Shown here in pieces: positions 1 to 64,000 of a stretch of DNA of 64,000 nucleotides. Source of the stretch: Alphaproteobacteria bacterium. Its GTDB lineage: Bacteria > Pseudomonadota > Alphaproteobacteria > Micavibrionales > Micavibrionaceae. Position numbers and translations under genes: made by a program. Position 1 is the first letter of the stretch. The number at the start of each line of letters is the position of its first letter. The notes beneath the pieces are model-generated. The model ran no database searches. It was not told where the DNA came from and worked only from the letters and a program-made list of their open reading frames with translations. The stretch is from NCBI GenBank assembly GCA_027482195.1, contig JAIXWE010000053.1, positions 3,308-67,307 of the forward strand. Reading direction: 5' to 3'.

Positions 1-641
1 TGCTGATGTCGGTGTGGGGGTGGTCGATCATCATCCACAAACGCAACATGTTAAAAAAACTCAACCGCCGCGCGGATAAATTTGAAGATGCGTTTTGGTC
101 AGGTGAGCCGATGGATAAATTATATCAGCGTGTTAAAAAAAGCCCGTCTGATCCATTGCTCGCAACTTTCACTGCCGGCATGGAAGAATGGCAAGCGGGC
201 ATTTCGGCCGGAATTCCATCTTCCGAGAATTTGCAAGCAAGTTTAAAACAACGTGTGGAGCGCGCCATGTCGTTGGCGATTGTGCGTGAAATGCAAGGTG
301 TTGAACGCGGCATGACGTTTTTAGCCACGTGTGGATCCACCGCAACCTTTATCGGATTATTCGGAACCGTGTGGGGGATCATGCGATCGTTTATTGCCAT
401 TGCCGCGATGAATAATACGTCATTGGCCGTTGTGGCTCCGGGTATTGCTGAGGCCTTGTTTGCAACCGCCCTTGGCCTTGTTGCGGCCATTCCCGCCATG
501 GTCGGGTATAACATGTTTTCAACCGCGATCATGCGTTACGGCGACCGTCTTCAGGCTTTTTCAACTGAGTTCTCGGCAATCATGTCACGCCATCTTGATA
601 ATCAAGAGCGCGGCGGAACTTCACCACGGCGGGTGGCATAA
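1..641 (+). CDS. tolQ: TolQ, Tol-Pal inner-membrane proton channel subunit (5' end cut by window edge)
   Basis: The reading frame is open to base 1. MotA/TolQ/ExbB-type segments are present (GLFGTVWGIMRSF, IAEALFATALGLVAAIPA). It is followed directly by tolR-tolA-tolB. Confidence 0.9.
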   Translation, partial: LMSVWGWSIIIHKRNMLKKLNRRADKFEDAFWSGEPMDKLYQRVKKSPSDPLLATFTAGMEEWQAGISAGIPSSENLQASLKQRVERAMSLAIVREMQGVERGMTFLATCGSTATFIGLFGTVWGIMRSFIAIAAMNNTSLAVVAPGIAEALFATALGLVAAIPAMVGYNMFSTAIMRYGDRLQAFSTEFSAIMSRHLDNQERGGTSPRRVA

Positions 642-643
642 TC

Positions 644-1087
644 ATGGGTATGTCGATTCAACCAAATTCGGGCGGGAATGGGGCACGGCGTTATCGCCCG
701 ATGTCTGAGATTAACGTCACACCCTTCATTGATGTGATGTTGGTCTTGCTCATTGTGTTCATGGTAACGGCACCCTTATTGAATGCGGGTGTTCAGGTTG
801 ATTTGCCGAAATCTGAAGCCGCCGCCATTTCCACCTCTGACGACAAACCTTTGGAAGTATCCGTTGATAAGGGTGGGCAAATTTTCATTGGCGAAACAAA
901 AGTAACGCGGGACCAGCTTTTGGAAAAGCTCACGGCGATTGCCGGAAATAATTTTGAACAACGTATCTTCATTCGTGCGGACCAAGGAATTCCTTATGGT
1001 GATGTGATGGGTGTAATTGGTGCAATCAACAAGGCAGGTTACCGCAAGGTGGCTTTAATTTCTGAACCAACCGCGCAACGGCGTTAA
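644..1087 (+). CDS. tolR: TolR (ExbD/TolR family)
   Basis: 147 aa with a single N-terminal TM helix (INVTPFIDVMLVLLIVFMV). It starts 2 nt after tolQ. Confidence 0.9.
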   Translation: MGMSIQPNSGGNGARRYRPMSEINVTPFIDVMLVLLIVFMVTAPLLNAGVQVDLPKSEAAAISTSDDKPLEVSVDKGGQIFIGETKVTRDQLLEKLTAIAGNNFEQRIFIRADQGIPYGDVMGVIGAINKAGYRKVALISEPTAQRR

Positions 1088-1106
1088 ACTTTCACGGGTG
1101 TAAAAA

Positions 1107-2033
1107 ATGAATAACCCGCGCGATCAAAAACCCACCCCCGCACCAGCTGTTGATACCAGCCTGAAAAAACCTTTGACGGCGTCGATCCTTATTCATGTGG
1201 CGATTGTGATTATTGCCATCGTTGGCTTGCCACATTTTCAATCAGAAGAACAAATTATCGAAGCCGTTCCAATTGATTTGGTCGCGGATATTGGGGAGCT
1301 GACCTCCACCAACAAGCCACCCGTGAAAGCGCCACCCAAGGAAGAGCCAAAGAAAGAAGAACCGCCGCCCAAGGCGAAAGAGCCGCCAAAACCACCACCA
1401 ACACCTGAGAAAAAAGCGGAACCCCCGCCACAAGAAGAGTTAAAAGAACCACCGAAAAAGGAAGAAAAAACGGTGGAGGATTTGGTCGACGAACTCGCTC
1501 CCCCGAAAAAGGACGAGAAGAAAAAGCCTGAGCCGAAGAAGGAAGAGTCCAAGCCAAAACCAAAAGATGAGAGTAAAGAAAAAGCGAAAGAACAGAAGGA
1601 GGATTTTGACTCTCTTCTCAAGAATTTAACGCCAGAAGAATCGCAACAAGAAGCCACGGTGGGTGACGAAGAGCTTATGACCAGTGCGGAATCGTCACCG
1701 GATATCAGCCGCGTATCCGATATTCTCAGCATCTCGGAAATGGATGCGTTGCGTCAACAACTTGCGGGTTGTTGGAATATTATGGCGGGGGCGATGAATG
1801 CCGAAGATCTTAAGGTTGAAATTCGTGTGGAAGTGAACCCAGATCGGACGGTAAAATCGGCGCAGGTGGTTGACCAAAGGCGTTATAACAGCGATACTTT
1901 CTTCCGCGCAATGGCGGAGAGTGCGTTGCGGGCTGTGCAAAATCCGCGGTGTTCGCCCTTGCGTTTGCCAGAGGATAAATATTCCACATGGCGCACTATG
2001 ACGATTGTTTTTGATCCAAAGGATATGTTCTGA
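1107..2033 (+). CDS. tolA: TolA-like cell envelope integrity protein
   Basis: It has an N-terminal TM helix, a long Pro/Lys/Glu-rich linker and a globular C-terminal domain. It sits between tolR and tolB. Confidence 0.75.
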   Translation: MNNPRDQKPTPAPAVDTSLKKPLTASILIHVAIVIIAIVGLPHFQSEEQIIEAVPIDLVADIGELTSTNKPPVKAPPKEEPKKEEPPPKAKEPPKPPPTPEKKAEPPPQEELKEPPKKEEKTVEDLVDELAPPKKDEKKKPEPKKEESKPKPKDESKEKAKEQKEDFDSLLKNLTPEESQQEATVGDEELMTSAESSPDISRVSDILSISEMDALRQQLAGCWNIMAGAMNAEDLKVEIRVEVNPDRTVKSAQVVDQRRYNSDTFFRAMAESALRAVQNPRCSPLRLPEDKYSTWRTMTIVFDPKDMF

Positions 2034-3328
2034 TGACACGCTTTCTCTTTTTGTTTGTTGCCGCTTTGACATTTGCATTTCCCGTTCATGCGGAATTGCG
2101 CATTGATGTAAATCGCGGCGTGTCTGAACCGATCCCGATTGCGGTGACACGTTTTGTGGCCAAGGACTCTGCCGGCATTCCTTTGGCGGATGGAATTCCA
2201 TCGGTCATTACAAATAATTTGGAAGGCACAGGGTTATTTCGCCCGATTGATCCCAAGGCCTTTATTCAAGATGAAAATTCTTTACAAACCGAAGTGCGCT
2301 TTCCCGAATGGAAATCAATTAATGCGCAAGGTTTGGTAACGGGTGCGATTACCAAAGCCCCCGACGGACGTTTGCGGGTTGAGTTTCGTTTATTTGACGT
2401 GTTCGGCCAACAACAAATGTCTGGCATGGCCTATATGACCACGCCCCAAAATTGGCGGCGCATTGCACACATTATTTCTGATGAGATTTATAAACGCCTA
2501 ACCGGTGAAAATGGATATTTCGATTCACGTGTTGTTTATATTGCCGAAAGTGGCCCTGGTACCGCGCGTGTCAAACGTCTTGCGATTATGGATCAAGACG
2601 GTGCGAATAATCGTTTTCTCACCGATGGTGCGAACCTTGTTCTTACGCCGCGATTTTCTCCCAACCAACATGTTCTTGCTTATCTTGCTTATGTCGGTGG
2701 CAAGCCACGCGTTTACATCTATGATCTTCAAACGGGGAACCAACAAGTATTGGGTGATTTTCCCGGCATGACCTTTGCCCCGCGCTTTTCACCTGATGGT
2801 TCTAAACTCATTTTCTCGCTTGCACGCAATGGTAACACAGATTTGTATGCGATGGATCTAAGCTCACGGCGCACGCAACAATTAACCAATGATCCAAATA
2901 TTGACACCGCCCCAAGCTATTCTCCTGATGGGTCTCAAATTACTTTTGAATCGGATCGTGGTGGAACACAACAAATTTACGTGATGTCTGCGTCGGGCGG
3001 CAACCCGCGCCGCATCACCTTTGGCCAAGGGCGTTACGCGTCACCGGTGTGGTCACCGCGCGGCGATCTTATTGCCTTTACCCGCATGTATAAGGGGCAA
3101 TTTTACATTGGTGTGGTGCGCCCCGATGGAACCGGCGAGCGTTTGATCGCCAATGGTTTCCACATGGAAGGCCCCACATGGGCCCCCAATGGTCGCGTTC
3201 TTGCCTATTTTGTTGAGCAAGGTAACTCCGCAAAAATTTACAGTGTTGACATCACCGGGTTTAACCGCCGCGTGTTGAAAACAGCGGGCGATGCATCCGA
3301 TCCGGCATGGTCACCGATTAATCCGTAA
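2033..3328 (+). CDS. tolB: TolB periplasmic beta-propeller protein
   Basis: It has a signal peptide and repeated propeller blades (PRFSPDG, PSYSPDG, PVWSPRG, PTWAPNG). It overlaps the tolA stop by 1 nt. Confidence 0.95.
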   Translation: MTRFLFLFVAALTFAFPVHAELRIDVNRGVSEPIPIAVTRFVAKDSAGIPLADGIPSVITNNLEGTGLFRPIDPKAFIQDENSLQTEVRFPEWKSINAQGLVTGAITKAPDGRLRVEFRLFDVFGQQQMSGMAYMTTPQNWRRIAHIISDEIYKRLTGENGYFDSRVVYIAESGPGTARVKRLAIMDQDGANNRFLTDGANLVLTPRFSPNQHVLAYLAYVGGKPRVYIYDLQTGNQQVLGDFPGMTFAPRFSPDGSKLIFSLARNGNTDLYAMDLSSRRTQQLTNDPNIDTAPSYSPDGSQITFESDRGGTQQIYVMSASGGNPRRITFGQGRYASPVWSPRGDLIAFTRMYKGQFYIGVVRPDGTGERLIANGFHMEGPTWAPNGRVLAYFVEQGNSAKIYSVDITGFNRRVLKTAGDASDPAWSPINP

Positions 3329-3346
3329 CATAGGAAATAAAGGCAC

Positions 3347-3874
3347 ATGCAAGAGGAGCGCAATTTAACAGGCGAATATGTAAGTAACAGTATGCTGTAT
3401 ATGTGGCGTGCGATTATCTCAATTGCGCATATCGACCGTAAAATTGATCAAAGTGAGAAAGAACATTTTGAAAAAGTATTTCAAGCTTTATGGCGCGCAA
3501 AAAATCTTACCCAAGACCAGCTTGATATTTTGAAACAGGATTTAACCGCGCCTCAAGATACATTTGATATGTTGCGTCATATTAATGATCCCTCTTATCG
3601 CGGCCAGGTGATTACCTTCGCTTACAAGGTTGCGCGGCTTGATGGTAAAGTTGATCCGGACGAGAAAGCTGTTTTGGATAAGATGCATGCCCATATCACC
3701 GAAGGGTTGGACATGGCTCAGATCCGCTCACATGTCGCGGCGGTTGTGAAGCGTGAAATGTCGATGCATGATGTTAAAATGTCTATGAACCGCCCACAAT
3801 ATGATGAGGGGCTGGGTATTGCCGCACTCATTGATGATATTTTGCTCTTCTTCGGAATAGATCTTTACAGTTAA
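3347..3874 (+). CDS. Hypothetical protein, TerB-like (DjlA N-terminal-like) helical domain suspected
   Basis: 175-aa ORF. Two segments of the type HIDRKIDQSEKEHF and ARLDGKVDPDEKAVL recall the TerB aDG-x-i-x3-E repeat. This rests on motif recollection only. Confidence 0.4.
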   Translation: MQEERNLTGEYVSNSMLYMWRAIISIAHIDRKIDQSEKEHFEKVFQALWRAKNLTQDQLDILKQDLTAPQDTFDMLRHINDPSYRGQVITFAYKVARLDGKVDPDEKAVLDKMHAHITEGLDMAQIRSHVAAVVKREMSMHDVKMSMNRPQYDEGLGIAALIDDILLFFGIDLYS

Positions 3875-4332
3875 GTGAATTTTTCAAAACGGCGAATAAC
3901 CTCGCGGTAAGTCTCACACTTAAACGGTACGATTAAATCAAGCGTGTCTGGCAATGACACCCATTGCCAACGCGTAAATTCTTGGGGTTGATGCTTAAAG
4001 ATATCAATCTCAGAGTCATCGCCGCGAAAGCGAAGGGCGATCCAATGTTGTTCTTGCCCCACATATTTTCCCGCCCATAATTTTTTTTGAAGATCAGGTG
4101 GTAAATCATACCGCAATGGCGGTGTTGAGATTTCAAGAATGTCAACCGAGGTTATTCCTGTTTCCTCATAAAGCTCGCGCCGCGCCGCGGTCTCTAAATC
4201 TTCTCCTAAATCAATTCCACCTTGAGGCATTTGCCACGCGCCCAAATAATCACAACGTTCGCCTACGAAAACTTTTCCGTCTTTGTTGAAGACAGCCAAG
4301 CCAACACATGGTCGATAAAGAGGTTCAGTCAT
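3871..4332 (-). CDS. rppH: RNA pyrophosphohydrolase RppH (Nudix)
   Basis: Nudix box GGIDLGEDLETAARRELYEETGI. Size and N-terminus (YRPCVGLAVFN) are typical of RppH. Confidence 0.85.
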   Translation of the reverse strand: MTEPLYRPCVGLAVFNKDGKVFVGERCDYLGAWQMPQGGIDLGEDLETAARRELYEETGITSVDILEISTPPLRYDLPPDLQKKLWAGKYVGQEQHWIALRFRGDDSEIDIFKHQPQEFTRWQWVSLPDTLDLIVPFKCETYREVIRRFEKFT

Positions 4333-5408
4333 TTTTGATTGATATAAGCACTTAAAGGCGCGAGGGCGATATTTTTTTGTTCCAAGACGGAAAGGGAGTC
4401 TTTGATAGCTTGCGCCGTCACAGGTGTAAGGGGAAGCTGAAGAACGGCTTTACGGTTAGCTTCGGCATCACCTATTGCTTTTTGAATGTGCGCTGTGACT
4501 TCGGTAGGGGTTGAGATGAACGCAAAGTCACGTACGGCTATAGGAATTTTTCTGTTACTCGCGGCTTGCTCCAAACTTTGCGGTTGAGGTATAAAAGCAG
4601 CAAGTCCAAGCCCGCGCGCGTTTAATGATCTCAAAATATCTGAAAAAGAAACATCTTGTGGTGTCATAGATAAGGAACCACTCATGATTACGCCGGCATA
4701 TCCGGTCGCTCGCGCCAATGTTTTCAAAAAGCGTGTACGGTTTTCTTCCAAACTGTTTCCAACGCGCAACGTCAAAGGCCCCCAATCGGCATTATCCGTT
4801 GTTTGAAGTGGCAAGCTTAACCAGACTTCATGGGAATCTTCGCGCGCGGAGGTGGTCAGGCTTTGCGGATCATCCGTGTAAGGTGAAAGCGCTAATGTAA
4901 CGCCTGCGGGCAAATTCAAAGCCGCACCCGTCATGCGCCGTGACAAGCCAAAATCAGTCACAACAATTGCCAACATCGCCTTTGTCTCAGCGGGGGGAGA
5001 AAAGGGCGCAGAATAAGCTTTGAAAGGTGTGAGCCCGTCACTAGTGCGAATGATGGGTACAAGGCCCTGGGCTGTGCTTTCATGCAAGCCGGCGACCGCG
5101 TCTTCAACAACTTGCTTTTCAACAGTCTGCGGCGGCGGCGCAAGTGGTGCCGCAACATTTTGTGTTGCCGTTGACGGCGTTGGCGTGGGGGCCGTTGGTG
5201 AAGAAGGTACTGGGAGTTTATAGCTCAAAGTAATTTTTGAAAAATCTTGTTTGGGTTGATTGCCAAAAACGGCAAAACCCGCGAGCGTCAAGCTAAGAAG
5301 ACACACACCACCGAGAATCGTTCCAAGGAAAATGCGGCTGTGGAATACAGGCTCCAGAAAGCCAATTTGCGGAACAGGTGGTATGACGAAAGGAATTTTA
5401 AGCCCCAT
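4329..5408 (-). CDS. Divergent polysaccharide deacetylase family protein (YibQ-like)
   Basis: The C-terminal half has the pattern LAIVVTDFG...LPAGVTLALSPY...HEVWLSLPLQ, typical of YibQ-type proteins. It sits downstream of ctpA, as is usual in Alphaproteobacteria. I moved the start to the internal Met (MGLKIPF) to avoid a 35-nt overlap with ctpA. Confidence 0.65.
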   Translation of the reverse strand: MGLKIPFVIPPVPQIGFLEPVFHSRIFLGTILGGVCLLSLTLAGFAVFGNQPKQDFSKITLSYKLPVPSSPTAPTPTPSTATQNVAAPLAPPPQTVEKQVVEDAVAGLHESTAQGLVPIIRTSDGLTPFKAYSAPFSPPAETKAMLAIVVTDFGLSRRMTGAALNLPAGVTLALSPYTDDPQSLTTSAREDSHEVWLSLPLQTTDNADWGPLTLRVGNSLEENRTRFLKTLARATGYAGVIMSGSLSMTPQDVSFSDILRSLNARGLGLAAFIPQPQSLEQAASNRKIPIAVRDFAFISTPTEVTAHIQKAIGDAEANRKAVLQLPLTPVTAQAIKDSLSVLEQKNIALAPLSAYINQK

Positions 5409-5412
5409 TCGT

Positions 5413-6819
5413 TTATTTCCCTTTATCTTGATACAAGGCCAAGCCACGAAGCAAATCCATCGCGCGTTGCAGTTGATAATCCTGCTCCGCTTCTTTGCTT
5501 AAATTTGGTTTTTCATCAGAAGTCCCATCCTTTGATTCCGCATTGTCATTTGCAGGCGCTGCGGGGTCAGGAGATTCAGACTCATTTTCCTTGGGCTTCG
5601 CGCTATCAGGATTGGCTAACGCGCCCTTCAAATCTTCCTCGTGAAAACTTTTGTCATCAATTTTTTCAAGTTTTGCGGGTTCAACAATAATATCGGGATC
5701 AATTCCCTTTGCCTGAATTGAACGACCAGACGGTGTGTAATACCGCGCGGTGGTAAGGCGCATTGCTCCGTCTCCCGCCATGGGGATAACGGTTTGCACA
5801 GATCCTTTTCCGAAGGAACGCGTGCCCATGACAATGGCACGACGGTGATCTTGAAGCGCGCCCGAAACAATTTCAGCCGCAGACGCAGAACCACCATTGA
5901 TTAAAACAACCAACGGCAAACCTTTGGTCAGGTCGCCAGATGTCGCATAATCGCGCTTGATATCATTCGCATCACGTCCACGTGTGGAAACAATTTCACC
6001 TTTATCTAAGAACACATCTGAAACTGAAATGGCTTGATCCAATAAACCACCGGGATTGTTGCGAAGGTCGATCACATATCCCATCAATTTTGTGCCAGAT
6101 TCTTTTTCAATTTTTGCAATCGCATCCTTCAAGCCAATAAATGTGTTTTGGTTAAAGGTGGTGATACGCAAATATCCGATATTCCCGCCTTCCACGCGTG
6201 AGCGCACAGATTGAATTTTGATGACATCACGAACGATTTTCACCTCAATCGGTTCGGCCACATCTTTACGGCGGATGGTGAGTTTAACTGGCGAGCCAAC
6301 TTTGCCGCGCATTTTCTCGACGGCGTCCGATAAGGTCATGCCGATAATGGGTTTATCGTCAATTTGTACAATAAAATCACCCGATTTCACTCCAGCCTTA
6401 AAAGCAGGCGTGTCATCAATCGGCGAGACAACTTTTACCAAACCTTCTTCCATCGTGACTTCGATTCCTAAACCACCGAATTCCCCACGCGTTTGCGTGC
6501 GCATATCATCAAAATCTTTCATGTTGAGATAAGAGGAATGCGCATCAAGGCTGGTCAACATTCCGTTGATAGCATATTCGATCAGTTTCTCATCAGAAAC
6601 CTTGTCAACATATTGGGCGCGCACACGTTCAAACACATCTCCGAAAAGATTGAGCTGTTTATATGTTTCTTCCGGTGAAGATGGTGCGTCATCTTTTTTC
6701 TCTTCCTCATTCGAGGCGGTCACAGATTTTTCTTCTTGTTTTTTTTCTTGTGCCTGCGCCAAAGGAAAATGAACGAGACACAGCATGACAGCCAAAGACA
6801 AAAACAAACGCGTATTCAT
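5413..6819 (-). CDS. ctpA: Carboxy-terminal processing protease (S41)
   Basis: It has a signal peptide, a PDZ region, the catalytic Ser motif NGGSASAAEI and the Lys motif SFGKGSVQ. Confidence 0.95.
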   Translation of the reverse strand: MNTRLFLSLAVMLCLVHFPLAQAQEKKQEEKSVTASNEEEKKDDAPSSPEETYKQLNLFGDVFERVRAQYVDKVSDEKLIEYAINGMLTSLDAHSSYLNMKDFDDMRTQTRGEFGGLGIEVTMEEGLVKVVSPIDDTPAFKAGVKSGDFIVQIDDKPIIGMTLSDAVEKMRGKVGSPVKLTIRRKDVAEPIEVKIVRDVIKIQSVRSRVEGGNIGYLRITTFNQNTFIGLKDAIAKIEKESGTKLMGYVIDLRNNPGGLLDQAISVSDVFLDKGEIVSTRGRDANDIKRDYATSGDLTKGLPLVVLINGGSASAAEIVSGALQDHRRAIVMGTRSFGKGSVQTVIPMAGDGAMRLTTARYYTPSGRSIQAKGIDPDIIVEPAKLEKIDDKSFHEEDLKGALANPDSAKPKENESESPDPAAPANDNAESKDGTSDEKPNLSKEAEQDYQLQRAMDLLRGLALYQDKGK

Positions 6820-6842
6820 TTTAAAAATTCCTCACATGTTAT

Positions 6843-8057
6843 TTAGCTGCCAAGACCGGAAATCTTACGGGCGGGGTTAATCGGTTGACCGTTAAGTCGA
6901 AGTTCATAATAGAGGGTTGCGCGTGCACCGTCACCCCCCAGACTGCCTAAAGGTTCGCCCGAATCCACAGATTGGCCAACACGAACGCCAATGCGCCCCA
7001 AGCCCGCAACCAGACTATGGTAATTGTTTTTGTGTTCGAGCAAAATAATCGTGCCATAAGTCTTAAACGGGCCGGCATAACGCACAATTCCACCCAAGGG
7101 CGCAACCACAACTGACCCGGGGCGCGATTCAATGCGCACACCTTCGCTTGTCGCACCTATATTATCTTTCTCCCCAAAACTTGTGAGCAGTTTGCCAGCC
7201 ACCGGCATGCGCGAACTTCCCAACGCGGGAAGTGTTGCGTCAATCTTGTCATCATCAATTGCGGGGCGGCGCCGCGCTGGCGTGTCCCCGTCTTTCTTTT
7301 CTTTTGCGCGGGCACGCTTGCGCGCTTCGGCACGTTTTTGTTGTTCAAGTTTATCGATAAGGTCACGCAAATTTCTTGCTTGGCGCGACAAATTTGCGAT
7401 TGTTTGTTCTTGAGATTTTAAATCAGATTGCGTTTCGGTAAAAGCTTTCTGGCGCGCCTTCATCAAGGCATCCATTTTTTCTTTCTCAGTTTTAAGTTTT
7501 TCTGTTTGCCCCGCGATTTCTGTTTTATTTTCTTCCAAATCAGCTTGAATCTTTTCAAGTTCAGCAAGCTTATCTTTCAAAACAGCGGCTCGCGCATTTA
7601 ACTCAGGTACAATTGCACTTAAAACTGTGACCGCCTGTGCCGTTTCCAACGGTGCGCCCGGACGTGCGATGAGGGTTGACGGGGGAAGGCGGCGGATGCG
7701 CTCTAAGGCAATGATAAGATTGGCAAGTGCTGCGCGTTCTTTGTCGAGGCTTTCAACCAGATCATTTTTTTCTTTCGTTAACGACTCGAGTTTCTTTTCA
7801 AGTTCGGTAAGATTTTTTTGACTTTTTGATACTTTCTCCGTCGTCGATATAAGATTGGTTTTGAGACCTTTTACATCTTTGGCAAGATCGGCCACTTTTT
7901 TATTCAGCTCCTCTTGACGTTTTTTTTCTTTAGCGAGGCGTTTTTCAACTTCAGCGACAGACTCTTTTTTGGGCGGTGGGGACTTTTTTGACTCCGCTAA
8001 TACAGGCGCAGAAGAAAGCAAGAAAGAAAGGAAAATGAGTGTAAGAAATTTTTTCAT
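6843..8057 (-). CDS. Murein hydrolase activator EnvC-like, peptidase M23 domain protein
   Basis: It has a signal peptide, about 250 aa of coiled coil and a C-terminal LytM/M23 domain (GIVRYAGPFKTYGTIILLEH...YYELRLNGQPINP). Confidence 0.8.
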   Translation of the reverse strand: MKKFLTLIFLSFLLSSAPVLAESKKSPPPKKESVAEVEKRLAKEKKRQEELNKKVADLAKDVKGLKTNLISTTEKVSKSQKNLTELEKKLESLTKEKNDLVESLDKERAALANLIIALERIRRLPPSTLIARPGAPLETAQAVTVLSAIVPELNARAAVLKDKLAELEKIQADLEENKTEIAGQTEKLKTEKEKMDALMKARQKAFTETQSDLKSQEQTIANLSRQARNLRDLIDKLEQQKRAEARKRARAKEKKDGDTPARRRPAIDDDKIDATLPALGSSRMPVAGKLLTSFGEKDNIGATSEGVRIESRPGSVVVAPLGGIVRYAGPFKTYGTIILLEHKNNYHSLVAGLGRIGVRVGQSVDSGEPLGSLGGDGARATLYYELRLNGQPINPARKISGLGS

Positions 8058-8519
8058 TCAACCCTCGCGATGATAAGGGTGATTGCCAAGAATTTGTTGA
8101 GCGCGATAAATTTGCTCCAGCACCATAATGCGCACCATAAGATGCGGCCATGTTTGCTGCCCAAAACTCAAAAGCAAATTCGCTTGCGCGCGCACATCAT
8201 CCGTAAAGCCTTCCGCGCCGCCGATAAGAACAGATATTTTGCTGATCCCACTATTGCCAAGTTTTTGTAAGGTATGCGCGAAATCAAGACTACGTAAGCC
8301 GTCGCCGCGCTCGTCCATTGCAATCACAAAAGATTGTGGGTCAAGGCGTGCGAGCATTTGTTTCATTTCGTCTTGTTGCTGGGCTTTTGGATCTGTCACC
8401 CGGCTTTCAATTTCATGAATAGATACGGCCCAGCGCATCCGCTTTTGGTAATCATCCAAAAGTTCTGCCCACGGGCCTTTTTTGATTTTGCCAACGGCAA
8501 GGATGTCGATGCGAAACAT
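8058..8519 (-). CDS. rlmH: 23S rRNA (pseudouridine1915-N3)-methyltransferase RlmH
   Basis: 153-aa SPOUT-type protein with IGGAEGF and a conserved C-terminus (YRAQQILGNHPYHR). It sits next to rsfS and nadD. Confidence 0.9.
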   Translation of the reverse strand: MFRIDILAVGKIKKGPWAELLDDYQKRMRWAVSIHEIESRVTDPKAQQQDEMKQMLARLDPQSFVIAMDERGDGLRSLDFAHTLQKLGNSGISKISVLIGGAEGFTDDVRAQANLLLSFGQQTWPHLMVRIMVLEQIYRAQQILGNHPYHREG

Positions 8520-8560
8520 GACACCAGATTACGCAGTTTTACATGAAATTCAAACGGTGA

Positions 8561-8959
8561 TTATGCGTGGGATTGTGAGGGGCTCACAGATCTTGGTGGC
8601 CCATTTAATCCATGTGGACGCCACATTTTCTCAATATTATAAAACTCACGCACTTCGGGGCGGAAGATATGGACAATGATGTCATTGCAATCCACCACAA
8701 CCCAATCCCCTTGGGATTCGCCTTCGCTGCGTGGGGTGGGAAGCTTGAGGCTTTCATAAAGGTCGCGAATTTTTGAAGCAAGTGCCGACACCTGGCGTGA
8801 CGATGTTCCCGAAGCGATCACCATATAATCGGCCAAGGTTGAAAGGCCTTTAAGGTCGATGACTTCGATCTCACTTGCTTTGTTATCGTCGAGGGTTTGG
8901 ATCAGAAGAGTTTTGAGACGGTCAACCGTCAAAGATTGTGCGGGCGATAATGGTGTCAA
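8561..8959 (-). CDS. rsfS: Ribosome silencing factor RsfS
   Basis: Conserved core DYMVIASGTSSRQV...GDWVVVDCNDIIVHIF...REFYNIEKMW. Confidence 0.9.
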   Translation of the reverse strand: MTPLSPAQSLTVDRLKTLLIQTLDDNKASEIEVIDLKGLSTLADYMVIASGTSSRQVSALASKIRDLYESLKLPTPRSEGESQGDWVVVDCNDIIVHIFRPEVREFYNIEKMWRPHGLNGPPRSVSPSQSHA

Positions 8960-8963
8960 TGCG

Positions 8964-9554
8964 TCATATCTCCTTTGTGACTTCCTTCATTATACCGTGC
9001 TTTTGACTTGCGCGCAAATCACGGGATGCGAGGGGGTTGCGCGGAATATTTCGTAGTCTTTTCACATGGTTAGGGGATGGAAAACGAGCAAAGATTTTGC
9101 TGCGCCGCACAGGTTCCGTGCGCTCAAAAAAGACAAAAGGAACCAGGAGAGGGACATGTTGCCACCGATACCATCTATCAAATTCCGCGGCAATGTCATC
9201 ACCCGCAATCCAAATAAAGTGTGTGGTGGGAAAGAAAATTTCCAACTTTTTTAATGTGTGAAAGCTGCGTGACGTTGAGAATTTTTCTTCAAGTCGTGTG
9301 GCAATGAGCCGATGGTGAGAGCGTAAAGTTTTCTGCGCATCAAGAAATCTTTGTTCAAAATTTTCAGATTTTTCTTTAAGCGGATTTTGAGGAGAAACCA
9401 AAAACCACACCGCATCAAGATTGAGACGTTTAATGGCTTCGCGTGCAATGTGAATATGGCCATTATGAAGAGGATTAAACGACCCGCCCAATAAACCCAC
9501 ACGTTGCCCCGACCATGTGCGTCCAGAAAAACGATTAGGCTCAAACCGAGGCAA
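8964..9554 (-). CDS. nadD: Nicotinate-nucleotide adenylyltransferase
   Basis: Nucleotidyltransferase motif GGSFNPLHNGH. It belongs to the nadD-rsfS-rlmH cluster. Confidence 0.9.
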   Translation of the reverse strand: MPRFEPNRFSGRTWSGQRVGLLGGSFNPLHNGHIHIAREAIKRLNLDAVWFLVSPQNPLKEKSENFEQRFLDAQKTLRSHHRLIATRLEEKFSTSRSFHTLKKLEIFFPTTHFIWIAGDDIAAEFDRWYRWQHVPLLVPFVFFERTEPVRRSKIFARFPSPNHVKRLRNIPRNPLASRDLRASQKHGIMKEVTKEI

Positions 9555-10049
9555 TTAATTTAACCGGTTGAGTGATTGGGAAATGGATTGGTCCGTCAAT
9601 TTTTTAGACGATTCAGAATCCAATTTCTGGCTGATGATTTGACTTGCGGCGGACACAGCCAATTCCGTTGCATAGTGTATAAGATCAAGGCGTGTTTTTT
9701 CTTCCATGCGTCCAAGCTGTTCTTGTAGCATTTCTTCGCGGTGCGCCATTGTTCTTTGAAAATCCTGTTCGGCTTTTTCCTCAAGCTCACGCGCATGATG
9801 GCGGGCGGCCTCGATGATTTTTTGTGCCTCTTCATGCGCATGTTTTTGTTTGTCTTGATAATCCGCCAACATAATTTTGGCATCTTCGTGAAGTTGTTGT
9901 GCGTTTAAGATATCGGATTTGATCCGCTCAATTTTCCTATCAAGAACCGAGATAACGGAAGCGCGGCCAAATTTATAGGCGGCAAAAACGAAAATTATGA
10001 ACGAAAAGGCCGTCCAAATGGATGTATTGGTTTGCAAAAGTTCCATCAT
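9555..10049 (-). CDS. atpF: F0F1 ATP synthase subunit b
   Basis: 164 aa with an N-terminal TM helix followed by a long charged helix. It is last in the a-c-b'-b order typical of Alphaproteobacteria. Confidence 0.8.
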   Translation of the reverse strand: MMELLQTNTSIWTAFSFIIFVFAAYKFGRASVISVLDRKIERIKSDILNAQQLHEDAKIMLADYQDKQKHAHEEAQKIIEAARHHARELEEKAEQDFQRTMAHREEMLQEQLGRMEEKTRLDLIHYATELAVSAASQIISQKLDSESSKKLTDQSISQSLNRLN

Positions 10050-10051
10050 GA

Positions 10052-10735
10052 CTATGCTGCCTTTGCTTTATCATTTAAGGATTTGACCACGCGCTCCACC
10101 TGATCATTGTCTGGCGTAACACCCGCGATTTTTTGTGCAATCGATGAAGCGGCCTTGGCGACAATTCCGTCCATCTCTTTCATGATATCGTCATGAATTT
10201 TTTGAAGACGCTGATCTGTCTCTGCGATTTCTTTGTCATGATGGTTATGAAACAGCTGAAGAGCATGGCTGAGGCGTGACTTTGATTCCTCAGCTACGCG
10301 CGTGGCCGCATCATCTGCATCTTGAAGGGCTTTGGTCAACATCGACTCGTAGGCGGATTTTATATCTTCAGCCTGGTGCGATAATGTTTCCGCTTTATCT
10401 AAATAAGATTTGATATGTTCCTCGCGTGAGGAAACAACTTTTTCAATACGTGGTAATGCAAGTTTTCCAAAGAAAATATACATCGCCATGAAAGTCAGGC
10501 CGATCCAGAAAATCTGGTTCGGCCACCATTTGGGGTCAAATTGAGGAAGGCCCGCCGCTTTTTTTGTCAGGGCTTCAACCGGTGTTGTTGTGTCATCGGT
10601 TGACGTGACCAAGGGCGTTTCCGTCTCAACGGATAATGATGGTGCTGTGTCATTCAAGACAGGAGCCGTTTGCGCCCACGCAAAATGCAGCGGGGCACAT
10701 AAAAGGCACAAGGTAATGAAAAGACGCAACGCCAT
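10052..10735 (-). CDS. F0F1 ATP synthase subunit b' with an N-terminal extension of about 65 aa
   Basis: The core LPQFDPKWWPNQIFWIGLTFMAMYIFFGKLALPRIEKVV is the canonical b' N-terminus. It is preceded by a signal-peptide-like segment (MALRLFITLCLLCAPLHFAWAQ). Confidence 0.8.
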   Translation of the reverse strand: MALRLFITLCLLCAPLHFAWAQTAPVLNDTAPSLSVETETPLVTSTDDTTTPVEALTKKAAGLPQFDPKWWPNQIFWIGLTFMAMYIFFGKLALPRIEKVVSSREEHIKSYLDKAETLSHQAEDIKSAYESMLTKALQDADDAATRVAEESKSRLSHALQLFHNHHDKEIAETDQRLQKIHDDIMKEMDGIVAKAASSIAQKIAGVTPDNDQVERVVKSLNDKAKAA

Positions 10736-10753
10736 GTTCCTTATTACCTTTGA

Positions 10754-10978
10754 TTAAGCAAAGATAAGATAGAAAGAAACGAGCAAAGCAAAAATTGCCA
10801 AAGCTTCGGTCAAGGCGAAGGCCAAGAAGTATTTCTTGTCCAAAAACTCAGCGCAAGCAGGGTTACGGCTGACGGCTTCGTTGTAGGAAGAAAAGATGCG
10901 ACCCAAGGCCAAAGCAACCGCAAAAAGCGGGGTAAGGGCAACAACACCAGCAATAATTTTTACAACTTGAATATCCAT
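10754..10978 (-). CDS. atpE: F0F1 ATP synthase subunit c
   Basis: 74-aa two-helix hairpin with the conserved carboxylate helix (AFALTEALAIFALLVSF). Confidence 0.9.
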   Translation of the reverse strand: MDIQVVKIIAGVVALTPLFAVALALGRIFSSYNEAVSRNPACAEFLDKKYFLAFALTEALAIFALLVSFYLIFA

Positions 10979-11017
10979 TTTAATCTCCTTAGTTAGTTAA
11001 AATTCACTTTTTTCTGA

Positions 11018-11764
11018 TCAGTGTGCAAGCTCAACCGTATCTTTCAAATAAATGCAGGTGAGAATTGCAAACACATATGCCTGAAGATAGGCAATCAGAA
11101 ACTCAAATGCGATCAACAAAACATTGAACAAGGTTGGTAAAATGCCGAAGGCAACTCCAATTGTTCCCATTGATGCAAAAGTTAAACAAAATCCTGCAAT
11201 GACTTTTAGCAAAATGTGACCCGCCAGCATGTTCCCAAACAAACGAACAGCCAATGTCACAGGACGCACAAAGAACGAAACGATTTCAAGAGGAAGAATG
11301 ATGGGTGCAAGAAAAAGCGGCGTGCCTGGCGGAAAAAATAAGCTAAAGAAATGTGTGCCGTGTTTCATGAAACCGAATGTCAAAACACACAACATGACAA
11401 AAGTGGCCATCGCAAAATTGACAGCCAACTGCGCCGTGAACGTAAATGAGAAAGGCACAAGCCCCAAGGCGTTGCCCAAAAACACAGTCATAAACACCGT
11501 GAAGACAAGCGGAAAATATTCAAACCCTTTTGTCCCGATATTTTCACGCACCATGTTGGCGATAAATTCATACAAGGTTTCCGCAAAAGCTTGAAGGCGT
11601 GTGGGCACCAATTCCATGCGGCGTGTGGCAATTGTAAAAAATATGACGGAAACGGCAAAAGTGATCATCATCCAAAGGGATGAATTTGTGAAGGAGAGAT
11701 CTAAGCCCGCGACCTCAAGAGGGATAAGCGGTGTGATCTGAAATTGCTTTAAAGGATCGGCCAT
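11018..11764 (-). CDS. atpB: F0F1 ATP synthase subunit a
   Basis: Polytopic membrane protein with LAVRLFGNMLAGH (essential Arg). The start is set at the internal Met (MADPLKQF); the longer ORF runs back to 11854. Confidence 0.9.
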   Translation of the reverse strand: MADPLKQFQITPLIPLEVAGLDLSFTNSSLWMMITFAVSVIFFTIATRRMELVPTRLQAFAETLYEFIANMVRENIGTKGFEYFPLVFTVFMTVFLGNALGLVPFSFTFTAQLAVNFAMATFVMLCVLTFGFMKHGTHFFSLFFPPGTPLFLAPIILPLEIVSFFVRPVTLAVRLFGNMLAGHILLKVIAGFCLTFASMGTIGVAFGILPTLFNVLLIAFEFLIAYLQAYVFAILTCIYLKDTVELAH

Positions 11765-11783
11765 TTTTATGCCCTGTAAAAAG

Positions 11784-12140
11784 TTAAGGTCGGTCCATAT
11801 CAATGGGCGCAGTATTAGCGTTTTTTTGTCCTGTTTGCAACTGTTGAAATCCACTGGAAATCGACATGTTATTCATGACCCGCCAGACATTATAAAAACC
11901 CGTAAAAATGCCCAAAAAAAGCATAATCATAAAGCCAAAAGGCCGTGTATCAAAGATATGGTCAATGCCGAAACCGACCGCTCCGCTGGCTAAAATTGCG
12001 GCAATAAGCTCAACCCCGGCGCGCAGGCCTTGATTCTGGTTTTGTGCATCATTTTCACGGGTCTGGCTTTCGGAGAGGCCACCGGAAGATTTAGCGGCTT
12101 CAAGGCGCGCTCGAATATCTTCGATTTCCGGCCCGGTCAT
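11784..12140 (-). CDS. atpI: ATP synthase protein I (AtpI/AtpZ-like)
   Basis: 118-aa two-TM protein immediately upstream of atpB. Its start shares one base with the smc stop (TGATG). Confidence 0.6.
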   Translation of the reverse strand: MTGPEIEDIRARLEAAKSSGGLSESQTRENDAQNQNQGLRAGVELIAAILASGAVGFGIDHIFDTRPFGFMIMLFLGIFTGFYNVWRVMNNMSISSGFQQLQTGQKNANTAPIDMDRP

Positions 12141-15100
12141 CAGGCGGCTTCTTCAAGAAAATCGAATTTTTGCTGTAAATCAACCGACACCAATTGTGAC
12201 ACGCCGCGCTCTGCCATCGTGACACCATAAAGCCTGTTCATGCGCGCCATGGTGAGGCGGTGGTGGGTAATGATAATAAAGCGTGTTTTACATTGTTGCA
12301 CAATCTCTTCTAACAAGGTGCATACGCGATCAACGTTTGCATCATCAAGTGGCGCATCAATCTCGTCTAAAATACAGACAGGCGCGGGGTTGGTGAGGAA
12401 CATCGCGAAAATTAATGCCGTGGAGGCCAATGTTTTTTCACCACCCGATAGCAAAGAAAGTGACTGCAAAGATTTGCCGGGGGGCTGGGCATAAATTTCA
12501 AGTGACGCTTCAAGAGGATCATCAGATTCAATGAATGCCAAATGCGCAGATCCACCACCGAAAAGACGCGTAAACAAAACTTGGAAATGTTGATTGACGG
12601 TTTCAAACGCATTCATGAGACGCTCACGCGCCTCACGGTTCAATTTTTGGATGCCACCACGCAGTTCTTCGATCGCAGCAATTAAATCATTGCGCTCTTC
12701 GAGTAATTTTCCGGCTTGTTGCTCAATCTCCTGAGCCTCGACATCGGCGCGTAAATTCACAGGGCCCATGCCGTCACGTTCACGCACCAAGCGATCACGT
12801 TTTCCGCGCAGGCGATCAATTGGCTCTGCTTCCAACTTTTCACGGGTCATTGCGGATTGTTCCCACAAATCTTCCGGCGTGGTTACAAATTGGTCATGAA
12901 TGGATTGGCGCATAATCTCAATCGACCCAGAGGCAGATTCAAATTGTGCCATTGATTTTGCGCGTTGCTCGCGCTGATCCATCAAATTATTTTCGGCCGC
13001 CTTTAAGGCCTTTGTTGTTGCGTCCAGCTCCGCCTCAACCGAGGCTAATTTATCGGCCGCCGCATTTTTTGCGTTCTCAAGGCTTGCCAAAGCATCAAGA
13101 AGATTTTCACGAAGAATATTAATTTCCTTCGGGCGTTGTTTCAATTCTTCAAGCCGGGTTTTGGTTTGATTTTCGCGTTCCTCAAGTTGCTTGATCCGCT
13201 CGCGTGCACGAATGATGCGGTTTTGCAAATTGACACGTTCATCCGCGATATAACGCAAACGCGCATTGCGGCGTGATTGGTTTTGCTGAAAAATTTCAAG
13301 CTCGGTCGATGCAGATTGAAATTCCTCTTGTGCTTGTTTTAAATGAGCGCGACGTTGTTCAACATCATCTGTTTGACGTTGTGTGGAATCCTCATCAAAG
13401 CTTGAGAGCGAAGTGCGATGTGTTTGCACCGCGTCTTCAAGGCGCGCTTGATCGTCTTGTAACATCGCCAAATTTTCTTCAAGCTTGGCGAGCTCAGATT
13501 CAGAAGCAGAGCGCTTTTCAATTGTACGTTGAAGCTCAATACGCTTTACGTTTAATACGCGGTCCAATTCCCGCAAGGAATTTTCACATTTTTGAACCGC
13601 GTCACGCGCGTGGGTTAACTCAGATTGTGCAGTTTCAAGTGTTGATTCTGCGTGCGCAAACTCAGATTGCAATTGAGGCAATTGCGCATTCAAATCATCA
13701 TAACGGTTACGATTTTTAAGACGCATGGCGTTACGATCAACGGCTTCCGCCTTTAAACGCAATCCATCCCACCGCCAATAAGCCCCCGTGCGTGAAACAA
13801 TTGATTGCCCGGGTTTAAGATTTTGTGAAGCCGCATCGCCATCGGAATCCGTTTCAACATACCCGATAAAACCCAAGGCTGTTTTTAAAACATCTGGTGC
13901 ATTTACGTGTGGGATGAGAGGTTTTGCGGGTGCGGGAAGCTCAGGAATTTCGCGCACAGTCGCATGTGACCAAAACATCGCGGCCAGTGGGTCAGTGGAC
14001 GCGGTAAGCGTATCACCCAAGGCTTTTGATAAAGCGGTTTCAAAACCTTCGTCTGCCTTGATATCATCCAAGACTGGTCTGAAACCATCTTGTGATTCCG
14101 CTTTTAAAATTGTCTCTAATGTCTGGATTTCAGTTTGAAGTTTCGTGAGTTTTTCACGTGCAGATTGATGAAGTGTGCGGCTTTGTTCGACGTTGTGTTG
14201 CGCGGTGTCGTAAGTTGCACGCAAATTTTGTTCATCATCACGAATTTTTGTTTGTGATGTTTCCAAATTTTCAATCGCCTGTTGAAGTTCAGTGATGGGC
14301 AAAGACTCTGCTTGTTCCGCGCGGCGTTGCGAAATTTTTATTTTCAAATCATCGAGGCGCGCGCGGATTGAGCTTAGCCGGCTTTCGTCTTGGCTCAATT
14401 GATTTTGCAAGGTCGCGCGTGAAGCTTTGATATTTGCCGCTTGCTCCAAGGCTTGTTGGTAAAGCTCTTGGGCAACGCTTGCTTTTTCTTGAGCGTTTTG
14501 CTTGGCGGATGATAGCCGCTCAAGCTCATCATCAGATTGCGCGTTGATATTTAATTCTTCGGCCTCAGTTTCCAATTGTGCCAAAGTTTTACTATTTTCT
14601 TGGGCGCTTTGTTCTTCATGGGCGCGGTCGGAAACAGATTGGTTTAAAACTTCTGTGGCATCATGAATTTCTTTGCTAATGCGTGCTTCTTCGTCATCCA
14701 AGCGGCGCATTTCAAAATTTTGTGCTTGCCATGCGGCGGCCGTTTCGGCTTGCTTTTCACGAAGAGGGGGCAGCTCCGCACTTTGCGTTAAATGCGTGTT
14801 GGTGAGTTGCGCCACGGTCGCCATGTGTTCGGCAACCAAAAGCTCCGCTTCGCGTTGCGCTTTTTCAGCCGATGCTTTTGTATCTTGCGTGTGCATCCAC
14901 TCGGCCAAAGCGAGAAGAACTTCCAACTGGCGAATATTTTCCGATATATCTTTGTAACGCTTTGCTTGGCGGCTTTGGCGTTTGAGGCTGTCGAGTTGTG
15001 AATCTAAATTCGCAACAATATCTTGAAGGCGCGCAAGGTTGTTATCAGCGGCGCGCAGGCGCAATTCCGCTTCATGACGGCGCACATAAAGACCCGAAAC

Positions 15101-15610
15101 ACCCGCGGACTCTTCCAAAATTTGACGGCGCTCGGCAGGCTTTGCGTTAATAACGGCGGCAATACGTCCTTGTGAGACGATGGCCGTGGAATGTGCGCCA
15201 ATACCCATATCCGCAAATAACATTTGCACATCACGCGCGCGCACAGTCTTGCCATTGACGCTGTAGCTTGAGCCCATATCGCGCTCAATGCGTCTTACAA
15301 CTTCAATCTCATCGGTGGTATTAAAAATGGCGGGGGCGGTACGCTGCGTGTTATCCAGCACCAAAGAAACTTCCGCCGCGTTGCGCGCGGGGCGGGTTGA
15401 TGTTCCATTGAAAATGACATCATCCATACCTGTGCCGCGCAAACGCTTGGCCGAGGTTTCACCCATGACCCAGCTTAAAGCTTCCACCAGGTTGGATTTA
15501 CCACAACCATTCGGGCCAACAACGCCGGTGAGTCCCGGGCCAATATCCAAATCCGTCCGATCAACGAACGATTTAAAACCTTGCAAACGCAGTCGTGAAA
15601 AATTAGCCAT
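12140..15610 (-). CDS. smc: Chromosome segregation protein SMC
   Basis: Walker A GPNGCGKSN at the N-terminus, long coiled coils, signature LSGGEKTL and Walker B CILDEIDAPLD at the C-terminus. Confidence 0.95.
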   Translation of the reverse strand: MANFSRLRLQGFKSFVDRTDLDIGPGLTGVVGPNGCGKSNLVEALSWVMGETSAKRLRGTGMDDVIFNGTSTRPARNAAEVSLVLDNTQRTAPAIFNTTDEIEVVRRIERDMGSSYSVNGKTVRARDVQMLFADMGIGAHSTAIVSQGRIAAVINAKPAERRQILEESAGVSGLYVRRHEAELRLRAADNNLARLQDIVANLDSQLDSLKRQSRQAKRYKDISENIRQLEVLLALAEWMHTQDTKASAEKAQREAELLVAEHMATVAQLTNTHLTQSAELPPLREKQAETAAAWQAQNFEMRRLDDEEARISKEIHDATEVLNQSVSDRAHEEQSAQENSKTLAQLETEAEELNINAQSDDELERLSSAKQNAQEKASVAQELYQQALEQAANIKASRATLQNQLSQDESRLSSIRARLDDLKIKISQRRAEQAESLPITELQQAIENLETSQTKIRDDEQNLRATYDTAQHNVEQSRTLHQSAREKLTKLQTEIQTLETILKAESQDGFRPVLDDIKADEGFETALSKALGDTLTASTDPLAAMFWSHATVREIPELPAPAKPLIPHVNAPDVLKTALGFIGYVETDSDGDAASQNLKPGQSIVSRTGAYWRWDGLRLKAEAVDRNAMRLKNRNRYDDLNAQLPQLQSEFAHAESTLETAQSELTHARDAVQKCENSLRELDRVLNVKRIELQRTIEKRSASESELAKLEENLAMLQDDQARLEDAVQTHRTSLSSFDEDSTQRQTDDVEQRRAHLKQAQEEFQSASTELEIFQQNQSRRNARLRYIADERVNLQNRIIRARERIKQLEERENQTKTRLEELKQRPKEINILRENLLDALASLENAKNAAADKLASVEAELDATTKALKAAENNLMDQREQRAKSMAQFESASGSIEIMRQSIHDQFVTTPEDLWEQSAMTREKLEAEPIDRLRGKRDRLVRERDGMGPVNLRADVEAQEIEQQAGKLLEERNDLIAAIEELRGGIQKLNREARERLMNAFETVNQHFQVLFTRLFGGGSAHLAFIESDDPLEASLEIYAQPPGKSLQSLSLLSGGEKTLASTALIFAMFLTNPAPVCILDEIDAPLDDANVDRVCTLLEEIVQQCKTRFIIITHHRLTMARMNRLYGVTMAERGVSQLVSVDLQQKFDFLEEAA

Positions 15611-15612
15611 GA

Positions 15613-16518
15613 TTAAGGTGTCGTGCTCGCTGGCGCAGAGGTTGTTTCAGGAGCGGCAGCAGGAGTGGTCGTGGTCGGTGCAGGTGCGGCAGTGCCCTCA
15701 AGCTCCGCAATCACTTTTTCAAACTCCGTCAAAGGTTGATTGCCAATCAAAACTTTTGCGCCATCATTGAAAACAAATGAAGGGGTTGATTGAATTTTAT
15801 GTTTCAACGACGCGGCTTGCATATTCCCGACAATGCGTTTTCTTAAGATGTCATTTGCTAAACAGCTATCAAACTCTTCCGGTGACATGCCGGCCAAAGT
15901 TGCGTTTTGCTTTAAAAACTCCTGATAATTCGGAGCAAACGCCCATTTTTCCTGTTCTGCGAACAACAGTGACATAAAGCTTTCATATTTATCAACTGGC
16001 ATGCAGCGCAAAATCATCGAAGCATCAATTGCCGGTTGGTTTAATGGAAATTCTTTGAAGGTCAGTTGAACACGTCCCGTATCAATAAATTTCTTTTTGA
16101 ATTCAGGTAGTGAAGTTTTGTGAAATGTCGCGCAATGCCCACAGGTGAGCGAGCTGAACTCTGTAATCTTGACCGGAGCATTTTCATTTCCAATTGTGCG
16201 CGGTGCCATCATAAGATCGACTTTAGGGTCGGATGGTGCTTGCGGTACATCAGCCTCATTCATTGGCTCTGTCGCCGTTTGTGCCATCTCTAATGTTTTT
16301 GTGGGGACAACAACATTATTTTCTACTTGGGGTTCTGTTGGTGCTTGAGCTTCCGGAGTTGCGGGAGCGGTTTCAGTGACAGCAGGCGGTGCAGGCGGCA
16401 CATCTGATTTCTTGGCCAACAATGCGTATCCACCAATTCCAATGACGATCAAAGCGGCCACAATTGCGACGAGGCCAAAGGGGGATTTTTTCTTTTCACC
16501 AATATAATCATCAGACAT
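15613..16518 (-). CDS. DsbA-family thiol:disulfide oxidoreductase, membrane-anchored
   Basis: It has an N-terminal TM helix, a Pro/Ala/Thr-rich linker and a thioredoxin fold with the CGHC active site. Confidence 0.8.
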   Translation of the reverse strand: MSDDYIGEKKKSPFGLVAIVAALIVIGIGGYALLAKKSDVPPAPPAVTETAPATPEAQAPTEPQVENNVVVPTKTLEMAQTATEPMNEADVPQAPSDPKVDLMMAPRTIGNENAPVKITEFSSLTCGHCATFHKTSLPEFKKKFIDTGRVQLTFKEFPLNQPAIDASMILRCMPVDKYESFMSLLFAEQEKWAFAPNYQEFLKQNATLAGMSPEEFDSCLANDILRKRIVGNMQAASLKHKIQSTPSFVFNDGAKVLIGNQPLTEFEKVIAELEGTAAPAPTTTTPAAAPETTSAPASTTP

Positions 16519-16680
16519 GAGACACCTGCTGTGTAAGAATTATTTTCATAATTCGTGATTGTTATAAACATATTTTGTGTGTGGAGGCAGTGTAAGGAAA
16601 AACAGGGTCAAATTTCAAATAAAACCTTTCACGGATAGGTTTTATCCACATATAAGCTCTGAAAAAAAGCGTTTAAGTGA

Positions 16681-17850
16681 TTATTTTATAACCAAAAGAT
16701 CGACGCGGTCTGCGGGAGTTTCCCGTGTGTTGGCTCCCATGGCGCGCACATCCATGCGCCCTGATTCGATTCCTTGCTGTAAAAACCAGCTTCGGACCGA
16801 TAATCCGCGTGCGAGAGAGGTACGGCGTGCCGCCGATTGCCCGTCACTCGATTTGCCCGAGGCATAGGCAAGAATTTGCAAACGTGTTTTTTTATCAGCT
16901 TGAAGCTTGGGAAGAACGTCACTGCGCAAAATGGCTTCCTGATTTCTTTGAAGATCGGTCAACGCCGATGAAAATGCCACAGTCACAAGCGGCAAAGGAA
17001 TGGGAAGTGTTGGGCGTTGTTCCACGCTGGGTGGTGTAACACGCAACACGGATTTGCCGGACGCGGCACCGGGCGGTGCGACTTTTTTCGCGACATCATC
17101 CGCATCCGCTTCAACAAGATGATTTTGAATAGATTGATCAATGATTTTTTCAGACGGGCTGGGTGACGGAGCTTGGGGCGCGGAAGGAAGAGGGGGCAAG
17201 ACCTCTTGATCAACCGGGCGTGTGCGCGCCGCAGAAATTTTGGGTGCTGGTGAAGATGTTTTTTTCGGCGCAGGCTTTTCAACTTTTTCTTTTGGGGATT
17301 CTGTTTTGCGACTTGTGTTCGCTTTGGGTATTTCTGACTTTTTTGCCGGTTCCGCTTTTTTCTTAAGTTCCGTTGTCTTGGCTTTTGCGGGTGCTTCGGC
17401 GCGTTTCGTGGGGGGCGCAGGTGGTGCGATAAAGGCAGGTGGTTGTGCGGCTTCAACCGGTGTTGTCGGCACAACCGGCACAGCCACCGCGCGATCAGGC
17501 GTGGGGACGACAGTCACAGGATGTTGCAAAAGAGTCTCGGCCGAGGGCATTTGCGCCTTATTTACTTGATTAATCTGATTAACCGGGGGCGGCGTTGGTG
17601 GTTCTGGTTGAGGCTTAGGCTGAGCCTGTTGCGGCTGAGCTTGAACCTGAGGTTGAACGGGCGGTGTAAAAGCAGGGGGCGGAGGAATAATTTCCGCCGG
17701 GGGTGGTGGTGCGCCAAACATAGGAGGGGGCGAATAATTTTTCAGCTCCTGCAATTCACGTTGGCTTTGTTGCGCCAACGCAGGTGTCATCATAACACCA
17801 AAAGCGCACAGGCTATTGAGAGTCAGCCAAAAGATTTTTGATCGTGTCAT
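16681..17850 (-). CDS. Proline-rich OmpA-like C-terminal domain protein
   Basis: From the internal Met there is a signal peptide (MTRSKIFWLTLNSLCAFGVMMTPALA), then a long Pro/Gln/Ala/Lys-rich region. The C-terminus (LQILAYASGKS...SLARGLSVRSWFLQQGI...RMDVRAMG) resembles an OmpA/MotB peptidoglycan-binding domain. The gene overlaps the suhB 3' end. Confidence 0.6.
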   Translation of the reverse strand: MTRSKIFWLTLNSLCAFGVMMTPALAQQSQRELQELKNYSPPPMFGAPPPPAEIIPPPPAFTPPVQPQVQAQPQQAQPKPQPEPPTPPPVNQINQVNKAQMPSAETLLQHPVTVVPTPDRAVAVPVVPTTPVEAAQPPAFIAPPAPPTKRAEAPAKAKTTELKKKAEPAKKSEIPKANTSRKTESPKEKVEKPAPKKTSSPAPKISAARTRPVDQEVLPPLPSAPQAPSPSPSEKIIDQSIQNHLVEADADDVAKKVAPPGAASGKSVLRVTPPSVEQRPTLPIPLPLVTVAFSSALTDLQRNQEAILRSDVLPKLQADKKTRLQILAYASGKSSDGQSAARRTSLARGLSVRSWFLQQGIESGRMDVRAMGANTRETPADRVDLLVIK

Positions 17851-18607
17851 GCAATACCAAATTTGTTGCCAAAGGCATGTCGGAGTAAACGGGGTTTGCA
17901 TCGCCCGCCAATGAGATTATTTTACCGCCGGCTTCACGCACAATTAAACAACCTGCGGCAATATCCCATGGCTTGATGCCGCCTTCCCAAAAACCTTCAT
18001 AACGCCCCGCCGCCACATAGCATAAATCAAGGGCCGCGGCCCCCATACGACGAAAACCGGATGTTTGTGCAATAATACGGCTTATTTTGTTGAGCAATTC
18101 TTTTTGATCATCAACCGTACGGCGTGCCGCATCTCCACCGGCAATAAGTGCGGTGCTTAAATCCGCACGGGATGAAACGCGCAAGCGTTTTTGATCCATG
18201 AACGCGCCCGTGCCTTTTTCAGCCGTGAATGTTTCCTGGCGGACAGGATCCATGACAAGAGCCGAGATAATCTCACCCTTGCGCTCAAGTGCGATCGAAA
18301 TACACCAATGTGGAATGCCGTGTAAAAAATTATTGGTGCCATCAAGCGGATCAATAATAAAACGATGTTCACCATCGGTGCCTTTTAATTCGCCGGACTC
18401 TTCCATTAAAAAACCGAATGAAGAACGTGCTTTTGATAATTCCTCATAAATAATTTTCTCTGCGCGCTTATCGGCGGCTGAGACGAAATCAGCGGGGCCT
18501 TTGCGCGACACTTGAAGCTGTTCCACCTCGCCAAAATCACGGAGCAAAGATCGCGCCGCTTTTTCTGCGGCTTTCAACATGACATTTAAGTTTGCAGAGG
18601 GCTGCAT
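17813..18607 (-). CDS. suhB: Inositol monophosphatase family protein
   Basis: IMPase motifs IIDPLDGTNNF and WDIAAG. Confidence 0.9.
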   Translation of the reverse strand: MQPSANLNVMLKAAEKAARSLLRDFGEVEQLQVSRKGPADFVSAADKRAEKIIYEELSKARSSFGFLMEESGELKGTDGEHRFIIDPLDGTNNFLHGIPHWCISIALERKGEIISALVMDPVRQETFTAEKGTGAFMDQKRLRVSSRADLSTALIAGGDAARRTVDDQKELLNKISRIIAQTSGFRRMGAAALDLCYVAAGRYEGFWEGGIKPWDIAAGCLIVREAGGKIISLAGDANPVYSDMPLATNLVLHDTIKNLLADSQ

Positions 18608-18612
18608 GAGGG

Positions 18613-19182
18613 TTAATCCTTAAAGCGTTCAACGTAAGAGGCGTCTTCGGTTCTTACCACAATTTTTGTTCCTGTCTCGATGTGTGGTGGAACCATCGTA
18701 CGCAAACCATTATCAAGTATGGCGGGTTTATAAGAGGATGATGCCGTTTGTCCTTTGACCACAGGTTCGGCTTCAACAACCTCGCAAACAACAGTATCGG
18801 GGAGTTCGACACCCAACGGTGTGCCTTCATGAGTCTCAATAATAACTTGCATGCCTTCTTTCAAAAATTCCACACCCGGAGAGCCGATAATTTCTGATGG
18901 CACATTCAGTTGCTCAAAATTCGATTGATTCATGAACGTGTAATTTTCACCATCATTGAAAAGATATTGATAGTCGTCTTGCTCCAAACGCGCGCGCTCA
19001 ACCACTTCTTGGGTGCGAAAGCGCACATTGTCTTTCGTGCCGGATTTCACATCGCGCATTTCAACTTGAATAACAGAAGCTCCCTTACCGGGCTGCATGA
19101 TCTCGGAGTGGGTCACGGCCCACAACTTTCCGTTATAATCAATGACATGACCTTTGCGCAGGGTGATCGCATTTACTTTCAT
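18613..19182 (-). CDS. efp: Elongation factor P
   Basis: 189 aa with the conserved loop MQPGKGASVIQVEMRD. Confidence 0.95.
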   Translation of the reverse strand: MKVNAITLRKGHVIDYNGKLWAVTHSEIMQPGKGASVIQVEMRDVKSGTKDNVRFRTQEVVERARLEQDDYQYLFNDGENYTFMNQSNFEQLNVPSEIIGSPGVEFLKEGMQVIIETHEGTPLGVELPDTVVCEVVEAEPVVKGQTASSSYKPAILDNGLRTMVPPHIETGTKIVVRTEDASYVERFKD

Positions 19183-19207
19183 ATTATGGAATTCCTTAGT
19201 TGGATTT

Positions 19208-19675
19208 TTATTTCGTACTTGGCTTTCTTAATATGCCTTGTGCAATCTTTTCAAGCCGTTTTCTTAAATCAGGATCTGTGACTTCGGCCATCATCTCAGA
19301 AAGCCTTTCAATATCGACGTTTTTATCCGGCGTTCTTATGTTGGGGGCGGAGGATTGTTGCACATTATCATGGATGAATTTGATGTCTTTCACAAAATTC
19401 TCACCAAAAACTTGATTGAGTCGCTCAAGAATCAAACCTTTTTGATAATGAAGAACGGTGGAATCCGCACTGCTTGCGGCAATATCTAAAAGCGCGTGCG
19501 CTTTTTCGCCTTCCTTTTTTGGCTTGCGGTAATGCACTTTAAGGGGCTGTGTTTTTGAGGCCATCTCAGGACCCATGACAAAATCCCAATGACTTAAAAC
19601 GCGCGACAAAGACACGAATTTTTTTGCAAAAAAATCCTGTGTGAGTTTTGAAACGGAATCAGAAGCCAAGCGCAT
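19208..19675 (-). CDS. DUF721 (DciA-like) domain protein
   Basis: Its size and its position divergent from mutY match the DUF721 protein commonly found there in Alphaproteobacteria. The N-terminal region (LSRVLSHWDFVMGPEMA) fits that family as I recall it. Confidence 0.5.
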   Translation of the reverse strand: MRLASDSVSKLTQDFFAKKFVSLSRVLSHWDFVMGPEMASKTQPLKVHYRKPKKEGEKAHALLDIAASSADSTVLHYQKGLILERLNQVFGENFVKDIKFIHDNVQQSSAPNIRTPDKNVDIERLSEMMAEVTDPDLRKRLEKIAQGILRKPSTK

Positions 19676-19698
19676 GATTTTATTCTATAACCTAATTT

Positions 19699-20751
19699 AT
19701 GTCTCAACGTCACGCTTTTCCGTCCAAGGCCTTTCAAAACGCACTTTTACGTTGGTATGATCACCATGCCCGCACATTACCGTGGCGTGCAGTGCCCGGT
19801 CAAACACCCAACCCTTATCATGTTTGGCTCTCTGAAATTATGTTACAACAGACAACGGTTGCGGCTGTTGGGCCTTATTTTCAAAAATTCACCCAGATAT
19901 GGCCAAATGTTCACGCACTTGCCAAAGCCAACCCTGAGCGCGTGATGAAAGAATGGGCGGGTCTTGGTTATTATGCGCGGGCGCGAAATCTTATCGCGTG
20001 CGCACAACAAATCACACAAGAATATGGCGGTGTTTTTCCTCAAGAGGAATTGGATCTTTTAAAATTGCGCGGCGTTGGACCGTATACGGCGGCGGCCATT
20101 GCAGCGATTGCATTCAATAAACAGGCGGTTGTGATTGATGGAAATATTGAGCGCGTGACGGCGCGTCTTTTTCGCATTCAAAAACCTCTTCCAAGCTCAA
20201 AACCTCTGATCCGTCATCATGCTATGGATCTTTTCAAAAATATAAAACGCAGTGGTGATTTTGCACAAAGCTTGATGGATTTGGGCGCAACAATTTGCAC
20301 ACCACAAAATCCCAAATGTTCAGAGTGCCCAGTGAAAAATTTTTGTGAAGCGTTCGAGAAGGGAGATGCGGCACTTTATCCGCTTAAAAATAAGAAGAAA
20401 AAAATTCCTGTGCGTGAAGGAAAAGTTTTTTGGCTGACTAAAAACAAGCAACTTGTTTGTGAAGTCAGGGAAAAAGACCGTATGTTAGGGGGTATGTTGG
20501 GCCTTCCGACAACGGATTGGGATTTAAAACATGATGCGAGTGATGTGAATCGTGATGCATTCAAGGCGATTGATACCGGCCTTTCCATCACGCACACCTT
20601 CAGCCATTTCAAATTGATTTTAAAGATTTATGCGGCGCAAGTAAAAGTTTTACCGAAAAAGAACATGAAATTTATTCCTATTCACGATATTCTTGACTCA
20701 GGTTTGCCAAGTTTATTTCAAAAAGTGGCCAGAAAGATGATCACGTCATGA
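19699..20751 (+). CDS. mutY: A/G-specific adenine DNA glycosylase MutY
   Basis: HhH-GPD core (WLSEIMLQQTTV, GLGYYARARNL, LRGVGPYTAAAI) and an Fe-S cluster loop CTPQNPKCSECPVKNFC. Confidence 0.9.
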   Translation: MSQRHAFPSKAFQNALLRWYDHHARTLPWRAVPGQTPNPYHVWLSEIMLQQTTVAAVGPYFQKFTQIWPNVHALAKANPERVMKEWAGLGYYARARNLIACAQQITQEYGGVFPQEELDLLKLRGVGPYTAAAIAAIAFNKQAVVIDGNIERVTARLFRIQKPLPSSKPLIRHHAMDLFKNIKRSGDFAQSLMDLGATICTPQNPKCSECPVKNFCEAFEKGDAALYPLKNKKKKIPVREGKVFWLTKNKQLVCEVREKDRMLGGMLGLPTTDWDLKHDASDVNRDAFKAIDTGLSITHTFSHFKLILKIYAAQVKVLPKKNMKFIPIHDILDSGLPSLFQKVARKMITS

Positions 20752-21491
20752 TAAAAAGAATTATTACTTTTTTATGTGTTTTTTTCTCTCTTCTACCTGT
20801 TTGTGCGAAGGCCGAGGAAAAAAACTTTGTTGATACAAGTTATACAAATCTTGTGAGGCTTTATGCCGCAATGAATACTTACAATTGGGATGATCCGGCG
20901 GTGATTGATTCCTATCTACGTGTGGTTGAATGCCCATTATTCAAAGATTTTGCGAAAGACGAATTTGAATGGCAAAAAGTTCGCGTGGCGACAAAACAAC
21001 ATCTTTTGCAAAATAAATCTTCCTTTTCCAATCACTTTGAATTCGTGCGCTCCCTTCATTTAGAGGCTTATGATTTTAATCTTGGCGGATTTAAAGTGAG
21101 GAATGAAGATATTCTTCTCCCCACGACACGCATGTTGGTTTCCGCAAATAGTGCCGGGAGTGTTTCAGACTGCGCTCTTGATAATTTGGGTGTGATTACT
21201 TTGCATTTTCCATTGAATATGGTGCTTTCTTTTGAGCGGCCGCTTGAACTGTCTTTTGTTCCTGTGTCTCAAGAGATTGCAGAAAAATATTTAAAGATGT
21301 TACAAGAAAATAAAAGGTCGCGGCAAAAAGAACGTCTCGCTTATCTGCGTCTTCGTTTCAAAGCACAGCAAGCTCAGCCCATATTAAAAGATGGATCAGA
21401 CAGCTTCGCGCATGTTTATGGGGATTTATTGGCGGTGGATGTCTTCGCGGATAAAGAGCTCACACTACCGCTTTATAGCAAGAAATTTTAA
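20748..21491 (+). CDS. Hypothetical secreted protein
   Basis: It has a signal peptide (ITFLCVFFSLLPVCAKA). It is coupled to mutY by a 4-nt overlap. I recognise no motif. Confidence 0.5.
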   Translation: MIKRIITFLCVFFSLLPVCAKAEEKNFVDTSYTNLVRLYAAMNTYNWDDPAVIDSYLRVVECPLFKDFAKDEFEWQKVRVATKQHLLQNKSSFSNHFEFVRSLHLEAYDFNLGGFKVRNEDILLPTTRMLVSANSAGSVSDCALDNLGVITLHFPLNMVLSFERPLELSFVPVSQEIAEKYLKMLQENKRSRQKERLAYLRLRFKAQQAQPILKDGSDSFAHVYGDLLAVDVFADKELTLPLYSKKF

Positions 21492-21528
21492 GTAGAATGC
21501 CTTAGGAGTAAAGCGCGTAATTGGTGAA

Positions 21529-22772
<1,244 letters not shown>

Positions 22773-22773
22773 T

Positions 22774-23376
22774 TCAAGCGGATTTTAAATGACAAAGCGG
22801 AGCAAAACTCATCCGGTGATGGGGGCTGGGCCCATAATGGGCGATTGCTTGAAGATGGTGTGCGGTGCCATAACCCGCATTGCTCTTCCATCCATAATGC
22901 GGGAATTCTTCGTGGAGTTTATGCATCAAGCGGTCACGCGTCACTTTGGCAATAATCGAGGCGGCGGCGATTGAAATTGATTTTTGGTCTCCTTTTATCA
23001 AACAGCGCGCCTGAATAGGGAAGGCAGGGGGTACATGATTTCCATCAATCAATGCATGCTCACACTCGAAATTCATCGCGTGATAGGCGCAACGCATAGC
23101 TTGGAAAGTTGATTGCAAAATATTGATACGATCAATGTCATCCGGTTGCACAATTCCAATTCCGGTATGCGCATTTTCTTTTATCTGCTCAAAAAGCCTC
23201 TCACGTTTTGAGGAAGATAATTTTTTGCTATCATGAACTTCATTCCAAAAATTTAGGTGACGCACATCATGTGGAACAAAAACGCATGCAGCGACTACAG
23301 GCCCGGCAAGGGGGCCGCGGCCAGCCTCATCTAGGCCACAGATATGATTTTTTTCCTCATGCGAGAAATCAGGCAT
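22774..23376 (-). CDS. rnhB: Ribonuclease HII
   Basis: N-terminal GLDEAGRGPLAGPVV and DSKKLS motifs. Confidence 0.9.
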   Translation of the reverse strand: MPDFSHEEKNHICGLDEAGRGPLAGPVVAACVFVPHDVRHLNFWNEVHDSKKLSSSKRERLFEQIKENAHTGIGIVQPDDIDRINILQSTFQAMRCAYHAMNFECEHALIDGNHVPPAFPIQARCLIKGDQKSISIAAASIIAKVTRDRLMHKLHEEFPHYGWKSNAGYGTAHHLQAIAHYGPSPHHRMSFAPLCHLKSA

Positions 23377-25990
23377 CTAATGTTTTACTCGCAATTTCAA
23401 AGCAGTTTGGTGAAAGATTGGGGTGAGCTTTGATCTGTTGTAAAACGCTTCTCATTTTTTCTTGCCGCTCAGGTGCAAAGCGTTTCCAGTCACGTAGCGC
23501 AGATAAAAGACGCGAAGCGAGAGAGGGGTTAAAGCCATCACATTCCAAAACAATTTTGTGAAGTAAGTTGTAGCCATCACCGCGCGCATCGTGAAAAGCA
23601 ACAGGATTGTTTAAAAAGAAAGCCCCGTACAATGATCGCGCGCGGTTAGGATTGCGCAAGGTAAATTCGGGGTGGCGACTCAGCTTCTCAATGTCCTCTA
23701 ATACATTTTCTCTGGAGCTTACGGCTTGTGATGAAAACCATTTATCGGCCACCAACGGGTGAGTTTTAAAGCGGTTATAAAAGTCTGAAATGATAGCCGC
23801 GCGTCCCTCAGAATTGCTGTCAATAATGACACCAAACGCGGTCATGCGATCTGTCATGTTGTTGGATGAATCATAAAGATCTTTTGCAATTGTAAAACCT
23901 TGGTCTTTTTCAACATAGCTCAAAAAGCGAAGCATGATTTTCTTTAAGGCGCGATCCGCCATCGATTTTGGATCAGTATTATACTGTGTGATTGTGCTCA
24001 AAGAATTATAGAGATCTAAAATTAAGGCATGATATTTCTGTGCAATCTCAGTTTTAAATGAGATGAGTGCTTGATGAATTTTGTCTGGGTTCACCACTGT
24101 GCGATCTTGCGCAAGCAAGTTAAAATCAGGCAAAGTCAGCATGCGTGCCAAAAGCGCGCGGTCGCGATGTGCATCTTTTGCTTGGTGCAACAAATTTTCA
24201 ATGATGTTGAGAAGGCCTGTTGCATCAGGCTTTTCTGAATTATTTTCAAGTGAATCAATAAGGTCATGCATATGACGCGCATAAAGCATCTGCAAAGAAT
24301 CCCATCTGACAAATCCATCTGTGTCATGCACAGCGAGGAAGCCAAGCTCATCAAAATTTAAATTACTGGTTATTTTTACCGGCGCAGAGAATCCACGAAA
24401 TATAGATGGCACAGGTTTTGATGAAATATTTTCAAACTCAAAAACTTGTTTCTCTTCTTTTAAATGCAGAACAGCTTCATGAATTTTGGTTCCATCTTGT
24501 GAGAAAAGTGCGGTTGAAATGGGAATGTGAAGCGGTTTTTTATCAATCTGGCCAGGTGTTGGCGGCGTTGATTGTGTGAATGTGATGGCGGCGATTTTTT
24601 TTGAAGGATCAAAAGAAAATTCGGCGTGGACATGGGGGGTGCCCGCCTGGGAATACCACAGTTTAAACTGAGATAAATCAATATTTGAAGCGTCCGCCAT
24701 GCACGCTACAAAATCATCACAGGTGACGGCGTGTCCATCAAATCGATCAAAATATAAATCGGTACCTTTGCGGAAATTCTCTAGCCCAAGAAGATTGCGT
24801 TGCATGCGAATAACTTCGCCGCCTTTCTCATAGACGGTCATGGTATAAAAATTATTGATCTCAATAAAACTATCGGGGCGAATGGGGTGGGCAAGAGGGC
24901 CTTGATCTTCGGGGAATTGACGTGTGCGTAACATGACAACATCATCAATGCGTTTGACATCACGTGAATTCATATCGGATGAAAATTCTTGTTCACGAAA
25001 AACGGTGAAGCCCTCTTTCAAAGATAATTGAAACCAATCGCGGCATGTGACGCGGTTGCCCGACCAATTGTGAAAATACTCATGCGCAACAACGGCTTCA
25101 ACATTCAAAAAGTCCATATCCGTCGCAGTTTCTGGGGCTGCCAACACAAGGGCGGTGTTGAAAATATTCAAAGATGTATTCTCCATCGCACCAAAATTAA
25201 AATCAGAAACGGCAACAATGTTAAAGCGGTTTAATTGATATTCACGTCCGTAAACTTCTTCATCCCACGCAAAAGATTTCTTAAGAGATTCCATAGCGTG
25301 ATCACATTGGCTTTGATCGCCATCGCGTACATAAATGCGTAAATCAACAATGCGTCCGGACATTGTTGTGAAACTATCTTGAACGTATTTTAAATCGCCG
25401 GCCACAAGCGCAAAAAGATAAGAAGGTTTCGGATAGGGGTCGTGCCATTGCGTGAAATGGCGTTGATTTTCTAACAGGCCTTCGTCCATCAAATTTCCAT
25501 TTGATAAAAGCACGGGGTGTTTGGTTTTATCTGCTTCAATGCGCACGTTAAAAACACTTAAATTATCAGGGCGATCGATGGCATAGGTAATGCGGCGAAA
25601 TCCTTCCGGTTCGCATTGCGTGCAATATGTTCCGTTTGATTGGTAAAGCCCCTCGAGAGATAAATTTTTTGACGGGTCAATGCGTGTTGTTATCTCAAGG
25701 GAAAATTTATCATCGGTGGGCGTGATGACTAATTTGCCGTCTAACTTCTGACATTCAATTTCTTGAAATTTATTTATTACGAATTCATACATCACGGACA
25801 AGAGCTCCATATTCTCGCCATTGAGAATAAGGGGACGGGTATCGCCTTCGTGATTTTTCACGAAGGTTGTTCTACACACAACGTCCGTATAATCATCAAA
25901 AATTTTGAAAACCAAATTAATCTCAGGTGCAAGCCAATCTGGCTTTTGATAGTCTTTGAGATAAATAATTTGAGGGGTTTCTGATCGCAT
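23369..25990 (-). CDS. pepN: Aminopeptidase N (M1)
   Basis: GAMEN exopeptidase motif, HEYFHNWSGN zinc motif and a downstream LSLKEG. Confidence 0.95.
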   Translation of the reverse strand: MRSETPQIIYLKDYQKPDWLAPEINLVFKIFDDYTDVVCRTTFVKNHEGDTRPLILNGENMELLSVMYEFVINKFQEIECQKLDGKLVITPTDDKFSLEITTRIDPSKNLSLEGLYQSNGTYCTQCEPEGFRRITYAIDRPDNLSVFNVRIEADKTKHPVLLSNGNLMDEGLLENQRHFTQWHDPYPKPSYLFALVAGDLKYVQDSFTTMSGRIVDLRIYVRDGDQSQCDHAMESLKKSFAWDEEVYGREYQLNRFNIVAVSDFNFGAMENTSLNIFNTALVLAAPETATDMDFLNVEAVVAHEYFHNWSGNRVTCRDWFQLSLKEGFTVFREQEFSSDMNSRDVKRIDDVVMLRTRQFPEDQGPLAHPIRPDSFIEINNFYTMTVYEKGGEVIRMQRNLLGLENFRKGTDLYFDRFDGHAVTCDDFVACMADASNIDLSQFKLWYSQAGTPHVHAEFSFDPSKKIAAITFTQSTPPTPGQIDKKPLHIPISTALFSQDGTKIHEAVLHLKEEKQVFEFENISSKPVPSIFRGFSAPVKITSNLNFDELGFLAVHDTDGFVRWDSLQMLYARHMHDLIDSLENNSEKPDATGLLNIIENLLHQAKDAHRDRALLARMLTLPDFNLLAQDRTVVNPDKIHQALISFKTEIAQKYHALILDLYNSLSTITQYNTDPKSMADRALKKIMLRFLSYVEKDQGFTIAKDLYDSSNNMTDRMTAFGVIIDSNSEGRAAIISDFYNRFKTHPLVADKWFSSQAVSSRENVLEDIEKLSRHPEFTLRNPNRARSLYGAFFLNNPVAFHDARGDGYNLLHKIVLECDGFNPSLASRLLSALRDWKRFAPERQEKMRSVLQQIKAHPNLSPNCFEIASKTLDA

Positions 25991-25999
25991 TGTTTGCCT

Positions 26000-27046
<1,047 letters not shown>

Positions 27047-27054
27047 TCATAGTT

Positions 27055-27083
27055 AAAACAAAACCCCGTAAAAAGTTACGGGG
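27055..27083 (-). terminator. Rho-independent terminator downstream of rpmA
   Basis: On the minus strand, an 8-bp perfect stem CCCCGTAA/TTACGGGG with a 4-nt loop is followed by TTTTGTTTT, 30 nt after the rpmA stop. Confidence 0.7.
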
Positions 27084-27112
27084 TTAAGTGCATTGAACAT
27101 TAAAATAGTGTC

Positions 27113-27382
27113 TTAGGCGGCAACATCGTTCGCAGGAACGACATGCACAACAGGAACGCCACCCGCTTGACGCGAGAAAGCAACCTTACCATCAATAAGA
27201 GCAAAGATTGTGTGATCTTTTCCAAGACCAACGCCTTTGCCGGGGCGGAATTTTGTTCCGCGCTGGCGCACGATGATGTTACCAGCCAAAACATCCTGAC
27301 CACCGAAACGCTTTACGCCAAGACGCTGAGCATTTGAATCGCGACCGTTACGGGAACTACCGCCTGCTTTCTTATGTGCCAT
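27113..27382 (-). CDS. rpmA: 50S ribosomal protein L27
   Basis: [17 protein letters not shown]-terminus. Confidence 0.95.
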
Positions 27383-27406
27383 ATGAAATCTCCTTAAATC
27401 CTATAA

Positions 27407-27721
27407 TTATGCTGCTTTGATGTCTTTGATCTTCAGGGTTAATAAATCCTGACGATGGCCGTTTTTACGGCGGGAGTTTTGACGGCGACGTTTTTTGAAA
27501 ACGATCAATTTTGGGCCGCGGGTTTCCGCAACCACTTCGGCCGTCACGGACGCACCCGCAATCACAGGGGCTCCGACGGTGGTCTTTGCACCATCCGAAA
27601 TCAACAAAACATCGGTTAAATTGATGATATCACCCGCTTTTGCATCCAAAAGCTCAACGGTAATTTTACTATCTTTGGTAACTTTATACTGTTTTCCACC
27701 AGTGCGAATAACCGCAAACAT
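27407..27721 (-). CDS. rplU: 50S ribosomal protein L21
   Basis: [15 protein letters not shown]-terminus. It lies upstream of rpmA. Confidence 0.95.
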
Positions 27722-27844
27722 CGTACTTTCCTTTCGTAAACCTATGATTCTATTGCCATAGTCCTGCTCAAAACAGGTCTTTTTGTGGTTTGTGCCCCGC
27801 TTATAAACAATTCCGTAACGATCGTCAAGTTAAGTTAAAGGGGC

Positions 27845-29407
27845 ATGACAACGACCCCCGCCTTTTCCGCCCAGCGCGACCAAGACCTTATATTACCCGT
27901 CGATCTTCGCAAGAAGGTCTTACCCGCCATTACAATATATGGGGATAGTCATGGTAAGGATCTGGCCAAAATCCTTTGGGGGTTGGTCGCGGGGCAGGAT
28001 ATTCGGTTCTTAACCCCTCAAACCGAAGATGAATTATTCATTCATGCTTATAACAGTGCGCTGGTTTTCATTGTCACCGAAAACCTCGAAGACCAGAAAT
28101 TGGCCATGGCAAAGCGTGTGTGGGAATATCCAGGCGTGGTGGCGGATATTATCGCCATAACCCCAGAGCCGGAGATCAGACAGCGGCTTCATATGATGGC
28201 TCATGATTTTGACGCGATTTTTAATTGGGAAATTTTACAGCTTCCGGAGTTTAAGCGTGTTTTCGACCAAAAATTGCGCAAGGGAATCTTGCGGTTAGAA
28301 GCGCGCATTCAACAAGATGAATACCGAGCCTTCCAAGGATTTTTATCTGCAAGTGCCGACGCTTTTATTGTTTTTGATAAAGATCGAAAAGTTTTCTTTG
28401 TGTCGGATCATTACCTCTCTCTTTATCCTAAAAATGCCCATGGTTTTGTGCGTGGCGTGCCGGTACAGAGAGTTTTTGAATCCGTCTCCGATGAGATGGG
28501 GATCCGCAAAGGTCATGCTGATTATGTGGCGTTGAAGGAATTTTGGCTTGGTATGAAGGGGGAGCGTGAGATTTATTTAGATGACGGGCGTTTCATGCGC
28601 ATGACGGCAATGCCGCTGCCCGATGGTCAGGGGACAATTATCTCGATGACCGACATTACCAATTATAAACGCCAAGAAGAAAAACTTGAGAAAGCGTTGA
28701 GCAACGAGCAAGAAGCCAGCGCACTTCAGAAACAATTTATCAGCATGGTCAGCCATGAATTTCGTACCCCCTTAACAATTGTTGATGGGAATGCACAAAT
28801 TTTAGAACGGCGTATTGATAAAATGGGGCGGGAAGAGATCGGCACGCGCCTCAAACGTATTCGTTCGGCTGTGTCACGCTTGGTGAGCATGATGGAGGCG
28901 GTTTTATCTTCGAATATGCTGCGCACCGGGAAGCTCGATCTTCATTTGGAAGAGTTTAATTTGAAAGAATTGATTGAGCAGATGTGCGAGGAGCAGCAAG
29001 ATTTAAGCCGTGATCATAAAATCACAACACATTTTGAGAATGTGCCTGATCTGGTTATGATGGACCGTAAGGTCATGACCTTGATCATAACCAACTTGCT
29101 ATCAAATGCGGTGAAGTTTTCTATCGAAAATCCTTTTGTAAATATGATCGTCAAAAATACAGATTCTGGCCTCTCGATTGATGTGCAAGATAACGGGGTG
29201 GGGATCCCCCAAAATGAATTGCCGCGCATTTTTGATCGTTTTTATCGCGCCACGACCTCAAGCGGAATTACCGGTTCCGGTGTCGGGTTGTCACTTGTTT
29301 ACGATCTCATTGATTTGCATCAGGGAACAATTTCCGTTGAAAGTGATATAGGCAAAGGAACCTGTTTCAAGCTATACTTTCCGCATCAGAAAGATGATTC
29401 GAAATGA
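27845..29407 (+). CDS. Cytoplasmic sensor histidine kinase (N-terminal receiver-like region, PAS, HisKA, HATPase_c)
   Basis: H box SHEFRTPL, N box LLSNAVKFS, G1 DNGVGIP and G2 GSGVGLSLV. I see no TM helix. A PAS-like segment lies around residues 160-280. Confidence 0.85.
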   Translation: MTTTPAFSAQRDQDLILPVDLRKKVLPAITIYGDSHGKDLAKILWGLVAGQDIRFLTPQTEDELFIHAYNSALVFIVTENLEDQKLAMAKRVWEYPGVVADIIAITPEPEIRQRLHMMAHDFDAIFNWEILQLPEFKRVFDQKLRKGILRLEARIQQDEYRAFQGFLSASADAFIVFDKDRKVFFVSDHYLSLYPKNAHGFVRGVPVQRVFESVSDEMGIRKGHADYVALKEFWLGMKGEREIYLDDGRFMRMTAMPLPDGQGTIISMTDITNYKRQEEKLEKALSNEQEASALQKQFISMVSHEFRTPLTIVDGNAQILERRIDKMGREEIGTRLKRIRSAVSRLVSMMEAVLSSNMLRTGKLDLHLEEFNLKELIEQMCEEQQDLSRDHKITTHFENVPDLVMMDRKVMTLIITNLLSNAVKFSIENPFVNMIVKNTDSGLSIDVQDNGVGIPQNELPRIFDRFYRATTSSGITGSGVGLSLVYDLIDLHQGTISVESDIGKGTCFKLYFPHQKDDSK

Positions 29408-29775
29408 AAAAAATTATTCTGCTTGTTGAAGACGAAAAAGAATTATGTGACATCCTTCAAGATGAATTGGGTGCGCAAGGTTATATGGTTGTGACCGCAC
29501 GTAATGGCGAAGAGGGCCTTAAAAAACTTCAGGAAGTTGAGCCTCACCTCATTATATGTGATCGCGCTATGCCGATTATGTCGGGGTACCAACTTTTGGA
29601 ACGTATTCGCGGGTCTTATCCGCAATATAATGATCTTCCCTTCATCTTCTTAACGGCAATGTCCGATCCGCGTGATCGCCATTCCGTGTCCCATTTGGAA
29701 CCCACGGCCTATATTGAAAAACCTGTGGATTTTGATCGCCTCTCGCAAGCAATCCGTAAGGCGTTAGGGGAATAA
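29404..29775 (+). CDS. Single-domain response regulator (CheY-like receiver)
   Basis: LVEDE acidic pocket, phospho-acceptor region IICDRAMP, FLTAMSD and conserved Lys (IEKPVD). It is coupled to the kinase by a 4-nt overlap. Confidence 0.85.
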   Translation: MKKIILLVEDEKELCDILQDELGAQGYMVVTARNGEEGLKKLQEVEPHLIICDRAMPIMSGYQLLERIRGSYPQYNDLPFIFLTAMSDPRDRHSVSHLEPTAYIEKPVDFDRLSQAIRKALGE

Positions 29776-29780
29776 GCCTT

Positions 29781-30287
29781 ATGCGTTTTTTTGTTGTTTT
29801 GTTTGGTATCTTTTTTCTCACCGCCTGTGCAACGTCACCATCACCTCTTGTGCGTGCGGGTCACCAGGCTGATTTGATCACTGTTGATAAATCAGAAAAA
29901 AAGTTGGTCTTGTGGCAAGAAGGAAAAGTTTTAAAAAATTATAATATTCTTGCATTCGGTGCAAACCCCGTTGGTCACAAACAATATGAAGGAGATGAGC
30001 GCACACCCGAAGGTGATTATTTCATCAGCCGTAAAAACCCGAGCAAGAAATTTCAAAAATTTCTAAATATTTCCTACCCTAATGAAGATGACAAAAAACG
30101 TGCGAAAGCGCTTGGAAAATCTCCCGGCGGTTTTGTTGGTATTCATGGTGACAAGGGCGGGGTTGAAGGCTTTTTTGATCGCTTTGATCCAAGATGGACG
30201 GATGGGTGCATCACCGTGCGCAATCATGAGATTGAAGAAATTTACCAATTGGTCCCGGTTGGCACGCGGATTATCATTTCCCCTTAA
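29781..30287 (+). CDS. L,D-transpeptidase (YkuD) family lipoprotein
   Basis: Lipobox LTAC and a YkuD core (GIHG..., catalytic Cys context TDGCITV). Confidence 0.75.
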   Translation: MRFFVVLFGIFFLTACATSPSPLVRAGHQADLITVDKSEKKLVLWQEGKVLKNYNILAFGANPVGHKQYEGDERTPEGDYFISRKNPSKKFQKFLNISYPNEDDKKRAKALGKSPGGFVGIHGDKGGVEGFFDRFDPRWTDGCITVRNHEIEEIYQLVPVGTRIIISP

Positions 30288-30301
30288 GTTACATTTCTTC
30301 A

Positions 30302-30316
30302 TGAAACTGTGTTTCA
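30302..30316. promoter_or_regulatory. Perfect 15-bp palindrome TGAAAC-TGT-GTTTCA (candidate operator)
   Basis: Read directly. The bottom strand reads CGTGAAACACAGTTTCA, so this site belongs to the CGTGAAA(C/T) motif family. Confidence 0.55.
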
Positions 30317-30326
30317 CGGTAATAAT

Positions 30327-30342
30327 ATTTTACGTGAAATTT
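30327..30342 (+). repeat. Left copy of a 16-bp perfect inverted repeat ATTTTACGTGAAATTT
   Basis: It is identical to the reverse complement of 45359-45374. Confidence 0.9.
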
Positions 30343-30349
30343 TTAAAAG

Positions 30350-30357
30350 CGTGAAAC
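30350..30357 (+). promoter_or_regulatory. CGTGAAAC motif copy upstream of ORF 30534
   Basis: AAAAGCGTGAAACAC, read directly. Confidence 0.45.
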
Positions 30358-30533
30358 ACAAAAAACATCAAAAAAAATAAAGTTTTATAATGGTTTTTAT
30401 GAGCTGAATAAGCCCGAGAAAGCTTCATTTTTTTCTTGCTCAAAATTCTACATTCAGTGAAAGCTCATATATATGTTAGACGCAGTTCACACTCATCACC
30501 TAATTAGTCCATAGAATTTAAGAAGGATTTCGC

Positions 30534-31550
30534 ATGGGGTTGCCAACCGGAATTATAAAACAAGATTGGGTTCGGCATTCTGCTCCACAATCCGATAATG
30601 TTTCTCTCCCTCCTAAAAAAGATGGTCAATTTTATATTTCGTCGAATGGTTCGATTTTTCGTCACTATAAACATGAAGATGATCGTTTAATTCTTGCTCC
30701 CGCAAATGTGATTGTACATGAAAAAAATAAAAGCGCGAATGATCGCAATAAGCGCGAAATGTTAGAGCGACTTCGTTTGCTGATTGAGATGCGTGATTTG
30801 GTCATGAATATATTACATCTTCAAGAAAAAACACCTGACGATTCTGTTTTGTCTCCGTGGCAAGATTTACAAAAAACTTTGAAAAAAAAGTATGGTATTT
30901 TTTTAGAAACTTTCGGCCCAATTTATAAAACGGAAAGTGATCATTCTTATCCAAACTTAAGAAAATTTCGTAAAGATCCTGATGGGCACCGTGTTGCTTC
31001 CTTGATTGAAAGTTGCGATGACTTAAAAAATCATACTGGCGTTGGTGATATTTTTAACCCGCGCGTTCTCGCACATAACAGTGATGGTCTTGCGTTGACG
31101 AGTCATCATCAAAGCCTAATAGAGATTCCTCAATCGAGGAATTTCTTAAAACCATGTTTTGTGTTATCAGAAGAAAATTTTTTCCCCTTCATGCGTCAAT
31201 TTTTCAAGCTTCATCCTTTGGCAAATCTTTTCGTCATTGATCAAGATCAATGGATTGATGATGGCGCGAAATTGTCAGTTGATGAAAAAATGGAACGCTT
31301 TGTAAATAAGGTTAATAATAATTCATGGGATGGCATTTTAATCATGCCAGTTCATTTTAAAAAGTTGGTCAAGCACAAGTATTTTGATCTCATGAATGTG
31401 GATCATTATTTCATCGATGAATCTATTCAGTCACATACAATTGATGCGGCCGCCAAGATTGACGAGAGTCTTATATCTAAATTTACGGTGCCGGAGAGTA
31501 AGAAGCCCCCGCGCGCGGCATGTTATGATCCACCATCTCTCGCGGCGTAG
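30534..31550 (+). CDS. Hypothetical protein, possibly a collapsed remnant of a mobile-element methylase/SNF2-type helicase fusion gene
   Basis: 338-aa ORF with colinear short blocks (EMRDLVMNILHLQE, LKKKYGIF, FRKDPDGHRVASLIE, GDIFNPR, WDGILIMPVHF, VDHYFIDESIQ). These recall the linker and DExH-box region of those large proteins. No Walker A and no methylase motifs are present. The 3' end overlaps the convergent gene by 68 nt. Confidence 0.4.
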   Translation: MGLPTGIIKQDWVRHSAPQSDNVSLPPKKDGQFYISSNGSIFRHYKHEDDRLILAPANVIVHEKNKSANDRNKREMLERLRLLIEMRDLVMNILHLQEKTPDDSVLSPWQDLQKTLKKKYGIFLETFGPIYKTESDHSYPNLRKFRKDPDGHRVASLIESCDDLKNHTGVGDIFNPRVLAHNSDGLALTSHHQSLIEIPQSRNFLKPCFVLSEENFFPFMRQFFKLHPLANLFVIDQDQWIDDGAKLSVDEKMERFVNKVNNNSWDGILIMPVHFKKLVKHKYFDLMNVDHYFIDESIQSHTIDAAAKIDESLISKFTVPESKKPPRAACYDPPSLAA

Positions 31551-32655
31551 CAAAAAACGGGTTAGTATCCTGTGTAGTTAAAATCGATCGATCAAATTCA
31601 CATGCATGGCCTTGTTGATCCGCAATAAATTGTAAAAGCTGACGTCTAAAACGATAACTGGTTCCATAGGCGATTTTTTCACAAACCTCTTCACCTAAAA
31701 TCTCTCGTGCCGCATTATATAATAGCGCGGCATCAGCTTCGTTATCATTACCACCTGAGAATTTGGGAGCGCGCTGCGTGTTATTGGCCAGATTAAAATC
31801 GCGTATCGCAAACAACATTGGCAATGCACGTGGTAAAAATCCGGTGTCCTTGGGAACAAAGTCATGATAGGGCGGCTTTGCCGCCGCACCGGTGGATGTT
31901 TTTGGCATATCCGTTCCGCATTCCAAACTCATGATAGTTGAATCATAAACGCTTCGGAAATAATCTGCGCCGTAAACAACATTGCGACTTGCATAGGCGT
32001 GCACCGAAACTTTTTGAATAGATTTCCATGTAAACTTTGTTTGCAAACGTGCCTCTTGTTCCGCCATCAAAATGCGGCGTACTTTTTCATGATCGCCGTC
32101 CATCCATGCTTCATAATTTATAACAGAATCGAAATCGACAGGATTGGAGACATCTTTCAATTTTTCCCAAGCATGAGCAATTTGTCGTTTTGCATCATCT
32201 GGATTCAAAAACCCGTGCGGATAACCTAAAACAACAGCAATACCAACATTCGGATAATCTTTTAAAAATTCAATAAGGGGGGTGATTTTATCCGTGTAGC
32301 CATTATCACCAAAATCTCCCCACGTACAGACGGCGCGCATCGGGAAAGGATACGTGGCCTCTCGCGCCATGCGTGTCATCCATTCTTTTGGTTCGTTGCG
32401 CGTGTTGCGTAATGTTGTGTGGTCTGTGCGCGCCAAAACCCACTCCATTCTTTCTGCAGTAATTTCAGGGTGAGAAAAATATTGCGCGTAATGATCTGCA
32501 ATTTGGCAAGATCTAAAATAAATCTCCCGCGCATGCTCACGTTGTGATGATAGGGAATCTTTGATGGAAAGACTTGTAAATACAGGAGAGGGGGCAATGG
32601 GGGGAGTGCTAGGTACAGATGATTTGAGCAACATGACAATCCCCACAACAGTCAA
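31483..32655 (-). CDS. Deoxyribose-phosphate aldolase (DeoC/DERA) family protein, divergent, with an N-terminal extension
   Basis: It is colinear with E. coli-type DeoC: TDHTTL (MDLTTL), GIAVVLGYPHGFLNPDD (IATVTNFPHGNDD), VDFDSVINY (VDVVFPY), MPKTSTG (FIKTSTG, Schiff-base Lys at 31900-31902), APKFSGG (GFKPAGG) and YRF. The track start is TTG, and the first in-frame ATG is at 32634. Confidence 0.6.
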   Translation of the reverse strand: MTVVGIVMLLKSSVPSTPPIAPSPVFTSLSIKDSLSSQREHAREIYFRSCQIADHYAQYFSHPEITAERMEWVLARTDHTTLRNTRNEPKEWMTRMAREATYPFPMRAVCTWGDFGDNGYTDKITPLIEFLKDYPNVGIAVVLGYPHGFLNPDDAKRQIAHAWEKLKDVSNPVDFDSVINYEAWMDGDHEKVRRILMAEQEARLQTKFTWKSIQKVSVHAYASRNVVYGADYFRSVYDSTIMSLECGTDMPKTSTGAAAKPPYHDFVPKDTGFLPRALPMLFAIRDFNLANNTQRAPKFSGGNDNEADAALLYNAAREILGEEVCEKIAYGTSYRFRRQLLQFIADQQGHACEFDRSILTTQDTNPFFATPREMVDHNMPRAGASYSPAP

Positions 32656-32715
32656 AAATTTATCCTAGCTTTAGCTAACAAATTCGTGATGTCTTTACAA
32701 GAAAACATTGGTTAA

Positions 32716-32744
32716 CGTGAAACAGTTTAAAGCGTGAAACAGTT
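32716..32744 (+). promoter_or_regulatory. Two perfect copies of CGTGAAACAGTT spaced 17 bp start to start, in the divergent promoter region
   Basis: The copies at 32716-32727 and 32733-32744 are identical 12-mers. They lie between the DERA-like gene (minus strand) and the giant-protein operon (plus strand). Confidence 0.6.
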
Positions 32745-32876
32745 CGGCTTTTCTTGAGTTTATCGCATCTAAAAGTTCGAAAAAAATCATCCCAATTTAT
32801 TTTGTTAGGTGATGCTAATTTAAGTTGACGGCTAAAGTTTTTTTGATTTAAAGGAGGACTATCAGAATATTTTAAT

Positions 32877-35561
32877 GTGTCACGCATCACCAAGAAAGTT
32901 ATAGAGATGGAAACACCTCTTGTAACCACGGCAAGCAAGTGGATAACAACGCAACCGCGTTATCCGGGTGATTTATTCCACAATTTCGATTTATATTATC
33001 CCAAACCTGATTACACGGATGACTATTGGAAGGCGCAACATATTAATGCGGAAACCATGGCGTCTTTTGAATCGCGCTCAAAATGGGCCTATATCAACCA
33101 AGCCATGTTTTATGCTTCTGCTTCAAGTGGGCGTGCGGCCTATGATATGGCACGGCGCTATCCTGAAAAAATATTGATCGGAAGTCGCAAATTTACAACA
33201 CCAGATGACGAACAATTTATGACGATTCAGTGTTTGAAATCAGCCCTTGATTCAAACGCACTGATGGGTCCTTTTGTATTAGCCCAAAATTACCGTGATA
33301 ATATGATTGCAGCAGGAATTGCTGCGCAAAATCTCACTGATCCACGCACGGGGGAGCGCAATGTTTATATTGTTGGGCCGCCGCATCGTGAAGCTTTTAT
33401 TCGCAGTTTGAAGCAATACCCGACATTATTGCGGGGTGCTGGTTACGAAGATGCAACATTCGAAATTCACTTCTGGGGGCCTTTTTGCACATTTGATGTG
33501 ACGCACGGCATTTATTCGGGGGATCATGCATGGTCGCGTAATGCTGCGATGGAAAAAGCTTCTGCGCTCGCTACTCAATATGGTGTTCCATTAATTTCAA
33601 TGTATCGCAGTGGTCGCGGATGTGCCGTTGTCGATATTTACAATCAATCTATCTCTCCGCTTGATCAAGCATGGGAAGATGCACGCCACATTGTTGATGT
33701 GGTTGGCCAGACTGTCCGGTTTAATGGCTCCGATTATTTCTTCCGTACTGAAGCAGCCGTCATGTTGTTGCTCACGCGCTTTTTATACGATGATTATGTG
33801 CGTAACGGAACGGGGGATCTTGTTCCAAGCTTAATGGATCCGGCGGTAAAGGCACATTATGCTTCGCCGGGTGAAATTGAAAAAATGGATATTTTGAAAC
33901 GCCATATGCTTCCCTATATGGCGAATTTTTGTAATTGGCCGACATTGCATCGCGCATTAAATAATGATCCTGCGTTAAAAGCTTACTGGGAAGAGAATGT
34001 TATTCCTCATTACGGGCAGATGGATAACAAAGCGGAAACGGAAGCAAAGATTCTAAGCTATCTTCCGCGCGGCGGTTGTGCTGATCAAGATTTGATGAAA
34101 AAAGTTTCTGAGTTGCGCGATCCGCGTAGCAAAAGTGTGTTTATGTCTTCATCAAATGAGAACGCACAATTTGCAAAACCGCCCATGTCACAAGGATTGC
34201 ATGAAGAAGCGTTTTCATCTGAATACGATCCGCTTATTTTTAATGACCGCAACTTTGCACGATTAAATGCAACATCAAATCCTAACCAAGATCCATCACC
34301 AACACATTACAGTTTTGAACAATCGGCAGCCATTATGGTTTTGGCGGGCTTTCGTAATAAAGGTTTGGTGCCTTTTGACGCGCCGCGGACATTATTATTT
34401 CTCGATGGTGCAAGCCAAGGTGAAATGCCTAAAAAATTCCGTGAAGATAAAGGCGTGTCTCATCCATCAGAAATGGGTGCAATATTTGATGTTTTATCAC
34501 GCGGTGGTGAAAACTTTGCCGAAAGTGTAGGTGAAGAAAATGCAGCAAATTTAAAAGATTTAACCCGGCGGATGATGTTTCATCCTTCTTTTGAGTTATG
34601 GCGCAAAAAACATGGTGTGGGTAATATTATTCCTGTATCTGATTTTTCGGCTGCTTTTGCCCAATTTGAAGGGCGGCGCGAAGCAACGAATACGGAAGTG
34701 CACGAAGCCATTGATGCGCGCGGGTCGATGAAAATAACTTCGGCCACGAGTGAGGCGACAGTGCGCCGTTATATTGCCGTCGAAGCACAGGGAATAGTTA
34801 TTCCGAGTGGCGATATTGATGAACGCAGCTATCGTTACATCACAGATGGTGTCTTGGCAACGATCGGTAAAACACCGCGCCCAAATTCTGGTGGTAAATA
34901 TCAATTCGAGTTTTTCTTGAAATCATCCGGTGATGATCAGATTAAAAAACTTGATTTGGCTGATTTGATTATCCTTGTTGGGCTTCAAGTTAAGTCTGAT
35001 TTAGAAAAAAAGACGCCGGCAAAACTAAAAGATCGTTATGTATCAATGGCGCGGCTACTCAATATCTATGAATATCTTATTGATCCTGCGCAACGGAATC
35101 AGGTTTACAAACGTGACTCATTATCTGGTGCAGATTCTCAGAAAAGCATAATTGATTGGAAGCAAGTTGATCCTGATTTTAGTGAATTTATAACCTATAC
35201 CCCCACTTTTGATATTTCTATTTTTGATAAAGATGAAGAATATCAAAAATTTTCAAATAATACATTGGACTTGCAAACATATTTATTTGATCCCGTGCAA
35301 AAATCAAAACTGGTTCAAATGATATGGGCATGGATGGTGGCTGCACCCATTAAGGTGCGAGAAATTGGTAAGGATATGCCAACACGTGGAAATTTATTAG
35401 CGCGGGCGATTAAGGATTTTGACGATCGTGATTTGATTGATCTGCCTAGTGAGTACCGCGACGCCAAGAAATGGTGGGAAGGCATGAACGCGCGGCAGCG
35501 TAAAGAGTTTTTTGAGCAAGGAACTATTCATTTACAAGGGCCCGCAGTTGATGTGCGTTAA
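32877..35561 (+). CDS. Hypothetical large protein (894 aa), first gene of the giant-protein operon
   Basis: Long uninterrupted ORF in which I recognise no catalytic or nucleotide-binding motif. The start is ambiguous: GTG at 32877, or ATG at 32907 preceded by a 9-codon mini-ORF. Confidence 0.6.
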   Translation: MSRITKKVIEMETPLVTTASKWITTQPRYPGDLFHNFDLYYPKPDYTDDYWKAQHINAETMASFESRSKWAYINQAMFYASASSGRAAYDMARRYPEKILIGSRKFTTPDDEQFMTIQCLKSALDSNALMGPFVLAQNYRDNMIAAGIAAQNLTDPRTGERNVYIVGPPHREAFIRSLKQYPTLLRGAGYEDATFEIHFWGPFCTFDVTHGIYSGDHAWSRNAAMEKASALATQYGVPLISMYRSGRGCAVVDIYNQSISPLDQAWEDARHIVDVVGQTVRFNGSDYFFRTEAAVMLLLTRFLYDDYVRNGTGDLVPSLMDPAVKAHYASPGEIEKMDILKRHMLPYMANFCNWPTLHRALNNDPALKAYWEENVIPHYGQMDNKAETEAKILSYLPRGGCADQDLMKKVSELRDPRSKSVFMSSSNENAQFAKPPMSQGLHEEAFSSEYDPLIFNDRNFARLNATSNPNQDPSPTHYSFEQSAAIMVLAGFRNKGLVPFDAPRTLLFLDGASQGEMPKKFREDKGVSHPSEMGAIFDVLSRGGENFAESVGEENAANLKDLTRRMMFHPSFELWRKKHGVGNIIPVSDFSAAFAQFEGRREATNTEVHEAIDARGSMKITSATSEATVRRYIAVEAQGIVIPSGDIDERSYRYITDGVLATIGKTPRPNSGGKYQFEFFLKSSGDDQIKKLDLADLIILVGLQVKSDLEKKTPAKLKDRYVSMARLLNIYEYLIDPAQRNQVYKRDSLSGADSQKSIIDWKQVDPDFSEFITYTPTFDISIFDKDEEYQKFSNNTLDLQTYLFDPVQKSKLVQMIWAWMVAAPIKVREIGKDMPTRGNLLARAIKDFDDRDLIDLPSEYRDAKKWWEGMNARQRKEFFEQGTIHLQGPAVDVR

Positions 35562-35585
35562 TGATGATGATAAGTACGGAGTTAC

Positions 35586-38500
35586 GTGATGGTTAAGTTT
35601 TCTGATGCACTGACAGAAAACTACTCACTTGATATGTGGTTGCGGCGTTTGGGGCTTTGGCGTCATAAGCCAATTGGTTTAATGACGATTGATGAACGAA
35701 AAGCATATCTTCATTCAAATGCCTTCTCAAAACCTCTTGTTTTAACGGGATCCTCTTACGACCCTGAAGGCTATCAGCTCATCAGCATGATGTCGCTTAC
35801 GCACTATGATCATGTAAGTGGTATTCTTGATGATAAAATTATTTATTGGCGACACACATTGGATGATGATGTTGATGAAGCAGGTAAAATTCCATTTCAG
35901 GATTATTTTGTTTTAGGGATACGCGGTGTCCGTGATGATCACCTAACGGGTGAGGGTGTTCCGGTTATTGTGCCGGATCAAATCTGGTGGAACGGGAATT
36001 TGGTCTTTAATGGTCCAGCAAATGGGGGGCGTCATGATCCGGAGCGCCCTGAACAACAACGTCAAATTAATCGCTATCTTGAGATGAGTCAGCAAGTTAA
36101 AGAGCATTTAAATAGAGGTTTGCCGCTTGAAAAAATTGGCCATGTGTTCTCACAAGATGTGTTGAGTGATCATTTCTCTGCGCGCGCTCTTGGGGGCGCG
36201 CCTTTCTTGCGTGGTTTAAGCTCATCAGGATGGGATAACGTGGAGCGGCTTCTTGGGGCAAATTTTGTTGACTTGTTTCAAAAAGAAGATCAGAGAATTT
36301 CATTTCGTCTTCCATCCTTACCTGAAATCTCTTCACTTGATCGCTTAAAAGCTCTTCATGGTTTTTATATCAACAGTGTGGAGCCAATACGCTGTTTAAG
36401 TGAGCAATGGGATAAATATGCCTCTGATATGCGCACGGGAATGGGTTATGTCACAGAAACGAATTACTTTTTTGATGAACAAAAGCAACGTCATATTTTT
36501 TCAGTGCGTATTGCCTCAGAAAATCCACCTAAGGATATGCCAAAATTTGAGCCATATGAATTAATACGCCTTGAATATACTCAGGGTGAGGATGTTTTTA
36601 CGCTGGAAGATTCATTCTTTATGGGTGTCAAAGATAAGAAATATCAAAAAAATAGTGATTTTTTAAGTCTTATTGGGGCTTTGCAAGATACAAATCAAGC
36701 CCTATCTGAGCGCATTTTTCCTGATTATCAATCTATTTTAATGCGCAATAAACTTCATAATCGTATTAGTGAATTTCGCATGCCGCCAAAATTATCAGAC
36801 GGGGGCGAGGCGTTGTGGATTCCATTATGGGGAACCAATATGCGCAAAACGATTGAAGAGTTTGGGGATGGTATTGGTGGTGGAAATTTATTTATGCATC
36901 GTGGGCGTGATGATGATAACCACCTTGATGAAATTGCCGTGCTACATGGCTTGCCGTATCAGCCGGGAAGCCCAGACTCGAATTATAAAGGTGCACAGCC
37001 GAGTTTAGTGCCTTATCTTGATGCCTTGCGCCGTGGTGCGATCATCATTGATCACATTCACTTTGATCACTCAACAATTGAGTTTTATGCGACACAAAAG
37101 GATCAAAGTGGTAACGGTTGGTTCAAAGGGCAAAAAATTATTTGTAAAGGTATAGATGCCTATATCATGAAAAATCGTCTTTTGCGCCTGGGTGTTAAGC
37201 AAGATCAGTGGCCAGAATTTATTGAATTTGATCGTGATGATGCGTTTGCGCGTTACCCCAATCTCTTTAAAGATAGAAACGGAAATTTTGCTTATCGCAT
37301 TCAAGATGAAAAAGGCAACACGCGCGGATGGAATCAGATTTGTAAAGATGGAACAAGCCATTCAGCGTTGACGGACTCTTACCTTATTACAATGTGTTAT
37401 AATAATAATTTACTTGATACCTATTATATCGATAGTGATGCGAACGGGCTTAACGACAACGGATGGAAATTTGCAGAAGACGGCCAATTTGCGCTTGAAG
37501 GCATTGATGGAATTACACGCGAAGATTTATTGAAAGCTGTTAAGTCAGAAGATAAATTATATATCTCACTAGAAGAGCCGACAGGAATTACGCGTACTGG
37601 GCGTTGTTCTACACCTGAGCAATTCAAAGATACATTCCGTGCATTAGAAAAAGCATTACCCGAAGGCTTTGCGCATGGCGTCATTCCTTTTTCAACCAAT
37701 CATTTGGAATATCAAGCTATTCGTGAAGTATGGGCCGAAAAAGATACGTTGCGGCATACGACAGCGGTTGGCGCCAACGCCCAATTGCGGGATACGGCAT
37801 TAAATATATATGGGGTCAATCCTAAACTTGATTTGCGCACAGTGACTATTGCGCATGATCATATTCCGCAATTAGTTTATGAGCTTTTATATGATGGCAT
37901 GATTGATTTCATGATAAAGGCTGAGAAAAAAGCGTTACGACAGTCAAAAAGAGAATACGAAAGCAGAACATTAGATGAGATTTTAAATGATGATGTGGTG
38001 TATCAAAAAGTAAAAGCAATTTTTGATACTCATAAAGATAATTTTGATCATGGCGTATCGCAACCGATTGAGTTTTATAATGGATTTTTGAATAACCAAG
38101 ACGGTGATTTAACAAAATTGATGCAATCATGGTTGCGCAAATATACCAAAGTATTTTGGGAAGGTGCAGATAAATTATCAACCGCATATAATGGAAATAC
38201 GTGCAATTTTATGCTGTCTAAACTAATAAGCAAAGGGATGGTCACATTTGACTCCCGTTGCGGTCACAATGATTACAATATGTATCAAGCCATTATGGTG
38301 AAGCAAGACCACGCTTCTGTTCACGGTGTGCGTACCGCAAAACGCACCAAAAGATTTAGAAATGACTATGGACAGCTTGGCTTTATTTCAACTGACCCAT
38401 TGGGGACTTCGGACAGTCGCTTCGGGTCAATGTCGCGTTTTGCAAATGGTGACTCACTCTTTGACTATGATGAATTTGTGCGTAACACAGGTTACAAGAT

Positions 38501-39335
38501 TGATCCTGAGAAACTTATTCTCACAGTGACACAAACCGCGAGCATGGGATCTGATGCATGGAAATCTCAAGATCAGCTTATGCAGAAAATTTCACATGAC
38601 CGTGGTGTGACAGTTTTTTGTGCGATTGATGACGGCTTTAAAATCTATAATCCGCGTGAGCATCGCGCGCGCTATGAAGCGATGTGTCGTGAAGAAGGAT
38701 GGAGCTTCACGGGCGACGGTCGCATGATGTATATTCATGCTGCGCATTCGCACATTCAAGGTCACAGGCGTGAGCAAGATATGCGGGATAAAATGACTGA
38801 CCCCCGCTATAAACCAAAATTGGTGGAAGTCATTCATTGCCCAAGTGTTGAGAGTTTGAATATTCTTAAAAATGTCGTGCGTGATGCGGGTCATCGCATG
38901 ACGATCAAAGAGCCGGAAAATAATATCGCGCGCGCATGCGAGTGGGATGAGAAAACACAATCTTATAACATGATTGATAAAGACTATTTAAGTGAACGGA
39001 TGATGTTAATCAATTGGGCCGCAAAATATGGTCAGATGTATAATTGGGTTGTAACAATGACCGAGGCAATTGTGATGCCAAAACGTGGTGGTGCACGGGC
39101 TGATCCACTTACAATGCGGTCACATTTATGTAGCGAGTTCCAGCAACAAACCGCATTGCGAAACACAGCAAGCTGGATAAGACCAAAATTTGGTAACAGT
39201 AGCCGTGGGCGAGCTTTAGGGCCTGCGCCCGCCGATATTCGTGAGGAGGGTGGAGCTCCGCCTGCTCCTATGATGACCGATATGTTACGCCGCGCCTTAA
39301 TATCAAGCTCCGCACGGAGATTGCAGAATGTTTGA
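35586..39335 (+). CDS. Giant protein (1249 aa) with an RNase J-like metallo-beta-lactamase/beta-CASP core
   Basis: GGAG lies 8 nt before the ATG at 35589 (GTG at 35586). The HxHxDH motif IIIDHIHFDHS is at 37053-37070. RNase J-like blocks occur in order: WIPLWGTN..IGGGNLF, SLVPYLDAL, GTSHSALTDSYLI, YYIDSDANG, HIQGHRREQDM. About 400 N-terminal residues have no motif I recognise. Confidence 0.6.
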   Translation: MMVKFSDALTENYSLDMWLRRLGLWRHKPIGLMTIDERKAYLHSNAFSKPLVLTGSSYDPEGYQLISMMSLTHYDHVSGILDDKIIYWRHTLDDDVDEAGKIPFQDYFVLGIRGVRDDHLTGEGVPVIVPDQIWWNGNLVFNGPANGGRHDPERPEQQRQINRYLEMSQQVKEHLNRGLPLEKIGHVFSQDVLSDHFSARALGGAPFLRGLSSSGWDNVERLLGANFVDLFQKEDQRISFRLPSLPEISSLDRLKALHGFYINSVEPIRCLSEQWDKYASDMRTGMGYVTETNYFFDEQKQRHIFSVRIASENPPKDMPKFEPYELIRLEYTQGEDVFTLEDSFFMGVKDKKYQKNSDFLSLIGALQDTNQALSERIFPDYQSILMRNKLHNRISEFRMPPKLSDGGEALWIPLWGTNMRKTIEEFGDGIGGGNLFMHRGRDDDNHLDEIAVLHGLPYQPGSPDSNYKGAQPSLVPYLDALRRGAIIIDHIHFDHSTIEFYATQKDQSGNGWFKGQKIICKGIDAYIMKNRLLRLGVKQDQWPEFIEFDRDDAFARYPNLFKDRNGNFAYRIQDEKGNTRGWNQICKDGTSHSALTDSYLITMCYNNNLLDTYYIDSDANGLNDNGWKFAEDGQFALEGIDGITREDLLKAVKSEDKLYISLEEPTGITRTGRCSTPEQFKDTFRALEKALPEGFAHGVIPFSTNHLEYQAIREVWAEKDTLRHTTAVGANAQLRDTALNIYGVNPKLDLRTVTIAHDHIPQLVYELLYDGMIDFMIKAEKKALRQSKREYESRTLDEILNDDVVYQKVKAIFDTHKDNFDHGVSQPIEFYNGFLNNQDGDLTKLMQSWLRKYTKVFWEGADKLSTAYNGNTCNFMLSKLISKGMVTFDSRCGHNDYNMYQAIMVKQDHASVHGVRTAKRTKRFRNDYGQLGFISTDPLGTSDSRFGSMSRFANGDSLFDYDEFVRNTGYKIDPEKLILTVTQTASMGSDAWKSQDQLMQKISHDRGVTVFCAIDDGFKIYNPREHRARYEAMCREEGWSFTGDGRMMYIHAAHSHIQGHRREQDMRDKMTDPRYKPKLVEVIHCPSVESLNILKNVVRDAGHRMTIKEPENNIARACEWDEKTQSYNMIDKDYLSERMMLINWAAKYGQMYNWVVTMTEAIVMPKRGGARADPLTMRSHLCSEFQQQTALRNTASWIRPKFGNSSRGRALGPAPADIREEGGAPPAPMMTDMLRRALISSSARRLQNV

Positions 39336-42300
39336 CAAGAACAATCAACGCATCGCACGTAAACGATTTTTATGGCCACAAGTCACGCGCGGTGAGTTAA
39401 TGAACTTGACGATTGATTTTGAAACAAGCGGTTTGGATCGCCAAAATGTCCCTTATGCAACAAAATCATACTCTTTTACTACAGAATATGGGGATGCTCT
39501 GACTGATTTTGCGGGAAACTATTTAAACTCGGCTCAAATTTTTCCGCGTCGTCCTGATTGGTTGGTTGCACAAACACCGGCATTGATCTTACAGCGTACA
39601 CCAACGGGGCCTGCGGATTTAGATGACGAATCTCGGATTCCTTATTCTCAAGCGTGGGCGGCAATTTCATGGCGTATTGAACAAGCTATGTTCGCCTATG
39701 ACCAATTTGGCCATCCGACGAACATTATTTCAATCGCTGACTATGATAAAAGTTTTAAGCACGGCCAAAAAGATGCTATTGAGACTGTCATTGATATTCC
39801 TCTTTTGGATGATAACGGGGAAATCGTTTATGACTTAAGATACCATCCTGAACGCCGCAAAATTTCATATCGAATTGATAGAGATCCGCAAAGCCCTTAT
39901 TACCGTGTCCCGCATAATATTTATTACAAAGACAAAGATGATAAATCGTTATGGAAATGGGTTGATCCAAGCTTATACGTTGATTTTTATAATGCTCGTT
40001 TTGATTTGCCGCATTTGCGGATGCAACTCTATCGCACCGGATCGGATCCCCAGGATACAACATTTTTATATGCACGCGGTACACCAAGCAACAAACAACG
40101 CAAGCGCGGCCATATTGTTGATGTCCGCCACGTGGCTTACGCTACGGCTCTTTACGGACCGCAAGGTGAGCAAGGCTTAAATCTTGGTCGCATTATTGAT
40201 GAACGTGGCCGTATAAGAAATTCCGAGGCCTTATCAGCCTATCTATCCTCGAATTCCAATTTTGAGAATCCAATGCGTTTGATAAAGCAAGGTATCTTTA
40301 TGCCAGATGGGTCTTTGCATGATCCTAATATGGATCATGGCGCAGCCTACGATGCCCTTGGTACGGTTGCATTACGTAACCATTGTTGGGATATTGCGCC
40401 GTGGGTGTGCGCCGAAGTGGTGCGTCAATCCGATGATAATGACCGCCGTCATTTTTTAATGCGCCAAGATCCGGTCCGTACGATCTTTCCGCTTTATACA
40501 TTGCCGCGCCGTCAAGAAGGCTTAAGTCACAGCGATCAACTTTATTGGTATTTGGGCAATGATAATGCGCTTGGAGATTTCAAGGATGACATTTTTCTGC
40601 GCGTGGACGGCAAATTAAGGCACGAGACATACAAAGAAAAATTATTGAAGGATTTATCTGTTGAAGAGTGGGTCGAATATCTTTCCTTAAAGGTCACGTC
40701 ATCAGATCCTGATCGCGCCGTAAGAATGGAATCGCATCGTTTGGCACCACCTGCTTTTGCTTTTGATGATGTTGTCAACTACACATCCCAGGGCGGTAAA
40801 TATAAATCGCGCTTTAAAGATTTATCGCAAGACATCAAATATATCACTGAGAACGAACAAATGCGGGAACGTATTTTCTCAGCTATCGCATTAAAAAATG
40901 AAGTGCGTCGCAAAAATGCACATGTGCCTCATGTCAAACTTTTAGAGGATGAATTGCCATCCCAATACTCTATCGAAGTAAGTTTTCAAGACGATGCACG
41001 ACGTGAGGAGCAGCGGCAGCAGTTTATAAAGTCGGGTTATAAAGGGCCAGAAATTCAGCCAGGCATTTTAGATACAATCAAAAATGCCATGGATAATGTC
41101 TATAAATTTCAACGTCAAATTGACTCGGCGTCTAGACGTTTATGCTTGAAGGCTCATCCAATTGACTTTTTTAAAGATTATGAACTCGATGATTTTGCTC
41201 ACATGCAGGATCCAGATATTGCCGCTGTTCTTCAAAATTATACTGATTTATGCGAACGTGTTTATAGCATTTATAAAAAGAAGGAGTCTTCTTATAAAGA
41301 CTTTCTTGATGAGATTGTAAATCCTGTGACTGGTGGATCTTTCTTTAAAAAGGGACGATTTAAAGCACAAACGGTTGGACAAGCATTTTATTTTCGCAAA
41401 GAGTTGATGCGCCGTGCCCTTAATGATTATGATATCTTACTATCCTATAAAGGTTCGGACACGCATAAAAAATCATATATTGAAGGAGTGGTTGATAAAA
41501 AAGTTTATTCCTTATCGCATCGCGGTAAGCAACTTTTTCTCTTTGCCGACCCAGATAATGGTGTTCAGGGATCACAGCCATTTTTAGTCGATGAATATGG
41601 CCGGAGATTGGAACTATCCTACATTAAGTCTATTTCTCCGCGTGATGCGATTAATCTGCTTGTAAATGAAAATAAATGGGAAATCCGTTTTTATCGTCTA
41701 AGATCAGATCCAACAATTTTAAGGCTGGCTCAGCGGGCGCTTGATCTAGACATGGGTAATATTATCCCGCCCGCTATTTTGCACATGTATCAGGCAGATA
41801 AAAGAAACCGCCATCTGATCCTTCCGAACGAGACACCAACAACGTCACGTATTCCGACATTACTCACAGACGAAATTGACATTACGCGGCTTGAAATTGC
41901 TGCATCCAGTCAATCGCCTTTGATTTTGGAGCGCGCAGAAGATTCTGCATTATCGGTTGCCGCGCGCCTGATCAAGCAAGATGAGTCATGGCGTATTTTA
42001 TCAAACTCACGTGCTTATAATACAGAAATGACATCTTCTGCCTTGAGTTGGCAGCCATGTTTATCTGCTGCTATGTTTGACCCTGTAAGTAATTTGCCTT
42101 ACGAGTTTATCGAGCATCTTATTCCGCGTGATAGCTCAAAAGATTTTGAGGATGATCCTAATATTATCATCATTGATGTTCCGGTATGGCATGCGCATTA
42201 CCCTATCGAGCAATATGACCCGCGTCTTCCTTTTCGCGGCCTGGTTATAGATGATATTCCAAAATATCAACGCGAACTTATCCGCGAGAATCGCCGCCAT

Positions 42301-43107
42301 GTTGTTATTCGTGTCAAAGAAACGGGGCAAATGTTTGCATGTGGGCGAACATCGCTTCATACCGTTCAATCAAATGATAAATCATTTTCAAGTATTCTTG
42401 AGAAGGCCAGTAATGATTACCTGCAATCCGGCCACAAACTTTCGGATAAAAAAAATCTTTTGTTTTTGGGAATTGAAAAACTATACCCGATAGCAAATAC
42501 CCGCCCGATTGATCAATCTTACCAGTCCTTATCACTTGCCAGCCCTCAATTTTATGGCCTTGTATCGCCGTGTTTTGCAAATTTACGGGACACATTTTTA
42601 ACAGCAGCTATTGTCCCATATGATTACGCATCACAACGTTTTATGAAGGGGGATCCTATCCACTTGCATGAAATGGAAGGACAAATTTTTGCGTCATCTA
42701 ATGGGCAGCGTAATCCCAACACAGGGCATATGTATGAATCTATCCTCGATGATATCAAGGGGGTTGACGAGAATGGTAATAAGCAAGGCATTACAATCGA
42801 GCAAATAATGCGCGACATTCGAAGTGGTGACTTGTCATCGGAATTTGTGAGAGCGGCCGGATTTTTAGGCCCTGATCATTTGGAGCAACATCTGCACGAT
42901 TGGACGGCGGCGCGTTTTAAATCAAATCCAGATCAGGAAAAATTTTTATTATGTTCCTTTGCACCGGTGAATGAGGTTTACCGTGAAACAGGAAGGGAGA
43001 AAGATAATAAATGGGTTTATTTTGATGGTCTTTCTGTACCAAGGGCGGCCATTTCGTGGGATGGGCAAATGCCACCACCTCAAAGTTATCGGCGGGTTTT
43101 TGTATAA
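39328..43107 (+). CDS. Giant protein (1259 aa) with an N-terminal exonuclease I (SbcB)-like DEDDh 3'-5' exonuclease domain
   Basis: Exo I motif IDFETSGLD (39412-39438), Exo II FYNARFDLPHL (39985-40017) and Exo III HGAAYDALGTVAL (40336-40374). The start overlaps the upstream stop by 8 nt (ATGTTTGA). About 900 C-terminal residues have no motif I recognise. Confidence 0.6.
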   Translation: MFDKNNQRIARKRFLWPQVTRGELMNLTIDFETSGLDRQNVPYATKSYSFTTEYGDALTDFAGNYLNSAQIFPRRPDWLVAQTPALILQRTPTGPADLDDESRIPYSQAWAAISWRIEQAMFAYDQFGHPTNIISIADYDKSFKHGQKDAIETVIDIPLLDDNGEIVYDLRYHPERRKISYRIDRDPQSPYYRVPHNIYYKDKDDKSLWKWVDPSLYVDFYNARFDLPHLRMQLYRTGSDPQDTTFLYARGTPSNKQRKRGHIVDVRHVAYATALYGPQGEQGLNLGRIIDERGRIRNSEALSAYLSSNSNFENPMRLIKQGIFMPDGSLHDPNMDHGAAYDALGTVALRNHCWDIAPWVCAEVVRQSDDNDRRHFLMRQDPVRTIFPLYTLPRRQEGLSHSDQLYWYLGNDNALGDFKDDIFLRVDGKLRHETYKEKLLKDLSVEEWVEYLSLKVTSSDPDRAVRMESHRLAPPAFAFDDVVNYTSQGGKYKSRFKDLSQDIKYITENEQMRERIFSAIALKNEVRRKNAHVPHVKLLEDELPSQYSIEVSFQDDARREEQRQQFIKSGYKGPEIQPGILDTIKNAMDNVYKFQRQIDSASRRLCLKAHPIDFFKDYELDDFAHMQDPDIAAVLQNYTDLCERVYSIYKKKESSYKDFLDEIVNPVTGGSFFKKGRFKAQTVGQAFYFRKELMRRALNDYDILLSYKGSDTHKKSYIEGVVDKKVYSLSHRGKQLFLFADPDNGVQGSQPFLVDEYGRRLELSYIKSISPRDAINLLVNENKWEIRFYRLRSDPTILRLAQRALDLDMGNIIPPAILHMYQADKRNRHLILPNETPTTSRIPTLLTDEIDITRLEIAASSQSPLILERAEDSALSVAARLIKQDESWRILSNSRAYNTEMTSSALSWQPCLSAAMFDPVSNLPYEFIEHLIPRDSSKDFEDDPNIIIIDVPVWHAHYPIEQYDPRLPFRGLVIDDIPKYQRELIRENRRHVVIRVKETGQMFACGRTSLHTVQSNDKSFSSILEKASNDYLQSGHKLSDKKNLLFLGIEKLYPIANTRPIDQSYQSLSLASPQFYGLVSPCFANLRDTFLTAAIVPYDYASQRFMKGDPIHLHEMEGQIFASSNGQRNPNTGHMYESILDDIKGVDENGNKQGITIEQIMRDIRSGDLSSEFVRAAGFLGPDHLEQHLHDWTAARFKSNPDQEKFLLCSFAPVNEVYRETGREKDNKWVYFDGLSVPRAAISWDGQMPPPQSYRRVFV

Positions 43108-43402
43108 TCTATTTCCGTTTTACTTTTTCAGTTTGTAATTTACCTGCATCATAATTGGGGTAGCGTAAATTTTTTTTCAGCCAATAATTAAAAAGTGTAA
43201 ACGCGTTTTTAGAGCGTTTTTAATTTTTGGAAATGAAAATCACGGATTTTCGCCAAAAAGCAAGTCCCCCTGATTAAGGTCTTGGTTAAGGCGTTGTAAA
43301 TATTGATTATAATTTATCTCAAATTCAAAATAGTTTCCATAATGTTTACGTTGATTTAACCTCCAGTGACTATCCTTAGAATCGTTCTGGGGAGAATAGA
43401 CA

Positions 43403-44455
43403 ATGGCCTTGTATCGGCAAGAAACAGGAAAATTCAAAATTGACGAGCGCGAGATCGATGCGACGTTACGTGGTGACGTTTTGCCATTACACACCGCGCC
43501 ATCATTGTCTCAAGATGAAGACGAAGCAATAGAAAATGAGGCAGGTTTTGGTGAGGGTCATACCCGTACGCGTGCCGCGTTATCAGAGTTTACAAATGCT
43601 GATCCGTTAAATGCCGCCGGTGCAGCGGAGAAATTGCGCCGCGATATTAACAGCCCACTTAACATCGGTGGTGGTGGCGGTGCGCTTTACACCGAAGATA
43701 AAAATCCATGGGGTCAAAACAAAGACGAGAAAAAAGACGACGTTGCCCAAAACGCCATGGGGGATATGGTTGAGCAAGCGCAAGAAAGTTTAAAGCGCGA
43801 TCGTGAGGTCATGCAACGCCAACGTGAAGAGCAATGGGCGAACATGATGAACGATGAATACGGCATCAACCTGACACCGGGGCAGTGGAAGCGCGTTGAA
43901 GATATCATGTCGGACGATTCCAAGCGCAAAAAACACTTTGATGATTTGCAAAAGAAAAATGGGTGGACAGACAAACAACGCGACGAAGCCGAAAAGGCAG
44001 CGATGGAGATTATTCGCCTCAAACAACTTTATGCCCAAGGGAAGATTTCCGAAGATGAACTTAAAAAACGCATGGGCGATCTCAAAGCCGAAAACCCAAC
44101 AGCTTTTAAAGATGCAGGAAAATCTGTTGAAGCAATCAGCGAATTTGATAGTAAGGATGCCAGTACAAAAATTACTGATGCAAGCGCACAATCGCGCGTG
44201 AAACAAACCGATGATGTTCAGGTTGCACGTGTTGAACAGAAAGCAGAGGTGAAAGCGTTACCATCCGGAACCCCGCAGTCCCAAAGTGATGTATCATTTG
44301 GGCGGGCACAATTTCCAACCGCTCCAAACGCGACGAATGATTTTAGCGCGGTGAATAATCCACAACCTGCAAAAGTTGAGACAGCACCAGCGGCACAACC
44401 AAACCCGGTACAGATAGCGAGCATTGAGCGCAAATTTGACGCCGTCGCGTTGTAA
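43403..44455 (+). CDS. Hypothetical highly charged protein (350 aa)
   Basis: GGGGAG lies 8 nt upstream of the ATG. The centre is rich in Lys/Glu/Asp/Gln helical sequence and the tail is Pro/Ala/Gln-rich. I recognise no motif. Confidence 0.5.
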   Translation: MALYRQETGKFKIDEREIDATLRGDVLPLHTAPSLSQDEDEAIENEAGFGEGHTRTRAALSEFTNADPLNAAGAAEKLRRDINSPLNIGGGGGALYTEDKNPWGQNKDEKKDDVAQNAMGDMVEQAQESLKRDREVMQRQREEQWANMMNDEYGINLTPGQWKRVEDIMSDDSKRKKHFDDLQKKNGWTDKQRDEAEKAAMEIIRLKQLYAQGKISEDELKKRMGDLKAENPTAFKDAGKSVEAISEFDSKDASTKITDASAQSRVKQTDDVQVARVEQKAEVKALPSGTPQSQSDVSFGRAQFPTAPNATNDFSAVNNPQPAKVETAPAAQPNPVQIASIERKFDAVAL

Positions 44456-44472
44456 AATCAAAGATTATAAAA

Positions 44473-45291
44473 TCAGGGATTAAGAGCCGCCAAGGTGGTG
44501 GGGGCTGATGATGTGCTCGCCGCCGCAACTTGTGGTCCTTTATAAAAAACGCTTGCAAGTTCAGTCGGGCGCGTTGCGGATGTTGTCGCCATAGTGCGCG
44601 TTACACCATCGCCATCAACAAAATGAATCCCCCCCTGACGGGTTGGCAAAGCATTCGGGCTATAACCAAAAATAAGGCGTGGGCCATAACGCTCACCGCC
44701 CTTTTCGGGGACTAATGTATCAGCCACAATCGCAACGCGATACCCGGCGGCATAACGTTTGGGAAGGCTTTCATCATTAACAGCCGCGCTTCCGAACGTA
44801 TCACGTGCCAATGCCGCGCGTGAAACGGCCGGGTCAATGCCGGTTAAGGCGGCTTGAGGAATGCGGTCAGATCCAGGGCCCGAAGTTGGGAAAACTTTGA
44901 TATTCGCCATAGTGATACCAACACAGGCCTTTGTCGGGGCGGATATAAAATCATACCCCACACCATTTTTTATGCCGCGTGACGCGGGCAATGTGCCATC
45001 GGCGTTGGGTTGAATTTTAAGGGGTGAATTAAAAGCAACGACATAGCCGCGTGAGCCGTTTGCGTTTGAATAAAAAATTTGACCGTCTTCGCCAATATTT
45101 TGTTGGTTGCCCATATAAATAGGAGCCATTTTTTCAGCACCTAGCTCGGTGCGCAATTGCGCGATTTCCGCATCACCATTGTAGCATTTTTCTTCCACTG
45201 CCGCATTTACCGCGGTTGCACCTGCGCAGATGGCAAACGCGAAGGCGGCTGCTGTTTTTGCGGTTTTCAAAGCTAAAGATGTGCGTGTCAT
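44473..45291 (-). CDS. Hypothetical secreted protein
   Basis: From the internal Met there is a clear signal peptide (MTRTSLALKTAKTAAAFAFAICAGATAVNA). I recognise no motif. The ORF extends to 45360. Confidence 0.5.
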   Translation of the reverse strand: MTRTSLALKTAKTAAAFAFAICAGATAVNAAVEEKCYNGDAEIAQLRTELGAEKMAPIYMGNQQNIGEDGQIFYSNANGSRGYVVAFNSPLKIQPNADGTLPASRGIKNGVGYDFISAPTKACVGITMANIKVFPTSGPGSDRIPQAALTGIDPAVSRAALARDTFGSAAVNDESLPKRYAAGYRVAIVADTLVPEKGGERYGPRLIFGYSPNALPTRQGGIHFVDGDGVTRTMATTSATRPTELASVFYKGPQVAAASTSSAPTTLAALNP

Positions 45292-45358
45292 GGCAATCAC
45301 CAATTTGTTTTTGTTTCTTGAATGCTTAAGACTATATATCAAAACACCCCGTCTTGGC

Positions 45359-45374
45359 AAATTTCACGTAAAAT
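45359..45374 (-). repeat. Right copy of the 16-bp perfect inverted repeat (AAATTTCACGTAAAAT on the plus strand)
   Basis: It is the reverse complement of 30327-30342. It lies 68-83 nt upstream of the ATG at 45291 and 59 nt from the tRNA-Ser 3' end. Confidence 0.9.
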
Positions 45375-45432
45375 GCGGGTTTGCGTCCGGCAAGGCGGCA
45401 CACTCAGGTAACGGGGGCGGGGGCTAAGCAAA

Positions 45433-45522
<90 letters not shown>

Positions 45523-45695
45523 TAAACCGCTGCGTAAACTGCTAAATTTTTCCTGCTTTGTCAAATCATTCCCTTTTATTCATATATTCATAAAACCTAA
45601 TTTCTGGGGATGAGGGTCATTTAACCCGCGCATTGGCCTTTTAAAAATGTCATCATAACGCCGCAAGAATCACTCCAGAATTTCAAAAGGTTGTC

Positions 45696-46757
45696 ATGAA
45701 ACATTGGTTACGGTCTGTTTTTGTCTTGGCTGCGTTGGCTTTTTCCTCTCCTGCGGCGGCACAAAACGCCAACACATTTGATATTTGGTTGCAGAATTTT
45801 AAAAAGGAAGCCCGTGCCCAGGGGATATCTGACACCACCTTAAATCAGGCTTTTCAAAATGTGCGCCCGATTGAGCGTGTGATTGAGCTGGATCGCAAAC
45901 AGCCGGAACGCAAAATCGGTTTTAATGAGTATCAGCAAAAAACCATGACAGCCCAACGTGTGGCCGAAGGCCGCCGCTTGCTGGCGGAGCATTGGACAAC
46001 GTTAAAGCGCATTGAAAAACAATACGGGGTTCAGGCGCAGTATATTGTCGCATTATGGGGCATGGAAACCAGTTACGGGCGCAATACGGGTGGGTTTGAC
46101 ATTATCGCGTCCTTATCCACCTTGGCGTGGGAAGGGCGGCGCGGGCCTTATTTCCGTGGGGAGCTTTTGAAAGCGTTGCGCATTCTGCAAGAAGGCCACG
46201 TGTCTCGCGCTGATTTCAAAGGATCATGGGCGGGTGCGATGGGACAAGTGCAATTCATGCCGTCCAGTTGGAAATCTTACGCGGTTGATGATGATGGCGA
46301 TGGGCACCGCAATATTTGGACATCAAAACGCGATGCGTTTGCTTCCGCCGCCAATTACTTATCACAACGCGGCTGGCAATATGGTCAAAGCTGGGGCCAA
46401 CAGGTGAGAGTGCCGCAAGGCTTTTCAAAAAATTTGATGGATCGGAACGTCCGAAAAACTGCGGCTGAATGGGCGCGTTTGGGGGTTCGAAAATTTGATG
46501 GGTCGGCGTTGAATGTCAAAGATACGACGCTTTTTTATTTGGTGGAACCACGCGGCGGTGACGGCCAGGTGTTTATGGGGGGGCCAAATTTACAAACCAT
46601 CATGTCGTGGAACAACTCAAACTTTTTTGCGATCACTGTGGGGGAATTGGCGGATCAAATTGCGGCAAAGGACGGTGCAAAGCCCGCACAAAAACCTGTG
46701 CCTTCCGTATTGCCCGCGATCACCATTCAACCACCCACTAATCACTATAACAATTAA
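45696..46757 (+). CDS. Lytic murein transglycosylase (MltB-like)
   Basis: It has a signal peptide, the catalytic region ALWGMETSYG and QFMPSSW. Confidence 0.85.
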   Translation: MKHWLRSVFVLAALAFSSPAAAQNANTFDIWLQNFKKEARAQGISDTTLNQAFQNVRPIERVIELDRKQPERKIGFNEYQQKTMTAQRVAEGRRLLAEHWTTLKRIEKQYGVQAQYIVALWGMETSYGRNTGGFDIIASLSTLAWEGRRGPYFRGELLKALRILQEGHVSRADFKGSWAGAMGQVQFMPSSWKSYAVDDDGDGHRNIWTSKRDAFASAANYLSQRGWQYGQSWGQQVRVPQGFSKNLMDRNVRKTAAEWARLGVRKFDGSALNVKDTTLFYLVEPRGGDGQVFMGGPNLQTIMSWNNSNFFAITVGELADQIAAKDGAKPAQKPVPSVLPAITIQPPTNHYNN

Positions 46758-46772
46758 GATAATGAGAGTTTT

Positions 46773-47711
46773 ATGATGAAAAGATTTTTTCTTTTGGCGT
46801 TGACGATGATGTCACTTTCCGCATGTTCGGAAGTGGAACTTTTTTCGCATGCGGTGAAAACATCGCGTGAGCCCGCGGTCGGGTCGGTGACACAACAAGG
46901 TACGTTCAAGGTCGGAAAAACATACACCGTGCTTGGGCAAACTTACACCCCGCGCGAGACTTATAGTTTCTCAGAAACCGGAATTGCATCATGGTACGGC
47001 CCCGGCTTTCATAAAGGCCGCACCGCATCGGGTGAGGTGTATGATAAATATGAAATGACGGCCGCGCACCGCACGCTGCAAATGCCGTCACTGGTGCGCG
47101 TGACCAATTTGGACAATGGACGTTCGGTGATTGTCCGCGTCAATGATCGCGGGCCATTTAAGCGCGGGCGGGTCATTGATGTTTCCAAACGTGCGGCCGA
47201 AATGTTGGGCATGATTGGCACGGGCACGGCCAAGGTGCGTATTGATTTATTGCCAGTTGAAAGCCGTATCATTGCCGAGGCCGCCAAAACGGGCATGAGC
47301 ACGAAGGGGGCGGAGGTTGCGATGAATCAAACTGGGCGTTTGCCTGATGAAATTATCCGCGCAGGCGGCGGCGGTGCATTGCAACCTGTGTCAATTCAAA
47401 CGGCATCCGCAAATGTGCCAGGGCATGTTGCAGGGGGCAATTTTTATCCTGATCCGGTTGTGACACAAATGCCCGTTACGCCATCGCAAATTTATGTGCA
47501 AGTCGGGGCGTTCGGGTCTCAAGAAAATGCACAAAAATTAGTCAGCCGTTTGGCAAGCGTGGGTCAGGCGACGGTGTATCCATCGAACATGGCGGGGCGC
47601 ACCATTTACCGCGTACGCCTTGGCCCGCTTGACAGTGTGAACAGAGCCGATAATGTGCTCTCGCGTGTGATTGCTGCGGGTCACAATGATGCAATTATTA
47701 CAGTTCAATAA
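46773..47711 (+). CDS. rlpA: Septal ring lytic transglycosylase RlpA (DPBB + SPOR)
   Basis: Lipobox LSAC, DPBB core GIASWYGPGFHKGRTASGE...VRVNDRGPF and a C-terminal SPOR domain (YVQVGAFGSQENAQKL). Confidence 0.9.
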   Translation: MMKRFFLLALTMMSLSACSEVELFSHAVKTSREPAVGSVTQQGTFKVGKTYTVLGQTYTPRETYSFSETGIASWYGPGFHKGRTASGEVYDKYEMTAAHRTLQMPSLVRVTNLDNGRSVIVRVNDRGPFKRGRVIDVSKRAAEMLGMIGTGTAKVRIDLLPVESRIIAEAAKTGMSTKGAEVAMNQTGRLPDEIIRAGGGGALQPVSIQTASANVPGHVAGGNFYPDPVVTQMPVTPSQIYVQVGAFGSQENAQKLVSRLASVGQATVYPSNMAGRTIYRVRLGPLDSVNRADNVLSRVIAAGHNDAIITVQ

Positions 47712-47738
47712 TAAAATTTAAGGACGGAGTTTTTTGAT

Positions 47739-48887
47739 ATGAATCGTTTGGGTTTTCTTTTTTGTGTTGTGTGCATGTTGTGTGCGGTCGTTTCTCCGGC
47801 ACTGGCCATTACCCCACCGGAAACAACGGCGGAAGAAGCTTTCATCCTCGATGATGCAACCGGCTCGGTTCTTTATGCGAAAAATGCGGATGTCAGAATG
47901 CCAACATCATCCATGTCAAAAGTGATGACGATGATTGTTGTTTTTGACGCGCTGCGCTCGGGTAAAATCTCCCTCAATCAAGAATTGCCGGTGTCGGAAA
48001 AAGCATGGCGCATGCAAGGCTCCAAGATGTTTGTTGATATCAACACACCCGTGAAGGTGGAAGATTTGATCCGCGGAGTGATTGTGCAATCGGGCAATGA
48101 TGCCTGCATCGTTTTGGCGGAAGGTATCGCGGGAACGGAAGAAAATTTTGCTGCACTGATGAACTCTAAGGCAAAAGAAATTGGTATGACAAATTCCAAT
48201 TTCATGAATGCGAGCGGTTGGCCAGATCCTAATCACTACTCAACGGCTCAAGACCTTGCGATCATGGCGCGCTATTTAATTGATAACTACCCCGAGGAAT
48301 ATAAATATTATTCCGAGCGTGAATTTACCTTTAATAATATCAAGCAAGGCAATCGTAACCCGTTATTATATTCTTATCCTGGCGCGGATGGTGTGAAAAC
48401 AGGCCATACGGAAGAAGCGGGTTACGGTCTCATCGGCTCGGCTGTTCAAAATGACCGTCGTGTTATCATGGTGATTAATGGAACGCCGGACATGCAAGCA
48501 CGCGCGGATGAAGCGCGTAAATTAATTGATTGGTCATTGAAAAGTTTTCGCAATGTTCATGTCTCGAAAAAAGGTGATCCGGTGACGGATGCACCTGTTG
48601 TTTTGGGAACGGAAACGGCTGTGACGTTGGTGGCGGATCGTGATGTCGTCATGACACTTCCCGCTGTGGGCAAGGTGGATATTAAAATGCAAGCTGTTTT
48701 CCCCGCACCACTTGTGGCACCCGTGAAAAAAGATACGCCGGTTGGAAAATTGGTTGTGACAATTCCAAATATGCCAACGCAAGAAATTCCTCTTATTGCT
48801 TCTGCGGATGTTGCCGCGAAACCATTTTTTGCGAGCGCTTTGGAAAAATTCATGATCCGCCTTGTGGGGGTTCCGAAATATCAATGA
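47739..48887 (+). CDS. D-alanyl-D-alanine carboxypeptidase (S11, PBP5/6-like)
   Basis: SxxK (SMSK), SGN and KTG motifs in the correct order, plus a signal peptide. Confidence 0.9.
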   Translation: MNRLGFLFCVVCMLCAVVSPALAITPPETTAEEAFILDDATGSVLYAKNADVRMPTSSMSKVMTMIVVFDALRSGKISLNQELPVSEKAWRMQGSKMFVDINTPVKVEDLIRGVIVQSGNDACIVLAEGIAGTEENFAALMNSKAKEIGMTNSNFMNASGWPDPNHYSTAQDLAIMARYLIDNYPEEYKYYSEREFTFNNIKQGNRNPLLYSYPGADGVKTGHTEEAGYGLIGSAVQNDRRVIMVINGTPDMQARADEARKLIDWSLKSFRNVHVSKKGDPVTDAPVVLGTETAVTLVADRDVVMTLPAVGKVDIKMQAVFPAPLVAPVKKDTPVGKLVVTIPNMPTQEIPLIASADVAAKPFFASALEKFMIRLVGVPKYQ

Positions 48888-49543
48888 AAGGTTTCTTCAT
48901 CACACTTGAAGGCGGGGAAGGGGCCGGAAAAAGCACACTGGCGCGCCATCTTCACAGTGTGTTGACGGGGCGTGGCCATCAAGTTCTTCTCACCCGTGAG
49001 CCGGGTGGCACGCCGACAGCGGAACGCATTCGTGACATTCTTGTGCAAAGATCCGAAGAAAATTTATCGGCGCAAACTGAAACACTTCTTTTATATGCCG
49101 CGCGTGATGTGCATGTGCGCAATGTGATTAAGCCTGCTTTGGCGGCGGGGTTTGTTGTGATTTGTGATCGCTTTGCTGACTCAACATTGTGTTACCAAGG
49201 CTACGCACAAGGCTTAGATTTGAATTGGATTCAAAATCTTCATACGCAGATTTTGGGTGATTTTTCACCAGATCTCACGTTTCTTCTTGATCTTCCCGTG
49301 AACGAAGGTTTGGCGCGTTCTTTGAAGCAAAAACAAAATACCAACGATGCGCGCGAGGGCAAAGAAGACAGATTTGAATCAAAAGATATTTCTTTTCATG
49401 AGAAATTACGCCAAGGATTTTTGACATTGGCTCAGCAAAATCAGCATCGTTTTGTTATTTTGAATGCGCAAGATAAATCGGAAGATGTCGCGCACAAGGC
49501 GTTGGCGGAATTAAAAGCACGTGGAATTTTCAATGCTGTTTGA
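48884..49543 (+). CDS. tmk: Thymidylate kinase
   Basis: P-loop EGGEGAGKST and TREPGGT. Confidence 0.9.
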   Translation: MKGFFITLEGGEGAGKSTLARHLHSVLTGRGHQVLLTREPGGTPTAERIRDILVQRSEENLSAQTETLLLYAARDVHVRNVIKPALAAGFVVICDRFADSTLCYQGYAQGLDLNWIQNLHTQILGDFSPDLTFLLDLPVNEGLARSLKQKQNTNDAREGKEDRFESKDISFHEKLRQGFLTLAQQNQHRFVILNAQDKSEDVAHKALAELKARGIFNAV

Positions 49544-50666
49544 TCTTGAAGATCCCGAAGAAGATAATGTGTTTCTTGAGGATGAAAATCCACATCACAC
49601 TGATCTAACCCCAGCGCAACATGATTTTTTTGGTCATGAAAATGTTGAACGCCAAGTGGTTGAGATGATCAACAATGATCGTTTACCGCACGCGCTTATT
49701 TTATCCGGAATGGAAGGGGTGGGAAAGGCAACCTTTGCCTTTCGTCTTGTGCGGTTCTTGTTAACCCGCGCGCCGGATAACGAGGACTCACTTTTTGGTG
49801 CGCCTGAGAAAATAAAAATTGAAAATTTAACGTCGCCATTATCCCATCCGGCGCAAGCACAAATTTCAAGTGGTGGCCATCCAGATTTATTGTCAATTGA
49901 GCGCGGTTGGGATGATAAAAAAGATCGCCGCCGTGCCCAACTTGATGTGGATGAAATTCGCAAAATTGTCCCTTTTCTACGGCGTACTGCGGCTTATGAC
50001 GGTGGATATCGTATTGTCGTGATTGATGATTGCGATACAATGAATCGCAATAGCCAAAATGCATTGCTGAAAATTTTAGAAGAGCCACCAGAAAAAACAC
50101 TTCTTATTCTCATCACCCATCGTTTGGGTGCGTTGTTGCCGACAATTCTTTCACGCGCGGCGGTGTTAAATTTTCAACCTTTGTCTGATGTACAAATTCA
50201 AAACGCGCTGCAATCACGTGGTATAAAGCTGACGCATACGGAGTTGGGCTTTGTTACAGATTATGCGCAGGGAAGCCTAGGAAATGCGTTAATGATTGCT
50301 CAGGAACATGCGCTTTTGATGATTCAGGACTCCTTTAATTTTTTCAAATCCCCTTCATTCGATTGGTCAAAGATTCAAATTTTCGCCGAAGCTTTGGCGA
50401 TGAAATCATCCATCAATGATGACATGCAAAAGTTATTTATCGAATCTCATATTTTTCTTGCGGATGTTGCGGCCAAAATCGGCATGCTCGATAAACCGTT
50501 GCCGGCGTGGATGGAAGGATTTGCTTTTCTTACATCGCGCCACGGTAATAAGCTTGAATTAGGGGAGAGATTACGCCATCTTAAATCTCTAACTTATCAG
50601 GGAAATCTTGATCGCCGCTTTTTGGTCATGGAATCCTATCGCCTTTGGGAAGAAATCTGCGCATGA
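49521..50666 (+). CDS. holB: DNA polymerase III subunit delta'
   Basis: The pattern HALILSGMEGVGKATFA and the context between tmk and metG fit holB. The start could also be the Met at 49533. Confidence 0.8.
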   Translation: MEFSMLFDLEDPEEDNVFLEDENPHHTDLTPAQHDFFGHENVERQVVEMINNDRLPHALILSGMEGVGKATFAFRLVRFLLTRAPDNEDSLFGAPEKIKIENLTSPLSHPAQAQISSGGHPDLLSIERGWDDKKDRRRAQLDVDEIRKIVPFLRRTAAYDGGYRIVVIDDCDTMNRNSQNALLKILEEPPEKTLLILITHRLGALLPTILSRAAVLNFQPLSDVQIQNALQSRGIKLTHTELGFVTDYAQGSLGNALMIAQEHALLMIQDSFNFFKSPSFDWSKIQIFAEALAMKSSINDDMQKLFIESHIFLADVAAKIGMLDKPLPAWMEGFAFLTSRHGNKLELGERLRHLKSLTYQGNLDRRFLVMESYRLWEEICA

Positions 50667-52210
50667 ATAACAATTTTTATATCACAACACCGATATACTA
50701 CGTGAATGATAAGCCGCATTTGGGTCATGTTTACACAACGGTGGCATGTGATGTTTTGGCGCGGTTTCATCGTCTTGATGGGCGTGATGTTTATTTTCTC
50801 ACCGGCACAGACGAGCATGGATTGAAAGTCAAACAAGCGGCCGAGAAAGCCGAGATGGATCCGCAAAGTTTTACGGACAAGGTTTCACAAAATTTTCGTG
50901 ATTTGTGTCCACTCATGAATTATTCCAACAATGATTTTATTCGCACAACCGAAGGGCGTCACATCAAAGCGTGTCAGCATTTGTGGAATCTCTTGGTGGA
51001 GAAGGGGGCAATTTATCTTGATACCTACTCCGGATGGTATGCCGTGCGTGATGAGGCTTATTACGGCGAGGATGAATTAACCACGCGTGCAGATGGTGTA
51101 AAAGTTGCACCATCTGGCGCCGAAGTGACATGGATGACGGAAGAAAGTTATTTTTTCAAACTCTCTGATTTTCAAGATCGCCTTTTGAAATTTTACGAAG
51201 ATAACCCGCGTTTTGTAATGCCGGAGTCGCGCTTTAACGAAGTGAAAAGCTTTGTAAAATCTGGCTTGAAAGATTTATCGGTGTCGCGCACAACCTTTGA
51301 TTGGGGCGTTCCCGTGCCGGGTCATCCGCAACATGTGATGTATGTGTGGATTGATGCTTTGACGAATTACATTACGGCACTTGGTTATCCTGATGAACAA
51401 AATGACTTATTCAAAAATTTTTGGCCGCAAGCCATTCATGTGGTTGGTAAAGATATTCTGAGATTTCACGCTGTCTATTGGCCGGCATTTTTAATGGCGG
51501 CGGACTTACCATTGCCCCAGCAAATTTTTGCCCACGGATGGTGGACGATTGAAGGGCAAAAAATGTCGAAATCTCTCGGGAATGTTATTGCACCATCCGA
51601 CTTGATTGCACGTTATGGTGTCGATGCGGCGCGCTATTTCATGCTGCGTGAAGTGCCGTTTGGATCGGATGGTGATTTTTCACATCTTCAAGCGGTTAAC
51701 CGCATTAATAATGACCTTGCAAATGGTTTGGGGAATTTGTGTCAACGCACTTTGTCGTTTATTTACAAGAATTGTGAAGCAAAAATTCCGCAACCACAGG
51801 TATTCACAAAAGAGGATGAGGGGCTTTTAAATCTTGCGCGCACGGCCACACTTGAAAAAGTGCGCGAAGAGTTGGGGCAGTTTCGATTTCATCGTGCCTT
51901 TGAACAAATTTGGTCGGTGGTTGATTTGGCAAATGGCTATATTGATTCTCAAGCTCCGTGGGCTTTGAAAAAAACGGATCTCGGGCGCATGAATACGGTC
52001 TTATATGTCTTGTGTGAATCAATCCGCTGTCTTGCAATTTTGATCCAACCCATTATGCCGGAAAAGGCAAAATCAATGCTGGCGCAATTATCCTTGCCCG
52101 AAAATTTTTCCTTTGATCAACTGGCAACGCCGTTGCAACCCGGTGTTGTCATTCCCCAACCGCAAGGAATTTTTCCGCGTATTGAAACACCCGAACACCA
52201 TGTTGGTTAA
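50663..52210 (+). CDS. metG: Methionine--tRNA ligase
   Basis: HIGH-type motif (PHLGHVYT) and KMSKS. The start is set at the ATG forming an ATGA overlap with the holB stop; the ORF extends to 50645. Confidence 0.95.
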   Translation: MNNNFYITTPIYYVNDKPHLGHVYTTVACDVLARFHRLDGRDVYFLTGTDEHGLKVKQAAEKAEMDPQSFTDKVSQNFRDLCPLMNYSNNDFIRTTEGRHIKACQHLWNLLVEKGAIYLDTYSGWYAVRDEAYYGEDELTTRADGVKVAPSGAEVTWMTEESYFFKLSDFQDRLLKFYEDNPRFVMPESRFNEVKSFVKSGLKDLSVSRTTFDWGVPVPGHPQHVMYVWIDALTNYITALGYPDEQNDLFKNFWPQAIHVVGKDILRFHAVYWPAFLMAADLPLPQQIFAHGWWTIEGQKMSKSLGNVIAPSDLIARYGVDAARYFMLREVPFGSDGDFSHLQAVNRINNDLANGLGNLCQRTLSFIYKNCEAKIPQPQVFTKEDEGLLNLARTATLEKVREELGQFRFHRAFEQIWSVVDLANGYIDSQAPWALKKTDLGRMNTVLYVLCESIRCLAILIQPIMPEKAKSMLAQLSLPENFSFDQLATPLQPGVVIPQPQGIFPRIETPEHHVG

Positions 52211-52212
52211 TC

Positions 52213-53010
52213 ATGTGGGTCGATAGTCATTGCCACATCACGCATAAAAACATCACAGAGCTTGGTGATGTGAACAGCTTGGTGTCCGCGGCGAGGGAGC
52301 AGAATGTGATGGCGATGTTGGTCATTAATTGCCGCATTGTTGAAGAATTGCCCACACTTCTCGATGCCGTTCATTCCCATGAAAATTTATGGTGCACGGT
52401 GGGCACGCACCCGCATGATGCAGGAGATGAGAATGAAAAATTAATCACAGAAGAAAACATCATCGATATTATCAACACACACAAAAAAATTATTGGCGTG
52501 GGTGAGTCTGGGCTTGATTACCATTATAATTTTTCGTCACCCGAGGATCAGCATATATCTTTTCGCAAGCATATTCGCGTTTGCCGTGATCTTGATATCC
52601 CACTTGTGGTTCACGCGCGCGAAGCGGATGACGATATTATCCGTTTAATTCGCGAGGAAACAAACGGGAAGGGGGTGCGCGGCATCATGCATTCTTTTTC
52701 ATCGTCTGAAAAAATGTGTATGGAAGCCTTGGAGTTAGGCTTTCACATTTCTTTTTCGGGTATGATTACGTTTAAAAATGCGCAAAATTTACGTGATATT
52801 GCGGCCAAAGTGCCATTGGAAAGATTGTTGGTTGAAACCGATGCGCCTTATTTGGCACCCGAGCCTTACCGCGGCAAAATTAATCAGCCGGCTTATGTGC
52901 CTCATACGGGAAAAATTCTAGCACAGCTTAAAAATATATCTTCCGAAGAAATGGCGATGCAAACAACGGAAAATTTTTTCAATCTTTTTGAGCGCGCCGT
53001 GAGAGTTTGA
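52213..53010 (+). CDS. TatD-family metal-dependent hydrolase
   Basis: N-terminal DSHCH and GESGLDYHY motifs. Confidence 0.9.
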   Translation: MWVDSHCHITHKNITELGDVNSLVSAAREQNVMAMLVINCRIVEELPTLLDAVHSHENLWCTVGTHPHDAGDENEKLITEENIIDIINTHKKIIGVGESGLDYHYNFSSPEDQHISFRKHIRVCRDLDIPLVVHAREADDDIIRLIREETNGKGVRGIMHSFSSSEKMCMEALELGFHISFSGMITFKNAQNLRDIAAKVPLERLLVETDAPYLAPEPYRGKINQPAYVPHTGKILAQLKNISSEEMAMQTTENFFNLFERAVRV

Positions 53011-53810
53011 TGGAACAGAATATCGGTCACGCTATCATTCTTGGTTGCGGATGTTCAAAAGGAACGCCGCAAATTGGTAATGAGTGGGGAGCGTGCGACC
53101 CGCTTGAGCCAAAAAATTTCCGCACACGTCCAAGTATTGCCATTCAAAAAAATGGAAAAACTTTAATTATCGATACGGGCCCGGATTTTCACATGCAAAT
53201 TAATCGTGAAAATATTCGCCATATTGACGGTGTTTTATATACGCATGCACATTCGGATCATGTTGCGGGAATTGATGAACTGCGCAGTTTTTTTGACCGC
53301 ACACGAAAAAGAGTTCCGGTTCTCTCAGATGAAAAGACGCTTAACGAGCTGCGTCAACGCTTTTCCTTTGTCTTTGAACAAAGCAGTGTTTTATATGCGG
53401 CCGCCGCCGAGGCTCATATTTTGCAAAACAACCTTCAATCTTTTGCGGGTATTGATTTTACACCCTTCACGCAAGATCATGGTTTGTCAACAACGCTTGG
53501 TTTTCGTTTTGGCGATTTTGGATATTCAACCGACATGATCACCCTTGATGATCATGCGATTGGAGTTCTCAATGGTGTTGAAAATTGGCTAGTTGATGGA
53601 GCCAATTTGTATGAAGAGCGTATCTTTGTTCATTCAAATTTAAAACGGATTTTAGAGCTTCAAGAAAAAGTTCAAGCAAAAAATATTTACCTGACTCATC
53701 TTAAAAATAATTTGGATTATCAAACATTATGCCGTGATTTGCCGATCTTTATTCGCCCAGCCTTTGACGGTCAGAAAATCCAAATAAAATGGGGTCAAAA
53801 TGCGGGTTGA
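53007..53810 (+). CDS. MBL-fold metallo-hydrolase (PhnP-like)
   Basis: HAHSDH motif. It sits after tatD, as is common in Alphaproteobacteria. Confidence 0.7.
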   Translation: MMEQNIGHAIILGCGCSKGTPQIGNEWGACDPLEPKNFRTRPSIAIQKNGKTLIIDTGPDFHMQINRENIRHIDGVLYTHAHSDHVAGIDELRSFFDRTRKRVPVLSDEKTLNELRQRFSFVFEQSSVLYAAAAEAHILQNNLQSFAGIDFTPFTQDHGLSTTLGFRFGDFGYSTDMITLDDHAIGVLNGVENWLVDGANLYEERIFVHSNLKRILELQEKVQAKNIYLTHLKNNLDYQTLCRDLPIFIRPAFDGQKIQIKWGQNAG

Positions 53811-54858
53811 TGCATTTGATTTTACGCTTCCGGAATCATTGATTGCATTAAGACCGGTTGAGCCGCGCCATCATGCGCGGATGATGGCAGTGCTGGGCGA
53901 AGATATAAAAGACAATCATGTTTATGATTTGCCAAAAATACTCACAAAAAATGATATTCTGGTTTTTAATGATACCAAGGTTTTGCCGGCGCAACTTTAC
54001 GGGCGATGTGGCGATAAAACGATGGAATGCAATTTGCACAAACGTATATCGCCAATTTCTTGGAAGGCCTTTGTCAAGAAATCACGTAAATTTAATGTCG
54101 GTGATGTGATTCAATTTGGTGATGGCGCACTTGTTGCCAAAATTATTGCGAAATCTGATACGCACCAAATTGGTGAAATTGATTTGGAATTTGATGTTAA
54201 ACCGGGCGAGCTTGAGGCAAAATTGCATGAGGTTGGGATGATGCCGTTACCGCCTTATATTGCGGCGCGTCGCAACATCGATGCGCAAGATAATGGCGAT
54301 TATCAAACGATTTTTGCAAAAAATGAGGGTGCGGTCGCCGCGCCAACAGCCTCATTACATTACACGCCCGAGCTTTTGGCCGCGTTGGATGATGCGGGAA
54401 TTGCGCGTGTTACGTTAACTTTGCATGTTGGGGCTGGCACGTTCTTGCCGGTTAAGGTTGAGGACACTAATGACCATAAAATGCACGCCGAATGGGGTTT
54501 GATCACGCCAGAGGTGGCCGCAACTTTGAACAAAGTGCGGGAAAATGGCGGGCGGATTGTGGCTGTGGGCACAACCGTCTTACGGCTTTTGGAATCGGCG
54601 GTTGATGAGAGTGGTATCATTCAACCATTTTCCGGTGATACAGATATTTTCATCACGCCGGGGTTTCAATTTCGCGCCGTTGATATTTTGCAAACAAATT
54701 TTCATCTTCCGCGTTCAACGCTTTTTATGTTGGTGTCGGCCTTTGCGGGTCTTGATACAATGCGCAAAGCCTATAACCATGCGATTGATCATCAATATCG
54801 CTTTTATTCCTATGGTGATTCCAGTTTGTTATTTCGACAGACATCTTATATTCCATAA
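53800..54858 (+). CDS. queA: S-adenosylmethionine:tRNA ribosyltransferase-isomerase
   Basis: Conserved N-terminus FDFTLPESLIA, PLPPYI and C-terminal FYSYGDSSL. Confidence 0.95.
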   Translation: MRVDAFDFTLPESLIALRPVEPRHHARMMAVLGEDIKDNHVYDLPKILTKNDILVFNDTKVLPAQLYGRCGDKTMECNLHKRISPISWKAFVKKSRKFNVGDVIQFGDGALVAKIIAKSDTHQIGEIDLEFDVKPGELEAKLHEVGMMPLPPYIAARRNIDAQDNGDYQTIFAKNEGAVAAPTASLHYTPELLAALDDAGIARVTLTLHVGAGTFLPVKVEDTNDHKMHAEWGLITPEVAATLNKVRENGGRIVAVGTTVLRLLESAVDESGIIQPFSGDTDIFITPGFQFRAVDILQTNFHLPRSTLFMLVSAFAGLDTMRKAYNHAIDHQYRFYSYGDSSLLFRQTSYIP

Positions 54859-54889
54859 TATATATTATCACACTAGAATAAAATATGAT

Positions 54890-56197
54890 TTAAGCAGGAG
54901 CAGGAATAAACTGCCCTATATTTTCGCGTGCTAATCTTTGTAGCCTGTGATCGCTCAAGCCCCTCAACATGGGTGCATAAAACGTGGTCATGCTGTTTGC
55001 ATGCTTAAAGCACATCTTGCCCATAGTGGTTAAATTGGGAAGTCTAACTTCTTTGAGATTGCTCGCATATTTAAGACAGCCCTTCCCCATTGTGACCAAG
55101 GCTGCCGCATGAAATTCAGTCAAATCATTGGCGTGGAAAAAACACCAATTTCCCATAGAGACCAAATGAGGAGCGCTAAATATACTCAGGCCGCGAGCAT
55201 TTTGAAGGCACTTGCTGCTCATAGATTTTAAATGAGGAAGGTTAAGAGTCTTGATTTGTGACTTATCAGCACCGATGAGTAGGGTGTCCCCCAACATGAG
55301 GTTGCCGTTTCTGATACGTAAGTTATTATTACCGCCATAAATGCGGTTAAAATCATCGGCGAAGCTATCTTGAGATCGAGGGTCAATCTTTATCAGAATT
55401 TTCTTTTTGTTATCAAACAAGAACTCATCAAATAGGGCATCGCCATTCGATAAATCAACCTCGTGGATAATTCCATTTTTTACCCAAGCTTGATCTCCGT
55501 AATAGATATTATTTCTCTCAAGGTTATATTTAAAAATCTTCTTACCGCAAAGCGCATAGCCGGACGTCAAAGTGACTTTGGACTGTGAAAATTCAACATT
55601 AAAATAAGTTCTTAATGCAACCGACAAACCTTCAATAATGTTGTCAGGATTGCTATCAAATGTATGGTCAGAACCTACGACGGAATGATTATAGCGATTT
55701 TTGATACTTATAAATCCGCCTTTTTTCAGCATTTGAATAGAAATGACGGATGTGCCATAGGAGTCTTGGCGTTGTTCTTTTCCTCTAAAATCTTCACGTT
55801 TAAGTTCATCTGCATCTTCACGAATTGCATGAACAATATAATATTTTTCGTGACGTGCGTGGTCATTAAATGTGCATAGCAACTCACCAGATTTAAAATA
55901 CTTCTTGATACTATTTTGCTTTTCCAATGTGTCGGCATAGAATGCCGTGTAACCTGCTTGCTCAAGCAATATAAAGGGGTCTTCTGGCTCGCAAGGATTC
56001 AAGCCATCATCATTCGTATTCAATAAGCTCATTAAGTAAGGTAATAATGGCTGAGCATTATCGCCCGCGTGTCGGAGGATGGGAATAATATCTGGGATTG
56101 ATAAAATACCGTTATGGTGATTCCGCAAGGTCTGAGCGAAGCGCTCTCCTTTGAGTCTTTTCAGGCGTTTGTAATTATTTTCTGCTATGGTATTCAT
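54890..56197 (-). CDS. Hypothetical protein with C-terminal BspA/TpLRR-type leucine-rich repeats
   Basis: Four to five tandem repeats of about 22 aa of the form L..MG..CF..A..L..F.AP fill the last 110 residues. I recognise nothing in the 320-aa N-terminal part. Confidence 0.55.
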   Translation of the reverse strand: MNTIAENNYKRLKRLKGERFAQTLRNHHNGILSIPDIIPILRHAGDNAQPLLPYLMSLLNTNDDGLNPCEPEDPFILLEQAGYTAFYADTLEKQNSIKKYFKSGELLCTFNDHARHEKYYIVHAIREDADELKREDFRGKEQRQDSYGTSVISIQMLKKGGFISIKNRYNHSVVGSDHTFDSNPDNIIEGLSVALRTYFNVEFSQSKVTLTSGYALCGKKIFKYNLERNNIYYGDQAWVKNGIIHEVDLSNGDALFDEFLFDNKKKILIKIDPRSQDSFADDFNRIYGGNNNLRIRNGNLMLGDTLLIGADKSQIKTLNLPHLKSMSSKCLQNARGLSIFSAPHLVSMGNWCFFHANDLTEFHAAALVTMGKGCLKYASNLKEVRLPNLTTMGKMCFKHANSMTTFYAPMLRGLSDHRLQRLARENIGQFIPAPA

Positions 56198-56282
56198 TCT
56201 AATTATGCCTAATAATTTTTATGTTATAAATAAATCACGCTTTTGTGCTATGTCAATAAATTTATGCAATAAGGAATTCACG

Positions 56283-57092
56283 ATGAAAACCAATAAAATA
56301 GTATCAAATACCCACCGCCCTATTGAACAGCTTGTGACGATCATGTCTCGCTTGCGTGACCCACAAAAAGGCTGTCCGTGGGATGTCGAGCAAGATTTTA
56401 AGTCGATTGCGCCATACACTTTGGAAGAAGCCTATGAAGTGGTTGATGCGATTGAAAAAAATGACATGCCGGCCTTGAAAGATGAATTGGGTGATCTTTT
56501 GCTTCAGGTTGTCTTTCACGCGCAAATGGCTGAAGAAGCTGGGCTTTTTACCTTTGATGATGTGGCTAAATTTGTGACAGATAAGATGATTTCGCGCCAC
56601 CCGCATGTTTTCGGTGATGCGCATGTGACAACGGCCGAGGGTGTTTTAACGCAATGGGAAGACCTTAAGGCCTTGGAAAAAAAGGATAAACTGCCACAAA
56701 ACTCAATTTTGGATGACGTGCCGGTGGCGCACACGGCCCTTGTGCGCGCCCAGAAGATACAGAAAAAAGCCGCGAAAGTTGGCTTTGATTGGCCGGATAC
56801 CGCGCCCATCTTTGATAAAATAGAAGAAGAAATTAATGAATTAAAACAAGCAGTTGTAGATAAATCTTCAAGTGAAATCGAAGAAGAATTGGGCGATATT
56901 TTATTCGCGGTTGTGAATTTGGGACGGAAATTAGGCGTTGATTCTGAAACGGCCCTTCGTCAATGTAATAACAAATTTTATAAGAGATTCAATGGGATAG
57001 AAAATCAAGTTAAATTAGAAAATAAAGATTTTAGCGATTACACATTGGAAGAATTGGAAAAAATCTGGCAAGATCAGAAAAGAAAAGCTTAA
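56283..57092 (+). CDS. mazG: Nucleoside triphosphate pyrophosphohydrolase MazG
   Basis: Tandem MazG domains (CPWDVEQDFKSIAPYTLEEAYEVVDAI; EELGDILFAVVNL). The start is set at the internal Met (MKTNK); the ORF extends to 56187. Confidence 0.9.
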   Translation: MKTNKIVSNTHRPIEQLVTIMSRLRDPQKGCPWDVEQDFKSIAPYTLEEAYEVVDAIEKNDMPALKDELGDLLLQVVFHAQMAEEAGLFTFDDVAKFVTDKMISRHPHVFGDAHVTTAEGVLTQWEDLKALEKKDKLPQNSILDDVPVAHTALVRAQKIQKKAAKVGFDWPDTAPIFDKIEEEINELKQAVVDKSSSEIEEELGDILFAVVNLGRKLGVDSETALRQCNNKFYKRFNGIENQVKLENKDFSDYTLEELEKIWQDQKRKA

Positions 57093-58408
57093 ACCACCCC
57101 ATCAAGCTCCTTTTTAAACAGTTTTTCGAAGCGTGCTGCTGCCGATTCCTCCATCCGCGCGGTTATTTTTAGTACAGTGCCGTACTGTAATTCGGTCATT
57201 TTTTTGACATGGGCATGGCGATGAAGCCAGGCCAGAGCCTTGCCATTTTCGGGTGAAATTTTGAATATGTAATCTTTGTGATGAACACTGAGCTTCTCAT
57301 CAATCAGAGTTAACAGACGGTCAAGCCCATCCCCGCTCAGCGCGGAAATGGCAATGTAACTTCCGTTAAAATCACGATGGCGGGTAATGTGATGATCAGG
57401 ATTTGAAATGGCATCCATTTTATTCCACACCTCAACAATGCGTGGGTCTGTGTGGTAATCAAGCCCCAATTCGGCCAAGACATTCATCACGTCTTCGCGT
57501 TGCGCTTCCAAATCATCCGACGCCACATCGCGCACGTGCAAAATGACATCGGCATCCAAAACTTGTTCCAAGGTCGCCCGAAACGCCGCGACAAGTTGCG
57601 TGGGCAAATTCGCAATGAACCCCACCGTGTCGGATAAAATAATCATCCGCCCACTGGGGAGTTTGAGTTGCCGCAAGGTCGGATCAAGTGTGGCAAACAC
57701 CATATCTTCGGCCAACACATTTGCTTTTGTTAAGCTGTTAAATAAGGTGGATTTGCCGGCGTTCGTATATCCCACCAGGGCAACGACTGGAAAAGGAACC
57801 CTCTCCCGCTTATGCCGCGCCAGATCACGCGTGCGTTTTACCTCGTGAAGTTGCAATTTCAACCGTGCAATGCGGTCATCAATCATGCGGCGGTCAATTT
57901 CCAATTGGGTTTCACCGGGCCCGCCCATAAACCCACCCCCGCCACGTTGGCGTTCAAGGTGAGTCCATGATTTCACAAGCCGTGAGCGTTGATATTGCAA
58001 TGCGGCCAATTCCACCTGAATTTTCCCCTCACGCGTTTGCGCTCGGGCACCGAAAATTTCAAGAATAAGCCCCGTGCGGTCAATGACCTTGATCCCCCAT
58101 GTTTTTTCCAAATTTCTTTGTTGCACGGGGGAAAGCGCAAAATTAATGATCACCACATCGGGTTTTTCATCTGTGGCATCTAATTTCTCGCGAAAGGAAT
58201 CGCACGCCCCCTTCCCCAACAAGGTTGAAGGCGTGATGTTGTAAACGGTCGATGTTTCAAACGCGGTCGTTTTTAAATTGATGGCTTTGGCAAGGCTTTG
58301 CGCCTCGGCAATTTCTGATTGAAGATCGCGTTCAAAATCACGTTGCAGGTTTTTGGGCGTTTTGCGAAACACCGGATGAATGATCCAGCAACGTGGTTGA
58401 GAATTCAC
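57089..58408 (-). CDS. hflX: GTPase HflX
   Basis: HflX N-terminal domain plus G motifs GYTNAGKST, DTVGF and NKMD. It lies downstream of hfq. Confidence 0.95.
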   Translation of the reverse strand: MNSQPRCWIIHPVFRKTPKNLQRDFERDLQSEIAEAQSLAKAINLKTTAFETSTVYNITPSTLLGKGACDSFREKLDATDEKPDVVIINFALSPVQQRNLEKTWGIKVIDRTGLILEIFGARAQTREGKIQVELAALQYQRSRLVKSWTHLERQRGGGGFMGGPGETQLEIDRRMIDDRIARLKLQLHEVKRTRDLARHKRERVPFPVVALVGYTNAGKSTLFNSLTKANVLAEDMVFATLDPTLRQLKLPSGRMIILSDTVGFIANLPTQLVAAFRATLEQVLDADVILHVRDVASDDLEAQREDVMNVLAELGLDYHTDPRIVEVWNKMDAISNPDHHITRHRDFNGSYIAISALSGDGLDRLLTLIDEKLSVHHKDYIFKISPENGKALAWLHRHAHVKKMTELQYGTVLKITARMEESAAARFEKLFKKELDGVV

Positions 58409-58420
58409 GAGTTTGAAAAC

Positions 58421-58684
58421 TTATTCAGAAATTGCTTTTCCGTCACTCTCTCCTGTTTCTTCATCATGTAACGACAACGGGCCAGAAGGCATGATGGTGG
58501 AGATGGCATGTTTGTAAACAAGCTGAATTTGGCTATCACGGCGAAGCAACATTGAGAAATTATCAAACCATGTGACAATTCCTTGAAGCTTGACACCATT
58601 GATAAGAAAAACGGTGACGGTGTGCTTTTCTTTACGAATTTTGTTGAGGAACACATCTTGGATGTTCGGATTTTTATCGGTCAT
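58421..58684 (-). CDS. hfq: RNA chaperone Hfq
   Basis: Sm motifs ([29 protein letters not shown]). Confidence 0.95.
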
Positions 58685-58756
58685 TTTTTTATTGTCCTTA
58701 TTGTTGTTTTTGTTGTCTGAAACCTAAGGAATTACGCCTCTTTTAGCAAGGGGATT

Positions 58757-59416
58757 TCAAAGAATTTTTTGACAGATTTCAAGCAAATGACCACAATTTT
58801 TTGCAACAATCACGGGATTATGGACGCCGACTTGCGCGGCTGTGCAATACCCATGTTCAATAAAAACGGGTGCACATTGTGCCGCCTTTGCCGCGATCAT
58901 ATCGGTATCGGTATCACCGACATACCATATATCGGGCCCAGATTTTATATTCAGAATATCTAATGCATAAAGAATAGAATCAGGCGCGGGTTTATCACGC
59001 GCGGCAACACCCGCCCCCACAGTAACATCAAAAAAATGATTCCATGTCAAATGTGAGATTTCTTTTTTTAAAATGTGATCGCGTTTATTGCTGACAACAC
59101 CAATGGTAATATTTTTTTCCTTGAGAAGATCTAAAAGTCTCTCCGCATCCTGCATTGCATAAAGTGTGGTGAGATGATTTTCTTCGACAAAGGCGAGATG
59201 GATTTTTAAAGCCTCTTCCGTTTTCTCGCCAAAAATTTTTGGGAAGGCTTCACGGGCAGAGCCACGGATATTTTTTTGTGCGTCTTCTTCCGTCCATAAC
59301 GGCATATTAAAATGTGAAAAAACGTGATTATATGCGTTGAGAATGAGTTTACTGGTTTCCGCCAACGTGCCGTCCCAGTCAAATAAAATTGCGCGCGGCT
59401 TATTGGTATTTATCAT
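58757..59416 (-). CDS. HAD-superfamily hydrolase (phosphoglycolate phosphatase-like)
   Basis: HAD motif I (FDWDGTL), motif II (VVSNK) and motif IV (VGDTDTD). Confidence 0.75.
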   Translation of the reverse strand: MINTNKPRAILFDWDGTLAETSKLILNAYNHVFSHFNMPLWTEEDAQKNIRGSAREAFPKIFGEKTEEALKIHLAFVEENHLTTLYAMQDAERLLDLLKEKNITIGVVSNKRDHILKKEISHLTWNHFFDVTVGAGVAARDKPAPDSILYALDILNIKSGPDIWYVGDTDTDMIAAKAAQCAPVFIEHGYCTAAQVGVHNPVIVAKNCGHLLEICQKIL

Positions 59417-60801
59417 GCGGCTTCGTCTTCGCGTTCAGTCGTTGAAATGTTGAGGGATTTGAGTTTGCGATGAAGGGCCGAGCGTTCCATTTCAACAAAA
59501 TGCGCGGTTTTTGAAATATTCCCATTAAAGCGATTGATTTGCGAAAGAAGATATTGGCGTTCAAACACTTCGCGCGCTTCACGCAACGGTAAAGACATCA
59601 AATCTTCACCCAAATTACTTTTTAAAGTTTGCGGAATGGTTTGGGCAATTTCTTGAGGGAGGTGATCAACCTGAACCGCTTGCGTCTCTGCGCCCTGCCC
59701 CATAATCATCAACCACTCAATCATGTTTTTTAATTGGCGGACATTGCCCGGCCAAGGATAGGCCAGGAGCGCAGAAAGTGCAGACGCTGTAAATTCCCGA
59801 CGCGGCAGACCTGATTGTGCGGCATAAGCCGCCATAAAATGTTCACACAAAAGCGGAATATCATCGCGGTGATCGCGCAAAGGCGGCACCGAAACCGGAA
59901 TGACATTCAAACGATAAAAAAGATCTTCGCGGAATGCGCCTTGGGTAATGCATTGTGCAAGATCGCGGTTGGTCGATGCAAGAATGCGCACATCGACTGT
60001 GACCAAATGATCGCCATTCACACGCATGAAATTTTGTTCTTGAAGAACGCGTAAAATTTTCCCTTGCGTTTCAAGGGGCATGTCCGCGACTTCATCCAAC
60101 AACAACGTGCCGCCATCGGCCCGTTCCAACATGCCGTAATGAATAATGCCTTTGTCTTCAGAACCAAAAAGATCGGATTCCAAGCGTTCGGGATTTAAAC
60201 TGGCGCAATTGATAATTTGAAAGAGACCTTGAGATCGTGCGGACATGTTATGAATGGCGCGCGCGACAATTTCTTTCCCCGCACCGGCCTCGCCCGTAAT
60301 CAGCACACGGCTGTTTGTGGCGGCAACCCGCGCGATGATCGATTTTAAATTTTGCAACGTGTGCGATTCCCCAATCAAGGGTGAATCAACGGACGCTTGC
60401 GCGCGCAGAAGTTCAACCTCGCGCTTGAGTTTGGAAGATTCAAGCGCGCGTTCCAGCATCAATAAAAGGCGATCTGTCTTAAAAGGTTTCTCAATAAAAT
60501 CATAAGCGCCGCGTTGAATGGCTGTCACCGCCGTTTCAATCGTCCCATGTCCAGAGATCATAATGACAGGAAGATGTTTGTGCGTTTTCTTGACCGTTTC
60601 AAGAATTTGAAGTCCGTCATGCTCACTGTTTTGAAGCCAGATATCCAATATGATCAACGAAGGCGTGCGCGTTTCAATTTGCGCATAGGCTTCTTTTGCG
60701 TGTGCAGCTTCACGCACGCTGTAACCCTCATCTTCGAGTATACCGCGGATGAGTGCGCGGATATCGGATTCATCATCAACAATTAAAATATCTTCACGCA
60801 T
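59413..60801 (-). CDS. ntrX: Two-component sigma-54-type response regulator NtrX
   Basis: It has a receiver domain (VDDE, LDIWL), an AAA+ domain (GEAGAGKE, LLLDEV) and a C-terminal HTH. It lies downstream of ntrY. Confidence 0.85.
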   Translation of the reverse strand: MREDILIVDDESDIRALIRGILEDEGYSVREAAHAKEAYAQIETRTPSLIILDIWLQNSEHDGLQILETVKKTHKHLPVIMISGHGTIETAVTAIQRGAYDFIEKPFKTDRLLLMLERALESSKLKREVELLRAQASVDSPLIGESHTLQNLKSIIARVAATNSRVLITGEAGAGKEIVARAIHNMSARSQGLFQIINCASLNPERLESDLFGSEDKGIIHYGMLERADGGTLLLDEVADMPLETQGKILRVLQEQNFMRVNGDHLVTVDVRILASTNRDLAQCITQGAFREDLFYRLNVIPVSVPPLRDHRDDIPLLCEHFMAAYAAQSGLPRREFTASALSALLAYPWPGNVRQLKNMIEWLMIMGQGAETQAVQVDHLPQEIAQTIPQTLKSNLGEDLMSLPLREAREVFERQYLLSQINRFNGNISKTAHFVEMERSALHRKLKSLNISTTEREDEAA

Positions 60802-63043
60802 GCTCTGCCTCTTTTTCCTCTAATGGCAAGCGTAATGTGATCCGCGCGCCATGGTCAAGATTTTGAAAATGAATCTGGCCTTTATGATCTTCCAAAATCT
60901 TTTTCACAATTGCCAAACCTAAACCCGTTCCTTTTTCACGTAAAGTGACATAAGGCTCTGTCAAGCTTTGCGGATCGCGGTCTTTGGGAAGTCCTATGCC
61001 ATTATCTTCGATGGAAATATCCAACCACTCATTCTGTGTTGTCACTGTGAGGGAAATTTTCCCAGCTGGCTCAGGTGTTTTTTGTAAACGCGCCGTTACG
61101 GAATCAAGGGCGTTGGTGATAATATTCGTTACGGCTTGGCGTATTTGTTGATCATCACACATAAGGTTGTTGGCGGCCGGATGAGACGCGAAATCAAAAC
61201 GAATATCAGGATGAGCTTGCTTATTGAGTATAAAAATATCTTGCAAAATGCGGTTGATATTATGGGGTTTCATTACGGCTTCCGGCATGCGCGCAAAAGA
61301 TGAAAATTCATTGACCATATGGCCAATATCACCCACATGTTTGACGATGGTATCAATGCATTGGCTGAAAATTGCTTGCTCCGATTCCGGAATACTTGTG
61401 AGATATTTGCGCTTAAGACGCTCTGCGGAAAGTTGAATTGGTGTCAGGGGGTTTTTTATTTCATGCGCGATACGCCGCGCTACATCTGACCATGCCGCTT
61501 TGCGTTGAGCAGATTGCAAATCTGTAATATCATCAAGTGTGATAATGGCTCCTTGGTCGGACTCACCAATGAGTTCAATCGCAATTTTTACAAGTAAAAC
61601 GCGCATACTTTTTTCACCCGTGTGGTGGGTGCATTCCGCTTGGGTAATTTTGTTTGATCGTTCATAAGCGCGGGGCAAGATTTCTTCCAGTTGTGGCAAA
61701 ATCTCAATAGCTTTTTTTTTTTTTTTTTGTGAGGTGCTTTGCCCAAGAATTTCGGCCGCCGAGTGATTGGCGAGTGTGATCATCCCCGCTTTATCCACGC
61801 TGATAATCCCTGATGATACGCCGGATAAAACAGTTTCGGTAAAGTGACGGCGTTGATCAAGAAGTTTGTTGACCGTCATTAAATCTGTTCTTTGTTGCAT
61901 GATTTGACTGGTCATACGATTAAACGAGCGCGCAAGATGATCAAATTCTTCCAAACCGCTATTCTCAGAAACGCGCGCGGTTAAATCTCCGCCCCTCACG
62001 CGATCAGAAACATCAATCAATCCAGAAATTGGTGTGGCAAGTTTGCGTGCAAACACAAGTCCAAACCACATGGATGATAAAAGTAAGACCAAAGCCACAA
62101 CGATATAAATCGCGGTTACGGTCAAACGCAAACCCGCATAACGCGTTGCGGCTTCGTCATATAGTTTGACGGCTTCACGCGTTTTTGAGACATGGTTCAA
62201 GACATTTGCCTCAACCTTACGTCCCACAAAAAGATAGGTATTGGTAAAGTTACGCAATTTTGTCATTGCGCGCACTCTGTCGTCATCTGTGTCCGTTAAA
62301 AGAACCACCTCACCTTTATCAACAGTATCAAAAGAAAAATCACTAATCTCATTTTGTGAGAAATTTTGATTAAGGCCGATGCGGATCATGGTTTCGCCGC
62401 CGCGCTGAAAAATAATGACTTCGGGCAGGTTACGCAAAAATGATTGCGTTTGAATAAATTGATTGAAATTTGCGGGGTTTGAAATAATTTGTGAGGCCGA
62501 GCGATCAATATCATTGGCCATGGCTAAAATATCGGCACGAATGACTTGTTGATGTTCTTGTAAATACGCTTCCGCAACCTCGCGCGACTCCGTGACGGCG
62601 GTGCGAATGCGATCCGAAAACCAGGATTGAACGCCATAGTGAAAAAAGAAAAGGGAGAACACCGTCATGATCAAGGCCGGAGCAATCGCCAGCAATCCAA
62701 AAATATAAACAAAGCGCACATGAAGGCGTGCACCAGGAATTCCGCGCCGCCATATATTTAAAAGTGCGGCAACGCGCCGCCCCACCAAAATCATCAATGT
62801 CAGCAAAATAACAAGGTCAATGTTCAAAAGCCAAATCACTGCGTCAGCATTCGTGCCAAAGGGCGGCATGGAATTTAAAGCGGCGTAGGTGGCAAATCCG
62901 GCCGCCAAAGCCGCGAGCGAAAGAAAAAGGGCAAGCTTGCCTTCCCATGATGATCCAACACGATCACGCAGTCGCCAAAGCCGCAAGGGGAGCCGAAGGC
63001 TTGAAAAAAAATTACGTTGTGACAAATTTTTCAACATGAGCAA
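60794..63043 (-). CDS. ntrY: Sensor histidine kinase NtrY
   Basis: It has N-terminal TM helices, HAMP and PAS domains, an H box (AHEIKNPLTPI) and HATPase motifs (DNGIGLP, GTGLGLAIV). Confidence 0.85.
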   Translation of the reverse strand: MLMLKNLSQRNFFSSLRLPLRLWRLRDRVGSSWEGKLALFLSLAALAAGFATYAALNSMPPFGTNADAVIWLLNIDLVILLTLMILVGRRVAALLNIWRRGIPGARLHVRFVYIFGLLAIAPALIMTVFSLFFFHYGVQSWFSDRIRTAVTESREVAEAYLQEHQQVIRADILAMANDIDRSASQIISNPANFNQFIQTQSFLRNLPEVIIFQRGGETMIRIGLNQNFSQNEISDFSFDTVDKGEVVLLTDTDDDRVRAMTKLRNFTNTYLFVGRKVEANVLNHVSKTREAVKLYDEAATRYAGLRLTVTAIYIVVALVLLLSSMWFGLVFARKLATPISGLIDVSDRVRGGDLTARVSENSGLEEFDHLARSFNRMTSQIMQQRTDLMTVNKLLDQRRHFTETVLSGVSSGIISVDKAGMITLANHSAAEILGQSTSQKKKKKAIEILPQLEEILPRAYERSNKITQAECTHHTGEKSMRVLLVKIAIELIGESDQGAIITLDDITDLQSAQRKAAWSDVARRIAHEIKNPLTPIQLSAERLKRKYLTSIPESEQAIFSQCIDTIVKHVGDIGHMVNEFSSFARMPEAVMKPHNINRILQDIFILNKQAHPDIRFDFASHPAANNLMCDDQQIRQAVTNIITNALDSVTARLQKTPEPAGKISLTVTTQNEWLDISIEDNGIGLPKDRDPQSLTEPYVTLREKGTGLGLAIVKKILEDHKGQIHFQNLDHGARITLRLPLEEKEAEHA
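61712..61728 (-). repeat. 17-nt homopolymeric A tract (T on the plus strand) inside ntrY, encoding QKKKKK
   Basis: Counted directly: T17 at 61712-61728. It is by far the longest homopolymer I saw in the window. Confidence 0.9.
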
Positions 63044-63086
63044 AATATCCCTGTTCCTTGATGAAAAAGCAAGCTAAACCAGTATT

Positions 63087-64000
63087 ATGAATGGTTTTTG
63101 TGCAATCATTACCGCGGCTGGAAGCGGTTTACGCTTAGGAGGAGAGCGCCCCAAGCAATTTGCACCCTTAGGTGCTGGTCAGGTTGTGTTGCACCACAGT
63201 ATAAAAGTTTTTTTACAACATCCTCAGCTTAAAAAACTTGTTTGTGTTTTGCCCGATACTTCTGATGATTTTCTAAAATATATCCCGCAAGATCCGCGTA
63301 TTGCTGTGTGTGGTGGGGCAGATACGCGCGCGGCGAGTGTGAAGGCCGGTGTTGATTTTCTCAATCATTCGCAACATGAAGGAATTGTTTTCATTCATGA
63401 TGCCGCCCGCCCGTTTGTGAGCCTCGACCTTATCAACCGCATTTTAAAAAAAATGGAACAGCATAAATCTGTCTGCCCCGTTATTCCGGTGCGTGACACC
63501 TTGCGCCGCAATGATCAAGATATTCTTCAAGATACGCTTGACCGAACACAGATGGTGCAAATTCAAACACCGCAAGCCTTTATGTTAGACGATATTCTCA
63601 AGGCCTATCAAAATGTGCCAGATTATAAATCATATACTGATGAAAGCTCGTTGATGAGTGCGGCTGGCTTTGATGTTGTTTCAATTTTAGGTGATGCAAA
63701 AAATTTTAAAATCACTTACCCAGAGGATTTGGAATTAGCGCGTGCTGTGGTATCTTCGGCTAAGATGATAAAAACAGGTTTTGGATATGATGTGCATGCA
63801 TTTTCACATGATGAGGCTGGGCCCGTCATGTTGTGTGGTGTGCCCATCCCTCACCCGCACCGTTTAAAAGGTCATTCAGATGCGGATGTTGCCCTTCATG
63901 CTATATGTGACGCGATTTTTGGCGTTTTGGGCGATGGGGATATTGGTACACATTTCCCGCCGTCTGATCCGCAATGGAAAAATGCGGCAAGCCAAATTTT
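63087..64000 (+). CDS. ispDF: Bifunctional IspD/IspF (MEP cytidylyltransferase / MEcPP synthase), 3' end cut by window edge
   Basis: Hand translation from the ATG at 63087 gives MNGFCAIITAAGSGLRLGGERPKQFAPL (IspD). In the same frame, KTGFGYDVHAF...GHSDADVALHAICDAIFG (IspF) starts at 63771. The frame is open to the window end and is absent from the ORF track because it has no stop. Confidence 0.9.
   Translation, partial: MNGFCAIITAAGSGLRLGGERPKQFAPLGAGQVVLHHSIKVFLQHPQLKKLVCVLPDTSDDFLKYIPQDPRIAVCGGADTRAASVKAGVDFLNHSQHEGIVFIHDAARPFVSLDLINRILKKMEQHKSVCPVIPVRDTLRRNDQDILQDTLDRTQMVQIQTPQAFMLDDILKAYQNVPDYKSYTDESSLMSAAGFDVVSILGDAKNFKITYPEDLELARAVVSSAKMIKTGFGYDVHAFSHDEAGPVMLCGVPIPHPHRLKGHSDADVALHAICDAIFGVLGDGDIGTHFPPSDPQWKNAASQI

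Follow-up and report, generated by a model that had tools for sequence, protein, structure and literature searches.

RNA decay and 3'-end processing depend centrally on beta-CASP enzymes of the RNase J type. An earlier note, made from the letters of a 64,000-nucleotide stretch of DNA of an Alphaproteobacteria bacterium (Micavibrionaceae; assembly GCA_027482195.1, contig JAIXWE010000053.1; hereafter the window), proposed that one long gene encodes an RNase J-like MBL/beta-CASP core behind an N-terminal region of about 400 residues. We asked whether this protein, the product of gene B, belongs with RNase J, whether its catalytic residues are intact, and with which partners it may act.

Reading frame and domain layout of gene B

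Gene B occupies positions 35586..39335 of the forward strand. In the ORF listing it is a single + strand frame and is genuine; read from GTG 35586 it gives 1249 aa, and from ATG 35589, which follows directly, the 1248-aa NCBI product. The ATG is likely the true start; a GGAG lies 4-7 nt upstream. All sequence blocks quoted in the earlier note were recovered in the translation (WIPLWGTN...IGGGNLF, SLVPYLDAL, GTSHSALTDSYLI, YYIDSDANG, SLEEPTGITRTGRCSTPEQF, HIQGHRREQDM and VEVIHCPS), and HIHFDH (H490-H495) is encoded at nt 37053-37070, as had been reported.

In an AlphaFold2 (AF2) model (pLDDT 70.6, pTM 0.73), the N-terminal region (aa 1-~400; 35586..36785, + strand, as are all segments of gene B given below) was predicted to form two beta-sheet-plus-long-helix modules. 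This region is kept in nearly all family members. It was described before as of no recognisable kind, and it stayed so: searches with its fold gave a best PDB match of E 0.048 (prob 0.04) and BFVD matches with TM <= 0.16. No internal duplication was detected in it by hhalign, and no domain in common with the products of the neighbouring genes A and C was found. Motifs II-IV lie in the first MBL segment (aa ~405-650; 36798..37535), which was delimited by AF2, Foldseek and hhalign. Inserted in the MBL fold between motifs IV and C is the beta-CASP domain (aa ~655-1050; 37548..38735), placed by Foldseek and by hhalign to the RNase J beta-CASP domain. Within it lies a helical insertion of ~165 aa (aa ~762-925; 37869..38360; pLDDT mostly 75-90), which forms an unaligned block in hhalign, has no RNase J counterpart and differs in length among family members. 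The protein ends in an Arg/Gly/Pro-rich tail of about 100 residues (aa ~1148-1249; 39027..39332; pLDDT < 50) with short conserved motifs at R1207, P1213 and P1225.

Compared to RNase J (~555 aa), the gene B protein differs in size as well as in parts. It has the extra 400-aa N-terminal domain and the helical insertion, the largest one in the core, and its core (residues ~405-1145) spans ~740 aa, as against ~445 aa in RNase J. The suggestion that the core carries large insertions was borne out, whereas the extent of roughly 600 residues given for it was too small. The C-terminal (dimerisation) domain of RNase J is absent; the low-confidence conserved tail stands in its place, and the hhalign alignment stops at RNase J residue 443.

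Relationship to RNase J and the catalytic residues

The earlier note had counted the lack of a significant MBL/beta-CASP profile hit against its reading, and formally this case arose: Pfam, NCBIfam and PDB sequence searches yielded none for gene B. The protein had no significant match in Pfam, NCBIfam, PHROGs or PADLOC, and no Pfam family at E <= 1; phmmer with gene B and hmmsearch with an 8-sequence profile against PDB sequences returned noise only and no RNase J. Relatives gave sub-threshold signals. Pfam Lactamase_B_2 appeared in 4 of 8 members (best E 0.002), with scores across relatives from E 0.002 to 4e-5, under the 27-bit cut-off, and RNase_J_b_CASP appeared in the relative P0057 (E 8.5e-5).

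Structure and profile comparison were more telling. We modelled residues 395-1249 with AF2 on a shallow alignment of 8 sequences (pLDDT 74, pTM 0.73; pLDDT < 50 exactly at residues 493-496, in the HxHxDH loop). With this model, the top 35 Foldseek matches were RNase J chains (E 3e-11 to 8e-7; TM per target 0.54-0.70), followed by archaeal CPSF/FttA and CPSF73 (E 5e-6 to 2e-3); all 42 matches at E <= 0.001 were beta-CASP proteins, and the alignments to active relatives showed 8-10% identity. Using hhalign, we compared a 52-sequence gene B profile with verified RNase J1/J2 and obtained a probability of 99.0% (E 2.5e-18) over 405 columns, covering RNase J residues 32-443, with 16% identity over aligned columns and every gene B ligand paired one-to-one with an RNase J1/J2 ligand. 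The RNase J-like identity proposed in the earlier note is thus upheld by Foldseek, by hhalign and by the sub-threshold Pfam signals. Nearly all of its block-by-block matches were reproduced by hhalign; the first (GDGIGGGN vs GGLGEIGKN) falls outside the aligned region and is plausible only.

The conservation set comprised these 52 family sequences, with identity down to 16%. Only ten columns are invariant (P379, H490, H492, D494, H495, H592, D618, G1059, H1060 and H1084), of which all except P379 belong to catalytic motifs. Because homologues at 31-46% identity span the full length of gene B and the motif residues, with P379, are the sole invariant columns, the motif blocks are not due to chance. 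Motif II, HxHxDH (H490, H492, D494, H495; 37053..37070), aligned to H74, H76, D78 and H79 of Bacillus subtilis RNase J1; the motif III His, H592 in GTSHSA (37359..37361), to H142; and the motif IV Asp, D618 in IDSDA (37437..37439), the bridging metal ligand, to D164. In the motif A region, E664-P-T666 (37575..37583) aligned to D195-S-T197, with T666 at least 90% conserved. Motif B, G1059-H1060 in HIQGH (38760..38765), aligned to G367-H368, and the motif C His, H1084 in VEVIHCP (38835..38837), the last metal ligand, to H390. The missing zinc ligands that might have betrayed an inactive protein were not encountered: all seven ligand positions and motif B are invariant in the 52 sequences.

Beta-CASP motifs are defined as an acidic residue or Thr (A), His (B), and His or Val (C) (PMC4770246); gene B has E664/T666, H1060 and H1084 at these positions. 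Among beta-CASP proteins, His at motif C is the mark of RNA nucleases, and Val that of DNA nucleases (PMC4770246). The motif I Asp is a second-shell residue that orients a motif II His and is no metal ligand (PMC4770246); its position is His455 (LHGLP) in the gene B protein, and Asp in the family consensus (VxVxxDxP). The segment HxSGH of the RNase J 5'-monophosphate pocket reads HIQGH in gene B, with Gln for Ser; the family consensus is HxxGHG, and of these positions the 52 sequences keep the G and the second H without exception, whereas the Ser is not conserved. Other RNase J signatures have counterparts in the consensus (TGxQGxxxE vs TGSQGEP; QxxIPG vs SPIPGN).

RNase J (J1/J2; 3zq4, 3bk1/3bk2, 4xww, 8yyk) shares with gene B an MBL domain into which a beta-CASP domain is set, the motifs II, III, IV, A, B and C in the same order, and the TGxQGE and IPG signatures. 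These comparisons support, as far as profiles and a predicted model allow, a gene B core that is a very divergent remote homologue of RNase J with intact ligand residues; by the same measures, RNase J is the beta-CASP family closest to it. Gene B resembles RNase J without being its orthologue, since the C-terminal domain of RNase J is absent and the family HMM, which found 82 clusters among 1.84 billion representatives, retrieved no canonical RNase J.

The A-B-C operon and its surroundings

Gene B lies between two large genes of the same strand. Gene A (32907..35561; 884 aa, or 894 aa from GTG 32877) has no detectable homology and is always directly upstream; gene C (39328..43107; 1259 aa) is always directly downstream, and its start overlaps the gene B stop by 8 nt (ATGTTTGA). 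The A-B-C order is kept in every locus examined, including those of members at 16-20% identity, and the flanking proteins (~800-900 aa on the A side, ~1100-1300 aa on the C side) are unrecognised throughout. In one lineage B and C are fused in a single protein (P0057, 2503 aa; hhalign 99.6%, E 8e-25). No significant Pfam, PHROGs, PADLOC or NCBIfam family was found for genes A and C, and their profiles matched nothing among PDB sequences at E <= 10.

DEDDh (DnaQ-like) exonucleases carry the ExoI DxE, ExoII NxxxD and ExoIII HxxxxD motifs in an RNase H-like fold. At the N-terminus of gene C, DEDDh-like motif residues (D30, E32, N222, D226, H337, D342) are invariant in 18 sequences. In hhalign comparisons with verified sequences of DnaQ and of the exonuclease domain of PolC, ExoI alone aligned (probability 0.7%), and Pfam RNase_T reached E 0.26 in one distant member. 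The assignment was confirmed neither by hhalign, nor by a PDB sequence search, nor by Pfam on distant members, and we keep it as a lead.

Two further genes join A-B-C in the subclade of the window. Divergent to the operon is a gene for a 390-aa DERA/DeoC-like class I aldolase homologue (31483..32655, - strand), which is conserved in the sister loci L001, L002 and L004. Its profile matched PDB DERA chains at E 4.7e-10, and the conserved lysine of its KTSTG motif (K252-T-S-T-G) aligned to IKTSTG, with the Schiff-base Lys. Its NCBIfam deoC match (E 3e-4) scored 20 vs 117 bits for the equivalog cut-off; it is therefore a DERA homologue, not an orthologue. The second is a SNF2/ResIII-type helicase, intact (1425-1561 aa) in the same three loci, where its gene lies on the upstream side of the operon in two (L002, L004) and on the downstream side in the third (L001). 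The domain shows a weak, generic SF2 C-terminal likeness to DrmD and BrxH, and the helicase had no PDB match. By sequence comparison, the corresponding gene in the window (30534..31550, + strand; 338 aa) is a degraded remnant of this helicase, aligning only to residues 39-208 and 516-599 of the L002 protein. In distant lineages the trio is found among core housekeeping genes without helicase or DERA-like gene.

The operon block in the window adjoins a tRNA-Ser gene and has a slightly lower GC content. A direct repeat of the tRNA-Ser 3' end, as an island boundary, was not found; nor were an integrase, a known defence gene or a repeat boundary. Two ORFs of 350 and 295 aa at 43403-45360 are not conserved at other loci. 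Mobility of the block is not established, given the lack of a tRNA-Ser repeat and of conservation of these ORFs. A repeated motif (CGTGAAAC) was dismissed, being absent from homologous intergenic regions elsewhere and no more frequent in the window than by chance.

All named sources of the gene B family are Alphaproteobacteria MAGs, in which the protein is annotated 'hypothetical protein', and its near subfamily was found at one locus in 185,579 species genomes. As seen so far, the three-gene operon is rare, unannotated and confined to Alphaproteobacteria. Megablast of gene B against plasmid and phage collections gave no match and hence no evidence of plasmid or phage origin. Literature searches on beta-CASP proteins in anti-phage systems, on RNase J together with DERA, helicases and islands, on DUF8437 and on RNase J operons of Alphaproteobacteria turned up no account of the family.

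Probable activity and possible role of the module

What the data show for gene B is its homology, its predicted fold, ligands that are intact, and linkage by operon and by fusion. On this basis we consider it probable that its product is an active beta-CASP nuclease of the two-metal, zinc type with a remote RNase J core, the middle subunit of an A-B-C module; we infer its catalytic activity, polarity, substrate, biological role and complex formation. The MBL domain would supply motifs II-IV and the inserted beta-CASP domain motifs A and B, before the chain re-enters the MBL fold with motif C. To judge from RNase J, the protein would most likely use a binuclear metal site to hydrolyse single-stranded nucleic acid, working as an endonuclease, a 5'-to-3' exonuclease or both; an invariant motif C His is the signature of the RNA-cleaving branch. 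The protein would not act alone but within the conserved A-B-C module, whose genes are translationally coupled in the window; its N-terminal domain, 165-aa insertion and conserved tail most likely bind a partner or substrate.

Other readings of gene B itself fare poorly. A catalytically dead scaffold for binding only, such as CPSF100 or some RNase J2, might be suspected from the low model confidence around HxHxDH, the substituted motif I Asp and the 8-10% Foldseek identity to active relatives; we hold it highly improbable, as motif B and all seven positions that hold metal ligands are unchanged throughout the 52 sequences, which otherwise have very little in common, and pseudoenzymes of the clan typically lose ligand residues (the motif of S. 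epidermidis RNase J2 is HGHEHA). That gene B is the housekeeping RNase J of the organism with extra domains would agree with RNase J being the top match in structure and profile. It is nevertheless very unlikely: the 82 proteins found by the family HMM include no canonical RNase J, and the two are not retrieved reciprocally by HMMER; the C-terminal domain is missing, Pfam RNase J models stay below threshold, RNase J is far commoner than this family, and obligatory genomic partners like A and C are not known for RNase J. Hydrolysis of a non-nucleic-acid substrate (as by a lactamase, glyoxalase II, sulfatase or small-molecule phosphodiesterase) has in its favour that HxHxDH is common to the whole MBL superfamily and that the Pfam hints for close relatives are generic Lactamase_B_2 only; it appears extremely improbable, because only those MBLs that process nucleic acids have a beta-CASP domain with motifs A, B and C (PMC4770246) and every significant structural match is a beta-CASP nuclease.

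The most probable of the rival readings concerns the nucleic acid attacked. Deoxyribose 5-phosphate is the substrate of the DERA family. Gene B might conceivably act on DNA, with A-B-C, the SNF2-like helicase and the DERA-like enzyme forming a DNA-degrading accessory system (anti-phage or anti-plasmid defence, DNA scavenging or processing) and not serving RNA turnover, although we find this somewhat doubtful. The large SF2/SNF2-type helicase that travels with the operon in the subclade, with its DrmD/BrxH likeness, the divergently linked DERA homologue, the DEDDh-like motifs of gene C, the rare and patchy family, the position of the block beside tRNA-Ser with lower GC and a decayed helicase, and the ability of beta-CASP RNases also to degrade ssDNA (PMC4770246) speak for it. 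Against it stand the RNA-type motif C His, the lack of a PADLOC match for the three operon genes and the DERA-like one, the failure to find an integrase, known defence gene or repeat boundary, and the distant lineages that carry the trio among housekeeping genes without helicase or DERA. SNM1/Artemis/PSO2, of the same clan and with a 5' exonuclease/endonuclease mechanism, would be its functional counterparts were DNA the substrate, but their motif C is Val (PMC4770246) and they are not among the significant Foldseek matches of gene B.

Among other beta-CASP RNases, aCPSF1/FttA and CPSF73 (2ycb, 3af5, 9bct, 2i7t) have, like gene B, a motif C His and N-terminal accessory domains, but match it more weakly than RNase J does and differ in genomic setting; archaeal CPSF proteins carry N-terminal KH domains, whereas the N-terminal domain of gene B, having no fold match, is not KH-like. 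In type VII CRISPR-Cas, a system of several proteins, a beta-CASP nuclease, Cas14, has reportedly been recruited as effector. It offers a precedent for a defence role of gene B; there is no CRISPR or Cas context here, and the likeness is one of clan membership only.

Returning to the preferred reading of gene B as a nuclease subunit, we tentatively suggest that A-B-C could be an undescribed multi-subunit nucleic-acid-degrading machine of Alphaproteobacteria. Its parts would be a 5'-3' nuclease like RNase J, perhaps a 3'-5' exonuclease of the DEDDh type, and a large subunit without a recognised fold; in one subclade the SNF2-like helicase and the DERA-like enzyme would be added. New defence or genome surveillance, or a dedicated degradosome, are possible roles, with the N-terminal domain and tail of B as assembly or targeting modules. 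With the catalytic residues pinned down, mutational and biochemical tests of gene B are direct. The family, which escapes routine annotation, shows that an RNase J core can be stretched more than 2-fold in size, with a new N-terminal fold, and tied into a constant set of three proteins absent from every database. If A-B-C is a defence or degradosome-like machine, it would represent a new architecture based on well-known nuclease chemistry, and would also bring in A and the greater part of C, two large proteins without a recognised fold.

Layout and annotation of gene B

Gene B is one long ORF on the + strand (35586..39335), 1249 aa in the ORF listing when counted from a GTG; an ATG follows directly at 35589, GGAG lies 4-7 nt upstream, and the NCBI product (P0001) has 1248 aa. 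Together with the ORFs directly upstream (gene A, 32907-35561, +, 884 aa) and directly downstream (gene C, 39328-43107, +, 1259 aa), it makes three large ORFs in a row, all read in the same direction, with a gap of 24 nt between A and B and an overlap of 8 nt between the start of C and the stop of B. All peptide blocks listed for gene B in the earlier note were found in the translation, and HIHFDH (H490-H495) lies at nt 37053-37070, as that note had placed it.

Scans of A, B and C against Pfam (E <= 1), PHROGs, PADLOC and NCBIfam assigned no family to any of them. Searches of B against all PDB sequences with phmmer, or with hmmsearch and an 8-sequence profile, yielded noise only, and by megablast gene B was absent from the plasmid and phage collections. 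Taken literally, the significant MBL/beta-CASP profile match on which the earlier note had staked its RNase J-like reading was lacking for the gene B protein itself, so deeper tests were required. Lactamase_B_2 was matched in four of eight close family members (best E 0.002), and distant members matched Lactamase_B_2 to E 4e-5 and RNase_J_b_CASP to E 8.5e-5; all these matches fall below curated cut-offs.

Searching 5.8 billion proteins through a word index returned only eight: gene B and seven relatives of full length, 31-45% identical to it. None of the eight carries an annotation. Employing an HMM of residues 395-1249 without the word index, we retrieved 82 proteins at E <= 1e-3 among 1.84 billion cluster representatives; canonical RNase J was not retrieved from this set. 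Full-length matches were nearly all 1000-1300 aa long, with the matched region beginning at residue ~330-420, and the source names, where given, were 'hypothetical protein [Alphaproteobacteria bacterium]', from MAGs. A pattern scan of 185,579 species (one genome each), which covers the near subfamily only, found a single locus, in an Alphaproteobacteria MAG.

Fold and metal ligands of the gene B protein

Residues 395-1249 were modelled with AlphaFold2 from an 8-sequence alignment (mean pLDDT 74, pTM 0.73). When the model was compared with the PDB using Foldseek, ranks 1-35 were all RNase J chains (E 3e-11 to 8e-7; TM per target 0.54-0.70); archaeal CPSF/FttA (E 5e-6 to 1e-3), CPSF73 (E 2e-3) and RNase Z (E ~1e-2) were also matched, and the matches at E <= 0.001 were beta-CASP nucleases without exception. 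In a family alignment of 52 sequences, the most distant of them 16% identical to the window protein, just ten columns were invariant: P379, H490, H492, D494, H495, H592, D618, G1059, H1060 and H1084.

We aligned the family profile by hhalign with B. subtilis RNase J1 and S. epidermidis J1 and J2, verified sequences taken from the PDB search output (probability 99.0%, E 2.5e-18, 405 columns, RNase J residues 32-443). With MBL and beta-CASP motifs defined as in PMC4770246, motif II of B (H490, H492, D494, H495) aligned with H74, H76, D78 and H79 of RNase J1, motif III (H592) with H142, motif IV (D618) with D164, the motif A region (E664-P-T666) with D195-S-T197, motif B (G1059-H1060) with G367-H368, and motif C (H1084) with H390; PFSTN and STDPLGTSDS of B aligned with FASN and CTGSQGEP. 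Nearly all block-to-block matches proposed in the earlier note were thus reproduced. The exception was GDGIGGGN, which falls outside the aligned region and is a plausible counterpart of GGLGEIGKN in RNase J. No zinc ligand was missing from B; because the ligand positions are all present, invariant in the 52 sequences and aligned to RNase J1, the loss of ligands that the same note had taken as a sign of an inactive scaffold is clearly not the case here. Gene B was thereby shown to encode a remote RNase J homologue in which the beta-CASP architecture is complete and the ligands of the binuclear metal site are perfectly conserved.

The protein departs from RNase J in several respects. Its core spans ~740 residues, whereas that of RNase J spans ~445, the largest addition being an insertion of ~165 aa made of helices (residues ~762-925; pLDDT 75-90 for the most part), which sits inside the beta-CASP domain just ahead of the TGxQG strand and varies in length across the family. 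The motif I Asp is present in the family consensus but is His455 in the window protein, and the pocket Ser of the RNase J 'HxSGH' is Gln in B. The C-terminal domain of RNase J is absent; past the MBL core there are instead ~100 low-confidence residues with a few conserved positions (R1207, P1213, P1225). This tail (39027-39332) is Arg/Gly/Pro-rich, with the family-wide consensus SARQRxxGPSxADIQxxGGxPxGP. Its conserved positions suggest a short linear motif that serves interaction or targeting.

The N-terminal 400 residues, modelled apart (pLDDT 70.6, pTM 0.73), consist of two beta-sheet-plus-long-helix modules. Fold searches found nothing credible for them in the PDB (best E 0.048, probability 0.04) or BFVD (TM <= 0.16); no internal repeat was detectable, nor any resemblance to either A or C.

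The A-B-C module and its surroundings

In every recovered locus, A and C homologues flank B, even for B members at only 16-20% identity. B lies between A and C homologues in loci L001-L004. In L007 and L008 the 761-aa upstream gene is an A homologue (hhalign 98.3%, E 2e-14), separated by a 150-aa ORF from a B-C fusion (L007:5942-13453; L008:3507-11018). This fusion, from one distant lineage, is a single 2503-aa polypeptide (P0057; hhalign to C 99.6%, E 8e-25). L009 and L010 have a C homologue downstream by BLASTP and an A-sized ORF without a Pfam family upstream; on a 745-kb contig of GCA_041443045 the A-B-C arrangement is recognised by gene order and size only. The surroundings change from locus to locus and are mostly core genes (glmS, glmU, grpE, hrcA, rph, valS, mipZ, sua5), and neither integrases nor recognised defence genes were found around A-B-C in the recovered loci. 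Gene B is thus shown to be genetically locked to A and C.

Gene A has 22 homologues, all unannotated and always immediately 5' of B; also when used as a profile, it gave no detectable homology in Pfam, PHROGs, PADLOC, NCBIfam or PDB. Gene C starts with LTIDFETSGLD, and D30, E32, N222, D226, H337 and D342 are invariant in 18 homologues. From the sequence pattern, D30/E32, N222/D226 and H337/D342 look like ExoI, ExoII and ExoIII of a DEDDh (DnaQ-type) exonuclease with long inserts; profile tests gave no confirmation of this reading. The ~900 residues beyond the DEDDh-like part were not recognised.

Two further genes accompany A-B-C in the subclade of the window. One, divergent from A-B-C (31483-32655, -, 390 aa), encodes a DERA/DeoC-like class I aldolase homologue; its profile matches PDB DERA at E 4.7e-10, the KTSTG motif with the Schiff-base lysine is conserved, and the gene is kept in L001, L002 and L004. 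Since the protein is far longer than DERA (220-260 aa) and scores far below the equivalog cut-off, its substrate may be other than that of DERA. The other is an SNF2/ResIII-type helicase of 1425-1561 aa (precomputed Pfam: WH_1, DUF8437, Helicase_dom), which in L001 follows C and in L002 and L004 lies upstream. In the window there is a 338-aa ORF (30534-31550, +) whose matches to the intact helicase are confined to residues 39-208 and 516-599. This ORF is a deletion remnant; decay in this genome has therefore affected the helicase but spared A, B and C, which are intact.

The window has the look of an alphaproteobacterial chromosome (pepN, obg, PAS histidine kinase, YkuD protein, mutY, smc, ntrY, mltB, rlpA) and also has a CcrM-type methylase with a RAMA domain. 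A tRNA-Ser gene (anticodon tga, 45433-45522, -) marks the right edge of an unannotatable block (30534-45360), its 3' end toward the block; GC in the block is slightly lower (0.41-0.43 vs 0.44-0.50). Neither an att-like direct repeat nor an integrase was found there, and without such a repeat mobility of the block is not established. Two ORFs in the block (43403-44455, +, 350 aa; 44473-45360, -, 295 aa) have no family matches, and their homologues are absent from the other operon-bearing loci. The motif ACGTGAAA / GCGTGAAACA occurs in two or three copies per intergenic region upstream of the helicase remnant (30312-30358) and between the DERA-like gene and gene A (32715-32741), with one more copy (45362-45369) upstream of the 295-aa ORF beside tRNA-Ser. 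These copies may act as a common operator; the window-wide count of the motif is not above chance, and other loci do not conserve it.

Possible function of the gene B family

B would be catalytically active, hydrolysing single-stranded nucleic acid and probably doing so, by analogy with RNase J, as a 5'-3' exonuclease, as an endonuclease or as both. It probably acts together with A and C as a complex, in which its novel N-terminal domain, insertion and tail would serve assembly or substrate selection. The motif C His, an RNA-type signature (PMC4770246), is H1084, invariant across the 52 sequences; beta-CASP RNases can also cut ssDNA (PMC4770246), and DNA is hinted at by the helicase and DERA-like partners, so that either RNA or DNA may be the substrate.

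Three other readings rank low beside an active nuclease. A dead scaffold would sit poorly with invariant metal ligands, and a non-nuclease MBL hydrolase with the presence of a beta-CASP domain. An ordinary RNase J orthologue is disfavoured because B lacks the C-terminal domain of that enzyme, is not pulled in together with RNase J by sequence search and has obligatory partners.

The chemistry and core fold of B were already known. New is an unannotated family within the beta-CASP clan, with RNase J as its nearest relative; what had gone unrecognised is chiefly the conserved A-B-C module, together with the helicase and DERA-like genes that accompany it, and also the insertion and the N-terminal fold. 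In the literature we found no description of the family or the module. While its biological role is inferential, the gene B family is noteworthy to specialists and directly testable.

What the first reader, a model, noticed from the sequence alone, without database searches (positions are those of the whole stretch)
39328..43107. 1259-aa protein starting with an SbcB-like DEDDh exonuclease domain followed by about 900 aa of unknown sequence
All three DnaQ-superfamily motifs are present in the right order and spacing:
- D-x-E in IDFETSGLD.
- N-x2-F-D in FYNARFDLPHL.
- H-x4-D in HGAAYDALG, the DEDDh subtype.
Flanking stretches resemble E. coli exonuclease I as I recall it. FPRRPDWLVAQTPALILQRTPTG resembles CKPADDYLPQPGAVLITGITPQ, and GHIVDVRHVAYATAL resembles RWDLLDVMRACYAL. 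Exonuclease I is about 475 aa, so the 900-aa extension and the translational coupling to an RNase J-like protein are unusual.
Basis: partly seen in the sequence, partly recalled or inferred. Interest (0 to 1): 0.7.

Follow-up and report, generated by a model that had tools for sequence, protein, structure and literature searches.

The report
Giant exonuclease I-like protein in nuclease operon
This 1259-residue protein begins with a real but very divergent relative of the DNA-trimming enzyme exonuclease I. It always sits beside, and is sometimes fused to, a second giant nuclease-like protein, in a rare, unannotated gene cluster whose biological role is unknown.

Summary
No Pfam, NCBIfam, PADLOC, PHROG or PDB-sequence search matches the protein directly. 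Four results still support an exonuclease I (SbcB)-type DEDDh domain:
- D30, E32, D226, H337 and D342 are invariant in 17 close homologues (34-46% identity) and kept in 32 distant ones (about 20% identity).
- The AlphaFold model of residues 1-480 best matches DEDDh exonucleases.
- A family profile reaches a genuine ExoI-family protein at library-wide E = 1.2e-4.
- hhalign to that protein gives 95.8% probability, with all three motifs in register.

ExoI-like sequence runs to about residue 545 and carries a roughly 95-residue beta insertion. The remaining roughly 715 residues are helical and then beta-rich, with only an ASCH/PUA-like fold hint.

The gene is the last of a conserved set: a 760-900 aa protein of unknown function, a roughly 1100-1250 aa metallo-beta-lactamase/beta-CASP protein, and this protein. 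A DeoC-like aldolase gene is usually adjacent. One clade adds an SNF2-like helicase, which in this window is only a 338-aa remnant. One natural 2503-aa protein fuses the two nucleases.

Most likely this is the 3'-5' exonuclease subunit of a new two-nuclease machine that probably acts on DNA. Its role (defence, repair or catabolism) is unresolved.

The parts
39328..43107 (+). Whole ORF, 1259 aa: the giant ExoI-like protein ('w1259').
   Evidence: ORF list and translation. 17 full-length homologues of 1249-1380 aa among 5.8 billion clusters. 72 representatives at 50% identity clustering, nearly all 1100-1380 aa.
39328..40437 (+). Residues 1-370: DEDDh (DnaQ-like) 3'-5' exonuclease domain of the exonuclease I type.
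   Evidence: hhalign to the ExoI-family protein P0088: 95.8% probability, E = 8e-9. Foldseek top hits are 3'hExo/ERI1, ERI2 and oligoribonuclease. AF2 model pLDDT 77.6, pTM 0.82.
39415..39423 (+). Exo I motif, D30-F-E32.
   Evidence: Invariant in 17/17 close homologues and 31/31 distant ones that cover the position. Aligns with D-T-E of P0088.
39688..39972 (+). Residues about 121-215: beta-rich insertion inside the exonuclease domain, absent from ExoI.
   Evidence: Unaligned gap in hhalign against P0088. Six strands with high pLDDT in the model. A similar extra spacing is seen in the distant member P0072. Contains invariant R171, H173, N197 and Y200.
39991..40005 (+). Exo II motif, N222-A-R-F-D226.
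   Evidence: N222 and D226 are invariant in the close set. D226 is D in 31 and E in 1 of 32 distant sequences. Lies at the start of helix 223-236 after strand 216-220. Aligns with N-V-H-G-Y-D of P0088.
40336..40353 (+). Exo III motif, H337-G-A-A-Y-D342 (DEDDh subtype).
   Evidence: Invariant in 17/17 and 32/32 sequences. Lies at the N-terminus of helix 339-356. Aligns with H-G-A-L-A-D of P0088.
40438..40962 (+). Residues about 371-545: region corresponding to the SH3-like part of ExoI (Pfam Exonuc_X-T_C).
   Evidence: hhalign continues to P0088 residue 264. P0088 residues 242-372 align to residues 381-513 of the distant giant member P0056, and P0056 212-448 aligns to family-profile positions 250-481. 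Short strands are modelled at 389-479. The boundary is approximate and inferred transitively.
40963..42057 (+). Residues about 546-910: mostly helical, family-specific region, unassigned.
   Evidence: AF2 model of residues 431-1259: pLDDT 82, pTM 0.69, long helices. No significant PDB fold or sequence match. No similarity to the ExoI C-terminal domain.
42058..43104 (+). Residues about 911-1259: beta-rich region. I place a possible ASCH/PUA-like domain here, but the fold search gave no coordinates.
   Evidence: Strand-rich in the model. Best viral fold hit is an ASCH-domain protein (E = 3.2e-4, prob 0.99), with further ASCH hits. Weak ASCH/EVE hits in PDB, prob 0.25. Highest density of invariant residues in the protein: 25 of 349.
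39328..39335 (+). 8-nt overlap (ATGTTTGA) of this gene's start with the stop of the upstream gene.
   Evidence: Sequence read directly. Similar tight junctions in the related loci.
35586..39335 (+). Upstream partner, 1249 aa: metallo-beta-lactamase/beta-CASP nuclease-like protein.
   Evidence: Invariant HxHxDH (HIHFDH, nt 37053-37070) plus H591, D617, H1055, H1059 and H1083 in 12 homologues. Homologue L015_1066 (E = 4e-218 to the family HMM) carries Pfam Lactamase_B_2. RNase_J_b_CASP hits in P0066 and L014. Fused to the ExoI-like protein in P0066.
32877..35561 (+). First gene of the operon, 894 aa, no recognisable domain.
   Evidence: Syntenic in the eight related loci that cover this position (L005 is cut short). 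Homologues of 712-778 aa accompany the distant variants. No Pfam or PDB-sequence match.
31483..32655 (-). Divergently transcribed 390-aa DeoC/DERA-like class I aldolase.
   Evidence: Family profile against PDB: deoxyribose-phosphate aldolases, E = 3.8e-10. Residues matching DERA's Asp and two Lys are kept in 5 of 6 loci. A Pfam DeoC gene also lies next to the distant variants L014 and L015.
30534..31550 (+). 338-aa ORF: a remnant of the roughly 1400-aa SNF2-like helicase that accompanies the cluster elsewhere.
   Evidence: 40% identity to the first ~200 residues of the L002 helicase, plus a 26% identity piece matching its ResIII region. Full helicases in L001, L002 and L003 carry ResIII, SNF2 or Helicase_C hits.
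32656..32876 (.). Divergent intergenic (promoter) region with two direct CGTGAAAC copies, at 32716 and 32733.
   Evidence: The same motif occurs twice upstream of the helicase remnant (30311, 30350).

Best explanation
**What the protein is.** The ORF encodes a giant, highly divergent relative of exonuclease I.
- Residues 1 to about 545 form an ExoI-type DEDDh 3'-5' exonuclease domain plus an SH3-like domain. All five catalytic residues are intact, and a family-specific ~95-residue beta insertion is present.
- Residues from about 545 to 1259 form a helical and then beta-rich extension found only in this family. It may end in an ASCH/PUA-like nucleic-acid-binding module.

**How it probably works (inferred).** It is not a free-standing SbcB. 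It is the 3'-5' exonuclease subunit of a complex with the translationally coupled metallo-beta-lactamase/beta-CASP protein, which by family analogy would be an endonuclease or 5'-3' exonuclease. The 894-aa protein is probably also part of the complex. Together they would degrade a nucleic acid from both polarities.

**Substrate (inferred).** DNA is more likely than RNA, because ExoI relatives act on single-stranded DNA, a deoxyribose-phosphate-aldolase-like enzyme is a recurrent neighbour, and an SNF2-type translocase is attached in one clade.

**Shown versus inferred.** Shown: homology, motif conservation, synteny and the natural fusion. Inferred: catalytic activity, complex formation, substrate and biological role.
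For: **Identity of the domain**
- DEDDh residues are invariant in 17 close and 32 distant homologues.
- Fold matches are to DEDDh exonucleases.
- A profile search reaches an ExoI-family protein at E = 1.2e-4 across 1.84 billion sequences.
- hhalign gives 95.8% probability with the motifs in register.
- Intermediate giant members link to ExoI residues up to about 372.

**Partnership with the neighbouring proteins**
- The four genes w390(-)/w894/w1249/w1259 are syntenic in the nine close loci where contig ends and rearrangement allow: L005 is cut short and L006 lacks w390.
- The trio is kept in distant variants.
- The start/stop overlap or near-abutment is conserved.
- P0066, 2503 aa, is a natural fusion of the two nuclease-like proteins.

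**Nature of the partner**
- HxHxDH and other His/Asp residues are invariant.
- Homologues carry Pfam Lactamase_B_2 or RNase_J_b_CASP hits.

**Leaning towards DNA**
- A DeoC-like neighbour with its catalytic residues kept.
- An SNF2-like helicase in one clade.
Against: - No library profile (Pfam, NCBIfam, PADLOC, PHROGs) or PDB sequence matches the window protein directly.
- Foldseek E-values for the N-terminal model are only 0.01-0.06, and the models rest on 17 sequences. I could not inspect model coordinates to confirm that the five residues cluster.
- Some signals point to RNA instead: beta-CASP proteins include RNase J, and ASCH domains are usually linked to RNA.
- In this window the helicase is only a remnant, so the system may be decaying here, or the helicase is dispensable.
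- No activity, complex or phenotype has been shown.
Confidence: 0.6

Rival explanations
1. Anti-phage or anti-plasmid defence system. The two giant nucleases are effectors that destroy invading DNA, the SNF2-like helicase and the C-terminal ASCH/PUA-like module help find or discriminate the target, and the cluster spreads horizontally. This names a biological role and is compatible with the mechanism above.
For: - The family is very rare, and its few taxonomically labelled members are scattered: 72 clusters among 1.84 billion; Micavibrio, Pseudobdellovibrionaceae and assorted Alphaproteobacteria MAGs.
- It is inserted between different housekeeping genes in every locus.
- GC content is about 0.41-0.43 against 0.45-0.50 in the flanks, next to a tRNA-Ser gene.
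- The helicase resembles DrmD/BrxH-type SNF2 helicases, and its N-terminus matches a DarB-like phage profile.
- The accessory gene set varies between loci.
Against: - None of the six window proteins matches any of 5027 PADLOC models.
- No known defence genes, integrases or transposases lie next to any locus.
- No relatives occur in the plasmid or phage collections.
- No att-like repeat of the tRNA was found.
- The helicase matches cover generic helicase motifs only.
Confidence: 0.35
2. Chromosomal DNA repair or recombination end-processing machine. Two large nuclease subunits of opposite polarity, plus a motor in some lineages, would act much as RecBCD, AddAB or AdnAB do. The DERA-like protein would handle sugar-phosphate (abasic or dRP-type) residues through Schiff-base chemistry.
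For: - Two coupled subunits of ~1100-1250 aa recall AddAB and RecBC in size (from my own knowledge of those systems).
- ExoI itself works in recombination and mismatch repair.
- Neighbours are housekeeping genes, with no mobile-element genes.
- The DERA catalytic Asp/Lys/Lys are conserved.
Against: - No UvrD/RecB-type helicase or PD-(D/E)xK nuclease domains were found.
- The helicase is missing from many variants and degraded in this window.
- Its rarity argues against a core repair function.
- The DeoC-like protein in L003 has lost all three catalytic residues.
Confidence: 0.2
3. Nucleic-acid catabolism or salvage. The nucleases would break DNA down to nucleotides, whose deoxyribose-5-phosphate is then cleaved by the DeoC-like aldolase. 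Such a pathway could be useful to predatory or host-dependent bacteria.
For: - A DeoC-family gene recurs beside the nucleases in both close and distant variants.
- Two of six named genomes belong to predatory groups, Micavibrio and Pseudobdellovibrionaceae.
Against: - The N-terminus begins directly with the conserved domain and does not look like a signal peptide (by eye).
- No nucleotidase, phosphorylase or transporter genes are linked.
- Multi-domain proteins of 1100-1250 aa and an SNF2 helicase are hard to justify for bulk catabolism.
Confidence: 0.1
4. RNA-processing or RNA-degrading complex: an RNase J-like beta-CASP enzyme plus a DEDDh 3'-5' exoribonuclease carrying an ASCH RNA-binding module.
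For: - RNase_J_b_CASP Pfam hits occur in partner homologues.
- The best viral fold match for the C-terminal part is an ASCH domain.
- Many DEDDh enzymes are RNases: ERI1 and oligoribonuclease are the top fold hits.
Against: - The nearest detectable sequence relatives belong to the ExoI (ssDNA) branch, including its specific Exonuc_X-T_C region.
- A deoxyribose-specific aldolase-like partner and an SNF2-type dsDNA translocase are associated.
Confidence: 0.12

Closest known systems
Exonuclease I (SbcB) family: Pfam RNase_T (PF00929) plus Exonuc_X-T_C (PF08411)
   Same:
- Homology continues past Exo III into the SH3-like region.
- hhalign 95.8% to the ExoI-family protein P0088; library-wide profile hit at E = 1.2e-4.
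   Different:
- A ~95-residue beta insertion between Exo I and Exo II.
- No detectable ExoI C-terminal helical domain.
- About 715 extra residues of unknown fold.
- Never matches the Pfam models directly.
- Always paired with, or fused to, an MBL/beta-CASP protein.
Other DEDDh exonucleases: ERI1/3'hExo, ERI2, oligoribonuclease, RNase T
   Same: Best structural matches of the N-terminal model: 4qoz_B (E = 0.011, prob 1.0), 7n8v_A (TM 0.61 on the target), 6a4f_A.
   Different: - Those are small (180-350 aa), mostly RNA-directed enzymes.
- Sequence identity is only 10-16%.
- They have no shared accessory domains.
Beta-CASP metallo-beta-lactamase nucleases (RNase J, CPSF73, SNM1/Artemis), as a comparison for the partner protein
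   Same: The partner has HxHxDH and further conserved His/Asp residues. Its homologues carry Lactamase_B_2 or RNase_J_b_CASP hits.
   Different: - About twice the size of RNase J (from my own knowledge).
- No direct Pfam or PDB-sequence hit for the window copy.
- I know of no described pairing of a beta-CASP nuclease with an ExoI-like protein, and the literature searches found none.
Two-subunit helicase-nuclease machines (RecBCD, AddAB, AdnAB), by analogy only
   Same: Two translationally coupled subunits of ~1100-1250 aa with nuclease chemistry, and an associated motor protein in some loci.
   Different: No UvrD-like helicase or RecB-type nuclease domains were detected. This is a functional analogy, not homology.

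Membership tests
DnaQ-like DEDDh 3'-5' exonuclease superfamily | Three Exo motifs supplying D, E, D, D and a His (H-x4-D) in canonical order. | tested here: met
   D30, E32, D226, H337 and D342 are invariant in 17 close homologues. In 32 distant ones they are kept, with one D-to-E change at 226.
DnaQ-like DEDDh 3'-5' exonuclease superfamily | RNase H-like alpha/beta fold, with the motifs on strand 1 and at the N-termini of the Exo II and Exo III helices. | tested here: met
   In the AF2 model, D30/E32 lie on strand 25-34, N222/D226 at the start of helix 223-236, and H337/D342 at the start of helix 339-356. Seven of the eight top Foldseek hits are DEDDh exonucleases, with E = 0.01-0.06 and prob 0.93-1.0. 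I could not check spatial clustering of the residues.
DnaQ-like DEDDh 3'-5' exonuclease superfamily | Significant match to the Pfam RNase_T (PF00929) profile. | tested here: not met
   No hit at E <= 0.1 for the protein and none at E <= 10 for any of 17 members; only RNase_H_2 in 3 of 17 at E = 0.028. The link is transitive, through P0088.
Exonuclease I (SbcB) family | Homology to ExoI-family proteins across the exonuclease domain. | tested here: met
   Profile hit to P0088 (which passes RNase_T and Exonuc_X-T_C) at E = 1.2e-4 across 1.84 billion proteins. hhalign 95.8%, E = 8e-9, 257 columns.
Exonuclease I (SbcB) family | ExoI-specific SH3-like plus C-terminal domains (Pfam Exonuc_X-T_C). | tested here: inconclusive
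   The SH3-like part is supported transitively: hhalign reaches P0088 residue 264, and P0088 242-372 aligns to the giant member P0056. There is no direct Pfam hit, and the ExoI C-terminal helical domain is not detectable.
Exonuclease I (SbcB) family | Single-gene, ~475-aa three-domain architecture. | tested here: not met
   The protein is 1259 aa, with an insertion and a ~715-aa extension. Nearly all 72 family representatives are 1100-1380 aa, and the gene is always in an operon with an MBL-like partner.
Exonuclease I (SbcB) family | Processive 3'-5' ssDNA exonuclease activity and binding of the SSB C-terminal tail. | not testable with these tools
   Biochemistry is required.
Known anti-phage defence systems (PADLOC-DB v2) | Match of the component proteins to the models of a described system. 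| tested here: not met
   Zero hits for all six window proteins. The helicases from related loci give only weak, generic SNF2 matches such as DrmD, BrxH and DpdE.
Beta-CASP metallo-beta-lactamase nucleases (partner protein 35586..39335) | HxHxDH plus downstream His/Asp motifs, and a beta-CASP insert. | tested here: inconclusive
   HIHFDH and H591, D617, H1055, H1059, H1083 are invariant. Homologues carry Lactamase_B_2 (L015) and sub-threshold RNase_J_b_CASP (22.8 bits against a cut-off of 27). The window copy has no direct Pfam or PDB hit, and no structure was predicted.

The most novel reading that the evidence does not exclude
The cluster would be a previously undescribed class of nucleic-acid-destroying machine. 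Its core is a 760-900 aa protein of unknown function, a giant beta-CASP metallo-beta-lactamase nuclease and a giant ExoI-like exonuclease, with a usually adjacent DERA-like aldolase and, in one clade, an SNF2 helicase. Two nucleases of opposite polarity would be physically joined, and a Schiff-base aldolase-type enzyme would act on deoxyribose in or from DNA. It would serve as a new immune or DNA-processing system in Alphaproteobacteria and predatory bacteria.
Probability: 0.3. Interest if true: 0.85.

Novelty: new variant of a known kind. Interest (0 to 1): 0.66.

Why it matters
Exonuclease I is a textbook single-gene DNA repair enzyme. Here its catalytic core is embedded in a protein nearly three times larger. 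That protein belongs to an unnamed family with no Pfam, NCBIfam, PADLOC or PDB representation. It is always partnered with, and once fused to, an equally large metallo-beta-lactamase nuclease, and it recurs next to a deoxyribose-phosphate-aldolase-like gene.

If the proteins form one machine, it would be a new design for degrading nucleic acids from both ends. It would also be a candidate new defence or repair system. The C-terminal ~715 residues and the 894-aa partner would be new folds or domains to characterise. The family is small (72 clusters), so a few experiments could settle its function.

Tried and rejected
**Searches that found nothing for the protein itself**
- Direct scans of the protein and its neighbours against Pfam, NCBIfam, PADLOC and PHROGs found nothing for the three large ORFs.
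- Family-profile searches against PDB sequences for the ExoI-like, MBL-like and 894-aa families found nothing.
- DNA searches of the cluster in plasmids and E. coli genomes, and protein searches in plasmids and phages, gave no match.

**Attempts to find related loci and names**
- The exact-sequence contig look-up of P0001 found nothing on record.
A 7-sequence alignment then worked.
- The cluster-member look-up gave no names or accessions.
- The homologue search for the 338-aa remnant found only itself.

**Structure and domain checks**
- Foldseek of the C-terminal model against PDB gave no significant match.
- The ExoI C-terminal domain does not align with residues 431-1259.
- The extension shares no paralogous domain with the MBL-like or 894-aa proteins.

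**Context checks**
- No tRNA-Ser att-like direct repeats bound an island.
- The CGTGAAAC promoter motif is not conserved in other loci.
- Literature searches for the new Pfam accessions of the helicase and for this domain combination found nothing relevant.

**Readings rejected**
- It is not an ordinary SbcB orthologue: the size and architecture tests fail.
- It is not a member of DISARM, BREX or Dpd: the helicase matches cover generic motifs only.

Full report
**1. The observation**

The window holds an ATG-initiated ORF at 39328..43107 (+) of 1259 codons.

Its start codon overlaps the stop codon of the preceding 1249-codon ORF by 8 nt (ATGTTTGA), with a GGAG 9-12 nt upstream. All homologues begin with the same MFDP-type N-terminus, so the start is correct.

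**2. Direct library searches fail**

Pfam, NCBIfam, PADLOC and PHROGs give no hit for this protein or for the two large ORFs upstream of it. A profile of the family finds nothing among PDB sequences. Scanning each of 17 family members separately against Pfam at E <= 10 yields only RNase_H_2 in three members, at E = 0.028.

**3. The family and its conserved residues**

A search of 5.8 billion protein clusters returns only 17 proteins. All are full length (1249-1380 aa), 34-46% identical to the query, and carry no name or Pfam domain. In their alignment only 71 of 1259 columns are invariant, yet D30, E32, N222, D226, H337 and D342 are all among them.

An exhaustive HMM search with residues 1-480 against 1.84 billion representatives widens the family to 72 clusters, almost all 1100-1380 aa. 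In 32 of the most distant members (about 20% identity):
- D30 and E32 are present in 31 of the 31 that cover the position.
- D226 is D in 31 and E in 1.
- H337 and D342 are present in 32 of 32.

The refutation test "acidic residues not conserved in homologues" therefore fails clearly.

**4. Fold**

An AlphaFold2 model of residues 1-480 has pLDDT 77.6 and pTM 0.82. It rests on a 17-sequence alignment. It places D30/E32 on the first strand, and places N222/D226 and H337/D342 at the N-termini of helices, as in DnaQ-like exonucleases.

Foldseek against PDB puts DEDDh exonucleases on top: 3'hExo/ERI1, ERI2 (TM 0.61 on the target) and oligoribonuclease. PAN2, Maelstrom and B-family polymerase exonuclease domains appear lower in the list. 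E-values are only 0.01-0.06, although probabilities are 0.93-1.0. ExoI structures are not among the listed hits.

**5. The link to exonuclease I**

One hit of the exhaustive search is P0088 (523 aa, library-wide E = 1.2e-4). It is a genuine ExoI-family protein: it scores 35.1 bits on RNase_T and 39.2 bits on Exonuc_X-T_C, both above Pfam's cut-offs.

hhalign of the family profile against P0088 gives 95.8% probability and E = 8e-9 over 257 columns. It aligns:
- IDFETSG with FDTENSG.
- YN-ARFD with YNVHGYD.
- DHGAAYDA with AHGALADT.

Residues of about 120-200 have no counterpart in P0088. They form a beta-rich insertion with high model confidence.

P0088 also aligns with giant distant members up to its residue 372. 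That lies well inside the Exonuc_X-T_C match of P0088 (residues 216-472; by recollection of the ExoI structure, the SH3-like domain). For example, P0088 242-372 aligns with P0056 381-513. By transitivity, ExoI-like sequence reaches about residue 545 of the window protein. The ExoI C-terminal helical domain is not detectable.

**6. The extension**

A model of residues 431-1259 (pLDDT 82, pTM 0.69) shows a long helical part, at about residues 480-910, and a beta-rich part, at about 930-1259.

PDB fold search gives nothing significant. Weak ASCH/EVE (PUA-like) hits appear at probability 0.25. The viral structure library gives an ASCH-domain protein at E = 3.2e-4 (prob 0.99), plus three further ASCH entries. 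I treat a C-terminal ASCH/PUA-like module as a lead, not a result. Its position could not be read from the output.

The extension shares no detectable domain with the neighbouring large proteins.

**7. Genomic context**

Nine related loci were examined: three found by exact-protein look-up and six from GTDB genomes. The named genomes are a Micavibrio MAG, a Pseudobdellovibrionaceae MAG and four Alphaproteobacteria MAGs. The same order recurs in eight of them (L005 is cut short): a ~390-aa gene on the opposite strand (absent in L006), then ~900-aa, ~1250-aa and ~1260-aa genes.

*Helicase.* L001, L002 and L003 also carry a ~1400-aa SNF2/ResIII helicase. In the window only a 338-aa remnant is left: its N-terminal ~200 residues plus a fragment of the ResIII region.

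*Distant variants.* These keep the trio of a 712-778 aa, a 1066-1187 aa and a 1107-1233 aa protein. HMMs built from the close members confirm this homology for three loci (L012, L014, L015), and for the 761-aa protein of the fusion locus L010. Two of them have a Pfam DeoC gene just downstream.

*The ~390-aa gene.* It is DeoC/DERA-like, with E = 3.8e-10 to solved deoxyribose-phosphate aldolases. The residues that match DERA's Asp and two Lys (the catalytic assignment is from my own knowledge) are kept in five of six loci and all lost in L003.

*The ~1250-aa partner.* It has an invariant HxHxDH and further conserved His/Asp residues. A homologue at E = 4e-218 carries Lactamase_B_2, and two others carry RNase_J_b_CASP hits.

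*Natural fusion.* P0066 (2503 aa) fuses the partner (hhalign 100%, residues 24-1027) to the ExoI-like protein (99.7%, residues 1197-2337).

*Flanks.* Flanking genes differ in every locus and are housekeeping genes. No integrase, transposase or known defence gene is nearby. The cluster has somewhat lower GC than its flanks and lies next to a tRNA-Ser gene, but no att-like repeat was found.

**8. Interpretation**

*Well supported:*
- The N-terminal ~545 residues are a divergent ExoI-type DEDDh exonuclease with an intact catalytic set.
- The protein belongs to a rare, unannotated family of giant proteins.
- It is functionally tied to an MBL/beta-CASP nuclease-like protein, as shown by synteny, coupling and the fusion.

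*Inferred:*
- The two proteins, together with the 894-aa protein, form one complex that degrades nucleic acid with opposite polarities.
- The substrate is DNA. This rests on ExoI ancestry, the deoxyribose-aldolase-like partner and the SNF2 translocase. The RNase J-like and ASCH signals keep RNA open.

*Undecided:* the biological role. My rough weights are defence against foreign DNA 0.35, repair or end processing 0.2, RNA processing 0.12 and catabolism 0.1. These name roles and are largely compatible with the mechanism proposed above.

**9. Comparison and novelty**

The protein works like, and descends from the same stock as, exonuclease I. It fails the architectural definition of that family: its size, the insertion, the missing C-terminal domain and the obligatory partner. 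It also never reaches the Pfam models.

No paper in the searchable library describes this combination. I classify it as a new variant of a known kind. The surrounding system may be new in kind.

**10. Limits**

- Both structure models rest on only 17 sequences.
- Foldseek E-values for the N-terminal model are marginal.
- I could not inspect model coordinates.
- The domain boundaries at about 545 and about 910 are approximate.
- The host organism of the window was not identified.

Noticed in passing
window 30311-30357 and 32716-32740: The octamer CGTGAAAC occurs 8 times in the window. Four copies cluster in the two promoter regions of the cluster: two upstream of the helicase remnant (one inverted) and two direct copies 17 nt apart in the divergent intergenic region. 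This may be an operator for a local regulator. The motif is not found in the equivalent regions of other loci.
   Followed up: partly
window 30534-31550: The 338-aa ORF is a deletion remnant of the ~1400-aa SNF2-like helicase that accompanies the cluster in L001, L002 and L003. It also matches a DarB-like antirestriction PHROG (E = 7.7e-9). L006 carries a similar 250-aa stub (2746-3498). The helicase therefore appears dispensable, or the system is decaying here.
   Followed up: partly
window 31483-32655 (-); L003 1678-2910 (-): The divergent gene is a DeoC/DERA-like aldolase with ~125 extra N-terminal residues. The residues matching DERA's Asp and two Lys are kept in five loci but all replaced in L003, so an aldolase-dead version exists in one lineage.
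   Followed up: partly
L010 5942-13453 (protein P0066): A 2503-aa natural fusion of the MBL/beta-CASP-like and ExoI-like proteins. It is preceded by 761-aa and 150-aa genes and followed by an 89-aa gene.
   Followed up: yes
window 43403-44455 and 44473-45360 (-): Between the cluster and the tRNA-Ser gene lie two genes with no counterpart in the related loci. One encodes a 350-aa charged, low-complexity protein with a weak SHOCT-like match. The other encodes a 295-aa protein with a hydrophobic N-terminal stretch that resembles a signal peptide (by eye).
   Followed up: no
window 21529-22698 (-) and 22774-23376 (-): A DNA methyltransferase with N6_N4_Mtase and RAMA domains (I take it to be CcrM-like) lies next to RNase HII. 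Together with SMC, Obg and PepN in the window, this points to an alphaproteobacterial chromosome of about 45% GC. The organism was not identified.
   Followed up: no
L001, L003 (helicase genes): The associated helicases carry precomputed Pfam families PF28553 (WH_1), PF28554 (DUF8437) and PF28555 (Helicase_dom). These are absent from the local Pfam copy and from the searchable literature. The helicase family has thus been catalogued recently, but without a described function.
   Followed up: partly
window 39688-39972 (residues 121-215 of the protein): A confidently modelled beta-rich insertion lies inside the exonuclease domain. It contains invariant R171, H173, N197 and Y200, a similar extra spacing is seen in the distant member P0072, and it is absent from ExoI. 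Its role is unknown; it could be an extra substrate or partner surface.
   Followed up: partly
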